Origin: Prorocentrum cordatum
Lineage: Eukaryota
NCBI GenBank assembly: GCA_963575745.1
Contig: CAUYUJ010000051.1
Coordinates: forward strand, 1-64,000
DNA length: 64,000 bases
Reading direction: 5' to 3'
The position numbers were made by a program, and so were the translations under genes. The notes beneath the pieces are model-generated. The model worked only from the letters and a program-made list of their open reading frames with translations. It ran no database searches and had not been told where the DNA came from. This document shows positions 1 through 64,000 of the stretch, in pieces; position 1 is the first letter of the stretch, and each line of letters starts with the position of its first letter.

Positions 1-25
1 GTTGGAGCGACCCGCCGCGCGCGAG

Positions 26-107
26 GACTTCGAGGCCGAGGTCAAGAGCCGCGCGGAGGAGCTGAAGGCCCTCGCGGAGGCGAAAAAGGCCCTCACGGAG
101 AACACCG
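26..107 (+). CDS. Coiled-coil protein, exon 1 of 12 visible (DFEAEVKSRAEELKALAEAKKALTENT-G); gene start lies upstream of the window
   Basis: AG at 24-25, GC3-rich codons, GA donor at 108; splices in frame to 260. Confidence 0.85.
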
Positions 108-110
108 GAG

Positions 111-259
111 CTCAGAGGAGGAAACGGTACTGACACCGCGGCCCTTCCCTCGTGTTCGCCTGTTTGGGCCTTCTGGGAGGCCGTCGGCGATTTTGGTCAG
201 GACGTACCCTGGGAGATGTCCGTGGAGTAGTGGCATCGGTACCTTCTCTTCCCCCTCAG
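111..259 (+). mobile_element. Introner-like TIR element forming intron 1
   Basis: Degenerate inverted ends (CTCAGAGGAGGAAACGGTACTGACACC / GGCATCGGTACCTTCTCTTCCCCCTCAG) flanked by a GAG duplication at 108-110 and 260-262. Confidence 0.5.
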
Positions 260-294
260 GAGCGGCGGACGGGCTCGCCTACGGCCTGGGCCAG
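260..294 (+). CDS. Coiled-coil protein exon 2 (G-AADGLAYGLGQ)
   Basis: Pyrimidine-rich ccccctcAG acceptor, GT donor at 295, phase matches exon 1. Confidence 0.85.
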
Positions 295-562
295 GTCAGC
301 ACCTTCGTCGTCGTCGAAACACACAAACACGTCGAAACATGAAAAACGACGACGAAACGACGACGACGACGGCGGTGGCGGTGACGACGATACTAGAGCA
401 ACAATCAACGGCATAAACAAAGTTTTTCTGAGCTCCGCGCGGCTTTCTTGGATTGGCGCCTGGGCCCCACTGGCGGCGCCTCTGGCGCCGATCCAAGAAA
501 CCTGCCCTGATTTTAGGGAAATGCTGTTTATGCAGCTTTTGTTATTCTATCGTCGTCCTCGC

Positions 563-632
<70 letters not shown>

Positions 633-1268
633 TGAACAGTACCAATGGCCTCCCCCCCCCAAATCTAAAGTTGAGGTGCCCATGTTTTGTCCCTCGCGAG
701 TGGCCTCTCGCCAGATGGGAAACAACCCTAACGACCCCCCGACCTGTGGGGCAGCTCGTGTCCCATCCCCCTCCCCTTCCTCCCCCCCCTGTGCCAGGAG
801 GGAAAGGTTGATGGGGATAGGCCGAGCTGGCCAGGCGCCTCGGCGGCGCAGCTCCGAAGCAAAATTGGGGCCCTCGTGTAGCCACACTCGGTACGGATGC
901 CCCGACGGAGGTCCAATCAGGTATTACCCTAACAAGCCCCCCCCCATGGACTGTGGGGCAGCGCCCCTGGTCCTGGCGCCTCGGCAGCGCCCTCCGCACC
1001 AGAAGAACGGGCCCTCGTGGAACCACACTCTGTGTGGATAGTCCCGACCGGGGCGTCTCTTAGGACCAAGGGGAACAGCCCTAACGACCCCCCTGACCAT
1101 CCAGTGTTTCCTCGAGGCCCCTGTGCTGACGGCCTGACTGTGCGGTTGAAGTGTTCTCGCGCACGAGTGCACGTAAAACACCGAGCAGAACGACAAAACA
1201 GAGGTTTCAAGATTTCCTTCAGAAAAGATACATTTCCTGAAAACATGCTTTTCGGCAGAAAACCAATG

Positions 1269-1985
1269 AGTCAAGGAGCCTCAGGAGAGAGGACGAGAGG
1301 AGGAGGTTGCGGAAGAGAGGAAGGGGGAAGCTTCACGAAGGCCATCTTGCAAAGGCCGCGAGCCACGGCAAAGAGGGAAAAAACAACCACCAAAGGCATC
1401 TTAGAAGGCAAAGGGCAGGGGGGCCGGAAGCACGCTGCTCGGAACAACGTGTGTGGCGGCACTGTTGTTTTGACGGTTGCCTGCTGTACGCCATCGCCCC
1501 CGCAATTTGAACAGGAGGGGGGGGGGAATTTGTTAACCCCCCGCGTGGGCTGTGTGGCGGCATCCTTGTTTTACAACAGCCCCTCATCAATGCGCGACTG
1601 GCCCTGCGCACTGCAGCGGGGGTTGCGCCTTCTCGCGCCATTGCAATCACCGACTGAGACGCGGTCGCCAGAGACACGCCCACCCCCGTCGGCCCCAGAC
1701 TCAACCTGACCCGTCCCAAAAACCAGCCTACCCGTCCGGTTACAGGAAGAGTCAAGGAGCTTCACGAGGGCGGACGAGAGGAGTAAGCTCCACCAAAGGC
1801 ATCTTAGAAGGCAAAGGGCAGGGGGGCTGGAAGCACGCTGCTCGGAGCAACGTGTGTGGCGGCACCCTTGTTTTGCCGGTTGCCTGCTGTACGCCATTGC
1901 CCCCGCAATTTGAACAGGGGGGGGGCAATTTGTTAACCCCCGCGTGGGCTGTGTGGCGGCATCCTTGTTTTACAACGGCCCCACA
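1269..1985. repeat. Local direct duplication (about 1269-1590 and 1749-1985)
   Basis: Shared block CACCAAAGGCATCTTAGAAGGCAAAGGGCAGGGGGG...GGCATCCTTGTTTTACAAC. Confidence 0.85.
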
Positions 1986-2966
1986 TCAAACAGCACAAAC
2001 TTGTCCATAAATCTGGCATTCAGTCTTCATTCTCGTCTGTATGATTCAGCTCGGAGGAGGTGGAGGAGAGGGAAGACGAGGTTGATACCGAAAGCCAATC
2101 CCCTGGTCGCCCCCCCCTTGACCGCTGTTGCGGCCAGGGGGGACTACTCGGGTCACCCTGAGACGCCCGGTTCAACATCGAGGACCGGTCCCCCAGCTCA
2201 CAAAGGACCAAGCAGGAGGAGAAGAAGGAGGAGGTAAGGGCAGAGGAGGATTGGTCGCCCCCTCATTGACCGCTCTTGCGGTCAGGGGGTTGCTCACGGG
2301 ACATAACTCATTGCCGAGAGCCAAGTCCTTGGTCTCCCCTCTTTGACCACTCCTGCTGATGGCCTGCAAGGGGACATCAACCGTTGAGCGCCTCCCGATG
2401 CATGCTGACTGACGGCACCCAGTACCCCAAGACAAAGAAAAAGAAGAAGGAGAAAGAGAAAGAGAAAGAGAAAAGGGGCCACACTTTGTTGTGGCATGCT
2501 GGGGCTCTCACGAAACGGGGATGGCCACCGAACTCGCCAAGGAGTGATGACAAAATGGTGTGTGAGTTCAATTCCTCGCTACACAATTTCGGCCACGTTC
2601 GCAGGACAGCCTCCTTGAGGGCTCTTCCATGGCCGAACGTGTATTCAGAGATGTGTGGGGGGGTGTTAACAAATCGTCCCCCCCCCGGTGTAGCAAGTTC
2701 CACTCTCGCGAGCGCATGCTTGAAATGTGTGCGATGCATTTTCTCCGCTGACCTACTCAATGGAGGAGGAGCAGGAGGAGGAGGAGCAGGAGGAGGAGGA
2801 GGAGGAGCAGGAGGAGGAGGAGGAGCAGGAGGAGGAGCAGGAGGAGGAGGAGGAGCAGGAGGAGGATGAGGAGGAGGAGGAGGAGGAGCAGGAGGAGCAG
2901 CAGAAGCAGCAGGAGGAGGGAAGGAGCCCGAGGCGCAGGCATCGGGCCCGCCCCCCCCGCTGCCAG

Positions 2967-3017
2967 GTGTCCCTCCTCCAGCAGCTCCGCACGGGCGCAG
3001 ACCTGGCCCACTTCGAG
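2967..3017 (+). CDS. Coiled-coil protein exon 3 (VSLLQQLRTGADLAHFE)
   Basis: cAG acceptor, GC donor at 3018, in frame; SLLQ resembles the xFLQ-type motif of this family. Confidence 0.85.
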
Positions 3018-3125
3018 GCCCCGCCGCCGCGCGCGGGCTGCCGCCCTGCTCCGCCCTGCCCTCGCCGCCGCCGCCCTCCTCGCCCTCCTCCTCGTCCACG
3101 TCCCCCTCCCTGTGTGCTCGTCGTC

Positions 3126-3167
<42 letters not shown>

Positions 3168-3431
3168 GTCGCGTCTCCTGCGCCCCCTCGAGAGGTTCGA
3201 GGCTTCCTGGCGCTCTCTCTTGGGCCGCCGGCGTCTCTCCTCGGGGTGTGCTCTCCGGCAGCCGCGCCCCGCCGAGGGCGTCGCGGGGGGTGCCCGGTTC
3301 GCCTCCCGCACGGCCGCGGGAGACCCGAGAGTAGTGACCCGAAGGCCGTCGGGGGCCCGCCCTGCTCCCTCTTTTTGGCCTCCGCTGGGTTTGGCGATCC
3401 GTTTCACATGTTCCGCTCTTGGCAATCCATA

Positions 3432-3626
3432 GGGGAACAAAAAGTGGCATAAACATAAAAACTCGGAGGTCCGCGCGGATTTCTCGGATCGGCGCTGGGG
3501 GCCCCCGGCGGCGCCTCCGGCGCCGCCCCTGGCGCGCTCCGCGCGCCAGGGAGGGGGGTCCAGCGCCGATCCGAGAAATCCACGCGGACCTCCGAGTTTT
3601 TATGTTTATGCCACTTTTTGTTCCCC
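3432..3626. mobile_element. Palindromic MITE with TA target-site duplication (Tc1/mariner-like signature)
   Basis: Near-perfect inverted arms of about 65 bp (GGGGAACAAAAAGTGGCATAAACATAAAAACTCGGAGG...), TA on both sides. Confidence 0.85.
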
Positions 3627-4033
3627 TAATCCACGCCTGCTGCACTCGTGAGGAGCACTCCTGGAGCATAGCCACTCCGACCAGAGCCCTGTCCTCCTCA
3701 TTCCCCCTTCATTTCTTTCCTCCACCTCCTCAGCCTCGAAGCCTCGAAGTTGCAGACCGTGTCGACATGGTTCTGGAGCCCTCATCCCCCCTTCGCCCAT
3801 CCAATATGCAGCCGGGTGTGGGGGTGGGTGGGTCGGGGATCTGCTTGTAAGAAGTGGCGGATCCCGCCAGCGATGACAGTAGTACCCTCCCCCTCCCTCT
3901 GCAAGAGGCAGAGGCTTAAGCCACAGTGGTTATGGAACCTCCTCCGACTCCTGCCCCTCCACTTCGGCGTCCTCGTTCTTCTTTGCCAGTGTCCCCAGCC
4001 CCCAGTCCGCCGTTCGCCTCTCTCGCACGGCAG

Positions 4034-4078
4034 GCGGTGCGCTACGTCCGCGACCTCGCCCGCAAGCAGAACTCCAAG
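4034..4078 (+). CDS. Coiled-coil protein exon 4 (AVRYVRDLARKQNSK)
   Basis: cAG acceptor, GC donor at 4079, in frame. Confidence 0.87.
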
Positions 4079-4231
4079 GCAACCATCGGCTTGGGAGGAG
4101 GGGGACCCTGGACCTGGGGCACATTGGCGCCCGTCTTTCTGAATGTATCTTCTTCTTCGCTCTCTCCTCTCACATCCTCCCGTGCTCCCTCTCTCGCTCT
4201 CTCTCTCTCTCTCTGAGCTCCAATTCCTCTA

Positions 4232-4400
4232 GGCCTCCCAGATGGGGTCGGAGTAGATGGGGTCGGAGGATCACGCCGCATCGCCGATGCATCGGCGATG
4301 CGGCTCGATGCGGAACCCGATTTGCTTCACGTCGACGTCGCAGATGCATCGCCGATATATCGGCGATGCGGCGCGATCCTCCGACCCAATCTAGGAGGCC
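4232..4400. mobile_element. MITE family with a CATCGCCGATG palindromic core and 4-bp TSD (TCTA)
   Basis: TIRs GGCCTCCCAGATGGGGTCGG...CCGACCCAATCTAGGAGGCC, TCTA on both sides; further copies at about 27025-27270, 28692-28870, 34750-34977, 37639-37850 and 62492-62706. Confidence 0.8.
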
Positions 4401-4404
4401 TCTA

Positions 4405-5334
4405 AAAACGTTGCATACGGCTTGTGCAACCGACTTCCTTACCCCTTCCGCATACTTCCTTCTCTCTTCTTCCCGCTCGTCCTCCTTCCCTGCGTCCTCC
4501 TTCCCTGATTTGTTGTTAGTTTCCCAACACTCCTGTGATGAGTTCTCGTTTTGAAGACAGCACAGTGGTCTCCATCCTCCCTCTCCGTCCCCCTCCTCTC
4601 TCCCCTTCCATATTGGTTCGGACTTGCTGAAAGGTATGATGTCCATGGCGTATCAGCAGTGTGACATATCGTGACTTGTGACATGGAGGCCATGGCGTGT
4701 GCGGTGATTTGATGTGGTTACGACGCGTGACGAACACATTGCACGACCTACCAGACCCGCAGGAAACAATGCAGCAATGGGAACACTATGGGTTATCCGA
4801 TCTCGTTCGGCATGGCGAAGGCTTCTCAACAATGCGCTGGAAACGCATGCTGCAGCTACGCCCCGTTTGTTGTCCGCTGACGAAGCTGAAGTTGTCTTTT
4901 TCAAATAGGTCAGGCAGTATGGAGTCCCGCTTCCGACTACACATCCCGACTTCCCGTTACGTAAGGAGGAAAGGCACAGCATGTCCCACCTAGAGTGGCC
5001 TTGGTGCCACACGGGCTTCCCCAACAAGCAGGCTCTCCAACAGCATGTGGTTAGGCAGCACTACGCATTCGTGAAGCATGTTGTTGTCACCTGTGGATTC
5101 AATACGTGCAGAGCCTGTGCCACGGAGTTTGCGCACAGCTGGCAGGTCAGGAACCACTTGGTATTCGACTCGGCCCGGCGCTGCCCGGCGTACCTTTTGC
5201 ACGGAGCGGAGGTCCCACCCATGTTGGCTAGGCAATGGACATTGGAGGACACTTCCGACATGCTGCAGCAAAGAAGAGCTGGACTCGGTAGGTGGAGATC
5301 CCAATACGCCAGCTACGCTACGCATACCTCCTGA
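4405..5334 (+). pseudogene. Probable 3' fragment of a non-LTR retrotransposon ORF2 (C-terminal zinc-finger region), frameshifted
   Basis: C2H2-like WCHTGFPNKQALQQHVVRQH and CRACATEFAHSWQVRNHL in ORF 4981-5334; broken frames upstream. Confidence 0.55.
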
Positions 5335-7939
5335 GAGTCTCATTTGAGACTCCAGCGTGGACGACGAGGCCCAACAAGTTCTCTGGCAAAATCCAGCAGA
5401 GGATCCCGTTCAGGCGCACCCCCCACGTCCGACCAACCAGGAGGATAGGTTCTACATGTATGGGCCACAGGATTTCTGAGGAGTATTGGCATCGGCTATA
5501 CCAGCGCGCATTGGACGTGTGGAAACATTTGTGCGGAATTTGTCATCAGGAAGGCGCTTAGAAGGCGACACCAGTCTCATACCGACGCTGCAGCTATCTT
5601 GCAATTCACTAAATCAAGGGAGATTTGTCCAACAGCAGCACGGCTACGGAGTGGGCGTCTCACATCAAGTCCAGGAGGGTTTGGGATACGGGGGAGTTGG
5701 CCCCAGGTGAAACGTGGTGTGCCGCTGAGTGGTTGGAACCCCCACCCCCGTGCGCACTGACGACTACACGTGGGGCATGCCGTGGGCTCTGTCGAAAGCG
5801 AGGGAGCAGTTGGAGGTAGGGGTAGCAGCCTGTTGCAAGCCATCGCGAAGCAGCCAGGACTCTACTTTGTCGAAACAGAGGGAGTAGTTGTAGGCAGCAG
5901 CCTGTTGCAAGCCATCGCGAAGCAGCCAGGATCCTACTTGGAGGCTGGGCTGCGGGGGGCTGGGACGGAGCGCCCGTCGCCTGCTGTACGGAGGGCCCGA
6001 GCGCCCGCTTCCCTCACGTGGGGCCAGCTGAGAGCCCTGTCGAGTGCTCTTGGCATCGCTCGGACGTGTGCATTTCTCCTTCGGCGAGGACCATCGAGGA
6101 TCGAGGAGCATCCTTGATCATTTGGCGAAAAAACCACGCACGAAACCGAAAAAAACACAGGGAATGGACGTCCGAGCGATGGCCAGTGCTTCGATGGCCG
6201 TTACATGCGCGCTCGACCAGTGCCGCTTCCAGGACGGGGGCCCTTCAGCGTATGGAATCACCCACGCACATACTCTCGGTGCGCCCGCCCGCTCTGTGCC
6301 CGGCCCTGGCGGCCACCAGCGAGGGCAGGTGCCCACGCGGCAAAGGGTGCCCATGCATTACTGACGGGGCAGATCGGCGGACGGCTCTCTCAGGACAGCC
6401 GCCACAAGTACGTACCCGAGCAGAATGTGTCGTGCCATCGCCCTGGGAGTTTAACAGTCCATGGCCAGCGTTTTCGATGCCGACGCTCACCGTAAGATAG
6501 ACCTGGAGCACATGTGTGACGCATGCAGGGAGTTGTATGTAGCTTGGAACTCTGATGGGCTGGACTTTTTCCAGCCCGGGTCTAGAGGCGACCCTGAATC
6601 ATTTGGATTGGATGTGTTTAGAGCGCGTGGCTTGTCCCCCTCCCCCCAGCGACCGTGACCTGGGAGGTGTCCGTCGGCGGCGAGCGAGGGGGGAAGTGGG
6701 AAGGAGAAGGCCTTCTCAGAAGGTCTGCAAGCCCCCTGGGCCTTCTGAGAAGTCTTCCGAGCCTTCCCCGAAGACGCAGAACACTTCTCCTGAGGCGCGA
6801 GGGCTTCTGAGAAGTTCCGCCGCCTTCTGAAAAGGCCTTCTCCGTCTCACTTCCCCCCCTCGATCGCCGCCGGAATTGGAATCCTCCTCTTCCTCCTCTT
6901 CCTCCTCCTGCTCCTCCTCTTCCGCCGCCCCCGACCGGCGAGCCTGACCTGGACCCTGAGGTGTCCGTGCCACCGCTCGCGCCCGCGCGCAGGGCGAGGC
7001 GGACGCCGAGGGCAGGTTGCCCCAGGGGGCCGGCCCCCCTCTGTGGGTTGTTTTTTTCGTTGTTTTGACGATCGGCGCGGGCGCCCTCGCACCCCCCCCC
7101 TCCCCCCCCCCCATACAGTGACCGGCTTGACTAACGAACGCTTACTTGTCAAAAGGGGCTTGGTCGTTCCTCTGGTTTGCATGCGCTATTTATCGTTCCT
7201 TATGCGTTATTTATTCTTTTTCGTTCCTTACGCGTTATTCCTTGGAAAAAAGGGCTTCGTTCCTTATTCATCGTTCCTTAGGTCCGGCCGATGACTGTAT
7301 GGAGTAGATCTTGGCTGTTTCGGCGCTCGTTTCGAGCAGGTGGAGCCCCCCTCATGATGGACGCATTGCTGCAAACAGTCGCATTGGGCAGAGGTCTGGA
7401 GCCCAAACCCCCCCTCCCCCCCTCTTCCACCCACCCAATGTCGAAACGCCGAATCAGAAAACGCTCACTTTCTGCCCATCCTGAAGTCGGGTATGCCCCT
7501 CTACAGCATGAAGGTTCAAAAGTAGTTAAAACATCGGATTTTGACTTTCTGATTGTTCTGGTGCATTTTTTGATTATGTTTTCAATGTTCTTCGAACATC
7601 CGCCTGTAGGAGGACATGCCCGACCTAATTAAGCCCATCCCCGCCTCCTCCCTCTTTCGCCCCCCCTGGCTTTCGCGGCTGAGCAGATCGCCCTACTTGC
7701 AGCGAGTCGTGCAGCAGCCAAGGAGATGCGGCGCAGGAGGCTCGCTCTCTGGAGAGCATCTCAGACTTCGCAGGCACGGTGCTGTCCTCTGGCTCGCCCT
7801 TTCGTAAGCGTCTTGAGTTTCGAGGGTTTTCGTCAGTTGCTTGCATCGCCAGTCGACCGCGACTTCGTTTCCATATCACAATCTCCACCACCACCACCCC
7901 CCGTCCTCCTCCCCCCTCCTCCTGCCTCCTCCTTTGCCG

Positions 7940-8640
7940 CTCCCTGGGTGGCTGCGAACTGCGCACCTGTCGCCACTTTCGTGTGCTCTTGGAAGGTCCA
8001 GCGGGGTGGGGTTGCGGGCGCATCCAGACGGGACCTTGTGGCTCCCTGGGTGGTTGTGAAATGCGCACCTGTCGCCACTTTCGTGGGCTCATGGGCGGGC
8101 CAGCGGAGTGGAGTTGTGCGCGCATCCAGACGGGACCTCGTGGCTTCTTGGGCGGCTGCGAATTGTTCAGCTGTCCGTCGCCCATCCCGCGGGCTCCTGG
8201 GATGTCCAGCGGCGTGGAGGGCCCCGCGCGCCCAGGCGAGACCCTCGCGGCTCCCAGGAGGTGGCCGCGGTCTGCGCAACGGCCGCGGGCTCCTGGGAGG
8301 TCCAGCGGAGTGGTGGGCCACGCGCATCCCGCCGAGACCCTCGCGGCTCCCCGGGTGGCTGCGCCCTGCGCAATTGTCGTCATCCTCGCGGGCTCTTGGG
8401 AGGTCCAGCGGGGTGCCCATGTGCGCCCAGCCGAGACCTCGCTGCTCCCTGGGGGGGGTGGGTTGCGATCTGCGCAGCTGGTGCCACTCTCGTGGGCTCC
8501 CAGCCGAGATCTCGCGGCTCCCCGGGGGCGGCGGAGTGCGCAGTTGTCCAAATTTTCGCGGGCTCCTGGGCGGTGCGGCGGGGGTGAGGACAGCGCGAAC
8601 CCAGCCGAGATTGCGCGGCTCCTTCGGGGGGGGCCGCGAA
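7940..8640. repeat. Degenerate ~100-bp tandem repeat
   Basis: Recurring GGGCTCCTGGGAGGTCCAGCGG and GCGCACCTGTCGCCACTTTCGTG at roughly 97-102 bp spacing. Confidence 0.7.
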
Positions 8641-8967
8641 GTGTTCAACCGTAGCCCGCTTTTGTGGGCTTCTAGACAGCACGGCGGAGAGGAAGGCGGC
8701 GCAGATCCCCGCCTGGCCCCCCTGCTTTCGAGCATGGCAGGAGGAATGGGAGGAGGAGGTGGAGGAGGATGAGGAGGAGGAGGAGGAGGAGGAGATGAGA
8801 GAGGAGGAGGAGGAGGAGGGCATGAGTGCGGGGCGCGAGGGAGTAAATGGCCCGTGCGCGCTCGATCACGCCCGCTCGAGCTGTCGCGGCGATCGCGCGA
8901 GGCACTCGTGGATCGCGCGCGCGCGGCGTGCTCGCGCGCCCTCGTGCCGTGCTCGCTCTGCGGCGAG

Positions 8968-9035
8968 GCCCTGGCGCAGCTCGCCTCGCGCATGGCCTCT
9001 GCGATGCGCATGAGCTCCGGGAGCGGCGAGGATCC
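8968..9035 (+). CDS. Coiled-coil protein exon 5 (ALAQLASRMASAMRMSSGSGED-P)
   Basis: gAG acceptor, GC donor at 9036 in phase 2; the CC|G junction gives Pro. Confidence 0.85.
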
Positions 9036-9446
9036 GCCGGCGGCTCAGCGGGGCCCCCGTCGCCGCCGCCGCCGTCGGCTAGGACTTAGGGGAGGACCAG
9101 ACTTCTGACGTTTCCTCGCCTCGCGAGGCTATTTTTTCGGAGGAGCTTGAGAGCAGGAACATCGAAGCACAACAAGCGGCATACAGTGGGGGACCCATGC
9201 CAAGAAACCCCCCTGCTTGCCTCCATGGTGCCCTGGGTTTCTTGGGTTTCGATGGTTCTGCCATGGAGAGCGGCGTGACGTTCCCACACCAAAACTCGAT
9301 GGACGTCCTGGGGTCTCAGGGTGGGGTTTCATGTGGAAGGTTTCTTGTGGTCGAGCCCTTACTGCAGCTGCCCTTCGGGGGCTCCCTCGTCGCCACGGCT
9401 GGACGCAGGAGGAGAAGGAGGAGGAGGAGGAGGAGGAGGAGGAGGA

Positions 9447-9546
9447 NNNNNNNNNNNNNNNNNNNNNNNNNNNNNNNNNNNNNNNNNNNNNNNNNNNNNN
9501 NNNNNNNNNNNNNNNNNNNNNNNNNNNNNNNNNNNNNNNNNNNNNN
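9447..9546. other. Assembly gap (100 N) between (GAG)n and (TAG)n tracts
   Basis: Run of 100 N. Confidence 0.99.
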
Positions 9547-9612
9547 TAGTAGTAGTAGTAGTAGTAGTTGTTGTAGTAGTAGTAGTTGTAGTAGTAGTAG
9601 TAGTAGTAGTAC

Positions 9613-9698
<86 letters not shown>

Positions 9699-10559
9699 CC
9701 ATTTGAAAGGCTCCGAAGAGATAGAGTGCAAGGCTGGTCGCAGAAAGGGCGTCAGAGCCTCAGTTGAGAAAGGGGAAGGGTCGAGAGCCGAGATTCCAGA
9801 CGGGGCGAGAGGAATCGGGATGCGCTGCCGTGGTCTGTGACGGAGAAGGGGATGAGGAGGATGAGGAGGAGGGTAAGGATGGCGGCAGGGAGCGAGCAAA
9901 GGAGGGAGAGAGGTGGAAGGGGACGGACGTTCAGGGATGCAAAAACAGGGAGGGAGGGATTGCAGAGGAGGGGGCTGATGAGGGGAAGGGAGGATTGAAG
10001 TCGGACAGATGGACGGGTATGGGAGCAGAGTGGGAGGAAAGAGACGGGACGAAGGAGGAGGATAAGGAGGATGGTGTGGGCGGGTAGTAGAGGGTGACAT
10101 GATGATGATAATGGGGCTGATGAGATGGGCACCATCGAAATTACGATGCCTATCGTGGCACCGATTATTGATGAGCACGGTGACCTTGATGATGATCAAA
10201 AAATCGTGTCGACAACGACGATGACGACGATTCTGCTCCTGCTGACGAGGACATCGCTTTGCGATGGTCAGTTCGCAGAACACAACGGACATCCGCTTGA
10301 TGCTGCTGCTGACGTGATCATGATGCTGATGATGATGCTGATGCTGAGGCTGATGGTGGTATTGGTGATATTGGTGATGCTGATGCTAAAAACGAAAGCG
10401 ACGATGGCGAGGACTGGGATGAGGATGATTGATGATGATGTTGTTGATGCTGATGACGGTGATGATGACAATCATATTGACGACGACGACACGGGGCTGG
10501 AAACATGCCGCAGACTAGACATGAAACTCCGGGCCGTGCTGCGCTATACAGTCAGCTTT

Positions 10560-13430
10560 GCTGCGCGTACGAATTGCCGCCAGGAAAATTCATTTAGCCA
10601 AGAGTGGGGCTAAATTTGACATGCCGCCCGCCGCCGCGCAAGCGACGCGTATCACCTTGGGTTGTCCAGTCTCCGCGTGGCCTGCCAACCTTTCTCGCGC
10701 ACCGGTCTGCTGCCGGTCTGAATTTTCCAGGACAGAAGGTGGCCTTCCTGAGGAGGCTCCGTTCTGACTTCCGGTGTCCTGGCGACTTTGCCAGGTCTGA
10801 GAAGCTGCTGTCGTGCCACTGTATCTGTCAGAGGGGGTTGTCCCGTGCTGTCTGAAACAATTACGTTGCTCACTCTGGAACTGTATGTTGGCTCGATTCT
10901 CCATATGACGCGAAGACACCGGCAATGGAAGCCATCCAACCGCCTTCTCTCCGCATCATTCAACCACAAAGTCGATCAACCATACGTGAGCTTGTCAAGA
11001 ACAACGGCCTTGTAGACCTCAATTTTACTGTGCCTGCTTAAACCTGAATGTCGCCATGTCTTGGAGAGCCTGTCAAAATCGGCGCGCGCCGCGCCCAGGC
11101 GGCGACTGAGCTCCTTGCCTGCGGCGCCAGTTCCAGAAATCAAACCACCCAAGCAAATCATATTGTCTTGCGCTGGTATGACGTTTCCATTCGAATCCTG
11201 AATGCTGCTTGCGCATCTGACTTGCAGCAGTGGGAACTTGTCCAGGTGCAACTCCTTTTCCAGATCCCCGCTTCGTCCTTCCCAGGGTCAGTGTGTCGTC
11301 CGCGTGCAGCTGGACCGAGGGGGATCCACTGTCCCCCGAGTGCTCGGTGCTCTGCTGCAAGTAGGGAGACAGCGCCTTCGATGATTACTGTCATGGTCGT
11401 CGCCAACAGGAAGGGTGAGAGAGGGTATCCTTGCGACATCCTGGACGACTGCGGCCTCGAGGAAGAAGTAGCCCTCCAGTCCCGCACCTCAAAGAGTCTG
11501 TCGCTGTTAATCACCCTTATGACCTCCAACACGTGCTCGGGCAAGCCGAAGCGTCGCGGATTGCGTAGCATGGCCAACGGGTTGATGGAGTCGAAAGCTT
11601 TTTGCCGATCCAAGGCCAATACGTACACATTGCCTGATGATGTGCTAGGCACCAAGTCTATACGCCGACGGAGCGCAAACATTGCCTTTTGTGTCCCATG
11701 CTTTGATTGAACATCAAATTGCGATCCCGTCAGCCTGGATTTTGCTCCTGCCTCCACCAAGCGTCGGTGTAGCAAATACGCGAATACTTCTCCCAATCGC
11801 GAGAAGACTGATTGTTCGATACTTCGCACAATCGTATGTTTTTTCTTTTTTTGTGTATTGCTGGCCATCCTTGCGGCACCCTTCGCCCTTTCCAACAGTG
11901 GTTTGCAAAAGTCGTGATGCGTCGCAATGCCTTGTAGTCATCCGCAATTGCCTTTCAATTTTCTGGCGGGATGCCGTCTGGCCCAGGTGCTTTGCCATCG
12001 CGTAGCTTGCGCAAACATGCCCTGACCTCTCCGTCCGTGAAGTTGGCCAAATTGACCGGCAGCGCGTGTCCAAGGGCGGGTGCGTCGACAGCGTCGGCTG
12101 GACGCACGCCCCACTGCGCCGTCTCGAGGTATGTTGCCATGGAGTCTGGTCGGTCTTCGCTGTTGACTAATTCTCCTTGCAAGTTTCGGAGCCGCCCCTG
12201 CTTGGCGGACGGGATTTTCGGAGCTTCTGATATCATCCCAGGAACCAGTCGCCACCAAGCCTTCCAGCCATTTGGATTGACCTTCTCGTGCAGATTTCGT
12301 ACAGCTTTGTGCTTCTCCTTCTCCAGCACGGCGTTCCCGTCCACTCGAGCTTGCGCTTTTTCTTGGATGAGCTGCACTGTTCAGCCACTGATCCACGGTC
12401 GTCTGGGTTGGGGTGGTTCGTCAGGCAAGACCTCGGCTGCAGCCTCGATCGCGGCCGAGATGTTCAGCCAGGCGTCTTCGAGCACGTCAGTGGTGCCTGC
12501 GGCGTTCTCCGAGCAATTCTCCAAAAATGCCGTAACAAATTGACGTCGTCTACCAGGTGTTTGCAAACTAACTCTCTGTTTTCGACTGTGGTGTCGACGT
12601 GGATGAGAATGCTGACTGTCGAGGTCGATCTGGCAACATACTAGGAAGTGCCGCGTGGCCAGTGCTACTTCTCGGTGGTTTTCAACGGACACCACTCGGT
12701 CAAAACTTGCACCCGGCACGTGAAACAAATCGAGCAGCGCAAATTTGTTCGGCAGGACGGCTTTGTTGGGTGTTGTGCCGCTCTCCATGTATGTAAGTCC
12801 GTCAGGCACGTTCTGAAAAGTGTTGCTGATGCTGTACTGCTGCGCCGTGCAGAACTCCATCAAGAGGTCCCGGTTGGGCGACTCTTTTGTGTGCTTCTGC
12901 TCCAAAAGTGTACGGTCCAAGTGCATGTTCTTCGCATCGCCGTTGCTGGCCAAGCCAGGCGTTGAAGTCTCCAGCGATATATTTGAATCCATTCACCGAT
13001 ATGGCACTGAGCAGCTGAGCAGTTTTTCCAATTCCAGGTAGAACTGTAACCGCTCAGGTAGTGGTCGGAGGTTGTGCGGGGCGTAGCCAGTGATCAGCGC
13101 ATGCTTCCCCCCGCTTCCCCGGATCTTCAAGCAGGCGAGCCGGTCTGAATATTGCAAGAAGCCACAGATGGACGGTGCCACGTGGGACGCAATGGTAAAA
13201 TCCACTCTCGATCTAGGTTTGTCAGTGCTGCCTGGATTTTCCGAGCCCGACAAAATGATAAGGCGCCCATCGTTTGTGTAGTAGTCTGCTTTCGAAGCCT
13301 ATGTTTCCTGGAGGCAGAGAAATTCGATATTGCTTCGCAAAGTATGTAAAGTTTCTCGTCGGTTAACTCGGTGACGTTCCATGTGGCGATTCTGACGTGC
13401 CATCTTTGTGCAATCAAGGCTCCATGTGGG
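10560..13430 (-). pseudogene. ORF2 (AP endonuclease-reverse transcriptase), disrupted
   Basis: Motifs are in colinear order but spread over several reading frames. Confidence 0.88.
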
Positions 13431-13495
13431 CGCGGGCATCCCAACGGCGCTGAAAAACGATTGGGTGAAACAGTGCCCTCGCCCTCCGGGCCCCG

Positions 13496-14567
13496 TCAAT
13501 TCTTCCCTTTCTTCCTTTTCCCTTTTCCCATGTCAGTGTCACGGGACTGTGCTTCCTCGCAGAACGTGCTGAGCTCGATGAAAGCCGCATCGTTTTGGAG
13601 GTCAGCCCAATTCTCCCATTCTGCACTGTGCCATGTGAGTTTGAGCACACATCCGACAGAGCAGACTGATAAGATGTGCTCGCCCCCGGCGTGCATGGTG
13701 AGCTTCTCGTCGTCAATCTGGACGGCGTGTTTTTGAAGCCCATTGCACCAGAAGCCGTTTCAGGCCAGATAGCATCCGGATCGGGATCCTAATAGAGGCT
13801 GGCTTATCTTGACGTGCCCATATTTTTGTGTTCTTGTAATACATTAGTGAAGCTCGTAACGTGCGCAGCACTGCCTCTATATCTTTGTCTTCGTTCATCT
13901 TTGCGAAGACAATGCCTTTGTAGATATCACCTTTCATGTAGATGTCACTCGTCGCTGGCATGTTTGACTTAGCCATCTCTTGTTTTAGAAATTCGACTGC
14001 CCCTTCCAGCGACGCCAGTTCCCCCAAGCTCCCGAGAACAACCGTCTCACTTGCCCGCTGTGGGGCGTGGCGTAGGTCTGCAAATAGGTGGTTCAAAGCT
14101 CCGAGGTGTGCCGTCCGGATAGATGCTGGTCGCGAGGGGTCAGTTTCGATAGCAGCTACTCGCGTTTCCAGATGTTCCAACGAAGCCTTCAACGGTGACG
14201 CGGCAGCTTGAAGATCACGTTGAGAGACTCCGTGGGTTTTGATGGCCGCGATGTCCATCTGAATAGGCTTCAGGAGCTTCTGGATCGCGTCTAGCGTTGC
14301 CGGCATGCTTGAAGATGCCCTTGTAAGAGCACGTTCATATTGCAGTTGACGTGCTGCTGGGAGACCTTCGGGAGCCGGTTCTGTAATCCCGTCCATCTCA
14401 TTCAGCGGGTTGTCAATCCTTATTGCCTTTGGTTTGTGCTTGCCTGGTGTTGGGTTCGACGATGGCGAAGCAGGTGGAAGACGGCCGTCACTGAACAGCT
14501 GCCTGACAGGGGTGCCTGGCACGCGCGCGTCTCCACTTGCACCCGAAGTAGACATCGCTGCAGGCAT
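13496..14567 (-). pseudogene. ORF1 of the non-LTR element (284-aa frame plus frameshifted tail ending MGKGKRKKGKN)
   Basis: ORFs 13713-14567 and 13496-13696 lie directly upstream of the APE domain; coiled-coil-like segment LEHLETRVAAIE. Confidence 0.7.
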
Positions 14568-14735
14568 GCGCGTGCGAGATGGTAGGATGAAAGGAACGTA
14601 AGGTAAGAGAGGATGCAGGTGCGAGCCAGGTGTGGTCGGTGAAAAGTTATATGCTTGATGTGATCCAATTTAGGGGTTTGGCGGGCCGGAAAGCGAAGCT
14701 ATAGGCCCAATATGGTTTGAGCCCAGTGTCTTACG

Positions 14736-15566
14736 ATGATGATGCTGACGATGACTTTGAATATGCTATAGCGCAATCTGAACCGCTATGATTCGATATG
14801 GCATGCTACAACATGTTGTTGTTAGTCACGATGATGAGATGATGATGCTACTGATGATGTTGATGCCGATGCTGATGATGCTGACGATTATGCTGATGAT
14901 GGTGATGATGCTGATTCTGATGGTGATGATGATGCTGACGATGATAACGATGACGACGATGATGATGCTGATGCTGTTGATGACAATGATGATGCTGATG
15001 CTGCTGCTGCTGATGATGATGCTGATGATGAAGATGACGATGCTGATTACGCTGATGATGCTGATGATGGTGCTGCTGATGCTGATGATGCTGATGATAT
15101 TGCTGATGACGATGATCATGATGATGATGATGCTGATGCTGATGATGATGACGATGATGCTGATGATGCTGATGATGCTGATGATGATACTGATTGATGA
15201 TGCTGCTGATGATGATGGTGCCGATGCCTTTGCTGATGCTGATGACGACGATGATGCTGCTGCTGGTAACGACGATGCTGATGATGCTGGTGCTGATGAT
15301 GCTGATGATGCTGCTGATGCTGATGATGCTGCTGGTGATGATGATGCGTATGATGGCGATGGGGAGACGGAACAGGATGAGGAGGAAGAGACGGAGGAGG
15401 AGGAGGAGGAGGAGGAGGAGGAGGAGTTGGAGGAGGAGGAGGAGGAGGAGCATCGTTCCTACCCGTGCTTGCGCCGAGGTTTGCGAAGGTGAAGGGCTTG
15501 ATCCAGGACTGTCGCTCCTGCGGGCCCCATGGCCAACGCGCCTTCGCCGCAGGGTGTGTGGAGCAA

Positions 15567-15620
<54 letters not shown>

Positions 15621-16121
15621 GTAATGATGATGCTGATGATGCTGATGACGATGATGATGATGCTGATGATTGTGATGATGATGATGCTGTTGATGCTGAT
15701 TATGATGATGATGATGATGATAATCACGACCATGATGCTGATGATGATGGTGGTGATGATGATGATGTTGATGATGATGATGACAATGAAGCTGATGCTG
15801 ATCATGATGCTGATGATGATGATGATGATGATGATGATGACAATGATGCTGATGCTGATTATGATGCTGTCGTTGTTATTGTTGTTGATGATTGTGATGC
15901 CGATGATGATGATGATGATGATGATGCTGATGATGATGCTGATGATGATGATGATACTGCTGCTGATGATGATGATGATTATGATGATGATCATGATGCT
16001 GATGATGATGATGATGATGATGCTGATGATGATGATGATGATGGTAATGATGATGTTGATTATGATGATGATGCTGATGATGATGATGCTGATGCTGATG
16101 CTGATGCTGATAATGATGATG

Positions 16122-16170
<49 letters not shown>

Positions 16171-16215
16171 AGGAGGATGAGGAGGAGGAGGAGGAGGAGG
16201 AGGAGGAGGAGGAGG
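14736..16215. repeat. Cryptic (GAT/GCT/GAC)n and (GAG)n trinucleotide tracts surrounding exon 6
   Basis: Direct inspection. Confidence 0.95.
15479..15506 (+). CDS. Coiled-coil protein exon 6 (P-FAKVKGLIQ)
   Basis: gAG acceptor, GA donor at 15507; completes the motif DPFAKVKGLIQDMI. Confidence 0.85.
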
Positions 16216-17306
16216 AGGGAGGATGAGGAGGGTCATCCTTCTTCTCCCCATCTCATCCCCCCCTTCCTCTTTCTTTCTCCTCTCCCCTCCACGGTATCCT
16301 CTTGCTTCTCCACTTTACCTGTGACCTCTTTGTGCACATCCTCCCCTTCCTCCTGCTGCTCCTCCTTAGCCTCCTCTTTTAGCCTCCTCTTTTCCTCCCT
16401 CCTCTTTTCCTTTCTCTCTCTCTCTCTCTCTTTTCCGTCTCCTTCCCTTCCCTTCCCTCCCCTCCCCCTCCCCCTCCCCCTCCCCCTCCCCCTCCCCCTC
16501 CCCTCCCCCTCCCCCCTCCCCCCTCCTCTTTCACCTCCTCTCCTCCTCCTCCTCCGCCTCCTCCTCCTCCTCCTCCCCCTCCTCCTCCTCCTCTCTTCTT
16601 CCCCCGGCGTCGCGGGCCTCTGCCGCGGAGGCTCTGTAGGTGGGAGCCAGGGCATCCCCCCCTACGCTTTCTGCTGCGGACCCTGGGGCACGGAGCGGGC
16701 CTCGGGAGGCCCCAGATGCCAGGTATTTGAGCCTTCTTTCTCCATCGATTCGGGCAAGTTTACTTGTGGCGTTCGCTCCCTCCTCACCCCTCCACCCCCT
16801 CGCCCCTATTCAAACGACTACTGGCGTGCAAGTGCCTTTCGACTTGCGTGATCTCCGCACGTGCCAGTCGTTTGCGGCGCAGTTCAGTTTCAGCCCCCCC
16901 GCCCATGCAAGTAACTTTGCTGGAGTCTAAAGCAGAACACGTTCTTTCTTTTCACGCAGGAGGAGGAGCAGGAGGAGGATGGGGAGGAGGAGGAGGAGGA
17001 GGAGGAGGAGGAGGAGGAGGAGGAGGAGGAGGAGGAGGATAAGGAGGAGGAGACGAGGAGGAGGAGGAGGGCGAAGGAGGAAGAGGAGGGGGAGGAGGAG
17101 GAGGAGATCCGGGTGGCCGAGGAGGAGGAGGAGGAGGAGGAGGAGGATGAGGAGGATGAGGAGGAGGATGAGGAGGAGGATGAGGAGGAGGAGGAAGAAG
17201 GGGAGGAGGAGGAGGAGGCGGATGAGGTCTGGGTGGCCGTAGTGACGCCGCGTCCCGTCCCCGCCGCTGCCGCCTCGGCGCGCGCTTCGCGCGCGTCCTG
17301 TGGCAG

Positions 17307-17333
17307 GACATGATCGAGAAGCTGGAGTCCGAG
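17307..17333 (+). CDS. Coiled-coil protein exon 7 (DMIEKLESE)
   Basis: cAG acceptor, GC donor at 17334, in frame. Confidence 0.85.
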
Positions 17334-18341
17334 GCCCGAGCGTGGGCCGAGGAGGGTGAATGGAGACCGCTGGAAGCCACATGGCTGCTCCCGTCGGAGG
17401 GAGATGGATATGCTTGAGGTGGAGGGTTTCTCCGAAGGGCTTAGGCGACCTCTTCTCCTCCTCCGAGGAGGAGGAGGCGGAGGAGGAGGAGGAGGAGGAG
17501 GAGGAGGAGGAGGAGGAGGAGGAGGAGGAGGAGGAGGAGGAGGAGGAGGAGGAGGAGGAGGAGAGACGAGGAGGCGGATTAGGGGCAGGACGACGAGGAG
17601 GTCGGCGCGGTGGGGCTGGGTGGCCGCGGCGGTGCCGCCCGGCGGCCGCAGCGGCCGCCGCGCTCCCCGCCAGCGCTGGCGCGGAGTGCCGCGCGCCCTC
17701 TGCCTCACCGAGCGCGTTCCACTACTCGCACAGTGCCTGCTCGCAAACGCCGGAAGAAAGATACGCGCTTGCCTCGATGCCATGGATCGCAAGTCCCCCG
17801 CGGCGGATCCAGGCGATTTGCGAGTAGCTCCTTCTGCGAGTCGTGGAGCGCGCGCTCGCCCAAGGCCAGAAGGTTTCGGACGTCTTCTCGCCTCGGTCCG
17901 TATTGTTCAACTCGGCGAAGGAAAATCAGCATGAACACAAAGTTTTGGCGCTCCGCGCGGACTTCCTGGATCCGCGCCGGGGCCCCCTGGCGGCGCCTCA
18001 GGGGGCCGCCCCTGGCGCGCTCCGGTACAGCGCAGATCCAAGACACCGTCGAAAGTTGATGTTTATGCCGTTTTTTTTGTTCTCTCTTCTTTGTTTTATT
18101 TTGAATTTTCTTCGAATTAACGGATCCCCATCCCCATCCCCATCCCCATCCCCATCCTGAGTCCCTCTCCCGCCAACCCAGTTGGGGATGGGCCCCTGCA
18201 AGCCCGAAGGGAGCAGCCCATACATCCTCACCTGGGGGAGCTCGTCGGCCCGCGGCGCCCAGGCCGCGCCCCCTGGGCCCGAGCTGTGGCCCGAGCCTGG
18301 CCCGAGCTGTGGGCCGCGGCCCCGGTGCTCTCCGACCCCAG

Positions 18342-18395
18342 GCCGGCGCCGACGCGAAGCACAAGGCCTACTGCGACAAGGAGATCGCGTACGCG
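18342..18395 (+). CDS. Coiled-coil protein exon 8 (AGADAKHKAYCDKEIAYA)
   Basis: cAG acceptor, GA donor at 18396; contains the HKAYCDKE motif. Confidence 0.85.
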
Positions 18396-20419
18396 GACCC
18401 AGAGGGGCGGGCGGGGGGGAAGTCTGGAGGGTTTCTCCGAAGGGCCTAGGCGACCCGTCCTCCTCCTCCTTCCTCCTCCTCCTCCTTCCTCCTCCTTCCT
18501 CCTCTCCTCCTCTTCCTCCGTCTCCTCCTCCCTCATCTCCCCCTCCCCCTCCCCCTCCCCCTCCTCCACCTCCTCCTTCTCCTCCTCGGGTCGTCTACGG
18601 CCCCGGGGGAAACTGTGCAGGGAAGCTCTCTCTTGGTTCACCCAGCAGGGTGTCCAGCGAAAAGGGGGTGGTGCAGTAGGTTTGGTGCCACAGAATATGT
18701 GGCTACAACAGATCTGGGGCGTGCAATACCTTCTGGTGCGCAAGCGGGTTGCTGGACTGTCGCGTGCCATACATTCGTTGCAATACAGTGTGATACCACT
18801 CTCTGGCGCAGTGCACCTGCAATTACGGCTGCCCCAGATCTATTGCACCCACCCCTTCCAGCAGGACCCCCTCTCTCACCACCCACCAAACCACCCCAAC
18901 CCAACCCGAAGGCTCAGATTTGCCCTCCATTTCCAGTGGGGGGGGTGTCGCGGAACATCGAAAAAACACGTATGGTACCCTTACCCCCCCCAACCCGAAA
19001 TTCGGGCCTTCGGGTTGGGTTGGGGTGGTTTGGTAGGTAGTCACTCTCGGGTCGACCAGATCCCCCGACGCGCCCGCGCTCGGGTTTCCGGGCCAGGCGC
19101 GCCCGGGGCGAGGGTCCGCCCGTTTTTGCGGACCGCGCGCCCGCGCGCGTGCGCCGGCTCTGCCCCATGCGGGCTCGGCCGGGGGGGCTGCCGCAGAGGT
19201 GGAGCCGCGGGCCCGCGGTGGGCGCGTCGGGGGCGTCGCGCACGCGCGCGGGGGCTCCTCCTCCTGCTCCTTTCCTCCTCCTCCTCCTCCTGCTCCTTTC
19301 CTCCTCCTCCTCCTCCTCCTCCTCCTCCTCCTCCTCCTCCTCCGTTGCCAGCTGCTGGCATCGTGCCGCTCGGCCGGGGCGCGTGCGCGTGCGCGGGGGC
19401 CCGAGGCTCTGGTTGACCCAGGAGGGAGACCAGCTGCAGGGGGGGGGGCAAAATAGACTTGTGGGTCGCGACAGGTCTGTGGGTCGCAGTGGACCTGGGG
19501 CGTGCAATACTACGTTCCTGGGCGTAGATGTATATAGCTGGATTTTTGCGGACAGTGCGCCCGTTGCAATACAATGCAATACAATTCTTTTCTCCGGCGC
19601 GATACATGTGCAATTGCGATTGCCCCAAATCTATTGCAACACCCCCTTTTAGCTGGACCCCCTCTAGGGTCAACCAAAGAGACTGACAACAGGCGGGGGG
19701 CGAGATCGGGGAGGGATGATTGTGCACCACGTCGACGGGCCTGGCTCGGCGCAGGGTGATCTTCGGGACGAGGTCCCAGCAACGTCCTACTATGAGATCG
19801 CTTCGCACATCCCGCCAGCCCAGTGCTGGTATGGGTCACGGGCTGCGGCCCACAGGCCGCGAGAGATGCGGTCGGGGATTTGTGCACAGCGTGTCACGGC
19901 GGCGGCCCCGGCGACACGCTGGCCCCTTCCAAGCGGATAGCGTCGCTGACACGCTGGCCCCTTCCAAGCGGATAGCGTCGCTCCGCTCCGCAGGGCGGCA
20001 TACTCGGAAAGGCTCGGGACGTTGCCGCTCGGGGGCCGGGAAGTGGATAGCGTGTCGCGCCGAAGCGCCTTTTGGGCCGAAATTGGCGGAGCGGCACGCT
20101 GTCCAGAAGTTCCCGACCGTAGTCGCATCATGAGATGAGATGCCGTGTTAGCGTGTGTCGCAGGCACTTGCCTGCGTGCTCGCGAGGGCTGAGAAGGCCG
20201 TCTAGGAGCCACTCAGGAGCTATCTTGGATCACCCTGGGCTCTCTGGGGGCTTCCCCCCTTCGAGGGGTGCACGGCCAGAATGGATAAAGTGAGGGCGTG
20301 TTTCGATTGCATTTTGTGGCAACGTGAGGAGGAGGATGCAGCGGAGGAGGATGAGGATGATGATACGGACGAAGAGGGGAACGAGGAGGAGGCGGAGGAG
20401 GAGGCGGAGGAGGAGTCCT

Positions 20420-21110
20420 TGTGGAGGCCTCTCGGGGTCTGTTACGGGGCTTCTTGGAGTCTCTTTGAAGCCTCGGAGGAACCTCTTGAGATGGTTTGGA
20501 AGCGTTCTGAAAGGCTCTGGGATCTTTTGGGAGGGGTCTTTCTTGGCTTCTTAAAGCCAGCGCGCCACCTTGCGTGGGTTGTGGGTCAGATGCCTCTTGG
20601 ATGCATCTTAGTGTCTCTTGGGATGTCTCTCGGGGGCCTCTTGGAAGGCTTTTGGGAGCCTCTTGAGAGCTTTTTTGGGGCCTCTTGGGGGCTTCTTGGT
20701 GGCCTCTTGGGTCCTCTCAGCGGCTTCTTTGGGGCTTCTTGGTGGCCTCTTGGGGTCTCTTAGTGGCCTCTTCGGGGCGTCTTGGGAGCCTCCTGGAAGC
20801 CTCTTGAGGCGTCTCGGAAAACGATTCGGGGCATGTTGGGGGTCTTGGGAATCAGATCGGAGGGAAAGGCTTCGCAAGCCCCCTTGCTCCCCCCTCTTGG
20901 GCTCGTCTTTGGGCCTTCTTGGGGCCCTCTTGGGAAGTCTTTTGGGACTGTTGGGCCGTCTCGAGGCCCTCTTTCGCCGTCTTGGGGGCCTCTGGGCCCG
21001 TCTTGGAGCGATCTTCGGGGCCTCCTTGGGCCGTCTTCCAATGCTGGAAGGCCGACAAGCCAGGAACGCTGTGATTTCTGGAAAATATTCCGACGGTGAG
21101 ACCCCGCATA
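20420..21110. repeat. Dispersed GGCCTCTTGG(G)-rich repeat family (also about 38470-39060 reverse, 50830-51350, 53570-53720, 54770-55390 and 56305-57060)
   Basis: Degenerate ~11-bp subrepeats with shared terminal blocks. Confidence 0.8.
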
Positions 21111-21289
21111 GCAATCTCCCAGACTTAAACAGAAGTAAACCTCATCTTCGTCCTTCTGAGATCAGGGGCTCGCTTCTCGTCTCCTCGTCGCCCTTCTCAT
21201 TTTCGCCCTGGAGGAGGTCATCTTCCCGCCCCCTGCCCTGCCTCCTCCTCGTCCTCTTGCCCTCTAGCAGGGCCACGCAAGTCGATATT

Positions 21290-22560
21290 CCTTGGCGCCG
21301 TTGCTGCCGCTGCCAGCATGGGCGCGTTCTCCGATGGCCAGATCGCGAAGCCGCTGGAGCAACCCGCGGGCCAGGCCGTTGGGACAACCTCGCGAGCCGC
21401 TGGGGCACGGGAACAAACCATTGGGACAACCCCGCGGGTCTCGAGCTAGTCGCGGCCGCGCTCAGGCGGGAGGCAGCGCGAAGCCCAGCTCTGCCGCGAG
21501 CTGCTCCGCCTTAGCCGTGGAGCTCTCCGTTCTCTGTTCGAACTCCCTGAACGCCTCCCGCGCGGAAGCCGGCAGCCCGGGCTCCAGGAACTCGTCGCGT
21601 GGGCGGCCGCACGAGCAGCGTGTTCCGCATGCGCGCGGCACGGGAGGAGGACGTAGAGGTGCAACCGCCAGTGCTCGTGCGACGTGCCCGCGCGACCAGC
21701 GTTGTCACCTTGGGTGCAGTCGACGGTCGGCCCTTGCGCAGCGCCTGGCCCTGCGACGGCGCGAAGTTGAGGTTTCGGCGCGGTTGGAGCCGAGGGCGTT
21801 TAGATTCCCCCCCACAATTTCGACGGTAGGACCCCGCACGATCGTCTATTGAGCGTGCCCCTCTGCCGCCCTGGCGGAGGCCTTCACGTCCATTTCTTCT
21901 CGTCGTCGTCGTCGTCGTCGTCGTCGGCCTCCCCCTCCCCTTCCCTCTCCTCCTCCTCCTCCTCCTCCTTCTCCTCCTCCTCCTTCTCCTCCTCCTTTTT
22001 CTCCTCCACCACCTCTTCGTATTTTCCTCCACCTCCTCCATCTTCCCCGCCCCATCTCCATCCCGCCAGTTTGCCTCATTATCCTTCCTTCTGGCCGGGG
22101 CGCGTGTGTAGATTTTGTTCGGCGCCTTTGCCGCCATTGCCGGACGCGTCTTTTTATTGCCAGATCGCGAAGACGTTGGGGCAGTCCCGCGTGGGAGGTC
22201 GTTAGGACAACCCCGCGAGCCGCTGGGGCGCGGGAGCCGTCCGTTGGGGCAACCCCGCGGTCTTCGAGCTCGTCGCGGCCGCGTTCAGGCAGGAGGCAAC
22301 GCGAAACCTAGCTCTGCCGCGAGCTGCTCCGTTTCAGCCCTGGGAGCCATCGTTCTCTTGTCGAATTCTTCGAGCGCCTTCCGCAGGAACGCCGTCGTCC
22401 CTCGCTTCAGGAACTCTTCGCGCGGGCGGCCAGAGGATCAGCGTGTTCCGCATGCGCGTGGCGCGGGATAGCATGACGTAGAAATGCAGCCGCCAGTGCT
22501 CGTCCGACATGCCCGTGTGACCAACGCCTTCGTCCCTGGCGCAGTCGATGGTGACGTTTT
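21290..22560 (-). mobile_element. Two minus-strand copies of the helicase-end element (about 21290-21775 and 22120-22560)
   Basis: Translations such as VTIDCARDEGVGHTGMSDEHWRLHFYVMLSRAT, plus the GGGACAACCCCGCG repeats. Confidence 0.75.
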
Positions 22561-22889
22561 TTTTTCCCCCCACATCCAAAGTGGGGTTCTTGTTTTCTCT
22601 GGACACCCCGCGCAGGAACAGGAACAGGAACACACACACACCCACTCACACCCACTCACACTCTCTCATCATCAACCTCATCAGCATCATCGATGATGCT
22701 CTCTCACATGCTTAGTCATTCACATACTCATCATCATCATCATCATCATCATCACTCGCACTCTCTCACACGCTCACGAACATCATCATCATCACCATCG
22801 GCATCGGCATCATCCTCATTCAAACATCATCATCGCCACCACTCATCTTCACCACCACTCATCATCCTCATCCTCATCATCGTTGAGTA

Positions 22890-23710
22890 AATTGTGAGGA
22901 AGTCTCAGGCGGGAGCCCCCTCCCTATGGGGCCCGCAGATCATGTTGGTAATCCGAGCGGGTCATCGGGATCCTGTAACTGTCGTCACTTTTGAGCTCCC
23001 AGGCCTGAAATGGAGGAAGTCTCAGGCGGGAGCCTCGTCTGTGAGTGAATTGTGAGGAAGTCTCAGGCGGGAGCTCCCTCCCATGGGGCCCGCAGATCAT
23101 GTTGGTAATCCGAGCAGGTCATCGGAACCTGTAACTGTCGTCACTTTTGGGCTCGTCAAGCCTGAATGTGGAGGAAGTCTCAGGCGGGAGCCTCGTCTGT
23201 GAGTGAATTGTGAGGAAGTCTCAGGCGGGAGCTCCCTCCCCATGGGGCCCGCAGATCATGTTGGTAATCCGAGCGGGTCATCGGAACCCTGTAACTGTCG
23301 TCACTTTTGGGCTCCTCAAGCCTGAATATGGAGGAAGTCTCAGGCGGGAGCCTCGTCTGTGAGTGAATTGCGAGGAAGTCTCAGGCGGGAGCCCCCTCCC
23401 TATGGGGCCCGCAGATCATGTTGGTAATCCGAGCGGGTCATCGGAACCCTGTAACTGTCGTCACTTTTGGGCTCCTCAAGCCTGAATTTGGAGGAAGTCT
23501 CAGGCGGGAGCCTCGTCTGTGAGTGAATTGTGAGGAAGTCTCAGGCGGGAGCCCCCTCCCTATGGGGCCCGCAGATCATGTTGGTAATCCGAGCGGGTCA
23601 TCGGAACCCTGTAAGTGTCGTCACTTTTGGGCTCCTCAAGCCTGAATTTGGAGGAAGTCTCAGGCGGGAGCCTCGTCTGTGAGTGAAGTGCGAGGAAGTT
23701 TCAGGCGGGA
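22890..23710 (+). repeat. ~159-bp tandem satellite, about 5 copies, directly upstream of a helicase remnant
   Basis: Unit GAGGAAGTCTCAGGCGGGAG...CAGATCATGTTGGTAATCCGAGC... recurs near 22897, 23054, 23213, 23372 and 23531. Confidence 0.92.
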
Positions 23711-24143
23711 GATCGAGGCGCGGGCGCGGAGCTTGCTGATGTTCAGGCCCAGCGAAAGGGAGCTCACATGGCAGAGCTCGGGGGCGCACAGCGTGCGCCG
23801 CTCGGGGTTCACCCTGACGCACGCGTCCTACCTGACCTCCACGCTGTCGCAGGGCCAGACGCTGCGCAAGGGCGTCACCATCGACTGCGCGAGAGACGAG
23901 GACGCTGGCCGCACGGGCATGTCGGACGAGCAGTGGTGGCTGCACCTCTACGTCATGTTCTCCCGCGCCACGTGCATGCGGAACATGCTGATCCTGCGGC
24001 CGCCGCCGCGAGAGTTCCTGGAGTGCGGGCCGCCGGCGTCCCTGCGGAAGGCGCTCCTGGAGTTCGACAAGAGAGCGGTTTTGTCCAGGGCGGAGGCGAA
24101 GCAGCTCGCGGCAGAGCTGGGCTTCGTGCTGCCTTCCGCCTGA
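23707..24143 (+). pseudogene. C-terminal fragment of a Pif1-family (Helitron/Helentron-type) helicase
   Basis: RRSGFTLTHASYLTSTLSQGQTL (motif V-like), VTIDC and HLYVMFSRAT (motif VI-like); no N-terminal part present. Confidence 0.75.
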
Positions 24144-24569
24144 GCGCGGCTGCGCCTCGCTCGAAGCCCGCGGGGTTGTCCCAACGGCTTGGTCTTGCGC
24201 GCCAACGGCTCGCGGGGTTGTCCCGACAGCCTGGCCCGCGGGGTTGTCCCAACGGCTGCGCGACGTGACCAGTAGAGAACGCGCCTGTGCTGGCCGTGGC
24301 GGCGACGGCGCCGAGGAACATCGACATGCGCGCTCATGCAACAGGAAGGGGAGGAGGTGGCGGGGCGCGGAACAAACAGGGGGGCGAGGATGGGGACAAC
24401 GTAAGGAGTGGAAGGGGGGCCCGCGCCAAGGAGAGAGGAAATATACGCAGAAGAGACAGCCAGGACGCCTCACCAACCACGAGGACGACGGTGATGGTTT
24501 TTTTCCAGATTCTCCCAGAGGATTCTTATGTGGGTTCTTCCGTCGGAGTAATTTTCTCTCGCAAAGGGC

Positions 24570-25200
24570 TGACCCTGCGACAGCGCAGAGGTCAGGTAGG
24601 ACGCATGCTTCAGGGTTTACCCCGAGCGGCGCACGACGTGTGGCCCCAAGCTTTGCCGCATGAGCGCTTGATCGCCTGGCCTGAACATGATCAAACTCTT
24701 CGCCCGCGCGTCGGCTTCGCTGGCGTCGCCATTCAGATCGCGAGAAGTACTTCGTAGTAGAAACGGGAGGTGCGGGCCCCGCGGGGAGGGGGCTCCCGCC
24801 CGAGACGTCGTCCAAATTCACTCACAGACGAGGCTCCCGCTTGAGACGTCTTTTAAACTGCCGCCAGTTACAGGCTCGCAAAATGGAACCCATTGGCGAC
24901 AGTTACACGTTTCGCATGACACGTTCGGATTGCCGGCGTCAAGTGTGGACCCCATGAGGATAAGGAGGGGGTTCCCGCCTGAAATTTCGTCCCGATTCGC
25001 TCATAGAAGAGGCTCCCGCCTGAGATTTCCTCGATATTCACGCCTGACGGGCCCAAGTGTGACAACAACGTGTCAGGTTTTGCATGACCAGTTCGGCTTG
25101 CCACCATGAAGTGTGGGCTCCATCAAGACGGGGTTCCCGCGTTAAAATTTTCACAGTTCGCTCAGAGACGAGGTTCCTGCCTGAAACGTCTCCAATCACA
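24570..25200 (-). mobile_element. Helicase fragment plus diverged 159-bp satellite, minus strand
   Basis: Minus-strand DARAKSLIMFRP...VVRRSG*TLKHASYLTSALSQG next to satellite-derived sequence. Confidence 0.7.
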
Positions 25201-28200
25201 CTTGAGAACATCGAATCCGTGGATTATTTGAAAATTTGTATTATGGATCTTGATATCGATTGTGATATCGAGAACGAGATCGATAGTGGAATCGATCGTG
25301 AGGACGATTGTGCAGTCGATCGTGAGACCGAAAGTGAAGTCGATTCAATGAGGTCGATAGTGAGATCGATCACGAGATTGCTCATGCGATTTCTAGTTAT
25401 ATATCTCGTGAGATCGATCGTGAGATCGATTGTGAGATCGATGGTGGGATCGATAGAGAAGTGGGTGATAAGATCGATGGTGAGACCGATCGGTAAGAAG
25501 ATCGACCACGAACCTAGGAACCCGGGAACCTCGCCGCCCTCCGAAATCGATCCGGAACCCAAAACCGGGAACCCGGGAACCCGGAACCGGGAACCCCGGA
25601 ACCCAGCGTGCGACCAACATTGGCGGGATCTGTTTCCCAAAATCCTCAAACTTTTGCGAGGACCCTATCAGCGCAAACTCTGATCGGGGAATATTCAAGC
25701 TTCAGGGGCTCACAGGTGACGACAGTTACAAGTTTGAGGATGACCTGTTCGGATTCGAGCATGAGGTGCGGGACCTATGAGCATGAGAGGGTGCGTGAGT
25801 GCGTGTGACATGATGATGTTGGTGATGTTGATGGTTGTGGTCATGGTGGGCTGGTGAGTGAGTGAGCACTGAGTGAGTGATGGGTGAATGTGAGTGAATG
25901 AGTACATGGGTATGGTGATTAGTAAATAGATGAGTGAGTGAGTGTGTGTGAGGGTGAGCAAAAGATCGAGTGAGTGATGCTGATGATGATGGTGATGATG
26001 ATGATGACGATGATGATGATCATGCTGATGATGCTGATGATGATGATGGTGGTGGTGATGATGCTGATGATGATTATGATGATGTTGATGATGTAGTTCC
26101 TCATTGTTTCTGCGCGGGGTTTCAGAGAAAACAATAACTCCACTTAGGATGTGGGGAAAGCAATTGAACAATCAGATTTCCGCCTCCCCGGGCCCTCTTG
26201 GAGGTTGTTTTGGAGCCATCCTGAAGTGTTTTGGGAGGTTCTTGGGCTCGGCCCGTCTTGGGGCCCCAGGGGGGGCGAGGTCGTACAGGGGTTCCACCAT
26301 CCCGTCGCGGATTTTGTTGTGACCATGCCGCGACCTTGCCGCGAACCAAAGACAAGTTCTTTTACCAGAGATTCTTGGAGACTGTTTCTGAGGATATGGC
26401 GATAACGCGGGCTATTGGACTCGCCTGCCCCTCCCCTCCCCTCCCTGGACAACCTGACCTGGTCGGTGGCGCAGGTCCGAGTGGGGTGAGCAGTAGTGGT
26501 GCGCTCGGGCATACGTGGGGCTGCCCAGAGCGATTCTCGGCCGGCACCTCCCTCTCCCCGGATCATTTGGGCTTTCGCATGAAAAAAGGTAGCATTGTCT
26601 CCAGCACGCCTTCTGGCCTCACTGGGCCGGTGCACTTCTGGCCCTCGTGGGGCGGGCGCCCACCTGGTCCGCGCGTGCCCTCGCGCGTCTCTCCGGCCCG
26701 AGCCCGGGGAGGTGTGCGCTCGGGCTGGTCCGTGGGCGTCCTGGGCCCTGCCGGGCTGGGCGTGCGTCAAGCAGTGGCGAAGCGTCCTGGGTTGCCTGTG
26801 GGCCCACCGAAGAATGTTCTAAGAACCTTTTGTGGTTTGCACGAAGTGTTCTTAGAGCATTTCGGGCTGGGGCTCTCTTGTTTTATCCCGTCGGGCTCCT
26901 GTTCCAAGAACACTGTTTCTGTTCTTGGAAGTTTTTTTTTTGGCTTTGAGAACATGTCGCGGTAGGACTAGAGGAATGCCGGGGCGGCCGGTCCCTGCTC
27001 CAAGCGCGGTGCGGGCGCAGGGCCGGCCTCCCAGATGGGGTCCGGGCAGATGGGGTCGGTGGGCTGGGCCGCATTGCCGACGCATCGGCGATGCGGCTCG
27101 GCGTGGGGCCCATCGTCTTTCCGCGCCGACGCGTCGCCGATGCATCGCCGACGTCGCCGACGCGTCGCCGATGCATCGGCGATGCGGCTCGATGCGGGGC
27201 CCGCGTTTTTCCACGCCGACGTCGCCGATGCATCGCCCACCCCATCTGCTCGGATCCTATTTGTGAGGCTTGCAGGGTCGGCCCTCACCGCCAGAGTGCA
27301 CAGCCGAGGCGCCGAAGTGACGACCACGTCGTGCGCTCAGGAGGGGCTCCAGCTTTCGGGCCGTTCCCTACATCTAGGTCGTTGGCATCTTCGTGGTCGA
27401 GGCTCGCAGTGATCGGAAAGCCCCCTCGTTCCTGATCCTTCGTCCCTCACTGCAGCACGGGATGTCGCTTCGTCCTTTGTCGTCCCTTGTTCGTGGACGT
27501 GGAGCACATTGATGTCCGCGTCCTCCCCTCCTCCTCCTCCTCCTCCTCCTCCTCCTCCTCCTCCTCCTCCTCCTTGTCCTCCTCCTCCTCCTCCCAACCC
27601 CTTCCTCCCAACACGACAACTCTTCTCCTCAAGGGACCCGGCCTCGTCGGCCGCGGCCGCGTGGATATTGGGCGGCCCCGCGCGGAGCTGGACGGTGGCA
27701 TCGCGAAGCCATGGGACTCCGCCGCGGTGGCCAGTCCGCGATGGCAGGCGTAAGGTCACTCTCCGTCGCTCGTGGGAAACAATTAGTGAACACCCCCCCT
27801 GCCTCCCAAACTCAAGGTTGGCATGCGCGGGGGAGACTGCGGTCGAGGTGCAACTCATCAGACCACCGCCAACTTTGAACATTGGGGGGAGGGGGAGGCG
27901 TTCACAGATGAATGTGGCATGAGTGTTCGCTATTTTTTTCCGAGGCCTGTCGGAGTCGTGCTTGGGGAGCTCGAGGACCTCACGCGGAGTGGTGGGCGTG
28001 AAGATCTGCCCGTCCCCGAGGGTGGGAACGTGTATTCATATCCACCAGTTACGTCGGGCATGTCCCCCTACACGAGGAGTCTTCAGAAACGGCGACAAAA
28101 TAGTCAGGGGGACGTTTTTTCGACTCTTCGTGATTATTTTTGATTACCTTTTTTCTGTATCTTTTATGCTTCGTCCGAACGCCGCCTTTAGGAGGCCATG

Positions 28201-29609
28201 CCCGACCGAATCCACCAGACCGCCAGTTCCCGGGGATGAGTTCTTTTCAGGGCTCCCAGGGCGGACGAGAACGGGGGCTGAGCCCGCGGGGGGCGGGAGG
28301 GAGCGCGAGCTCTGCCCCGTGCAGCTGCTTCGCGCTCCGCCGCCAGGCCCTGGCGTGGGGTTGCCTCCCGTGCCCTGGGAGGCGCTAGGAGAGCCCTCCA
28401 TCCGCACGCAGCTGCTTTGTATCGAGGCCCTCCTTCGGGCGATCGCAAACATGGATCAAGGGGGGCGTGGACTGGCGACGGGTCCCGTTTCCCTGGGAGC
28501 TCGCGGATTCCCGCCGCCGAGCGAGGCGGCGCCAGCCGCGTTTTTTGGGGAGGGCGCCTCCCCCGATCCATGGGACTGGGCGATCGCGCGCTAAATCCAT
28601 GGATCGCCAATCCACGTTTGTGCGCCCCCGAATTCTGATCGAGGCCCTCGTGTGCCATCCTCCGCGGGCGTCTTGTGTGCACCGCAGCTCCAGGCCTCCT
28701 CCTACTAGATGGGGTCCGGGCAGGTGTGGTCGGAGGATCGCGCCGCATCGCCGATGCGTCGCCGATGCGGCTCGATGTGGAGACTGATTTTCTCCACGCC
28801 GACGTCGCCGATGCATCGGCGATGCGGCGAGATCCTCCGACCCCATCCACTCGGACCCCACCGAGGAGGCCTCTCTAGTAGCGCGCTGGCGTCTCCCGAG
28901 AGGCGCCGTCGAGCCCTCGAGACCCAGGAAAGGGGGGGGCCATGCAAGGCTTCTCGGCCCTTTGAGGCCGAGGAGCTGTGCACCCTGAGGAGGAGGAGGA
29001 GGAGGAGGAGGAGGAGGGAGAGGAGGAGGAGGAGGAGGAGGAGGAGGAGGAGGAGGAGGAGGAGGAGGAGGAGGAGGAGGAGGAGGCGGATGCAGAGGAG
29101 GAGGAGGAGGAGGAGGAGGAGGAGGAGGAGGAGGAGGAGGAGGAGGAGGAGGAGGAGGAGGAAGAGGAGGAGGGGGAGGAGTGGGGAGCGGGGCCCGAAG
29201 GGGTCCCAAACACGGTGTCGTACAGGCATTGTTTTCTCGTTGCTTGTTTTGCCGATCGGCGCGGGCCCTCGCACCCACCCCCCCTGGAGTGGATCTTGGT
29301 CGGGGTTCAGGCATCTATGTCCAGACCTGTCCATGTGATTGTTTTCTTATTCATTGTTTTGCAGATCGGCGCGGGCCCTTGCCCCCCTCTCCCCATGGAG
29401 TAGATCTGTGCTGTTTTGGCGCGCCTGATTCGCGCAGGCGGAGTTCCTCCCCCACAGAACGCACTGTTGCAAAAAGTGGCACGAAGTAGTGGTCTGGAGC
29501 TAGACCCCCCCTTTCCACCCCCCTTCGCCCAATGGCGAAACGCCGAATAAGAAAACGTTCACATATCCCTCCACTTCGTCCGCCCCGAGTGTCGCATCTC
29601 ACCCCGCAG

Positions 29610-29648
29610 GACGAGAAGAAGGCCAACCGCATCTCGGAGATCGAGAAG
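29610..29648 (+). CDS. Coiled-coil protein exon 9 (DEKKANRISEIEK)
   Basis: cAG acceptor, GA donor at 29649, in frame. Confidence 0.8.
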
Positions 29649-30134
29649 GAGCGGGCCGGAGGGCGCCGACTGCGTACGCTTAGAACGTCCACGGTTCGCT
29701 AAGGACTGGTTCGCTTTCCACGAAGCCCAGACCCTCCCGAAACCATCCGAAAGCCCTCCGCGAAGGGTTCCGGGAGGCTTTTCGGAGGGTTCCAGTAGGG
29801 TTTTGGAAGGGTTCTGGTCGTTCTCGGGGGGAACCAGTAGCGTACCCTGGGCTGTCTGAGCGTACACGCCACCGGCCCTAGTGGCCCGGGCCGGCCAGGC
29901 CGATCTTGGGCAAAAGGGCTGGTGCGGACCCAAGGCAGGAGGACCAGGTACCAATATAAAACCACGCGAAGATCTGGACAAAATCGGATCGGGATAACTC
30001 GAAATCTCTGAGAATCGGCGGGTTTGGAGGATGTAATGGGCGCCGCGGCCGCTCCAGAGCGTTCCGGAACGCTCTGAGAGCGCTCCAGAACGCTCTGGAG
30101 CGATTTATCCCGATCCTAGCCCTGTTTTACAATA

Positions 30135-30252
30135 TCGGGCCGGGCGAAAGGGGGGGCTTGGGAAAGGGGGGGTTACGAAATTTGCTGCTGCAGCTGCGTG
30201 AGCTGATTCTCACCCCCCCCCCTTTGCTATCCCCCCCTTTCGCCCGACCCGA
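30135..30252. mobile_element. MITE with 5-bp TSD (CAATA)
   Basis: TIRs TCGGGCCGGGCGAAAGGGGGGG / CCCCCCCTTTCGCCCGACCCGA, CAATA on both sides. Confidence 0.8.
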
Positions 30253-31424
30253 CAATACCGCGGCCCTTCCCTCGTTTTCGCCGGTGTTACACCCTGGGAG
30301 GCCCTCGTCGCAGCGGCTGGAGGCGCCCCGACATCCCAGTCAGAACGCAAACCCGGGAGAGGTGGTCCAAGGACAGGAGGGCGTGCATCGAAGAGCAATA
30401 CAGTGGAGGCCCTGCCAAGAGACACCCTGCTCGCCTCCAGGGTGCCCTGGGCTGCTTGGGTCTGATGGTAATTCGATGGACGTCCTGGGGTCTCAGGGTT
30501 GGGCTTCGTGTGGAAGGTTTCTTGTGGTCGGACCCTTTTGTAAACGGCGTGAGCATGGTTTCTCAAAGTTCCGCGCGGATGTCTCCTGACGGCGCTGGGC
30601 CTCCCCTGCCCGCTCCGCCCGCCAGGTAGGGGGGGGCAAAGCGCCGATCCAGGAAGTCCGCGCGGAACTTCGAGGACTTCTGCCTGTGCCGTTTTGTTGC
30701 CCCCCTGGTCATCGAGAGCAAAAGAAGCCTAAACCTAGTTATATGACGAAGACGTGGCCTCACTGAGGTCCCCGTCTTGGCATCAGGGATCATCGACCTG
30801 GGCGGTTTGTTTCGATATATCTGCAGCATTGAGCCCCGACCCCTAGTATTTCTGGCCCGCCCAACTTAGGTCCCCTCTCAAAGGGTTCGGTTTGTTTTGG
30901 GGGGTTAACCACCTGGTGCGCACCGAGGCTGGGCTCAGGATGCCCAGCTGGGGTCAGCGCGCCTGCATACTGTCGGAGTCCCCGAGTCGGGGCCTCGCTC
31001 GTGGCCAGCACCTGGCAACCCCAGGTCTCCGATGCCGTGGTCTCTCTCGATGCGTGGGCCCCGCAGATCTCGGCCCCCTCCTCCTCCTCCTCCTCCTCCT
31101 CCTCCTCCTCCTCCTCCTCCAATCTCCAAACCCCAACCCCCAATGACAGCCCCCAATCGTGGGATCTGGCCTCCCTGTGTGGGCACGCCTGCACATGCGC
31201 TCCCGGGACAAGCCCACCGCCGAGCCAAAGGGGGGGAGGGGATGCGTGTTTTTTCCGCTCGTGAACTGCATCGTTGATGGGGCCCAGAGGCGAAACAAAG
31301 ACGGCGTGTTTTTGAGATTTCAGGACACTGGAGGTTTGGGTCCTCATCCTCGGCCGCCCCCTCCCTCCCTTCTGCTCTGGGTCCCGTCGGCTCTCGCGCA
31401 CCGAGTTGGAAGGCGAATCTGCGG

Positions 31425-31471
31425 ATGATGATGATAATGGTGGTGGTGGTGATGACGACGATGATGATGAC

Positions 31472-31514
<43 letters not shown>

Positions 31515-32285
31515 GTGATGGTGATGATGATGATGGTGGTGGTGGTGATGACGGCGATGATGATGACGATGATGATGATGCTGATGAGGATGATGATGAT
31601 GGTGGTGGTGATGATAATAATGACGATGACGATGATGCTGATGAGGATGATGATGATGGTGGTGGTGATGATAATAATGACGATGACGATGATAATGGTG
31701 ATGATGCTGATGATGATGCTGATGATGGATATGATGATGATGATGATGATGATGATGCTGATGCTGATGCTGATTATGATGAGGATGATTGAAATGGTGA
31801 TGATGCTGCTGATGATGATTAGGATGGCGATGCTTATGATTTCGATGGTTATGATGATGGTGATGATTAGTATGGTGATGGTGATGATGTTGATGCTGGT
31901 GCTGATGTTGATGCTGATGATGATGTTGATTGTTGGTCATGATGATGATGCTGATGATGATGTTGATGCTGATTCTGATGACGGTGGTGCTGGTTGCGGT
32001 GGTGATGATACTGCAGCTGCTGTTGCCGATGCTCATGGTGATGGTCATGGAGACGATGCTGATTGATGCTGATGGTGGTAGTGATGCTGATTGTAGTGCT
32101 AAGGATGCTGATGTTGATAGTGATGTTGGATTCGGTGGGTGTGATGACGATGGCGATGATAATAATGATGCTGATGATGCTGACGATGCTGATGATGATG
32201 CTGATGATGATGAGGAGGATGCTGATGCTCATGCTGATGCTGCTGCTGATGATGAGGATGATGCTGCTGCTGGTGATGATGATGA

Positions 32286-32317
<32 letters not shown>

Positions 32318-32369
32318 ATGATGGCGAGCAGGAGGAGGATGAGCAGGGTGACGACGACGACACGACGAC

Positions 32370-32401
<32 letters not shown>

Positions 32402-32411
32402 TGACGATGAC

Positions 32412-32472
<61 letters not shown>

Positions 32473-32498
32473 CTGATGATGATGATGATGATGATGAT

Positions 32499-32538
<40 letters not shown>

Positions 32539-32612
32539 GATGATGATGATGATGATGAGATGATGATGATGCTGATGATGATGATGTGATGATTATGCTG
32601 CTGCTGATGATG

Positions 32613-32647
<35 letters not shown>

Positions 32648-34110
32648 CTGATGATGATGATGATGCTGCTGCTGCTTCTGATGATGAGGAAGAGGAGTAC
32701 GAGGATGAGGAGGAAGAGGAGGAGGAGGAGGAGGAGGAGGAGAGGAGGAGGAGGAGGAGGAGGAGGAGGAGGGCGACGACGAGGAGGACGACGGGGACGA
32801 AAACGAACGGAGAAGATGCGGGAGGAGGAGGAGGAGGAGGAGGAGGAGGAGGAGGAGGAGGAGGAGAGGAGGAGGAGGCGGAGGAGGCGGAGGAGGAGGA
32901 GGAGGAGGGAGGAGGAGGAGGAGGAGGAGGAGGCGGAGGAGGAGGCGGAGGCGGAGGCGGAGGCGGAGCGGAGGCGGGAGGCGGAGAGGAGGAGGCGGAG
33001 GAGGAGGAGGAGGGAGGAGGAGGAGGAGGAGGAGGAGGAGGAGGAGGAGGAGGAGGAGGAGGAGGAGGAGGAGGAGGAGGAGGAGGAGGAGGAGGCGGAG
33101 GAGGAGGAGGAGGAGGCGAGGAGGAGGAGGAGGAGGAGGAGGAGGAGGAGGAGGAGGAGGAGGAGGAGGAGGCGGGCGGCGGCGGCGGAGGCGGCGGCGG
33201 CGGCGGCGCGGCGGCGGAGGCGGAGGAGGAGGAGGAGGAAGGAGGAGGAGGAGGAGGAGGAGGAGGAGGGAGGAGGAGGAGGAGGAGGAGGAGGAGGAGG
33301 AGGAGGAGGAGGATGAGGATGAGGATGAGGAGGAGGAGGAGGAGGAGGAGGAGGAGGAGGAGGAGGAGGAGGAGGAGGAGGAGGAAGAAGAAGAAGAAGA
33401 AGAAGAAGAAGACGAATAATAATAATAATAATAATAATAAGAATAATAAGAATAATAAGAATAATAATAATAAGAATAATAAGAAGAAGAATAAGAAGAA
33501 TAATAATAAGAAGAAGAAGACGAAGACGAAGAAGAAGAAGACGAATAATAAGAAGAAGACGACGAAGAATACGAAGACGAAGAAGACGAAGAATAATACG
33601 AACAATAATAAGAAGAATAAGAAGAAGAAGAAGAAGAAGAAGAAGACGAAGACGAATAAGACGAAGAAGACGAAGAAGACGAAGAAGACGAAGAAGACGA
33701 AGAAGACGAATAATAATAATAAGAAGAATAAGCAGAATAAGCAGAAGAAGCAGAAGAAGCAGAAGAAGCATAAGAAGAATAATAAGAAGCATAATAATAA
33801 TAAGAATATGAAGAATAATACGAAGAATAATAAGAATAATAATAATAATAAGAAGAATAATAAGAATAAGAAAAAGAAGAAGAAGAAGAAGAATAATAAT
33901 AAGAATAATAATAATAAGAATAATAATAAGAAGAATAATAATAAGAAGAAGAAGAATACGAATAATAATAAGAATAAGAATAATAATAAGAAGACGAATA
34001 AGAAGAATACTAAGAATAATAATAATAAGAAGAAGAAGAAGAATAATAATAATAATAAGAAGAAGAAGAAGAAGAAGAAGAGGAGGAGGAGGAGGAGGAG
34101 GAGGAGGAGC
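31425..34110. repeat. 2.7-kb compound microsatellite: (GAT)n, then (GAG/GCG)n, then (AAG/AAT/ACG)n
   Basis: Direct inspection. Confidence 0.95.
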
Positions 34111-34511
34111 CGGACGATGACGCCGACTTTGAGTGAGACCCCGAATTGAGACCTTGGATCGAGAGAGGGAGGGGCCTGCTGGCTATTCCTGCGAGCGGCG
34201 TCGGTTGAGGGTCTGCTCTGTTGTGCCGCGCGACGGGAGATCCAGGGGCGCCCGCTTCGGCGAGGGCAAGAGGCGTGATAAGGCAGGCTGCCAGGCACGG
34301 CAAGCTCAGCCAAAGAGCCTTTTTCTCTCTTGGTTTGGAGCGCATGCCTGTATCAGGTTTCTACTCTTGGGAGGTTGGATTCAGCGTCGGCGCTGATGGG
34401 TCCTCTAGTCGAATCCAGCCTGCGCGGGCTCGATCCAGCGTGCCCCCGCTTCATCCGGCTTGATCCTGGGCCCAATCTGGCCTGGACCTGCTTCCGTGTC
34501 GCCTTAGCCTG

Positions 34512-34707
34512 TCGGGCCGAACGAAAGGGGGGGATAGGGAAAGGGGGGATTACGAAATCTGCTGCATGCAGCTGGATTCGGCCCCGCCGCCGGGCCCATT
34601 CCTCGATACATGGCCGCCTCCCAGCGCCGGGAGGCGCCAGGAAAATCAGCTACGTGAGCTGATTCTCAAACCCCCCCTTTGCTATCCCCCCCTTTCGCCC
34701 TGCTCGA
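34512..34707. mobile_element. Second copy of the 5-bp-TSD MITE (GCCTG)
   Basis: Same TIR family, GCCTG at 34507-34511 and 34708-34712. Confidence 0.78.
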
Positions 34708-37274
34708 GCCTGGCTTTTTTGGTGCCTGATCGCTCCTCCCGATGATCCAGCCCTTCCAGACAGGGCCCGAACAGATGGGGTCGGAGGACAGCGCCGGATC
34801 GCCGATACATCGGCGATGCGGCTCAATGTGGAGCCGGATTTTCTCCACTCCCACGGCGCCGGTGCGTTGCCGACGTCGCAGATGCATCGCCGAAGCATCG
34901 CCGACGCATCGGCGATGCATTGGAGATGCGGCGCGATCCTCCGACCCCATCTTCTCGGACCCCATTTAAAAGGCTTCAAAAAGACTTTCCAGATAGTTGC
35001 CTCCCTTTGTGGCTCTTGCAAACGATCGGACAGTTTTCTCCGTTTTCGTGGTGCGTTTTTCCAGTTTCGACGCATTTTTTTTCAGGCTCCGCCGCCGTTT
35101 GTTCTCCACCTTCGGCTCTGGCTTCAATCTGGGAGTCGTTTATCTATTTGTTTTATTATCTTACATTTGTGGAAAAAAAAAAACCGTTTGAGTTGTCAAG
35201 ATCCAGGGTGTTGGGAAACAGTGGCAAAAACTGACGTTTCCAACAACCAGCAAGTCTGCCTCGCCTCGGGCGCCCCAGGTCCGCCCCGCAGGGAGCAGCC
35301 GGGCGCGGTCTCGTTCCCGATCTCGGGCCTGCACCGATCGGGCGGGGGCCCGGGGATAGGGTAAGTCACTTCGCTCAGGGGCGCTCGCAAAGCGTGCCCC
35401 CCAGAGAAGTCGCCTCGCTCAGGGGCGCTCGCAAAGCGTGCCGAGTCGCTGTGGAACGGCCGCGGCGCCCGATGCATCTTCCAGGACCGCGAGATTTCGG
35501 AGATCTCGGATTCGTCTTGGCGCCAACTGCGCAGAGCGGATTTTGGTCCGAACAATGAGAAAGTGTGAATCTCAGTATGTTTTTTTTTGTGTGTGTGTGT
35601 GTGTGTGTGATGTTTGGGTGGACGCTTTAGTAGGGAAACGAGACTTCAACTAGGCCACAACAAAGATCTCTGCGTTCCTCGCTCGCCGTTTTGGGGTGGC
35701 TCCTCTCCAACATCCGCGTGTTTTTGTCACAGTGGGTGCGCCTTCGCCCTGGCCCGGCTGCTGCCACGGTCACCGCTGCCACGGCCGGCCGCTCCGGCCC
35801 GCGGCCCTCCTCTCCGGCGGCCCTCTGCTCCTGCGGCGAGAGCGCCGCCGGCCACCCCCCCCCTCGCCCCGTCCGCTGCCGCTGCCCCGTGCTGCTGCTG
35901 CGGCTGCTGCTGCTTCTGCTCCTCGGCCTCATCCCTCCAGCCTTCAGTCGGGCATGTCCCTCCACAGGAGGAGCATTCCAAAATAGTAGAACAATAGTCT
36001 GGGGACTAGTTTTGGACTATTTGTGAGTATTTCGGGGTATTATTAGAATGTGTTTCATCTTTCCTTCACAATCCGCCTGAAGGAGGACATGCCCGACCGA
36101 ACTCTAGCCTCTTCTCCTGTGGTGCGCTCCGCCTGCTGTTGTCTCCGTTCGCGCCGCATCAGCTGCATCCTCGTCCTCCTCCTCCTCCTGCTCATCCCCG
36201 ATTTCCTCCACACACTGTCCTCGTCCTCCTCGCCCCCTCCTCGTCCCCGCCCTCGTCGCCCTCCTGCTGCTCCGACCAGCCCTGGGCGAGGCTTCCCCGG
36301 GAATCCGCTGCCCCGACTTCTCCCAGGCGCGGTCCCCTGGGGCAGCCCCGACCCCTTCCCCGGGGCCGCCTTCGAATACCCGAGCTGCCTTTTTGACGGC
36401 CCGGTGGCCCGGCGAGGGCCCCCGGAGGCCGAACGCGGCCGTGAATCGAAGAAGAAAGCGCGCCGCGAGCATATAAACTTTTGGCGCTCCGCGCGGATTT
36501 CTTGGACTCGCTCTGGGCGCCCCCCTGCGGCGCCTCCGGCGCCGCCCCTGGCGCGCTCCGCGCGCCGGGGAGGGAGGTCCAGCGCACATCTAAGACATCC
36601 GCGCGGAGAGCCAGAGTTCTGTCTCTTTTTGCACGAGTGAAACATGAATGTTTCCAGTCGCAAAATTTATGTAAAAAGGAGTTCTTGTTTCTATCGATGA
36701 ACCTCGCGCCGTGGTTCTTTCCACGAGGCGAGCGCGCTTGGGCCTGTCTCCCCAGGGGCGGCCGCGCTCGGCGGCGCCCCCCGCGCCTCCGAGGCGCCCC
36801 CCCCGCGCGCGCGCCCGGTCAGAGAGAGCGGAACTTCTGTCGGGCGTGTCCTCTTGCAGGAGGAATTTTCAGAAAGAGTAAAAGTCGTCTGGGGGCCATT
36901 TTTCGATTTGCTTGGACCACTTTTGAGATTTTTTGTTGCATGGTTATTTTTGCGGATTTTTAAGAAAGAGTAAACATCGTCTGGGGACAACTTTTCGGCT
37001 GGCTTGGATCATTTTTGATTTTTGTTTGACTATTTTCCAAATCCGCCTGCAGGGGGACGCGCCTGGTCAGAGAGAGCGAAACTTAGGTCGGGCGTGTCCT
37101 CCTACAGGCGGATTTTGCACGAAAGCCCTCAAACATAATCAACAAATGCACCAAACATGCTCAAAAATAATCGACAAATCGTCCCCAGAACATTTTTTGA
37201 CTATTTTCCAATCGTCCCCCTGTTGGGGGACATGACCGACCTCGTGCAAAAAACCCCACGGCCGGCCCCGGCAG

Positions 37275-37306
37275 CTCACGACCAGCATCGACCAGATGTC
37301 GGCGAG
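37275..37306 (+). CDS. Coiled-coil protein exon 10 (LTTSIDQMSA-R)
   Basis: cAG acceptor, GC donor at 37307 in phase 2, matching exon 11. Confidence 0.8.
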
Positions 37307-38409
37307 GCGGGCGCCTCGGACTGCCCCCCCCTTGCCCGGGCCGGCTTGCGGCGGCCGAGCGCGCGCGGCCGAGGGGTCGGCGCCGGCTCTCTATCTCTAG
37401 TCGGGTGTAGCCAGGGCCCCAGGCAAGGGGACCAGGTTAGTAGCAGGGCCTCGGAGCCCCTAAATTTACCAGACTCACTAAACCAGGTCTGCCGTGGCTG
37501 GTGTTTTTCGGGTGGCGGCAGTTCCGGTTGGTGGAACGGGGCCCAGGGGGCGCCCCCCAGCGGGGCCCAGGGGGCGCCCCCCAGTACACATCACTAAACC
37601 AGGTCCCACTAAACCCAGTTCCGCCAATGCCCGATCTAGGCCTCCTAGATGGGGTCGGAGTGGACGGGGTCGGAGGATCGCGCCACATCGCCGATGCATT
37701 GCCGATGCGGCTCGATGTGTAGCCCGAACTCCACGCTGGCGTCGTCGTGGCATCGCCGATGTCGCCGATGCGTCGGCGATGCATCGCCGATGCATCGGTG
37801 ATTCGGCGCGGTCCTCTGACCACATCTACTCGGACCCCATTTAGGAGGCCTCGAGGCTCTCCAGGAAAGAAATCACGCATAAACCAGGCGGGGCTGGGAC
37901 AGGGACTCAGTTGCGCGCTGCCGCGCACATCCGCCACCGTGCTCGGGGAAGCTGCGCAGGCAGGCCGCAGCGGTCCGCAGATGTGGCGTTCTGTGGTCTT
38001 AGCGCTGCATACGACGGAGCTGCTCCCGAGGAACGAAAACACGGATACGCCGGGCGGGGCTAGGACAGGGATACGTTTCTTTAGAGCGTTCCAGAAAGCT
38101 TTCAGAGCGTTCCGGAGCGCTCTCGAACGGCGACGGCGCCCGATGCATCTTCCAGAACCGTTGGATCTCAGAGATCCCCCTTGATGTCGGGTCCGTTTTT
38201 GTCCTTGTCCTGACTGCCTTAATACACATACGCTTTTGGATCTCTTGGCGGATTTCTTGGGTTGGCGCTGGAACCTTTCTGATGGCGCCTCCGGCGCCGC
38301 CCCTGGCGCGCTCCGCCCACCAGGGAGGGGGATCCAGCGTCGATTCAAGAAATCAGCGCGGTCCTCCGAACATTCATAATATATAGTATATTCCTGTTGC
38401 CGGAAAAGC

Positions 38410-38441
<32 letters not shown>

Positions 38442-40834
38442 CGCATTTGGCCCTCCCCCGGCCTCCGGGCAACCCTTCAGACGACCCAGGAGAACCTCAC
38501 GAGAGCTCGAAAACGGCCCCAGACGGGTTCCCGAAACGACCCCAGAGAGCCCCAATACGGTCCAGGACGACCCCCCAAGAAGCCGTCATACCCCAAAAGA
38601 TCGCTCCAAAAAGTAAATAGTCCTAAGGGGCCTCCAAGAGCACTCCCAGGAAGGCCCCAGGAAGGCCCCAAGAGGTGAATTTTGGGGTTCTCCTCTTTTC
38701 GGCTTCCTGACGCTCCAAGACAGCGGTCTTCTGGTCGTCCGAAGCCGCCTGGGAGGCTCCCAAATCGCCCTGTAACCATCCGAAAGGGCTTCCAGGCAGT
38801 TCAAGAGAGCCCCAAAACGGCACAACAGGGGTCCAAGATGGCCCTAAGAGAGCCCCATGGCGGCCCAAGATGGCCCCAAGACACCACCCGAAGCATTCTA
38901 AATCGTGACCCGGTCGTTCAGGGAGACCGCGGTTGGAGGCAGGGTGGCCCGAGGAAGTCTCCAGAGGCCCCCAGAACACGCCCAGGAGGCCTCCAGAAGG
39001 CCTTCAGAAAGCCTGAAGAACTTTTGTGAGGCCCCCAGAGGCTCTCCAAGGAGGAGCCTCCGCAAAAAGAGTTGAGGAGGATGGGGAGCATGTGAAGGGT
39101 ATGGCGAGAATGAGGAAACATAAGCATGGAGGAAAGATACCGAATAACATTATAATAACGGCGATGCCGGAAAAGGCAGCGAGGAGTTATCGCTAAATTG
39201 TCGGCTTGATTTTCCTGCCAGTTCGCCTGCATACCAAACTTCAAAGACTATTCTCTCTATCTCTCTGCATGCTCGGTCGCCGTGCTCGGAGTGTTCTCGG
39301 CTCGGTCGTTGTGCCTCTGGCGTGCGTGGGCCTTGCAGGTCTTCTGCTGGCGGTGCACGCCCGAGTCGGGTGCTCCTCTGCATCGCGTGGATGTGCGCCC
39401 AGCTTCTATGCCTGCGTGCCTGCCTGTCTGGTTGCCTTGTTCCCTGCTTGCTTGCCTGCCTCTAGAATTGCTGGGTTTAGCAGGCTGGACCCGGGGGGCA
39501 TCTCCCTGGGAATCTCCGATCTATTTGGAAGGCCTTACGACTGGTGCCGCCGACCCTGAAGGGGAACGACTACGACGACGGCGGCAGCGGCGGCGGCCAC
39601 GACGACGACGACGTTGACGCTCTGGAGCCCTTCTTGGGTCTCTTGGGAGCCTATTGGACTCTGTTGAGAGGCCTCTTGGGGGACTTCTTGGGGAGCTCCA
39701 TGGCCACTTAGAGCCGCCTCGGAGCATGTTGGCAAACATGCAGCACCCCGCAACGGCAGATAAGAGTGAGGAGAGTGCCTCCAGGGGGGGGGGGGTCGGT
39801 AGGAGGAGGGGATGGCGGTCACCTTGTCCACATGGGCGATGCGGGAGAGGGGTCCCTTGTCCACGAGGGAACCGCTCCCTTGTCCCCCTTGTCGACACGG
39901 GGGAACAGTCCTGGGGGGGAGGTCACGACCTCCAAGACCTCTCCCGGCCCCCCTCTTCCCGGGGACCCCCCCCCGGGACTCCCCCTTTGGGGACCCTCCC
40001 CCCGGGATGCCCTTCCAGGCTTCCCTGGGACCCCCCCCCGTTCCGCTCCCCTTCCCCGAGTTAACGTTTGGAAGAATCTCCGAACTATGCTTTGAACCTC
40101 CAGACTCTTCCCAGGAGTCTTCGGTGCAGCCTCCCTAGTCCAAGACCCAGTCAGCAGGACTCCAATCGAATCCACAAGACCTCAGGACTGTTAGCGATAA
40201 GTGTCTCGATTCTTGTTTCCATCCTCAATGGGAATGTGGTCTAACCTTTGATATTTCCTTGCTTTAACCTTCGACATTCTAGGGTTGCAGATGTGGGTTG
40301 GCATGAGTAAGTGTTGGAGCTTCACTGGGAGACATCATTTGGTATATTCCACGGGCGGTGAATGTGCGCAGTTTTTCCTGGACATGAGTGGATGTTGACT
40401 GAAGGTTTCTTTTCCTCGGGGGGAATACTTCTATAGGTGAGAGTTCCCCTGGCAGGTTTCTAGGAGATGCCATTTTATTTCCCACCGACGCGGAATCATA
40501 TCCAAGAGATTTCTTGATTGATTATCCAGTGTTGGATAGAATATCCAGGGATATGTACCGTGGTCGGTGACTTCGCTGGTGATCCGCATTGGGTAAGACT
40601 TAGATAGTCTTGTTTTTGTCGTGGGGGGAGATTTAGGTAGTTTTTGATGTAGCTATTTTTTTGTTGCTGGGTGTGCAATTTGGAGGTCTGAGCCAGATTG
40701 AACACAACCGCTACGTTTTTTTTTTTTTTTGAGTTTGGGAGTTTATTCTTCAGTCTCACGGGGGTCGGGTCTGTGACAATGGAGTCAGTCTAGCCCCATC
40801 TGTCTTCGTCCGAATACGCTTATGGGGCTGCTCG

Positions 40835-40924
40835 TGTGTGTGTGTGTGTGTGTGTCTCTGTTTGTCTGTACTGTGCGTGTGTGTGTTTGTGTGTGTATTT
40901 GTGTGTGTCTCTGTTTGTCTGTAC

Positions 40925-40970
<46 letters not shown>

Positions 40971-40975
40971 TGTGT
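40835..40975. repeat. (GT)n microsatellite
   Basis: Direct inspection. Confidence 0.9.
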
Positions 40976-41339
40976 GACTCTGCCTCAGTCTGCCCGTCTC
41001 CGCACCTGCCTCTACGCATGCCTCCGTGGCAGACTCTTGGCAGTCTCTGTGAACCCGCGCGCCTGCTCGCGAATCCGTTTTACTACCTGTGTGTCCGTGC
41101 GCTTCGGGTCTGTCTGTGTGTGTGTCATATCCTTGTAAAACTGTGCGCGGCCCGCTTAGCTTCGACTAGAAGAGGTGCGCTCTCGACCCGCGAATCAACA
41201 AAAAGGGTGTCATATTTTTTTTTTTCCTTCCGGCGTGTGGGCGCAGTGAACATTGCACGCGATCCGTCGTCGCCCACTGGCTGGGAGGCTTCCCCGGACC
41301 GCCGACAAAACAGCTTCTGCACAGCAGTACAGGGTACAG

Positions 41340-44300
41340 TGTGGTTGTGGATTCGGGCACCGCAGTTCAGATGATGTGACTTGGTTTGCATGATGAAGTG
41401 ACTGTTCCATTGGCTGTATGAGGCCCTTGTGGCCGGAGACGGTAGCTGCACGTTGTGGTTCCATTCGCTTGCTTACGAACCAGAAACATAACGTTTTAAT
41501 GCGGGCACAGGCTTGGCTCCACAGACGCTGGATAGCTACAGGTATCAACATTTTGTCTGACGCGTGGTACCAGCACGTCGGTGGTGAACATTGATAATAG
41601 CCAGTGCGCGGATGTTTGCGGCTGTCGATTCGGACATCGCAGTTCTGGCGGTGTGATTTGTCTTGGCTTGTATGATGAAGTAACTGTTCCCTTGGCTGTC
41701 TGAGGCCCTCGTGGCCGGAGACGATAGCTGCAGGTTGTGGTTCCATTCGCTTGCTGACGAGCTAATGTCGTCGTCAGCTCCTTGCCTTGGCCCTACGGGC
41801 GCCGGATAGCTACAGGTATCAACATTTTGTCTGACGTGTGCTAGCAGCACGTCGTTGGTGAGAATTGATAACTGCCAGTGCGCGGATGCTTTCGATTGTG
41901 GGATTGTTGATTCTGACACCGCATTCCTGGCGGTGTTACTTAGTTTGGCTTGTATGATGAAGTAACTGTTCCCTTGGCTGTCTGAGGCCCTCGTGGCCGG
42001 AGACAATAGCTGCAGGTTATGGTTCCATTCGCTTGCTGACGAGCTATACATATAGTGTCTGTGTGCGTGCACTGCCTTAGCCGTAGTGTCGTCCTCAGTT
42101 CTTTGCCTTGGCCTTACGGGTGCTGGATAGCTACAGATGTCAACACTGTTCGAACGTGTGCTACCAACACGACGGTGGATGGCATTAGTAATTGCCAGTG
42201 CGCGGATGGTTGTGCTTGTGGTTTCGGACACCCCAGCTTTGGTGGTGTGACTTCTACTTGGCTTGTATGATGAAGAACGTATCCAGTTCCAAGATAGCTT
42301 CAGGTTCTGGTTCCAATCGCTTGCTGATGAGCCATAGTGTTGTGCTTGAACTGCCTTGGCCCTACAGACGCTGGAAATCTACAGTTGCCACCATCTGTCC
42401 GACGTGTGCTGCCAGCAAACCGTTGCTGAACATTGACAACTGTCAGTGCGCGGACTCTTGCGATAGTGGATTCGGACACCGCAGTTTGGAGGTGCGACTT
42501 GACTTGGCTTGTAAGATGAAGGAGCTGTTCCCTTGGCTGTCTGAGGCCCTTGTGGCCGGAGACGATAGCTGCAGGTTGGGGTTAATTTGCTGGCCGACGA
42601 GCCATAACGTCTTCCGAAGCGCTTTGCCTTGGCTCTACAGGCGCTGGGGAACCAGTGTTAAGGCCGTTTTTTTGTTGGATTGTTGAAATTGTTTGCCAGC
42701 AGTGTCTGGTGGTTACTATTGGAAAAAGCCAGTGCGCAGATCACTGTGACTGTGGATTCGGGGACCGTCGCCTTACTTCCAATGTTGTAACGTGGCTTGC
42801 ATGATGAAGTAACTGTTCCCTTGGCTGTCTGAGGCCCTCGTGGCCGGAGACGATAGCTGCAGGTTGTGGTTCCATTCGCTTGCTGACGAGCCATAATGTC
42901 TTCGGGAGCGCACGGCTTTGGCCCAACAGGCGTTGGATAGCTACAGGTATCAGCATTTTGTCTGACGAGTGTTACCAGCACGTCGTTGGTGAGCATCGAT
43001 AACTGCCAATGCGCGGATGCTTGCGATAGTGGGTTCGGACACAGCGGTTCTGGCGGTTTGGAATGACCTGGCTTGTAAGATGAAGTAACTGTTCCCTTGG
43101 CTGTCTGAGGCCCTCGTGGCCGGAGACGATAGCTGCAGGTTGTGGTTCCATTCGCTTGCTGACGAGCCATAATGTCATTGTTAGCGCACTGCCTTGGCCC
43201 TACAGACGCTGGAAAGCTGAAGGTGTCAACACTTCTCTGAGGTGTGCTACCAGCACGTCGTTGGTGAACAATGATAACTGCCAATGCGCGGGTGCTTGCG
43301 ATAGAGGACTCGGACACCGCAGCCCATGCGGTGTGTTTTGTCTTTGCTTGCATGATGAAGTAACGTTCCCTTGGCTGTCTGAGGCCCTCGTGGCTGGAGA
43401 CGATTGCCTGCAGGTTGTGGTTCCATTCGCTGGCTGACGAGGCATAATCGCAATGTCTTTGTGCGTGCACTGTCTTAGCCGTAATGTCGTCGTTAGCTCT
43501 TTGCCTTGGTCTACAGGCGCCGGATAGCTACAGATATCAATAGTCTTCGAACATATGCTGCTGACTGCCAGTGCGCAGATGCTTGCGACTAAGGATTCGG
43601 ACACCGTATTCCTGGCGGTGTGACTGGGTTTGGCTTGTATGATGAAGTAACTGTTCCCTTGGCTGTCTGAGGCCCTCGTGGTCGGAGACGATAGCTGCAG
43701 GTTGTTGTTCCATTCGCTTGCTGACGAGCCATAATGTCTTCTGGAGCGCACTGCCTTGGCCCCACAGACGCTGGACAGCTACAGGTGTCAACACTTCTCT
43801 GAGGTGTGCTACCAACACGTCGGTAATTGCCAATGCGCGGATGTTGCTATTGTGGATTCGGGCGTTGCAGTTTGGCGGTGCGACTTGATTTGGCTTTTAC
43901 CATGAAGTGACTGTTCCCTTGGCTGTCTGAGGCCCTCGTGGCCAGAGACGATAGCTGCAGGTTGTGGTTTCATTCGCTTGCTGACGAGCCATAATGTCGT
44001 TGTTAGCGCACTTCTTTGGCCTTACAGGCGCTGGGGGGCTGACGTGTTATCAACTTGATTTTGTCTGACGTGTGCTACCAGACTTCGGTGGTCAGCAATG
44101 ACACCTGCCTGTGCGTTGGAGAGTGTGATAGTGGATTCAGGCACCGTAGTTTCGACGGTATGACTTGGCTGGCATGATGAAGTAACGGTTCCCTTGGCTG
44201 TCTGAGGCCCGTGGTTCCATTCGCTTGCTCACGAGCCACAGTGTACTTCCGTGGCCCCACACTGGTGGATGCCCAAAGGTGCCCACATTTGTCTGACGTG

Positions 44301-47300
44301 TTGTGTCGAACATCGATAGCTGCCAGTGCGCGGATGCTTGCGATATTGGATTCGGGTGCCGCAATTCTAGCGGTGTGTCTTGTCTTGGCTTGTATGATGA
44401 AGTAACTGTTCCCTTGGCTGTCTGAGGCCCTCGTGGCCGGAGACGATAGCTGCAGGTTGTGGTTCCATTCGCTTGCTGACGAGCCGTAATGTCGTTGTTA
44501 GCGCACTTCTTTGGCCTTACAGGCGCTGCAGGGTTGACGTCTTATCAACATTTTGTCTGACGTGTGCTACCAGCACGACGTTGGCGAACATTGAGAACTG
44601 CCAGTGCGCGGATGCTTGCGATAGTGGACTCGGACACCGCAGTTCTGGCGGTCTGATGTGACGTGGCTTGTATGATGAAGTAACTGTTCCCTTGGCTGTC
44701 TGAGGCCCTCGTGGCCAGAGACGATAGTTGCAGGTTGTGGTACCATTCGCTTGCTGACGAGCCGTAATGTCTTCGGGAGCGCACTGACTGCCTTGGCCCT
44801 ACAGGCGCTGGATAGCTACAGGTATCAACATTTTGTCTGACGTGTGCTACCAGCACGTCGTTGGTGAACATTGATAACTGCCAATGTGCGGATGCTTAAG
44901 ACTAACTAAGGATTCGGACACCGCATTCCTGGGTGTACTGGGTTTGGCTCGTATGATGAAGTAACTGTTCCCTTGGCTGTCTGAGGCCCTCGTGGCCGGA
45001 GACGATAGCTGCAGGTTGTGGTTCCATTCGCTTGCTGACGAGCCGTAATGTCGTCGTTAGCTGACTGCTTAGCACCTACAGACGCTGGATATTTGAAGGT
45101 CTCAGTTGTTATTGGCTTGTGCTGCCAGTGCGCCGGTGTTGAACATTGACCACTGGCAGCGCACGAATGCTTGCGATAGTGGACTCGGACACCGCATTCC
45201 TGGCGGTGTGACTTGACGCGGCTTGTATGATGAAGTAACTGTTCCCTTGGCTGTCTGAGGCCCTCGTGGCCAGAGACGATAGCTGCAGGTTGTGGTTCCA
45301 TTCGCTTGCTGACGAGCCATAATGTCTTCGGGAGTGCACTGCCTTGGCTCTACGGGCGCTGGATAGCTACAGGCATCAACATTTTGTCCGACGTGACGGT
45401 GGCGAACATTGAGAACTGCCAGTGCGCGGATGCTTGCGATAGTGGGTTCGGGCACAGCAGTTCTGGCGGTCTGATGTGACGTGGCTTGTATGATGAAGTA
45501 ACTGTTCCCTTGGCTGTCTGAGGCCCTCGTGGCCAGAGACGATAGCTGCAGGTTGTGGTTCCATTCGCTTGCTGACGAGCCGTAATGTCGTCGGGAGCGC
45601 ACTGACTGCCTTGGCCCTGCAGGCGCTGGATAGCTACAGGTATCAACATTTTGTCTGACGTGTGCTACCAGCACGACGGTGGCGAACATTGAGAACTGCC
45701 AGTGCGCGGATGCTTGCGATAGTGGACTCGGACACCGCAGTTCTGGCGGTGTGACTTGTTTTGGCTTGTATGATGAAGTAACTGTTCCCTTGGCTGTCTG
45801 AGGTCCTCGTGGCCGGAGACGATAGCTGCAGGTTGTGGTTCCATTCGCTTGCTGACGAGCCGTAATGTCGTCGTTAGCTGACTGCTTTGTACCGACAGGC
45901 GCTGGATATTTGAAGGTATTAATTGTTATTGACTTGTCCTGCCAGTACGCTGGTCGTGAAGATTGACCACTGCAAGCGCGCGAATGCTTGCGATTGTGGA
46001 TTCGAGCACCGCATTCCTGGCGGTGTGACTTGACGCGGCTTGTATGATGAAGTAACTGTTCCCTTGGCTGTCTGAGGCCCTAGTGGCCGGAGACGATAGC
46101 TGCAGGTTGTGGTTCCATTCGCTTGCTGACGAGCCATAATGTCTTCGGGAGCGCACTTCTTTGGCCTTACAGGCGCTGGGGGGCTGACGTGTTATCAACT
46201 TGATTTTGTCTGACGTGTGCTACCAGACTTCGGTGGTCAGCAATGACACCTGCCTGTGCGCTGGAGAGTGTGATAGTGGATTCAGGCACCGTAGTTTCGA
46301 CGGTATGACTTGGCTGGCATGTTCAAGTAACGGTTCCTTTGGCTGTCTGAGGCCCTCGTGGCAGGAGACGATAGCTGCAGGTTGTGGTTCCATTCGCTTG
46401 CTGACGAGCCGTAATGTCTTCGGGAGCGCACTGACTGCTTTGGCCCTACAGGCGCTGGATAGCTACAGGTATCAACATTTTGTCTGACGTGTGCTACCAG
46501 CACGTCGTTGGTGAACATTGATAACTGCCAATGCGTGGCTGCTTAAGACCAAGGATTCGGACACCGCATTCCTGGGTGTACTGGGTTTGGCACGTATGAT
46601 GAAGTAACTGTTCCCTTGGCTGTCTGAGGTCCTCGTGGCCGGAGACGATAGCTGCAGGTTGTGGTTCCATTCGCTTGCTGACGAGCCGTAATGTCGTCGT
46701 TAACTGACTGCTTTGTACCTACAGGCGCTGGATATTTGAAGGTCTCAGTTGTTATTGGCTTGTGCTGGTTGTACGCCGGTGGTGAACATTGACCACTGCC
46801 AGCGCACGAATGCTTGCGATAGTGGACTCGGACACCGCATTCCTGGCGGTGTGACTTGACGCGGCTTGTATGATGAAGTAACTGTTCCCTTGGCTGTCTG
46901 AGGCCCTCGTGGCCGGAGACGATAGCTGCAGGTTGTGGTTCCATTCGCTTGCTGACGAGCCATAATGTCTTCGGGAGCGCACTGCCTTGGCTCTACAGGC
47001 GCTGGATAGCTACAGGCATCAACATTTTGTCCGACGTGTGCTACCAGCACGACGGTGGCGAACATTGAGAACTGCCAGTGCGCGGATGCTTGCGATAGTG
47101 GGTTCGGACACAGCAGTTTTGGCGGTTTGATGTGACGTGGCTTGTATGATGAAGTAACTGTTCCCTTGGCTGTCTGAGGCCCTCGTGGCCAGAGACGATA
47201 GCTGCAGGTTGTGGTTCCATTCGCTTGCTGACGAGCCGTAATGTCGTCGGAAGCGCACTGACTGTCTTGGCCCTGCAGGCGCGGGATAGCTACAGGTATC

Positions 47301-47995
47301 AACTTTTTTCTGACGTGTGCTACGAGCACGTCGTTGGTGAACATCGATAACTGCCAATGCGCGCGCGGATGCTTGCAATAGTGGACTCGGACACCGCAGT
47401 TCTGGCGGTGTGACTTGTCTTGGCTTGTATGATGAAGTAACTGTTCCCTTGGCTGTCTGAGGTCCTCGTGGCCGGAGACGATAGCTGCAGGTTGTGGTTC
47501 CATTCGCTTGCTGACGAGCCGTAATGTCGTCGTTAACTGACTGCTTTGTACCTACAGGCGCTGGATATCTGAAGGTATCAATCGTTTCTGACTTGTGCTG
47601 CCAGTACGCCGGTGGTGAACATTGACCACTGCCAGCGCTCGAATGCTTGCGATTGTGGATTCGAGCACCGCATTCCTGGTGGTGTGACTTGACGCGGCTT
47701 ATATGATGAAGTAACTGTTCCCTTGGCTGTCTGAGGCCCTCGTGGCCGGAGACGATAGCTGCAGGTTGTGGTTCCATTCGCTTGCTGACGAGCCGTAATG
47801 CCGTCGTTAGCTGACGGCTTTGTACCTAAAGGCGCGGGATATGTGAAGGTATCAGTTGTTCTTGACTTGTGCTGCAAGTATGCCTGTTTTTGAGCATTGA
47901 TCGTTGCCAGCGCGCGAATGGTTGCGATTGCCGATTCGGGCAACGCAATTCTGGCGGTGTGATTTGTTTTGGTTTGTATGATGAAGTAACTGTTC
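41340..47995 (+). ncRNA. Tandem array (about 25 units of ~274 bp) of box C/D snoRNA-like genes with an LSU rRNA guide (SNORD53-like)
   Basis: Intact units read GGCTTG-T-ATGATGA ... GTTCCCTTGGCTGT-CTGA ... CTGA-CGAGCC; the guide is complementary to LSU rRNA ACAGCCAAGGGAAC; some units are degenerate. Confidence 0.8.
44387..44485 (+). ncRNA. Representative intact box C/D snoRNA unit (99 nt)
   Basis: Stem 44387-44392/44480-44485, box C 44394-44400, guide 44408-44421, box D' 44422-44425, GGCC/GGCC hairpin, box D 44476-44479. Confidence 0.82.
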
Positions 47996-48166
47996 GAGAG
48001 TGTTTCTTTATTGCTTGGGGCATGACTAGCGCCATGGTCCCTGGCCCCCCCCGACGTAACGCTTCCCCCCCAGTGCGCTCCGGGCACTGCCGCCGTGCGC
48101 AGCGGGATCCAGATAGGTGTCCGCATAGGAATTCGGATAGGAGTCTGGTCCGCAGTCGTCGTCATT

Positions 48167-48207
<41 letters not shown>

Positions 48208-49742
48208 TCGTCGCTCGTCGCTCGTCGCTCATCGCCGTCGTTCGCGCGGACCCGGCTGGAGCCTTTTCTGTTCGGGCCGATGATTGCAATCATCTGCGGG
48301 GGGTGGGGGTGGATGGGGGCTGATGACGTCAGGTTTCGCGCCGGCGGCTTGTGGGAATGCGTGGGACTGACCGTGGATGGGTAGCAGCAACATATAGGTG
48401 GTGATCTGCACCACAGCGCCTGTATACCACAGTACTTGCTTGCGTGCACCACAGGGCTTGTGTACACCACACCGCCCATGTACACCACAACAACCGCGTG
48501 CAACACAGCGCCAGTGTGTGCCAGAGTGCTTGCGGACACCACTGCGTACATCACACCAGCCGTGTGCAACACAGCAACAGTGTACGCCACAATGCGTGCG
48601 TGCACTACAGCGCCTGTGTACACCACGGTGCCTGTGTGCACCACAGCAACCGTGTGCAACAGAGTACCACTGTTGCATGTATAATTTTAGAAGGAATCTC
48701 TCTGACAGAATGGAACGCCTGTGCGTTCCACAGAAACAATTGTGTTTTATAGGGTTTGGAACGGATTCTTTATGAACAACGGAGCACCGCTGGAATCTAT
48801 GAGTCCTCCCGAGTCCGCCCGCATCATCTTCACTCCTCCCATCTGCGTCCAGGAGGCTCCAGCTAAATTGGCCGTCCTGAACCCACTTGGAGTGATTCAA
48901 TCGACCATTCTGCGGTGCACGCTGAGATGCGCACGTGCGCTGTAGCGCCGACCCGCACGACAGGGGGGAATGAGGGAGGAGGAGAAAGAAAAGGAGAAGG
49001 AGAAGGAGAAGGAAAAGGATAAGGAAAAAGAGGAGGAGGAAGAGGAGGACGAGGAGGAGAAAGAAGAGGAGGAGGACGAGGAAGAGGAGGAGGAGGAGAA
49101 AGAAAAGGTGGCGGAGGAGGGAGGAGGGAAGAACGTCGCATTCCATTATCAACCCTTCCCTGGCGTGGCGTTCTAGCTGTCCGCAGCAGATCCTCACCTA
49201 CGTGCTCTTTCTACCTATCCTGTGCACGCAGGTGCTGCGTTGTACACCAGCGCTGCGTTGCACGCGGATGCTGTGGTGTACACAGGCGCTCTGGTATGCA
49301 AATGCGTTGCGATGCACGCAAGCACTGTGGTGTACACATCCGCTGTACTGTGTTGCACATGGTTGCTGCGGTGTACACATTCGCTGTGGTGTACACCGGC
49401 GCTGTGGTGCATGCAAGCATTGTGGTGTATTCAGGCGCTGCGTTGCACACAACTGTTGCGGTGTACGCAGGCGCTGTGGTGTACACGCGGCTGCTGTGGT
49501 GCACGCGAGCATTGTAGAGAACACAGGTGCTGTGGGGCAGATCGCCACATACATGCTGCTCGCGTCGTCGTGGTCGTCGTCGTCGTCGTGGTCGTCGTCG
49601 TCGTCGTCGCTCGTCGTTCGTCGCTCATCGTTGTCGTGCGCGCGGGCGCGGCTGTGTGGCCGGAGCCACGCGGCGGGGCGGGCGTTACAGAATACCCCCC
49701 CCCCATGACGCCCGTCATCGCCGAAAATAAAGAAACGCTTTC
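47996..49742. mobile_element. 1.75-kb non-autonomous TIR element inserted into a snoRNA unit, TSD TTC
   Basis: TIRs GAGAGTGTTTCTTTATT...ATGAC / GTCAT...AATAAAGAAACGCTTTC; the snoRNA guide is split at ACTGTTC|...|TTCCTTTGGCTG. Confidence 0.8.
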
Positions 49743-50817
49743 TTCCTTTGGCTGTCTGAGGCCCTAATGGCTGGAGACGATAGCTGCAGGTTGTGGTTCC
49801 ATTCGCTTGCTGACGAGCCGTAATTTCGTTCTTAGCTCCCTGCTTCGTACCTGCAGGCGTGTGGTATTTGAAGGTACCAATTGCTTTTGACCGGCACTGC
49901 CAGTACGCTGGTGTTGAACACTGACCATTGCCAGCGCGCGAATGCTTGAGATTGTAGATTCGGGCACCGCAGTTCTGGCGGTGTGACCTGATTTGGCTTG
50001 TATGATGAAGTAACTGTTCCCTTGGCTGTCTGAGGCCCTCGTGGCTGGAGACGATAGCTGCAGGTTGTGGTTCCATTCGCTTGCTGACGAGCCGTAATGT
50101 CGTCGTTAGCTCCCTGCTTAGTACCTACAGACGCTTGATATTCGAAGGCCTCAGTTGTTATTGGCTTGTGCTGCCGGTGCGCTGGTGGTGAACACTGACC
50201 ACTGCCAGCGTGCGAATGCTTGCGATTGCAGATTCGGGCACCGCAGTTCTGGCGGGGTGACTTAACATGGCTTGTATGATGAAGTAACTGTTCCCTTGGC
50301 TGTCTGAGGCCCTCGTGGCCAGAGACGATAGCTGCAGGTTGTGGTTCCATTCGCTTGCTGACGAGCCGTGATGTCTTTGTGTCTGCGCAAGATTCCTACA
50401 GGTACCAAACATGTGTCTGACGTGTGCTGCCAGTACGTCGGTTGTCAACATTGCTTGGTCAACAGCCAGTCCGCGGACGCTTGCGATTGTGGATTCGGGT
50501 GTCGCAGTTTTGGCGGTGTGGCTTGACGTTGCCTGTATCATGAAGTAGCTGTTCCCTTGGCTGTCTGAAGCCCTCGTGGCAGGAGACGACAGCTGCAGGT
50601 CGTGGTTCCATTCGCTTGCTGACGTGCCGCCCTCATATCGTGAGCTCTTTGCCCTGGCCTTACAGGCTCTGCGGAGCGACAGAGATAATTGTGTCTTTGC
50701 GGACGTGTACAACTTGAGTTTAGTGGTGAACATGGGATCATTGCCAGTGCGCAGGTGCGAGTGATTTTGGATTCGGGCATCACAGTTTCGACGGTTTGAC
50801 GTGGCCTGTACGATGAC
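49743..50817 (+). ncRNA. Continuation of the snoRNA array (cores near 49995, 50269 and 50530, plus partial units)
   Basis: Same core and spacer family. Confidence 0.75.
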
Positions 50818-51599
50818 ATATTCATGCCCTTCGCAATTCCTCTCCTCGCGTATCGAATGGCCTTCGGCCCATCCCGCCACCGCGCCTGGGTTGAGGGTAT
50901 GAAGCTTCTTAGATATTCGTTGGGATCTCGTGGGGGGCCTCTCGGGGGCCTCTTGGAGGCAGTTTGGAGGCCTCTTCGGGGCCGCTTTGCGGACTCTTGG
51001 GGCCTTTTCTGGGTCTCTGGCGTGCCTCTTGGGGGCCTCTTGGGGGCCTCTTGGGGGTGTCCTGGGCGCCTCTTGGGGCCTCCCGGGGGCCTCCTGGGGC
51101 GGGAGGCCCGGATTTTCGGTTCGTGTTCCCTCTCTCGGGCCTCTTGTTGGCCGTCTTTCTTGGGCCGTCTTGGGGCTCTTTTGTGGGCCGTCTTGGGGCC
51201 CCCTGGGAGGTCTTTTGGGCCATCCTGGAGCGGTCTCGGGAGCCTCTTGGGCTTTCTAGGAGCGTCGAGACGCCGAAAAGGCGAGAACGCCAGCATCCCT
51301 CAAAATCGACAAGCTATCAATTACTCCGACGGTCGGACCCGACATGATAACCTATTAAGATTACCCTTTGCTTTTTCCTCTTCGCCTTGGCCGAAGCCCC
51401 CCCGTCTCGCCCTCTGTGGGACCTCCTTCTCCTCATCCTCCTTGTCTTCCTCGTCCTCTGTCTCCTCCTCCTGCTCGGCCTCCTCGTTCAATTGTTCCTC
51501 TTCCTCTTCGTCCTTTTCCTTCTCCTCCTTCTCCTCCTCCTTCTCCGCCTCCCCCCTCATCTCCATCCCGCCTGTTCTCCTCATGCACTTCTCCTTCCT

Positions 51600-53105
51600 C
51601 TTGGCAGGGGGGCGCATGCCGATTTTCCTCGGCACCCTCGCCGCTGCGCCTGGCAGGGGCGCGTTCTCCGATGGCCAAATCGCGAAGCCGTCGGGGCAAC
51701 GGCCGTTGGGACAACCCCGCGGGCCGCTGGGGCGAGAGAGCAAGCCGTGAGGACAACCCCGCAGACACCGAGGTAGTCGCGGCCGTGCTCAGGCGAGAGG
51801 CAGCACGAAGTTCAGCTCTGCCGCGAGCTGCCCCGCCGCAGCCACGGGGTGCACCGCACTATTGTTCAACTCTTCGAACGCCTTGTGACTAGGGAAGGGG
51901 GCTCCCGCCTGAGACTTCCTTGCAACTCGTTCACATACGTGTGAGGAACGCCCCGTGGTGTGCCCATTTGGGATGCTCAACTGTTTTGCCCTGTAGAGTT
52001 TGCCGATGACCCGCTCGGATTGTCAGCGTGAAGTGCGGACCCCGTAGGGAGGGGGCTCCCGCCTGAGATTTCCTCGCCATCCACTCGCAGACGAATCCCT
52101 CGCGTGAGACTCCTTCCATATTCAATTCCGGGGGTCCGAGAAGTGACGACACAGGTTTCCGATGGCCCGCTCGGGTTACTAACATGAAGTGTGGACCGCG
52201 TAGGGAGGGGGCTCTCGCCTGAGCCTTCTTCGCAGTTAACTCAGATACACAATTCCCGCCAGAGGCTTCCTCCATGTTCAGCCCACAGGAACCGAAAAGT
52301 AAGGACAGTTCAGGTTTCCGATGACCCGGTCGGGTTGTCAACGTGAAGTGCAGTGCAAATCTCATAGGGAGGGGGCTCTCGTTTGAGACTTCCTCGCGCT
52401 GCATTCACAATTGAATATCCCGCCTGAGTGTTCTTCCATATTCAGTCTAGGGGAGCCGAAACGTGACGACCTTTTCGAATTTCCGATGCTTCATTCGGGC
52501 TGCCGGCATGAAGTGTGGACCCCATACGGAGGGGTCTTTCGCCAGATACTTCCTCGCAGTTCACTCACAGACGAAATTCCCGCCAGACTTCTTCCGTATC
52601 CAACTTGGAAAAAGCCGAACAGTGAAGACAGTTACAGGTTCCCGATGGCCCGTTCGGATTGCCAACGTGAAGTGCGGACCCCATGGGGGAGGGGACCCCG
52701 CCTGATAATTCCTCGCCATCCACTCACAGACGAAGTTTCCGCCTGATATTTCTTCCGTGCCCAACGTGGAAAACCCGAACAGTGACGACAGTTACAGGTT
52801 CCCGATGGCCCGCTCGGATTGCCAACGTGAGGTGCGGACCCCATGGGGAAGGGGGGCCCGCCTGATAGTTCCTCGCCATCCACTCACAGACGGACTTTCC
52901 GCCTGAGACGTCTTCCGTATTCAATCCAGAAGAGCCAGACGAAACTCTCGCCTGAAATGTCGAGTGTATTTAATCCAAAACAGCCGAAAAGTGACGACAT
53001 CTACATGTTTTCGATGACCCGCGCGAATTGCCAACATGAGGTGCGGACCCCATAGGGAAGGGGCTCCCGCCTAAGACTTCCTCCTCACTCTTAACTTACA
53101 GACGG
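51600..53105 (-). mobile_element. Helicase-end element with an array of diverged 159-bp satellite units
   Basis: Minus-strand QLAAELNFVLP near 51800; GGCTCCCGCCTGAGACTTCCT units at 51890-53100. Confidence 0.72.
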
Positions 53106-53306
53106 ATCCGCTTCTTGGTCGGTGATCACGATGGGATGGTGATAGTGACGAATGTGTGATGCTAGTGATAGTGATGGTGATGGTGACTGATGGTGAGTGG
53201 TGATTGATCTGGTGGTGGTGAATCAGTTTGATCAGGTGGACAAGAGTGTGTGTGTGTGTGTGAGAGGGTGTGATGACGATTATCAATGAGTATGTGTGTG
53301 CTGACA

Positions 53307-53365
<59 letters not shown>

Positions 53366-53388
53366 GGTGGTGGTGGTGGTGATGATGG

Positions 53389-53429
<41 letters not shown>

Positions 53430-53724
53430 GTGGTACTGATCGTAATAATGGGTGTGATAACAATTGTGATAGTGATAGTGCTGAGGTGGACGTGATGGGG
53501 GGAGGGTGGGAGTTGAGCGCGGAGGTGTGCAGAGAAAACAGGACGCCCCCTTAGGATGTGGGGAATGATTCTGGCCTCTTGGGCTCTCGGGAGGCCTCTT
53601 GGAGACCCCGTGGGGCGTCTTGGGGGCCTCTTGGGGCGTCTTGGGTCATCTTGGGCGTTTTCGGTCGATCAGTCGGCGTGTCGGGGCCCTCTTGGACCTT
53701 CTGGCGGTCTCTTAGAGCCATCTT

Positions 53725-54694
53725 GGCTTGTATGATGAAGTAACTGTTCCCTTGGCTGTCTGAGGCCCTCGTGGCCGGAGACGATAGGTGCAGGTTGTGG
53801 TTCCATTCGCTTGCTGACGAGCCGTAATGTCGTTGTTAGCTTCTTGCTTCATACCTGCAGGCGTGTGGTATTTGAAGGTATCTGTTGTTTTTGACCTGTA
53901 CCGCCAGTACGCTGGTGGTGAACATCGACCACTGCCAGCGCGCGAATGCTTGCGATTGCAGATTCGGGCACCGCAGTTCTGGCGGTGTGACTTGATTTGG
54001 CTTGTATGATGAAGTAACTGTTCCCTTGGCTGTCTGAGGCCCTCGTGGCCAGAGACGATAGGTGCAGGTTGTGGTTCCATTCGCTTGCTGACGAGCCGTA
54101 ATGTCGTTGTTAGCCTCTTGCTTCGTACCTGCTGGCGTGTGGTATTTGAAGGTATCTGTTTCTTTTGACCTGTACTGCCAGCACGCTGGTGGTGAATATC
54201 GACCACTGCCAGCGCGCGAATGCTTTCGAATGTAGATTCGGGCACCGCAGTTCTGGCGGTGTGACTTGATTCGGCTTGTATGATGAAGTAACTGTTCCCT
54301 TGGCTGTCTGAGGCCCTCGTGGCCGGAGACGATAGGTGCAGGTTGTGGTTCCATTCGCTTGCTGACGAGCCGTAATGTCGTTGTTAGCTTCTTGCTTCGT
54401 ACCTGCAGGCGTGTGGTATTTGAAGGTACCTGTTGTTTTTGACCTGTATCGCCAGTACGCTGGTGGTGAACACTGAGCACTGCCAGCGCGCGAATGCTTG
54501 CGATTGCAGATTCGGGCACCGCAGTTCTGGCGGTGTGACTTGATTTGGCTTGTATGATGAAGTAACTGTTCCCTTGGCTGTCTGAGGCCCTCGTGGCCAG
54601 AGACGATAGGTGCAGGTTGTGGTTCCATTCGCTTGCTGACGAGCCGTAATGTCGTCGTTAGCTCCTTGTTTTGTACCTACAGGCGCTGGATATT
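53725..54694 (+). ncRNA. Homogeneous snoRNA sub-array, 4 units with an exact 274-bp period
   Basis: Cores near 53725, 53999, 54273 and 54547, sharing the GATAGGTGCAGG variant. Confidence 0.8.
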
Positions 54695-55634
54695 GCGAAG
54701 GCCTTACGGCCGGTGCCGCCGACCCTGCATGGCGGCGACAACCACGACCACAACGTCGAAGTTCGCGGGGGCCTCCTGGGGCTAGTTTGGGGGCCTCTTG
54801 GGAAGCTCTTGGAAGCCGCTTGGGAGCCTCGTGGGGGCCTCTTGGGGCTTCCTGGGGGTCTCTGGGGGGCCTCTTGGGGCTTCTTGAGGGGCTTCTTAGG
54901 AGCCTCTGGGGGTCTCCTGAGTGAGAGCTTCTCAACCAAACCGAGGGCTCGAAATGTCCGTTCGGGTCCCCCGTCTGGGCTCCCTTTTACAACCGTCTTG
55001 GAAGCCTCTTCGATTGTCTTGGAGGCCTCTTGGACGGTCTTGGGGCCCTCTTGGGTCGTTTGGGGGCTCTCTTGGGCCCCTCTTGGGCCATCTTGGGGCA
55101 GTCTTGGGGGCCTCTTGGCCTGTCTTGGAGCGTCGGGAAGCTGACAAGGCGAGAAAGCCGAGATTTTTCAAAAAGCTAAGGGAAATCTATGATCTTTGTG
55201 TCTGGTGTCTGGTGCCCTCTTTGAAGTCCTCTTGGAGGCCTCTTGGGACGTTTTGGAAACTTTTTGAGTTGTCTGGAGACTACTTTGGCGACTTGGACCG
55301 ATACTTCGGCGATTTGGGGCCCTCGAGGACCGTCTTGGGGGCATCTTGGGACAGTTTGCCGCGTCTTGGAGCTTTTCTGGGCCCCCGAACCGCCCGGGGG
55401 GGAGTCGTATCTGACCCAGGACTTCCCCGGGACTTTCCCGGGACTTCCCTGGGACCCCCCCCCCACCCCCTTGGCGGGGAAGGGATCAAAGGGAAGGGGC
55501 TTCCCTTCGACTCCACCACAACGTTACTCAATTTCGCTGTGGCTGGCGCGCTCGACGACGACAACGACCACGACGACGACGACGACGACGAGTCAAATGG
55601 AACAGCCTCTTCCACACGCCGACAGGGTCGGCGG
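54695..55634. mobile_element. Helentron/HINE-like insertion in a snoRNA spacer
   Basis: Interrupts the spacer GGATATT|TGAAGG; sub-terminal inverted repeat CCGCCGACCCTG / CAGGGTCGGCGG; short hairpins at both ends; internal GGCCTCTTGG repeats. Confidence 0.55.
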
Positions 55635-56293
55635 ATTTGAAGGTATCAGTTATTATTGACTTGTGCTGCCAGTACGCTGGTGGTGAACATTGGCCACTGC
55701 CAGCGCGCGAATGCTTGCAATTGTGGATTCGGGCACCGCAGTTCTGGCGGTGTGACTTGACTTGGCTTGTATCGTGAAGTAGCTATTCCCTTGGCTGTCT
55801 GATGCCGTCGTGGTCGGAGACGATAGCTGCAGGTTGTGGCCCCATTCGCTTGCTGACGAGTCATCATGTACTTGTGTTTGCACTGCCTTGACCCAGTATG
55901 AGCAAGATTTCTACAGGCACGTCGGTTGTGAACATTGCTTTGTCGACAGCCAGTCCGCGGACGCGTGCGATTGTGGATTCGGGCACCGCAGTTCTGGCGG
56001 TGTGACTTGATTTGGCTTGTATGATGAAGTAACTGTTCCCTTGGCTGTCTGAGGCCCTTGAGGCCAGAGTCGATAGCTGCAGGTTGTGGTTCCATTCGCT
56101 TGCTGACGAGCCGCCCTGATGTCGTCGTGAGCTCATTGCCCTGGCCTTACAGGCTCTGTGGAACGAAATTTTCTGACGTGTATCATTTGATATCGGTGGT
56201 GAACATGGTATCATTGCCAGTGCGCAGATGCGAGTGATATTAGATTCGGGCATCGAAGTTTCGACGGTTTGACGTGGCTTGTGCGATGAAGTA
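55635..56293 (+). ncRNA. Final segment of the snoRNA array (cores near 55764 and 56013, one truncated near 56276)
   Basis: Same core, more degenerate. Confidence 0.65.
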
Positions 56294-58072
56294 CGAGTTT
56301 CCTAGGCAATTCCTCTCCTCGCGTATCTAATGGCCTTCGGCCCATCCCGCCGCCGTGCCTGGGATGTGGGTATGAAGCTTGGATATTCGTTGGGATCTCT
56401 TAGGAGGCCTCTCGGGGGCCTCTTGGAGGCAGTCCGGAGGCCTCTTGGGGGCTGTTGTGCGGACTCTTGGGGCCTCTTTGGGTCTCTTGGGGGCCCCTTG
56501 GGGCCTCTTGGGAGCCACTTGGGGGCCTCCTGGGCGCCTCTTGGGGCCTCCTGGGAGCCTCCTGGGGCGGAAGGATTGGATTGTCGGTTCGTGTTCGCTC
56601 TCTTGGGCCCCTTTGGGCCGTCTTTGGGCCCTCTTGGGCCGGCTTGGGCGCCTCTTGGGCCCTCTTGGGGCTCTCTTCGGACGTCTTGGGGCCCTCTGGG
56701 AGGTCTATTAGGCCATCTTGCAGCGGTCATGGGAGCCTCTTGAGCCGTCTTGGAGCGTCGGGAAGCCGAAAAGGCGAGAACGCCAACATCCTTCAAAACA
56801 GACAAAATATAAATGATTATGGCCTCTTGGGCTCTCGGGATGCCTCTTGGAGGCCCCTTGGGGCGTCTTGGGGGCCTCTTGGGCCCTCTTGGGTCATCTT
56901 GGGCGTCTCGGAACGATCAGTGGGCGTCTCGGGGCCCTCTTGGACCGTCCTGGCGGCCTCTTGGAGCACTCTTGGCCTGTCTTGGGCTCTCTTGGGCCCC
57001 CTGGGAGGCGCGCGGGGAGACGCGTGGGAGCTTCGGGGAACCGCTCCTGGCCCCGGGAGATGTGAGAATTGTGGGTCGGGGCCCTTGAATCGGGGGCGGA
57101 AAAGGGGGGGGTGATGATAGGGGGGGGTGGATATCATGGCGGGGGCCATGATATCTCCCCAGATCTCATGGCGCCTCTTCTTGTTTCATTACGTCCCTGG
57201 CCCCCCCGCTGGGCCGCGCACATGCCGCCGGTCATGATTTGCACCCCCACTCTTGGACACCCCCCTCTTGGCCGCTCCCGACCTTGAAAGATTTATCAGG
57301 ACTGAGGAGTGAGGCTCCAGGGATCAGGCCAAGGACCTGAGGGCACGCCCACTCCGTGCCCAAAGGCACGGTGGCGGATCAGCTGGGTTTGTTGGAATCG
57401 ATCGGGGTCTTCGTGCAGTGCGTGCGGTTCAGGGTTCATTCAGATAGTGCCGAAGTTTGTCGCCAGTCTCTGGAGGCAGTCAGCAAGGTTTCATGCACAC
57501 TCAGCATGTAGCCAACCTGCACTGCAGTGTTGCCCGGTAGCGCGCGCGTCCGTCTCAGCATGCCATATGCTCCGTCGGGTGGGCACTGCGATGCGCTACG
57601 GCTTGTACCAGTTTTGCAGGGGATGATGGTGAGGAGGAGGAGGAGGCGGTCGACGGGGATGATACGCAGCAACGTCGCACGACTCTCGCAGGCGGGGGTA
57701 CGAGGGGAGACGGCGATTCCAGTCCACAGCCACATTGATTCGCTCGTGCCCTTCTCTATCCTTCTAGGTCAAGCACGGGGGCGCAAAAACAGTCGAGCCC
57801 CGCGCTTCGCGATCTGGGCCAGCGTGTTGCCCTTCTCCAGGGTTGTGGCGCGAGAGCGCGAGGACAGCCGCGAATCGCGCTTCCCCGACCCCCTTTCGTC
57901 GTGTTTTTTCTCGGCGGACCCCCAGAGGTCTGGACCCCTCTTCCACGGCCGCTTCTCCTGTCTTCTCCCGAGGACTGTTTTACGTTGCTGGGGCCCGGTC
58001 GTGGGCTCCCACGAGCCGAAAATGACCAGAGGCCCTCCGTCATGATTCCCTCGCGACGCGAGGAGTTCTGTA

Positions 58073-58158
58073 GGGGAACAAAGAGTGACATAAACATAAA
58101 AACGCGGAGGTCCGCGCGGCCCTCCGAGTTTTTATGTTTATGCCACTTTTTGTTCCCC
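58073..58158. mobile_element. Internally deleted copy of the TA-MITE family
   Basis: Same TIRs as 3432-3626, TA flanks; degenerate relatives near 17900-18090, 30560-30710, 36440-36640 and 38210-38390. Confidence 0.8.
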
Positions 58159-58258
58159 TATCTGGGGCTCGCGCAACGCGAGGCCCGCACTCGGAGGCGG
58201 CCCGGCGCCGCTCTCGTGGATGGGTTCGCGGGTGCGCGCGGCGCGCTCTTTTCTAGAG

Positions 58259-58298
58259 GTCCGCGCAGCTGAAGGAGGAGATCGCCGCGCTGGAGAAG
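58259..58298 (+). CDS. Coiled-coil protein exon 11 (R-SAQLKEEIAALEK)
   Basis: gAG acceptor, GC donor at 58299; the AG|G junction gives Arg. Confidence 0.83.
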
Positions 58299-58482
58299 GC
58301 GCGCGTCCGGGGAGGAGGGGCGAGGGGGGAGGGGGGGGGGGACGGACGAGGAGGGGGGGAGGGAGGGAGGGGGATCAGAATGGAGGAGAAGGCGGAGAAG
58401 GAGAAGGAGGAGGAGGAGGAGGAGGAGGAGGAGGGGGAAGAGACGGAGGAAATTGTGGGAGACTGATGCGGGTTGGTCGTGG

Positions 58483-59750
<1,268 letters not shown>

Positions 59751-59827
59751 CCTAATGAGAGCTTGCCTCTGTAGGGGTCCTAGCAGATTCATATCGTTAC
59801 GTTAGGTTTGCCGCCGATTTTCGCCGC

Positions 59828-60080
59828 ACGCCCGGGTGCCCCGGGGTGCCCTGGGGTGAGGTTGGCCGCCGATTTTCGCTGCACGCCCGGGTGCCGGGGG
59901 GTGCCCGGGGGTGCCCGGGTGCCCGGGGGTGCCCGGGTGCCCGGGTGCCCAGGTGCCCGGGCGTGCCCGGGGGTGCCCGGGGTGCCCTATAGCCCAACAG
60001 CCCTATAGCCCTACAACTCTAGAGCCCTAAAGCTCTATAGCCCTATAGCTCAATAGCCCTATAGCCCCCTAGCTCTAAAG
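59828..60080. repeat. Minisatellites (GTGCCCGG[GG])n followed by (GCCCTATA)n
   Basis: Direct inspection. Confidence 0.85.
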
Positions 60081-60866
60081 TCCTGATTGGGGTTCTTCTC
60101 CGGTATCATAAGAAGAAAGTTATAATGATGATACAAACGACAAAAATAATAATAGTAACAACAAGCGTACTATTAATAAAAAGACTAACATAAGAATGAT
60201 ACTAGTAATAATGATACTACGCAGAAGAAGAGGAGGAGGAGGAGGAGGAGGAGGAGGAGGAGGAGGAGGAGGAGGAGGAGGAGAGGAGGAGAAGGAGGAG
60301 GAGGATGAAGGAAGAGGAGGCTGAGGGGAGGCGGATGATGAGGCAGACGAAAGAAGAGGAGGGAGAACAGCGAGGGATGAGAAGGAAGGCGACGGTTGAG
60401 GAAGGAGGAGGAGGAGGACTAGGAGCAGGAGGAGGGAGGGAGAGAACGAATGAGGACGAAGTTGCTCGTCTTCGATAGTTCGGTATTTTCGGATGGCAGC
60501 AGAGAGCCCGCAACAGAAAGGAGGAGGGGGAGGGGGAAGGGGAGGGGGACGGGGAATAAGTAGGACAGGAGAGGAAGGAGGAGGAGGAGGATGAGGAGGA
60601 GGAGGAGGAGGAGGAGGGAGGAGGAGGAGGAGGAGAAGGGGACTTCTGAGGAGGAGCAGGACAGAGGCGCAGCGAGAGGAGGAGGAAAAAGAGGAGGGGG
60701 GGGGGGGGAGGAGAGGGGGAGGCGCCCCCCTAGGAGGCGGATGGGAGGCGCGAGGGCCCGGGGGGGGGGGGCGCGGGAGTTCGCGGCTGCGGCGCGCCCC
60801 AGTGGTGCCCCCCGCCCCCCCCCCGGCGGTGTACCTCCGAGGGGCCAGGGGCACCCGCCGCCCGAG

Positions 60867-60962
60867 GGCCTGGCCGACGTGGCGTCCTCGCAGGCCGCGA
60901 TGGACAAGCTGCGGGCGGAGGAGCACGCGCAGTTCCTGGCGAACAAGGCGGACATGGAGCAG
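60867..60962 (+). CDS. Coiled-coil protein exon 12 (GLADVASSQAAMDKLRAEEHAQFLANKADMEQ); gene continues beyond
   Basis: gAG acceptor, GC donor at 60963, heptad-like sequence, no stop codon reached. Confidence 0.85.
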
Positions 60963-62491
60963 GCGGCAGGGTGCTCCTCCTCCTCCTCCTCCTCCTCCTC
61001 CCTCCGCCTCCTCCTCCACCTCCTCCTCCCTCCTCCTCCTCCTCCTTCTCCTCCTCGGTGGGTTCGGCTTTTTTTGTGGGCCCCTCACTGCACACTGCAC
61101 CTGTCCTCGAGGGGGGGAAGCCACCCGGACGCGGCACAATCGGCGTTTGCGAAGCGGCCTTGGGCGTTCCGATTCCTTCCCATGGTGCGTTTACGAAACG
61201 GCTTCGCTTGTCGGGGTGCTTATTACGCGGGTGGATTTTCTGCCCTCTATTTCCGCTCCGCCTCCGGTCCCCCATCGCCCGGCAGTGCTCGTTCGATGCT
61301 GCACCGTAGGCGATGTGGCCCGAAGAGTCCCCAGGGGGCGAAACTCGCAGCCTCTCTCTCTCTCTCCGAGTGTGTCTCAAGCCGAAGCGAGCGCAGTTCC
61401 TGGCGAGCAGGGCGGACATGGGGCAGGCGGCCCCCCGCGCGGGCCGTGCCCAGGTTGTGTTTGGATCTCCGGGGGTTTATTCACAACCGCTGCCAGGGGG
61501 ATTGATCTTCGGGGACTAGGCAGGCGGTGGGTGTGTACATACTCGGGCCTGGGAGGGGGCAAGTGTATCCACATCCACCGCCTGCCGAGTCGCCGAAGTT
61601 CGATCAGCCGGGTGGTTGTCATGGATGCATCCCCGCCTCGCATCCCCTTTCCCAATGTACTTCAGGCACATTCATATTTCAAGAATCGGATGGCTTTCTG
61701 GTTTCCTTCCTCAGCAGGTGGTGGACGGAATTCCAATCTCTTTTTATTACCCTCCTTCTCCATGTGTCTGCCCACTTCTTCCAAACGACGGGTACTTTGG
61801 CTGGACGAAAGGTTCGAGGTTTTCGGCTTCGAGGTTAAAGGTTTTCGGGCGTTTTCGTGGGTTCTCTGCGGTTTTTCAGCCTCGGGATTTTTTTCAACGG
61901 CTGCGCCTCGCCCAGAGCGTTCGGGGGGTGCCCGAGTTGTCCCGGCCGGCCGTTGGACACTCAAGTTATGGCCCGAAGGCGAGGATCGCTCGGGTCGTAC
62001 GAGAGGGGGGATTGGGAAAGGGGAGGTGCGAAATTTGCTGCATATGGCTGGTTTGGACCCCGCCACCCAATGTGTTACTTGAAGGATAGATGTTTGCCTC
62101 GGATGCCAGGATCACTGGCTACATGCAGCTGGTTCGGGGCGGCGGGCGGCGACGAGGCGGCGACGCCACTGCCACATGGCGGCCAGAGCGGCCCGCAGGC
62201 CCAGTTACTAAGCAGGTACGTAACACATCCCTGAGTACAATCACTGATCTGATCGGACGTACGCTTCCAATGGGGACACATTGTACTTGTATGTCCTTCT
62301 GCGTCCCACGCGAGATCGGGGTGGCCTCGGGGCGGCTCGAATAATCAATCGTGGGCCCTTGGGCCGCGACCCCGCGGACGGTTTTTCGCAGATGCCCCGC
62401 GCGGAACGTATCCGTGCGACCGCGTATCCGTGGGATCGCGATCCAAACCGCGAGGGCGTGGATATGGATACGTTCGCCGCTCGTGAATCTA

Positions 62492-62706
62492 GGCCTCCCA
62501 GATGTGGCCCGAGTGGGTGGAGTCGGAGGATCGCTTGGCATCGCCGATGCATCAGCGATGTGGCGCGATGTGGAGCCTGATGTTCTCCACCCCGACGTCG
62601 TCAAGGCTTTGCCGACGTTGCCGATGCATCGCCAATGCATCAGCGATTCATCGGGGATATTGCGCGATCTTCCGACCCCATCCACTCGGACCCCAGTTGG
62701 GATGCC
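62492..62706. mobile_element. Copy of the TCTA-TSD MITE family
   Basis: TCTA|GGCCTCCCAG...GGGATGCC|TCTA with the same palindromic core. Confidence 0.75.
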
Positions 62707-62803
62707 TCTAACGCAGTGCTGCGGCAGTTGTGGGTGCGGCGGACGGGAGCAGTGAGAGCGATGTCCTGCGGAGGAGCTATGGGGAGGGGGAGGGGGCAAG
62801 GGG

Positions 62804-62902
<99 letters not shown>

Positions 62903-62968
62903 GGAGGAGGAGGGAGGAGGAGGGAGGAGGAGGAGGAGGAGGAGGAGGTGGAGGAGGAGGAGGAGGAC

Positions 62969-62990
62969 TCCGTAGCCATTTTGGCTCAAG
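62969..62990 (+). other. Genomic copy of the dinoflagellate spliced leader (DinoSL)
   Basis: TCCGTAGCCATTTTGGCTCAAG matches DCCGTAGCCATTTTGGCTCAAG at 22/22. Confidence 0.97.
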
Positions 62991-63100
62991 TCCATAGCGG
63001 TTGCTCGAGGACGCGAGTTTTTTTGTGGCAAGGGCATTTCACGGCCGCACCACACATCGGTACTGCAGCTACCTGATCGCTCTTTACCGATGCCTTCGAT

Positions 63101-63368
63101 ATGGATGGTTTCTCTCATTGGACGTGCCCGAACACGAGGTGCGGAAACAATGGGAACTTCTCGTGGAGATCTACGTGTCGTGTGTGCAAGCAGGCGCCTC
63201 ACTGAGTTCCCGAACCCAAGCCAGCAGGATGTGCGCGTGGCAGCTGGGCCAAGGGGCCGCCAGCGCGTGACGCTCCGTCTAAGGGCAATAGCGTGCAGCT
63301 CACAGACTCGTTGGTCGCCATCTATGTCCGCATTCCCGAGGAAGAGTTCAAGTCTCTTGCGCAGTCGC

Positions 63369-63404
<36 letters not shown>

Positions 63405-64000
63405 AAGCAGGTTGCCCGTGTGGTCAGCAAGAGAGCGCTCGATGCGGGTGCACCTGAGGCTGCCGTGCGAGCCTCCCGTCAGGACACTGACGCGTTGCGC
63501 CAGCGCGTCAGCCAGGCTCAGGCCAAGTTCGACAAAGCTCAGGAGGCCGCGGCAGCCGAGGCCTTGGCGTACATGGGAGATTGCAAGCAGAACCTCATTC
63601 GTGTCAAGCAGGAGGCCGACGCTGCTGCCGCCAAGGCGGCTGCGGCCTACAGCGCCATGGCCAGTCAGGGTGGGAACATCTCCGTTGCCGCGGCGCTCCA
63701 GCTGATGCAGGGTCCCCTCGCCGCTTTGCAGCAGTCGGCGCTTGATGAAGCCTCCCAGCTCGAGGGGCTCGTGCAGGCTGCCGCGCAGCCTGTGGGCCCC
63801 CCTTGCCCGCCCGCGGCGCCCCCTGCAGGCCAGCCCTCGCAGGCCGACGGGCCGATGGGCCACAGGTGGCGCCCGCCCCCGCGGGCGGCGCGCCTGTTCA
63901 TGCTGGCGGTGGTGGCGCTCCTGGGGCTGGCGGGGCAGGCGGCGGTGCGCAACAGCAGCAGCCTGGGCATGCCGACGTCCCGATGCCCCCCTGCCCCCGA
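63101..64000 (+). pseudogene. SL-headed retrocopy: RanBP2-type zinc finger plus coiled-coil ORF (probable retrotransposon ORF1), disrupted, running off the window
   Basis: MDGFSHWTCPNTRCGNNGNFSWRSTCRVCK; in-frame TGA at 63203-63205; frame continues ...GSWAKGPP...; frameshift in (CT)n at about 63373-63402; then an Ala/Gln-rich helical frame from 63411. Confidence 0.65.

What the first reader, a model, noticed from the sequence alone, without database searches (positions are those of the whole stretch)
41340..56293. Intronic satellite made of about 35 tandem box C/D snoRNA genes targeting LSU rRNA
Seen: ~274-bp units, each with a highly conserved 99-nt core and visibly more divergent ~175-nt spacers. 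The core has a GGCTTG/CGAGCC terminal stem, box C ATGATGA in K-turn spacing, an internal CTGA (D'), a GGCC/GGCC hairpin, a weak C' (AGACGA) and box D CTGA. The copy at 44946 has GGCTCG, which perfects the stem. Established knowledge, from memory: eukaryotic LSU rRNA contains AGCGAAACCACAGCCAAGGGAAC. The D' guide GTTCCCTTGGCTGT is its exact 14-nt complement, and the +5 rule picks the C after ACAG, the site I recall for human SNORD53, whose guide also ends CUUGGCUGU-CUGA. All copies are sense to the host gene and lie in its 21-kb intron. Inference: either a massively amplified single-family polycistronic snoRNA locus or a snoRNA-derived satellite. I know of no description of such an array in a dinoflagellate.
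Basis: partly seen in the sequence, partly recalled or inferred. Interest (0 to 1): 0.92.

Follow-up and report, generated by a model that had tools for sequence, protein, structure and literature searches.

The report
Tandem snoRNA gene array in a dinoflagellate
A 15-kb stretch of a dinoflagellate genome holds about thirty head-to-tail copies of one small guide-RNA gene that most likely directs a conserved methylation of large-subunit ribosomal RNA; it is a real and tidy case, but of a gene arrangement already known from other protists and from mammals.

Summary
From 41340 to 56297, all on the + strand, lie 32 full-length copies and 4 fragments of a 99-nt core, spaced about 274 bp apart in four blocks. 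The core has every box C/D snoRNA feature. Its D' guide is a perfect 14-nt complement (16 bp with extensions) of a conserved eukaryotic LSU rRNA site, and the +5 rule picks the C after ACAG, the SNORD53 site.

Cores differ by 2.7% and spacers by 19.9%. By box, guide and stem criteria 23 of 32 copies are intact; most defective ones carry 6-10 changes. Two homologues in other metagenomes keep the boxes and the D' guide (the second guide fully in one, only its 3' half in the other) but have different, compensating terminal stems. Three marine runs hold the core, near-identical, with unlike flanks. This points to selected genes, not a dead satellite.

Not shown: a discrete RNA, the host's own rRNA, and the target of the second (D) guide. 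I found no exon, so "intronic" is unverified. A full dinoflagellate spliced-leader relic at 62970 marks a gene start downstream.

Rfam's SNORD53/92 model matches only the guide, below threshold, and here the guide sits at D', not D. Repeated snoRNA arrays are known in trypanosomatids, plants and, by recall, Euglena and mammals. Moderate interest.

The parts
41340..56297 (+). Whole array: 32 full-length copies and 4 fragments of a 99-nt box C/D core with 162-184-nt spacers, in four blocks
41383..47995 (+). Block A: 23 full-length copies plus fragments. The 44387-47794 part shows a six-unit (about 1.65-kb) higher-order repeat
   Evidence: Spacer identity at a lag of 6 units is 90-96% for five of six pairs, against 68-80% between spacer types
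49743..50628 (+). Block B: the 3' part of the split copy plus 3 full copies (one defective)
53725..54645 (+). Block C: 4 intact copies
55764..56112 (+). Block D: 1 defective and 1 intact copy. A truncated last copy follows at about 56275-56297
44387..44485 (+). Reference snoRNA copy, 99 nt
44387..44392 (+). 5' half of the terminal stem (GGCTTG). It pairs with 44480-44485 (CGAGCC)
   Evidence: The stem is in the MFE fold. Four of its 7 alignment pairs show compensatory changes against L127 and L117
44394..44400 (+). Box C, ATGATGA
   Evidence: TGATGA is kept in 25 of 32 copies
44408..44421 (+). D' guide GTTCCCTTGGCTGT. It is the exact complement of ACAGCCAAGGGAAC in eukaryotic LSU rRNA, and the fifth pair upstream of D' falls on the C after ACAG
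   Evidence: 16 bp, -31.1 kcal/mol on L014, L091 and L110. Unchanged in 29 of 32 copies
44422..44425 (+). Box D', CTGA
   Evidence: 31 of 32 copies
44426..44438 (+). Internal hairpin GGCC-CTCGT-GGCC between D' and C'
   Evidence: In the intact copies every change within its stem keeps G-U pairing. L127 has GGTC/GACC
44441..44446 (+). Degenerate box C', AGACGA. The two GA dinucleotides are kept: AGAAGA in L127, TGAAGA in L117
44463..44475 (+). D guide TTCCATTCGCTTG. It is conserved, but its target is not identified
   Evidence: Unchanged in 26 of 32 copies. Kept in L127 (TTCCATTCGCTTT). In L117 only the 3' part TTCGCTTG is kept
44476..44479 (+). Box D, CTGA
   Evidence: 29 of 32 copies
47996..49742 (.). 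A 1.75-kb insertion that splits one core copy (core positions 1-25 and 23-99). TTC is duplicated at the two joints, and the ends are inverted repeats matching at 13 of 15 positions

Best explanation
This is a multi-copy locus of genuine box C/D snoRNA genes in a dinoflagellate nuclear genome.

Inferred mechanism. The same-strand array is transcribed as a long precursor. Each 99-nt unit is then trimmed out while protected by the core C/D proteins (Snu13, Nop56, Nop58, fibrillarin) bound at the C/D kink-turn next to the terminal stem. The D' guide pairs over 14-16 bp with the conserved LSU rRNA sequence ACAGCCAAGGGAAC. Fibrillarin methylates the 2'-OH of the C after ACAG, the site served by SNORD53 in vertebrates.

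The second guide, upstream of box D, is also under constraint. It either guides a second, unidentified methylation or serves as accessory pairing.

The array grew by unequal crossing-over, including duplication of a six-unit block. Copies that lose a box or the guide then decay as pseudogenes.

Shown here: the anatomy, the complementarity to eukaryotic LSU rRNA, selective conservation of the core, covariation with homologues, and occurrence of the core in other samples. Inferred: transcription, processing, snoRNP assembly and methylation in this organism.
For: 1. Anatomy. Box C, D', a degenerate C' that keeps both GA dinucleotides, box D and a 6-bp terminal stem are all in canonical order and spacing. 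The stem and the internal hairpin appear in the MFE fold.

2. Guide. The D' guide pairs over 16 bp (-31.1 kcal/mol) with each of three eukaryotic LSU fragments. Rfam confirmed these as LSU_rRNA_eukarya at 122-415 bits. The fifth position falls on the C after ACAG.

3. Same guide in known families. Rfam SNORD53_SNORD92 aligns to guide plus box. C. elegans ceN28 also does. The pattern 'TGATGA, gap, CCCTTGGCTGTCTGA' recovered 17 metagenome loci. I scanned 12 of them. They include snoZ157/R69/R10 (same clan, CL00063) above its gathering score in L115 and L116, and a full-length SNORD53_SNORD92 match at 36.5 bits in L126. Passages of bioRxiv 10.1101/2021.07.15.452550 link SNORD53 and SNORD92 to 28S A3846 and C3848.

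4. Selection. Cores differ by 2.7% and spacers by 19.9% over 171 pairs. 23 of 32 copies keep the boxes, the D' guide and at least 5 of 6 stem pairs. Intact copies carry 0-4 changes. Seven of the 9 defective copies carry 6-10, one carries a single C-box change, and one has a 28-nt deletion. The D guide was not part of my 'intact' criterion. It shows one change among the 23 intact copies, at its 5' edge.

5. Homologues. L127 and L117 keep the boxes and the D' guide (L127 also the whole D guide, L117 only its 3' half) but have terminal stems AGACC/GGTCT and GTCCA/TGGAC. On alignment A3, 5 of 11 pairs show compensatory changes, 96.6% of cells are paired, and 0 of 500 shuffles reach this.

6. Other samples. 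Contigs of three runs (X1, X2, X4) match only 44384/5/98 to 44485/7, with 1-2 differences and unlike flanks. The similarity therefore ends at the snoRNA's own ends (X4's contig starts at 44398, where the contig itself ends).
Against: - No RNA evidence. The one RNA run (X4) is held as contigs, which cannot show transcription, ends or abundance.
- The host's own LSU rRNA was not available: no genome is held. The three LSU fragments were found through the pattern itself, so they show the site exists in eukaryotes, not in this species.
- No Rfam family reaches its gathering score anywhere in the window. The SNORD53_SNORD92 match is local and scores 21.5 against 46 bits.
- Box C' is degenerate.
- 9 of 32 full copies are defective.
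- Gene conversion confined to the core could mimic purifying selection.
- The covariation test rests on three lineages and on a structure that I wrote myself.
- The D guide has no identified target. Its best pairing near the D' site is no better than shuffled guides (fraction of shuffles at least as good 0.04-0.36).
Confidence: 0.8

Rival explanations
1. A snoRNA-derived satellite. One snoRNA gene, or a retrocopy of it, was amplified as ordinary tandem-repeat DNA. The copies are not expressed as functional snoRNAs. The working gene lies elsewhere.
For: The array has satellite features: head-to-tail units, a higher-order repeat, neighbouring 11-bp satellites and microsatellites, a transposon-like insertion, and 9 defective copies of 32. 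No expression data are available.
Against: Unselected repeats should diverge alike in core and spacer. Here spacers differ about 7-fold more. Changes in intact copies avoid the D guide, which was not used to define 'intact', and the changes in the hairpin stem keep pairing. The number of changes per copy is bimodal, as in gene families with pseudogenes. Other samples hold the core near-identical with diverged flanks.
Confidence: 0.12
2. An array of snoRNA-like RNAs with a main role other than rRNA methylation, as proposed for the mammalian SNORD115 and SNORD116 arrays. Such roles include regulation of mRNA processing, or a source of smaller RNAs.
For: A large single-family tandem array resembles the mammalian orphan arrays (my recollection). 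The conserved D guide has no identified rRNA target.
Against: The D' guide is the canonical, widely conserved rRNA guide, not an orphan. It is unchanged in 29 of 32 copies.
Confidence: 0.05
3. Chance resemblance: a satellite whose unit merely looks like a C/D snoRNA.
For: Short boxes such as CTGA and TGATGA are common. Archaeal sR2/sR5 models give many weak chance hits on GAT-rich microsatellites of the same window.
Against: By my estimate, a 14-nt exact complement placed directly at a CTGA box, with the fifth position on a known methylated site, has a chance of about 1e-4 or less. Homologues with compensating stems exist in other organisms.
Confidence: 0.02

Closest known systems
SNORD53/SNORD92 (Rfam RF00325) and its clan CL00063, which includes plant snoZ157/R69/R10 (RF00333); also Tetrahymena TtnuCD15 (RF02291, no clan assigned in Rfam's listing), which carries the same guide
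   Same: The same guide sequence, CCCUUGGCUGU followed by CUGA, and therefore the same predicted LSU target. Vertebrate SNORD53 and SNORD92 are linked to 28S C3848 and A3846 (passages). Accessory pairing by a second antisense element is proposed for SNORD53 and SNORD92 in that preprint.
   Different: In those families the guide sits upstream of box D in the 3' half (model positions 46-74 of 78; sequences). Here, and in L127 and L117, it sits upstream of D' in the 5' half, and a different conserved guide occupies the D position. The window copies score 21.5 bits against a gathering score of 46. Known members are single genes or parts of mixed clusters, not homogeneous arrays.
Repeated, polycistronically transcribed snoRNA clusters of trypanosomatids and plants, and tandemly repeated snoRNA clusters of Euglena
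   Same: Same-strand clusters processed from long precursors. [quoted passage not shown] Rice has intronic snoRNA clusters (reference list entry seen in PMC2656528). Locus L127 shows such a mixed repeated cluster that includes this very snoRNA.
   Different: Those clusters usually mix several different C/D and H/ACA snoRNAs in each repeat. Here the unit holds one snoRNA only and is repeated about 32 times in 15 kb. The Euglena tandem arrays are my recollection of Moore and Russell 2012, which I did not see.
Mammalian SNORD115, SNORD116 and SNORD113/114 tandem arrays (recalled, not seen in a call)
   Same: Dozens of tandem copies of one C/D snoRNA family on one strand, inside a long transcription unit.
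   Different: The mammalian arrays are orphan (no rRNA target), imprinted, and have one copy per intron of a repeated non-coding host gene. Here the guide is a canonical rRNA guide, and no exons were found between copies.
Dinoflagellate tandem arrays of small-RNA genes (SL RNA, 5S rRNA, U6; recalled) and of protein genes (title of PMC7245778)
   Same: Lineage-typical amplification of genes into same-strand tandem arrays.
   Different: I found no description of a snoRNA gene array, or of any characterised snoRNA gene, in a dinoflagellate.

Membership tests
Box C/D snoRNA (class) | Box C (RUGAUGA) near the 5' end and box D (CUGA) near the 3' end, brought together by a short terminal stem | tested here: met
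   ATGATGA at 44394-44400, CTGA at 44476-44479, and a 6-bp stem. The stem covaries in L127 and L117.
Box C/D snoRNA (class) | A guide of at least 10 nt complementary to rRNA that ends next to D or D', with the target at the fifth pair | tested here: met
   14 exact pairs, 16 with extensions, to three Rfam-confirmed eukaryotic LSU fragments. The host's own rRNA was not available.
Box C/D snoRNA (class) | Internal D' and C' boxes | tested here: met
   D' is a perfect CTGA. C' is degenerate (AGACGA) but keeps both GA dinucleotides, as in L127 and L117.
Box C/D snoRNA (class) | A stable RNA of 60-120 nt bound by fibrillarin, Nop56, Nop58 and Snu13 | not testable with these tools
   Only contigs of runs were available, and these cannot show RNA ends or levels.
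Rfam RF00325 SNORD53_SNORD92 | A score at or above the gathering threshold of 46 bits over the whole model | tested here: not met
   21.5 bits, a local match to model positions 46-74 of 78 only. No hit at gathering level in the whole window.
Rfam RF00325 SNORD53_SNORD92 | The guide lies in the 3' half, upstream of box D | tested here: not met
   Here the guide lies between box C and D'.
Rfam RF00325 SNORD53_SNORD92 | Guide sequence directed at the LSU site ACAG(C)CAAGG | tested here: met
   UUCCCUUGGCUGU-CUGA against the consensus UUCUCUUGGCUGU-CUGA.
Intron-encoded snoRNA cluster | Flanking exons of a host gene on the same strand | tested here: inconclusive
   No exon was recognised (Pfam on 292 of the 314 ORFs of 110 aa or more; GC3 scan). 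No transcript data. The next recognisable gene landmark is a spliced-leader relic at 62970.
Neutral satellite DNA | Uniform divergence across the repeat unit, with no constrained segment | tested here: not met
   Core 2.7% against spacer 19.9%.

The most novel reading that the evidence does not exclude
Dinoflagellates may supply an essential rRNA-methylation guide from large single-snoRNA arrays in which most copies are individually kept by selection. The array would be transcribed as part of the long same-strand transcription units that are resolved by spliced-leader trans-splicing, so the snoRNAs would be cut out of discarded inter-gene RNA, not out of a classical intron. In this lineage the ancient SNORD53-type guide has moved to the D' position and is paired with a second conserved guide. 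That second guide may clamp the same rRNA segment (AGCGAA/ACCACAGCC just upstream of the target) as an accessory element.
Probability: 0.3. Interest if true: 0.6.

Novelty: new member of a known kind. Interest (0 to 1): 0.5.

Why it matters
In the searches I could run I found almost nothing in print on dinoflagellate snoRNAs. This locus gives a concrete snoRNA with a predictable rRNA target that small-RNA sequencing and RiboMeth-seq can test. It shows that the lineage's habit of amplifying genes into same-strand arrays extends to modification guides. The contrast between a frozen 99-nt core and spacers that differ by about 20% is a clean natural experiment on selection acting copy by copy inside a tandem array. 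The same guide sits at D' here and at D in animals, plants and ciliate-like sequences, which is a small but clear example of guide shuffling between the two halves of C/D snoRNAs. None of this overturns current understanding. Repeated snoRNA clusters are known in trypanosomatids and plants and, by my recollection, in Euglena and mammals.

Tried and rejected
- Whole genome: none is held for this window, so genome-wide copy number and the host rRNA could not be examined.
- Full eukaryotic rDNA, wanted to test the D guide. The viral-contig scan with a 31-mer from L014 gave 0 hits. The genome search with RF02543 failed twice with a machine error. The tool's control genomes gave no hit for RF00325, as expected if they hold no eukaryote. 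Only three LSU fragments of about 400-600 nt were obtained.
- D guide target. RNAduplex against these fragments gave different, imperfect best sites in each fragment. Pairing within 70 nt of the D' target (TTCGCT with AGCGAA, plus GGTTGTGG with ACCACAGCC) was no better than shuffled guides (fraction 0.04-0.36). A weak whole-length Rfam alignment to snoZ39 (15.6 bits, E 1.4) is not evidence. From memory I considered sites in 18S and in LSU domain II that contain GCGAAUG. I could not test these and make no claim for them.
- Host gene. Pfam on 292 of the window's 314 six-frame ORFs of 110 aa or more (the 22 wholly inside the arrays were left out) found one real domain, RVT_1 at 11161-11937 on the minus strand; one further hit over its cut-off, New_glue on 32102-34009, lies in repetitive low-complexity sequence. 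A GC3-periodicity scan returned only trinucleotide microsatellites (one search had a coding slip and is void). Translations of flanking ORFs look non-coding or belong to a dispersed repeat.
- Spacer structure. RNAalifold on 19 spacers gave a weak consensus (-11.6 kcal/mol, covariation term -0.8). I claim no conserved spacer RNA structure.
- Sequencing runs. The four runs hold only small shares of the stretch (0.04-0.07). They are used only for what their contigs cover, not for habitat or expression.
- Earlier findings of this scan: nothing relevant.
- Literature string searches for the two guides found no paper.
Full report
**Observation**

- Tandem Repeats Finder reports period-274/282 arrays at 41377-44210, 44308-47995, 49743-50375 and 53723-54685.
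- blastn with the 99-nt copy 44387-44485 gives 36 hits, all 36 on the + strand, between 41383 and 56112.
- These hits amount to 32 full-length copies plus fragments at 42293-42333, 47971-47995 and 49743-49819. One of the 32, at 44167, has a 28-nt internal deletion. A truncated last copy at about 56275-56297 is visible.
- A 32-nt pattern running from box C to box D' matches 29 times with up to 3 mismatches, against 0 expected.
- The left edge, at about 41340, begins with the 3' part of a spacer.
- The array is broken into four blocks by other repeats, so "about 35 tandem" should read "32 full copies and 4 fragments in four blocks".

**Anatomy of the unit**

Reading 5' to 3', the reference copy holds:
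- 5' half of the stem, GGCTTG;
- box C, ATGATGA;
- a 21-nt stretch ending in the guide GTTCCCTTGGCTGT;
- box D', CTGA;
- hairpin GGCC-CTCGT-GGCC;
- a degenerate box C', AGACGA, which keeps both GA dinucleotides;
- a 29-nt stretch ending in TTCCATTCGCTTG;
- box D, CTGA;
- 3' half of the stem, CGAGCC.

The terminal stem and the hairpin are both in the minimum-free-energy fold. The fold's z-score is unremarkable (-0.58), as expected for an RNA whose guides must stay single-stranded.

**The target**

A 14-mer scan of prokaryotic genome contigs returned 113 loci. Most are chance matches. Three are contaminating or chimeric fragments of eukaryotic LSU rRNA (L014, L091, L110). All three have the context ...AGCGAAACC-ACAGCCAAGGGAAC-GGGCTTGG. 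Rfam confirms them as LSU_rRNA_eukarya at 122-415 bits.

The D' guide pairs with them over 16 bp at -31.1 kcal/mol. Counting five pairs from D' lands on the C after ACAG.

Because these fragments were found through the pattern itself, they show only that the site exists in eukaryotic LSU rRNA. They do not show it for this species. Independent support comes from the snoRNA side:
- Rfam's SNORD53_SNORD92 model aligns to guide plus box: UUCCCUUGGCUGUCUGA against the consensus UUCUCUUGGCUGUCUGA, 21.5 bits, E 0.018 on 113 nt.
- C. elegans ceN28 carries the same 15 nt.
- A metagenome scan for 'TGATGA, 5-14 nt, CCCTTGGCTGTCTGA' returned 17 loci. I scanned 12 of them with Rfam. They include plant snoRNA clusters with snoZ157/R69/R10 above its gathering score (same clan, CL00063), a full-length SNORD53_SNORD92 match at 36.5 bits, and ciliate-like TtnuCD15 matches.
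- Passages of bioRxiv 10.1101/2021.07.15.452550 tie SNORD53 and SNORD92 to 28S A3846 and C3848. A table in PMC9941101 lists SNORD92 for Am3867, old numbering Am3846.
- In locus L117 the homologue is followed by a second snoRNA-like sequence whose guide is shifted by 2 nt. That shift would pick the A two bases upstream, matching the A/C pair of sites.

**Genes or dead satellite?**

Four lines of evidence favour genes.

1. Core against spacer. Across 19 units (171 pairs), cores differ by 2.7% and spacers by 19.9%. On all 32 units aligned with MAFFT the figures are 5.6% and 30%.

2. Intact against defective copies. By explicit criteria (TGATGA, both CTGA boxes, unchanged D' guide, at least 5 of 6 stem pairs), 23 of 32 copies are intact.
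   - Intact copies carry 0-4 changes.
   - Seven of the 9 defective copies carry 6-10 changes. One has a single box C change, and one has the 28-nt deletion.
   - This bimodal pattern is that of genes and pseudogenes.
   - Absence of changes in the boxes and the D' guide among intact copies follows from my definition.
   - The D guide was not part of the definition. It shows only one change, at its 5' edge.
   - All changes in the hairpin stem of intact copies keep G-U pairing.

3. Homologues in other organisms. Two metagenome loci hold homologues with the same architecture.
   - L127 has the same D' guide, hairpin GGTC/GACC, C' AGAAGA and D guide TTCCATTCGCTTT.
   - L117 has the same D' guide, C' TGAAGA and a D guide ending in TTCGCTTG.
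   - Their terminal stems are AGACC/GGTCT and GTCCA/TGGAC, against GGCTTG/CGAGCC in the window.
   - On alignment A3, 5 of 11 pairs have compensatory changes, 96.6% of cells are paired, and 0 of 500 shuffles reach the observed values. Sliding the partners destroys the signal.
   - Caveats: only three lineages, and I wrote the structure myself.

4. Other samples. Contigs of three runs, two marine metagenomes and one metatranscriptome, match only from 44384/5 (X4: from 44398, where its contig ends) to 44485/7, with 1-2 differences, and then run on into unlike sequence.
   - Similarity therefore stops at the snoRNA's own ends.
   - By eye, the X2 flank still shares GATTCGGAC with the window's spacers. 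The X4 flank shares AGCGCACTGCCTTGGC with them. This suggests diverged arrays in relatives.
   - A fourth run (organism A) holds six contigs, some reaching into spacer at lower identity.
   - Contigs cannot show transcription, so this is evidence of conservation only.

**How the array evolves**

Spacers fall into types. In 44387-47794, identity between spacers six units apart is 90-96% for five of six pairs, against 68-80% between types. A block of six units (about 1.65 kb) was therefore duplicated.

One copy is split by a 1.75-kb insertion (47996-49742). TTC is duplicated at the joints, and the ends are inverted repeats matching at 13 of 15 positions. This looks like a transposon of the terminal-inverted-repeat kind. 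Blocks are also separated by 11-bp (CTCTTGGGGGC-like) satellites and by microsatellites.

**Surroundings and the 'intron' claim**

No whole genome is held.

Among 292 of the window's 314 six-frame ORFs of 110 aa or more (the 22 wholly inside the arrays were not sent), Pfam finds one convincing domain. It is a reverse-transcriptase fragment at 11161-11937 on the minus strand, E 6.8e-11. One other hit passes its cut-off, New_glue on 32102-34009, but it lies in repetitive low-complexity sequence. A GC3 scan picks up only trinucleotide microsatellites. Translations near the array look non-coding or belong to a dispersed repeat.

I therefore cannot confirm a host gene or a 21-kb intron.

A perfect match to the dinoflagellate spliced leader lies at 62970-62990 on the + strand. 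The same string occurs in 28 papers on dinoflagellates, for example in the abstract of PMC5585692 on retrogenes (search listing). It is followed by TCC, not GT. This fits a relic leader at the 5' end of a retroposed gene, not an SL RNA gene or an internal exon.

This supports the dinoflagellate origin. It also suggests that the array lies upstream of a gene start. In an organism that resolves long same-strand transcripts by trans-splicing, such inter-gene RNA is discarded much as an intron is. That last point is my inference.

**The second guide**

The D guide is conserved in 26 of 32 copies. It is also conserved in L127, and in its 3' half in L117. It is therefore probably functional.

I could not identify its target, because only 400-600-nt LSU fragments were available. 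Its best pairing next to the D' site is TTCGCT with AGCGAA plus GGTTGTGG with ACCACAGCC, with a 4-nt bulge. This recurs in the three fragments but is no better than shuffled guides. Accessory pairing of this sort is proposed for vertebrate SNORD53 and SNORD92 (passage). It remains a hypothesis here.

**Comparison with known systems**

The RNA works like SNORD53. It is not a member of Rfam RF00325 by that family's own criteria: 21.5 against 46 bits, and the guide at D' instead of D.

The gene arrangement resembles several known cases:
- the repeated, polycistronically transcribed clusters of trypanosomatids (passages of PMC2613932, and PMC6562600);
- plant clusters, including intronic ones (reference entry);
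- the mammalian SNORD115 and SNORD116 arrays and the Euglena arrays, both from my recollection.

L127 shows the same snoRNA inside a mixed cluster of about 540 bp, repeated in tandem. That cluster also holds a SNORD14-like RNA, present three times at 40-43 bits, below its gathering score. It has one intact and two decayed copies of the SNORD53-like RNA.

The distinguishing feature here is a homogeneous single-snoRNA array of about 32 copies carrying a canonical rRNA guide, in a dinoflagellate.

Three full-text searches found no paper describing a dinoflagellate snoRNA gene or array: 'dinoflagellate, snoRNA, tandem', 'dinoflagellate, snoRNAs, fibrillarin', and the guide strings. The one dinoflagellate genome paper I opened for the word uses snoRNAs only as a read filter. 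Subscription journals and bioRxiv supplements were not searchable.

**Verdict**

It is unverified for 'intronic'.

The locus is best described as a new member of a known kind, the tandemly repeated snoRNA gene locus, with two variant features: a single-family array, and the guide at D' with a second conserved guide.

Interest is moderate at 0.5. It is a clean, testable first look at dinoflagellate snoRNA genes and at copy-by-copy selection inside an array. It is not a surprise for a lineage that arrays most of its genes.

Noticed in passing
window 62970-62990 (+), with the preceding T at 62969: A perfect copy of the dinoflagellate spliced leader, followed by TCC and not by a GT donor, and then by an open frame that runs to the window's end (62976-63998). 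It is probably the relic leader of a retroposed gene. It sits directly after a (GGA)n microsatellite.
   Followed up: partly
window 47996-49742: A 1.75-kb insertion inside one snoRNA copy. TTC is duplicated at both joints, and the terminal inverted repeats match at 13 of 15 positions. Internally it holds 18-bp repeat arrays in both orientations around a (GGAGAA)n core, so it looks like a foldback or TIR-type mobile element.
   Followed up: partly
window 11161-11937 (-): A reverse-transcriptase (RVT_1) fragment, E 6.8e-11. It is the only convincing protein domain among the 292 ORFs of 110 aa or more that I scanned.
   Followed up: no
window 50933-51099, 53573-53666, 54767-55128, 56390-56997: An 11-bp satellite (consensus near CTCTTGGGGGC) recurs between and after the snoRNA blocks.
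   Followed up: no
window about 34750-35000, 37480-37800, 37723-37900, 62345-62750 (both strands): A dispersed repeat whose translations share motifs such as IADASAMH and PPTPSTRTP. It is probably a non-coding interspersed element seen in several frames.
   Followed up: no
window 16170-16303: A long near-perfect hairpin that gives weak hits to many unrelated microRNA precursor models on both strands (best 37 bits, all far below gathering). It is probably just a palindrome.
   Followed up: no
window 58485-59674, 53307-53429, 32100-34100: Very long trinucleotide microsatellites, (GAT)n, (GAG)n and (ATG)n, up to about 1.1 kb. They produce spurious long ORFs and weak hits to archaeal sR2/sR5 snoRNA models.
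   Followed up: no
L127 1-1633 (minus strand): A metagenome contig made of a tandem repeat of about 540 bp. It holds a SNORD14-like RNA three times (40-43 bits, below gathering). It also holds the SNORD53-like homologue once intact and twice decayed. The decayed copies have a mutated D' box and guide.
   Followed up: partly
L117, minus strand, just downstream of the homologue (reverse-strand positions about 1600-1660): A second snoRNA-like sequence whose guide CTCCCTTGGCTGTGA-CTGA is shifted by 2 nt. It would select the A two bases upstream of the C, the SNORD92-type site, so both guides are clustered in that organism.
   Followed up: no
L014 5776-6181 (minus strand): A fragment of about 400 bp of eukaryotic, plant-like LSU rRNA embedded in a 1.16-Mb contig of a marine alphaproteobacterium, with bacterial-looking flanks. 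It is either a chimeric assembly or contamination. The snoRNA core is absent from that genome.
   Followed up: partly
window 44439 (core position 53): A G/A polymorphism among copies (A in 8 of the 23 intact copies). All matching contigs of the four other sequencing runs carry A.
   Followed up: no
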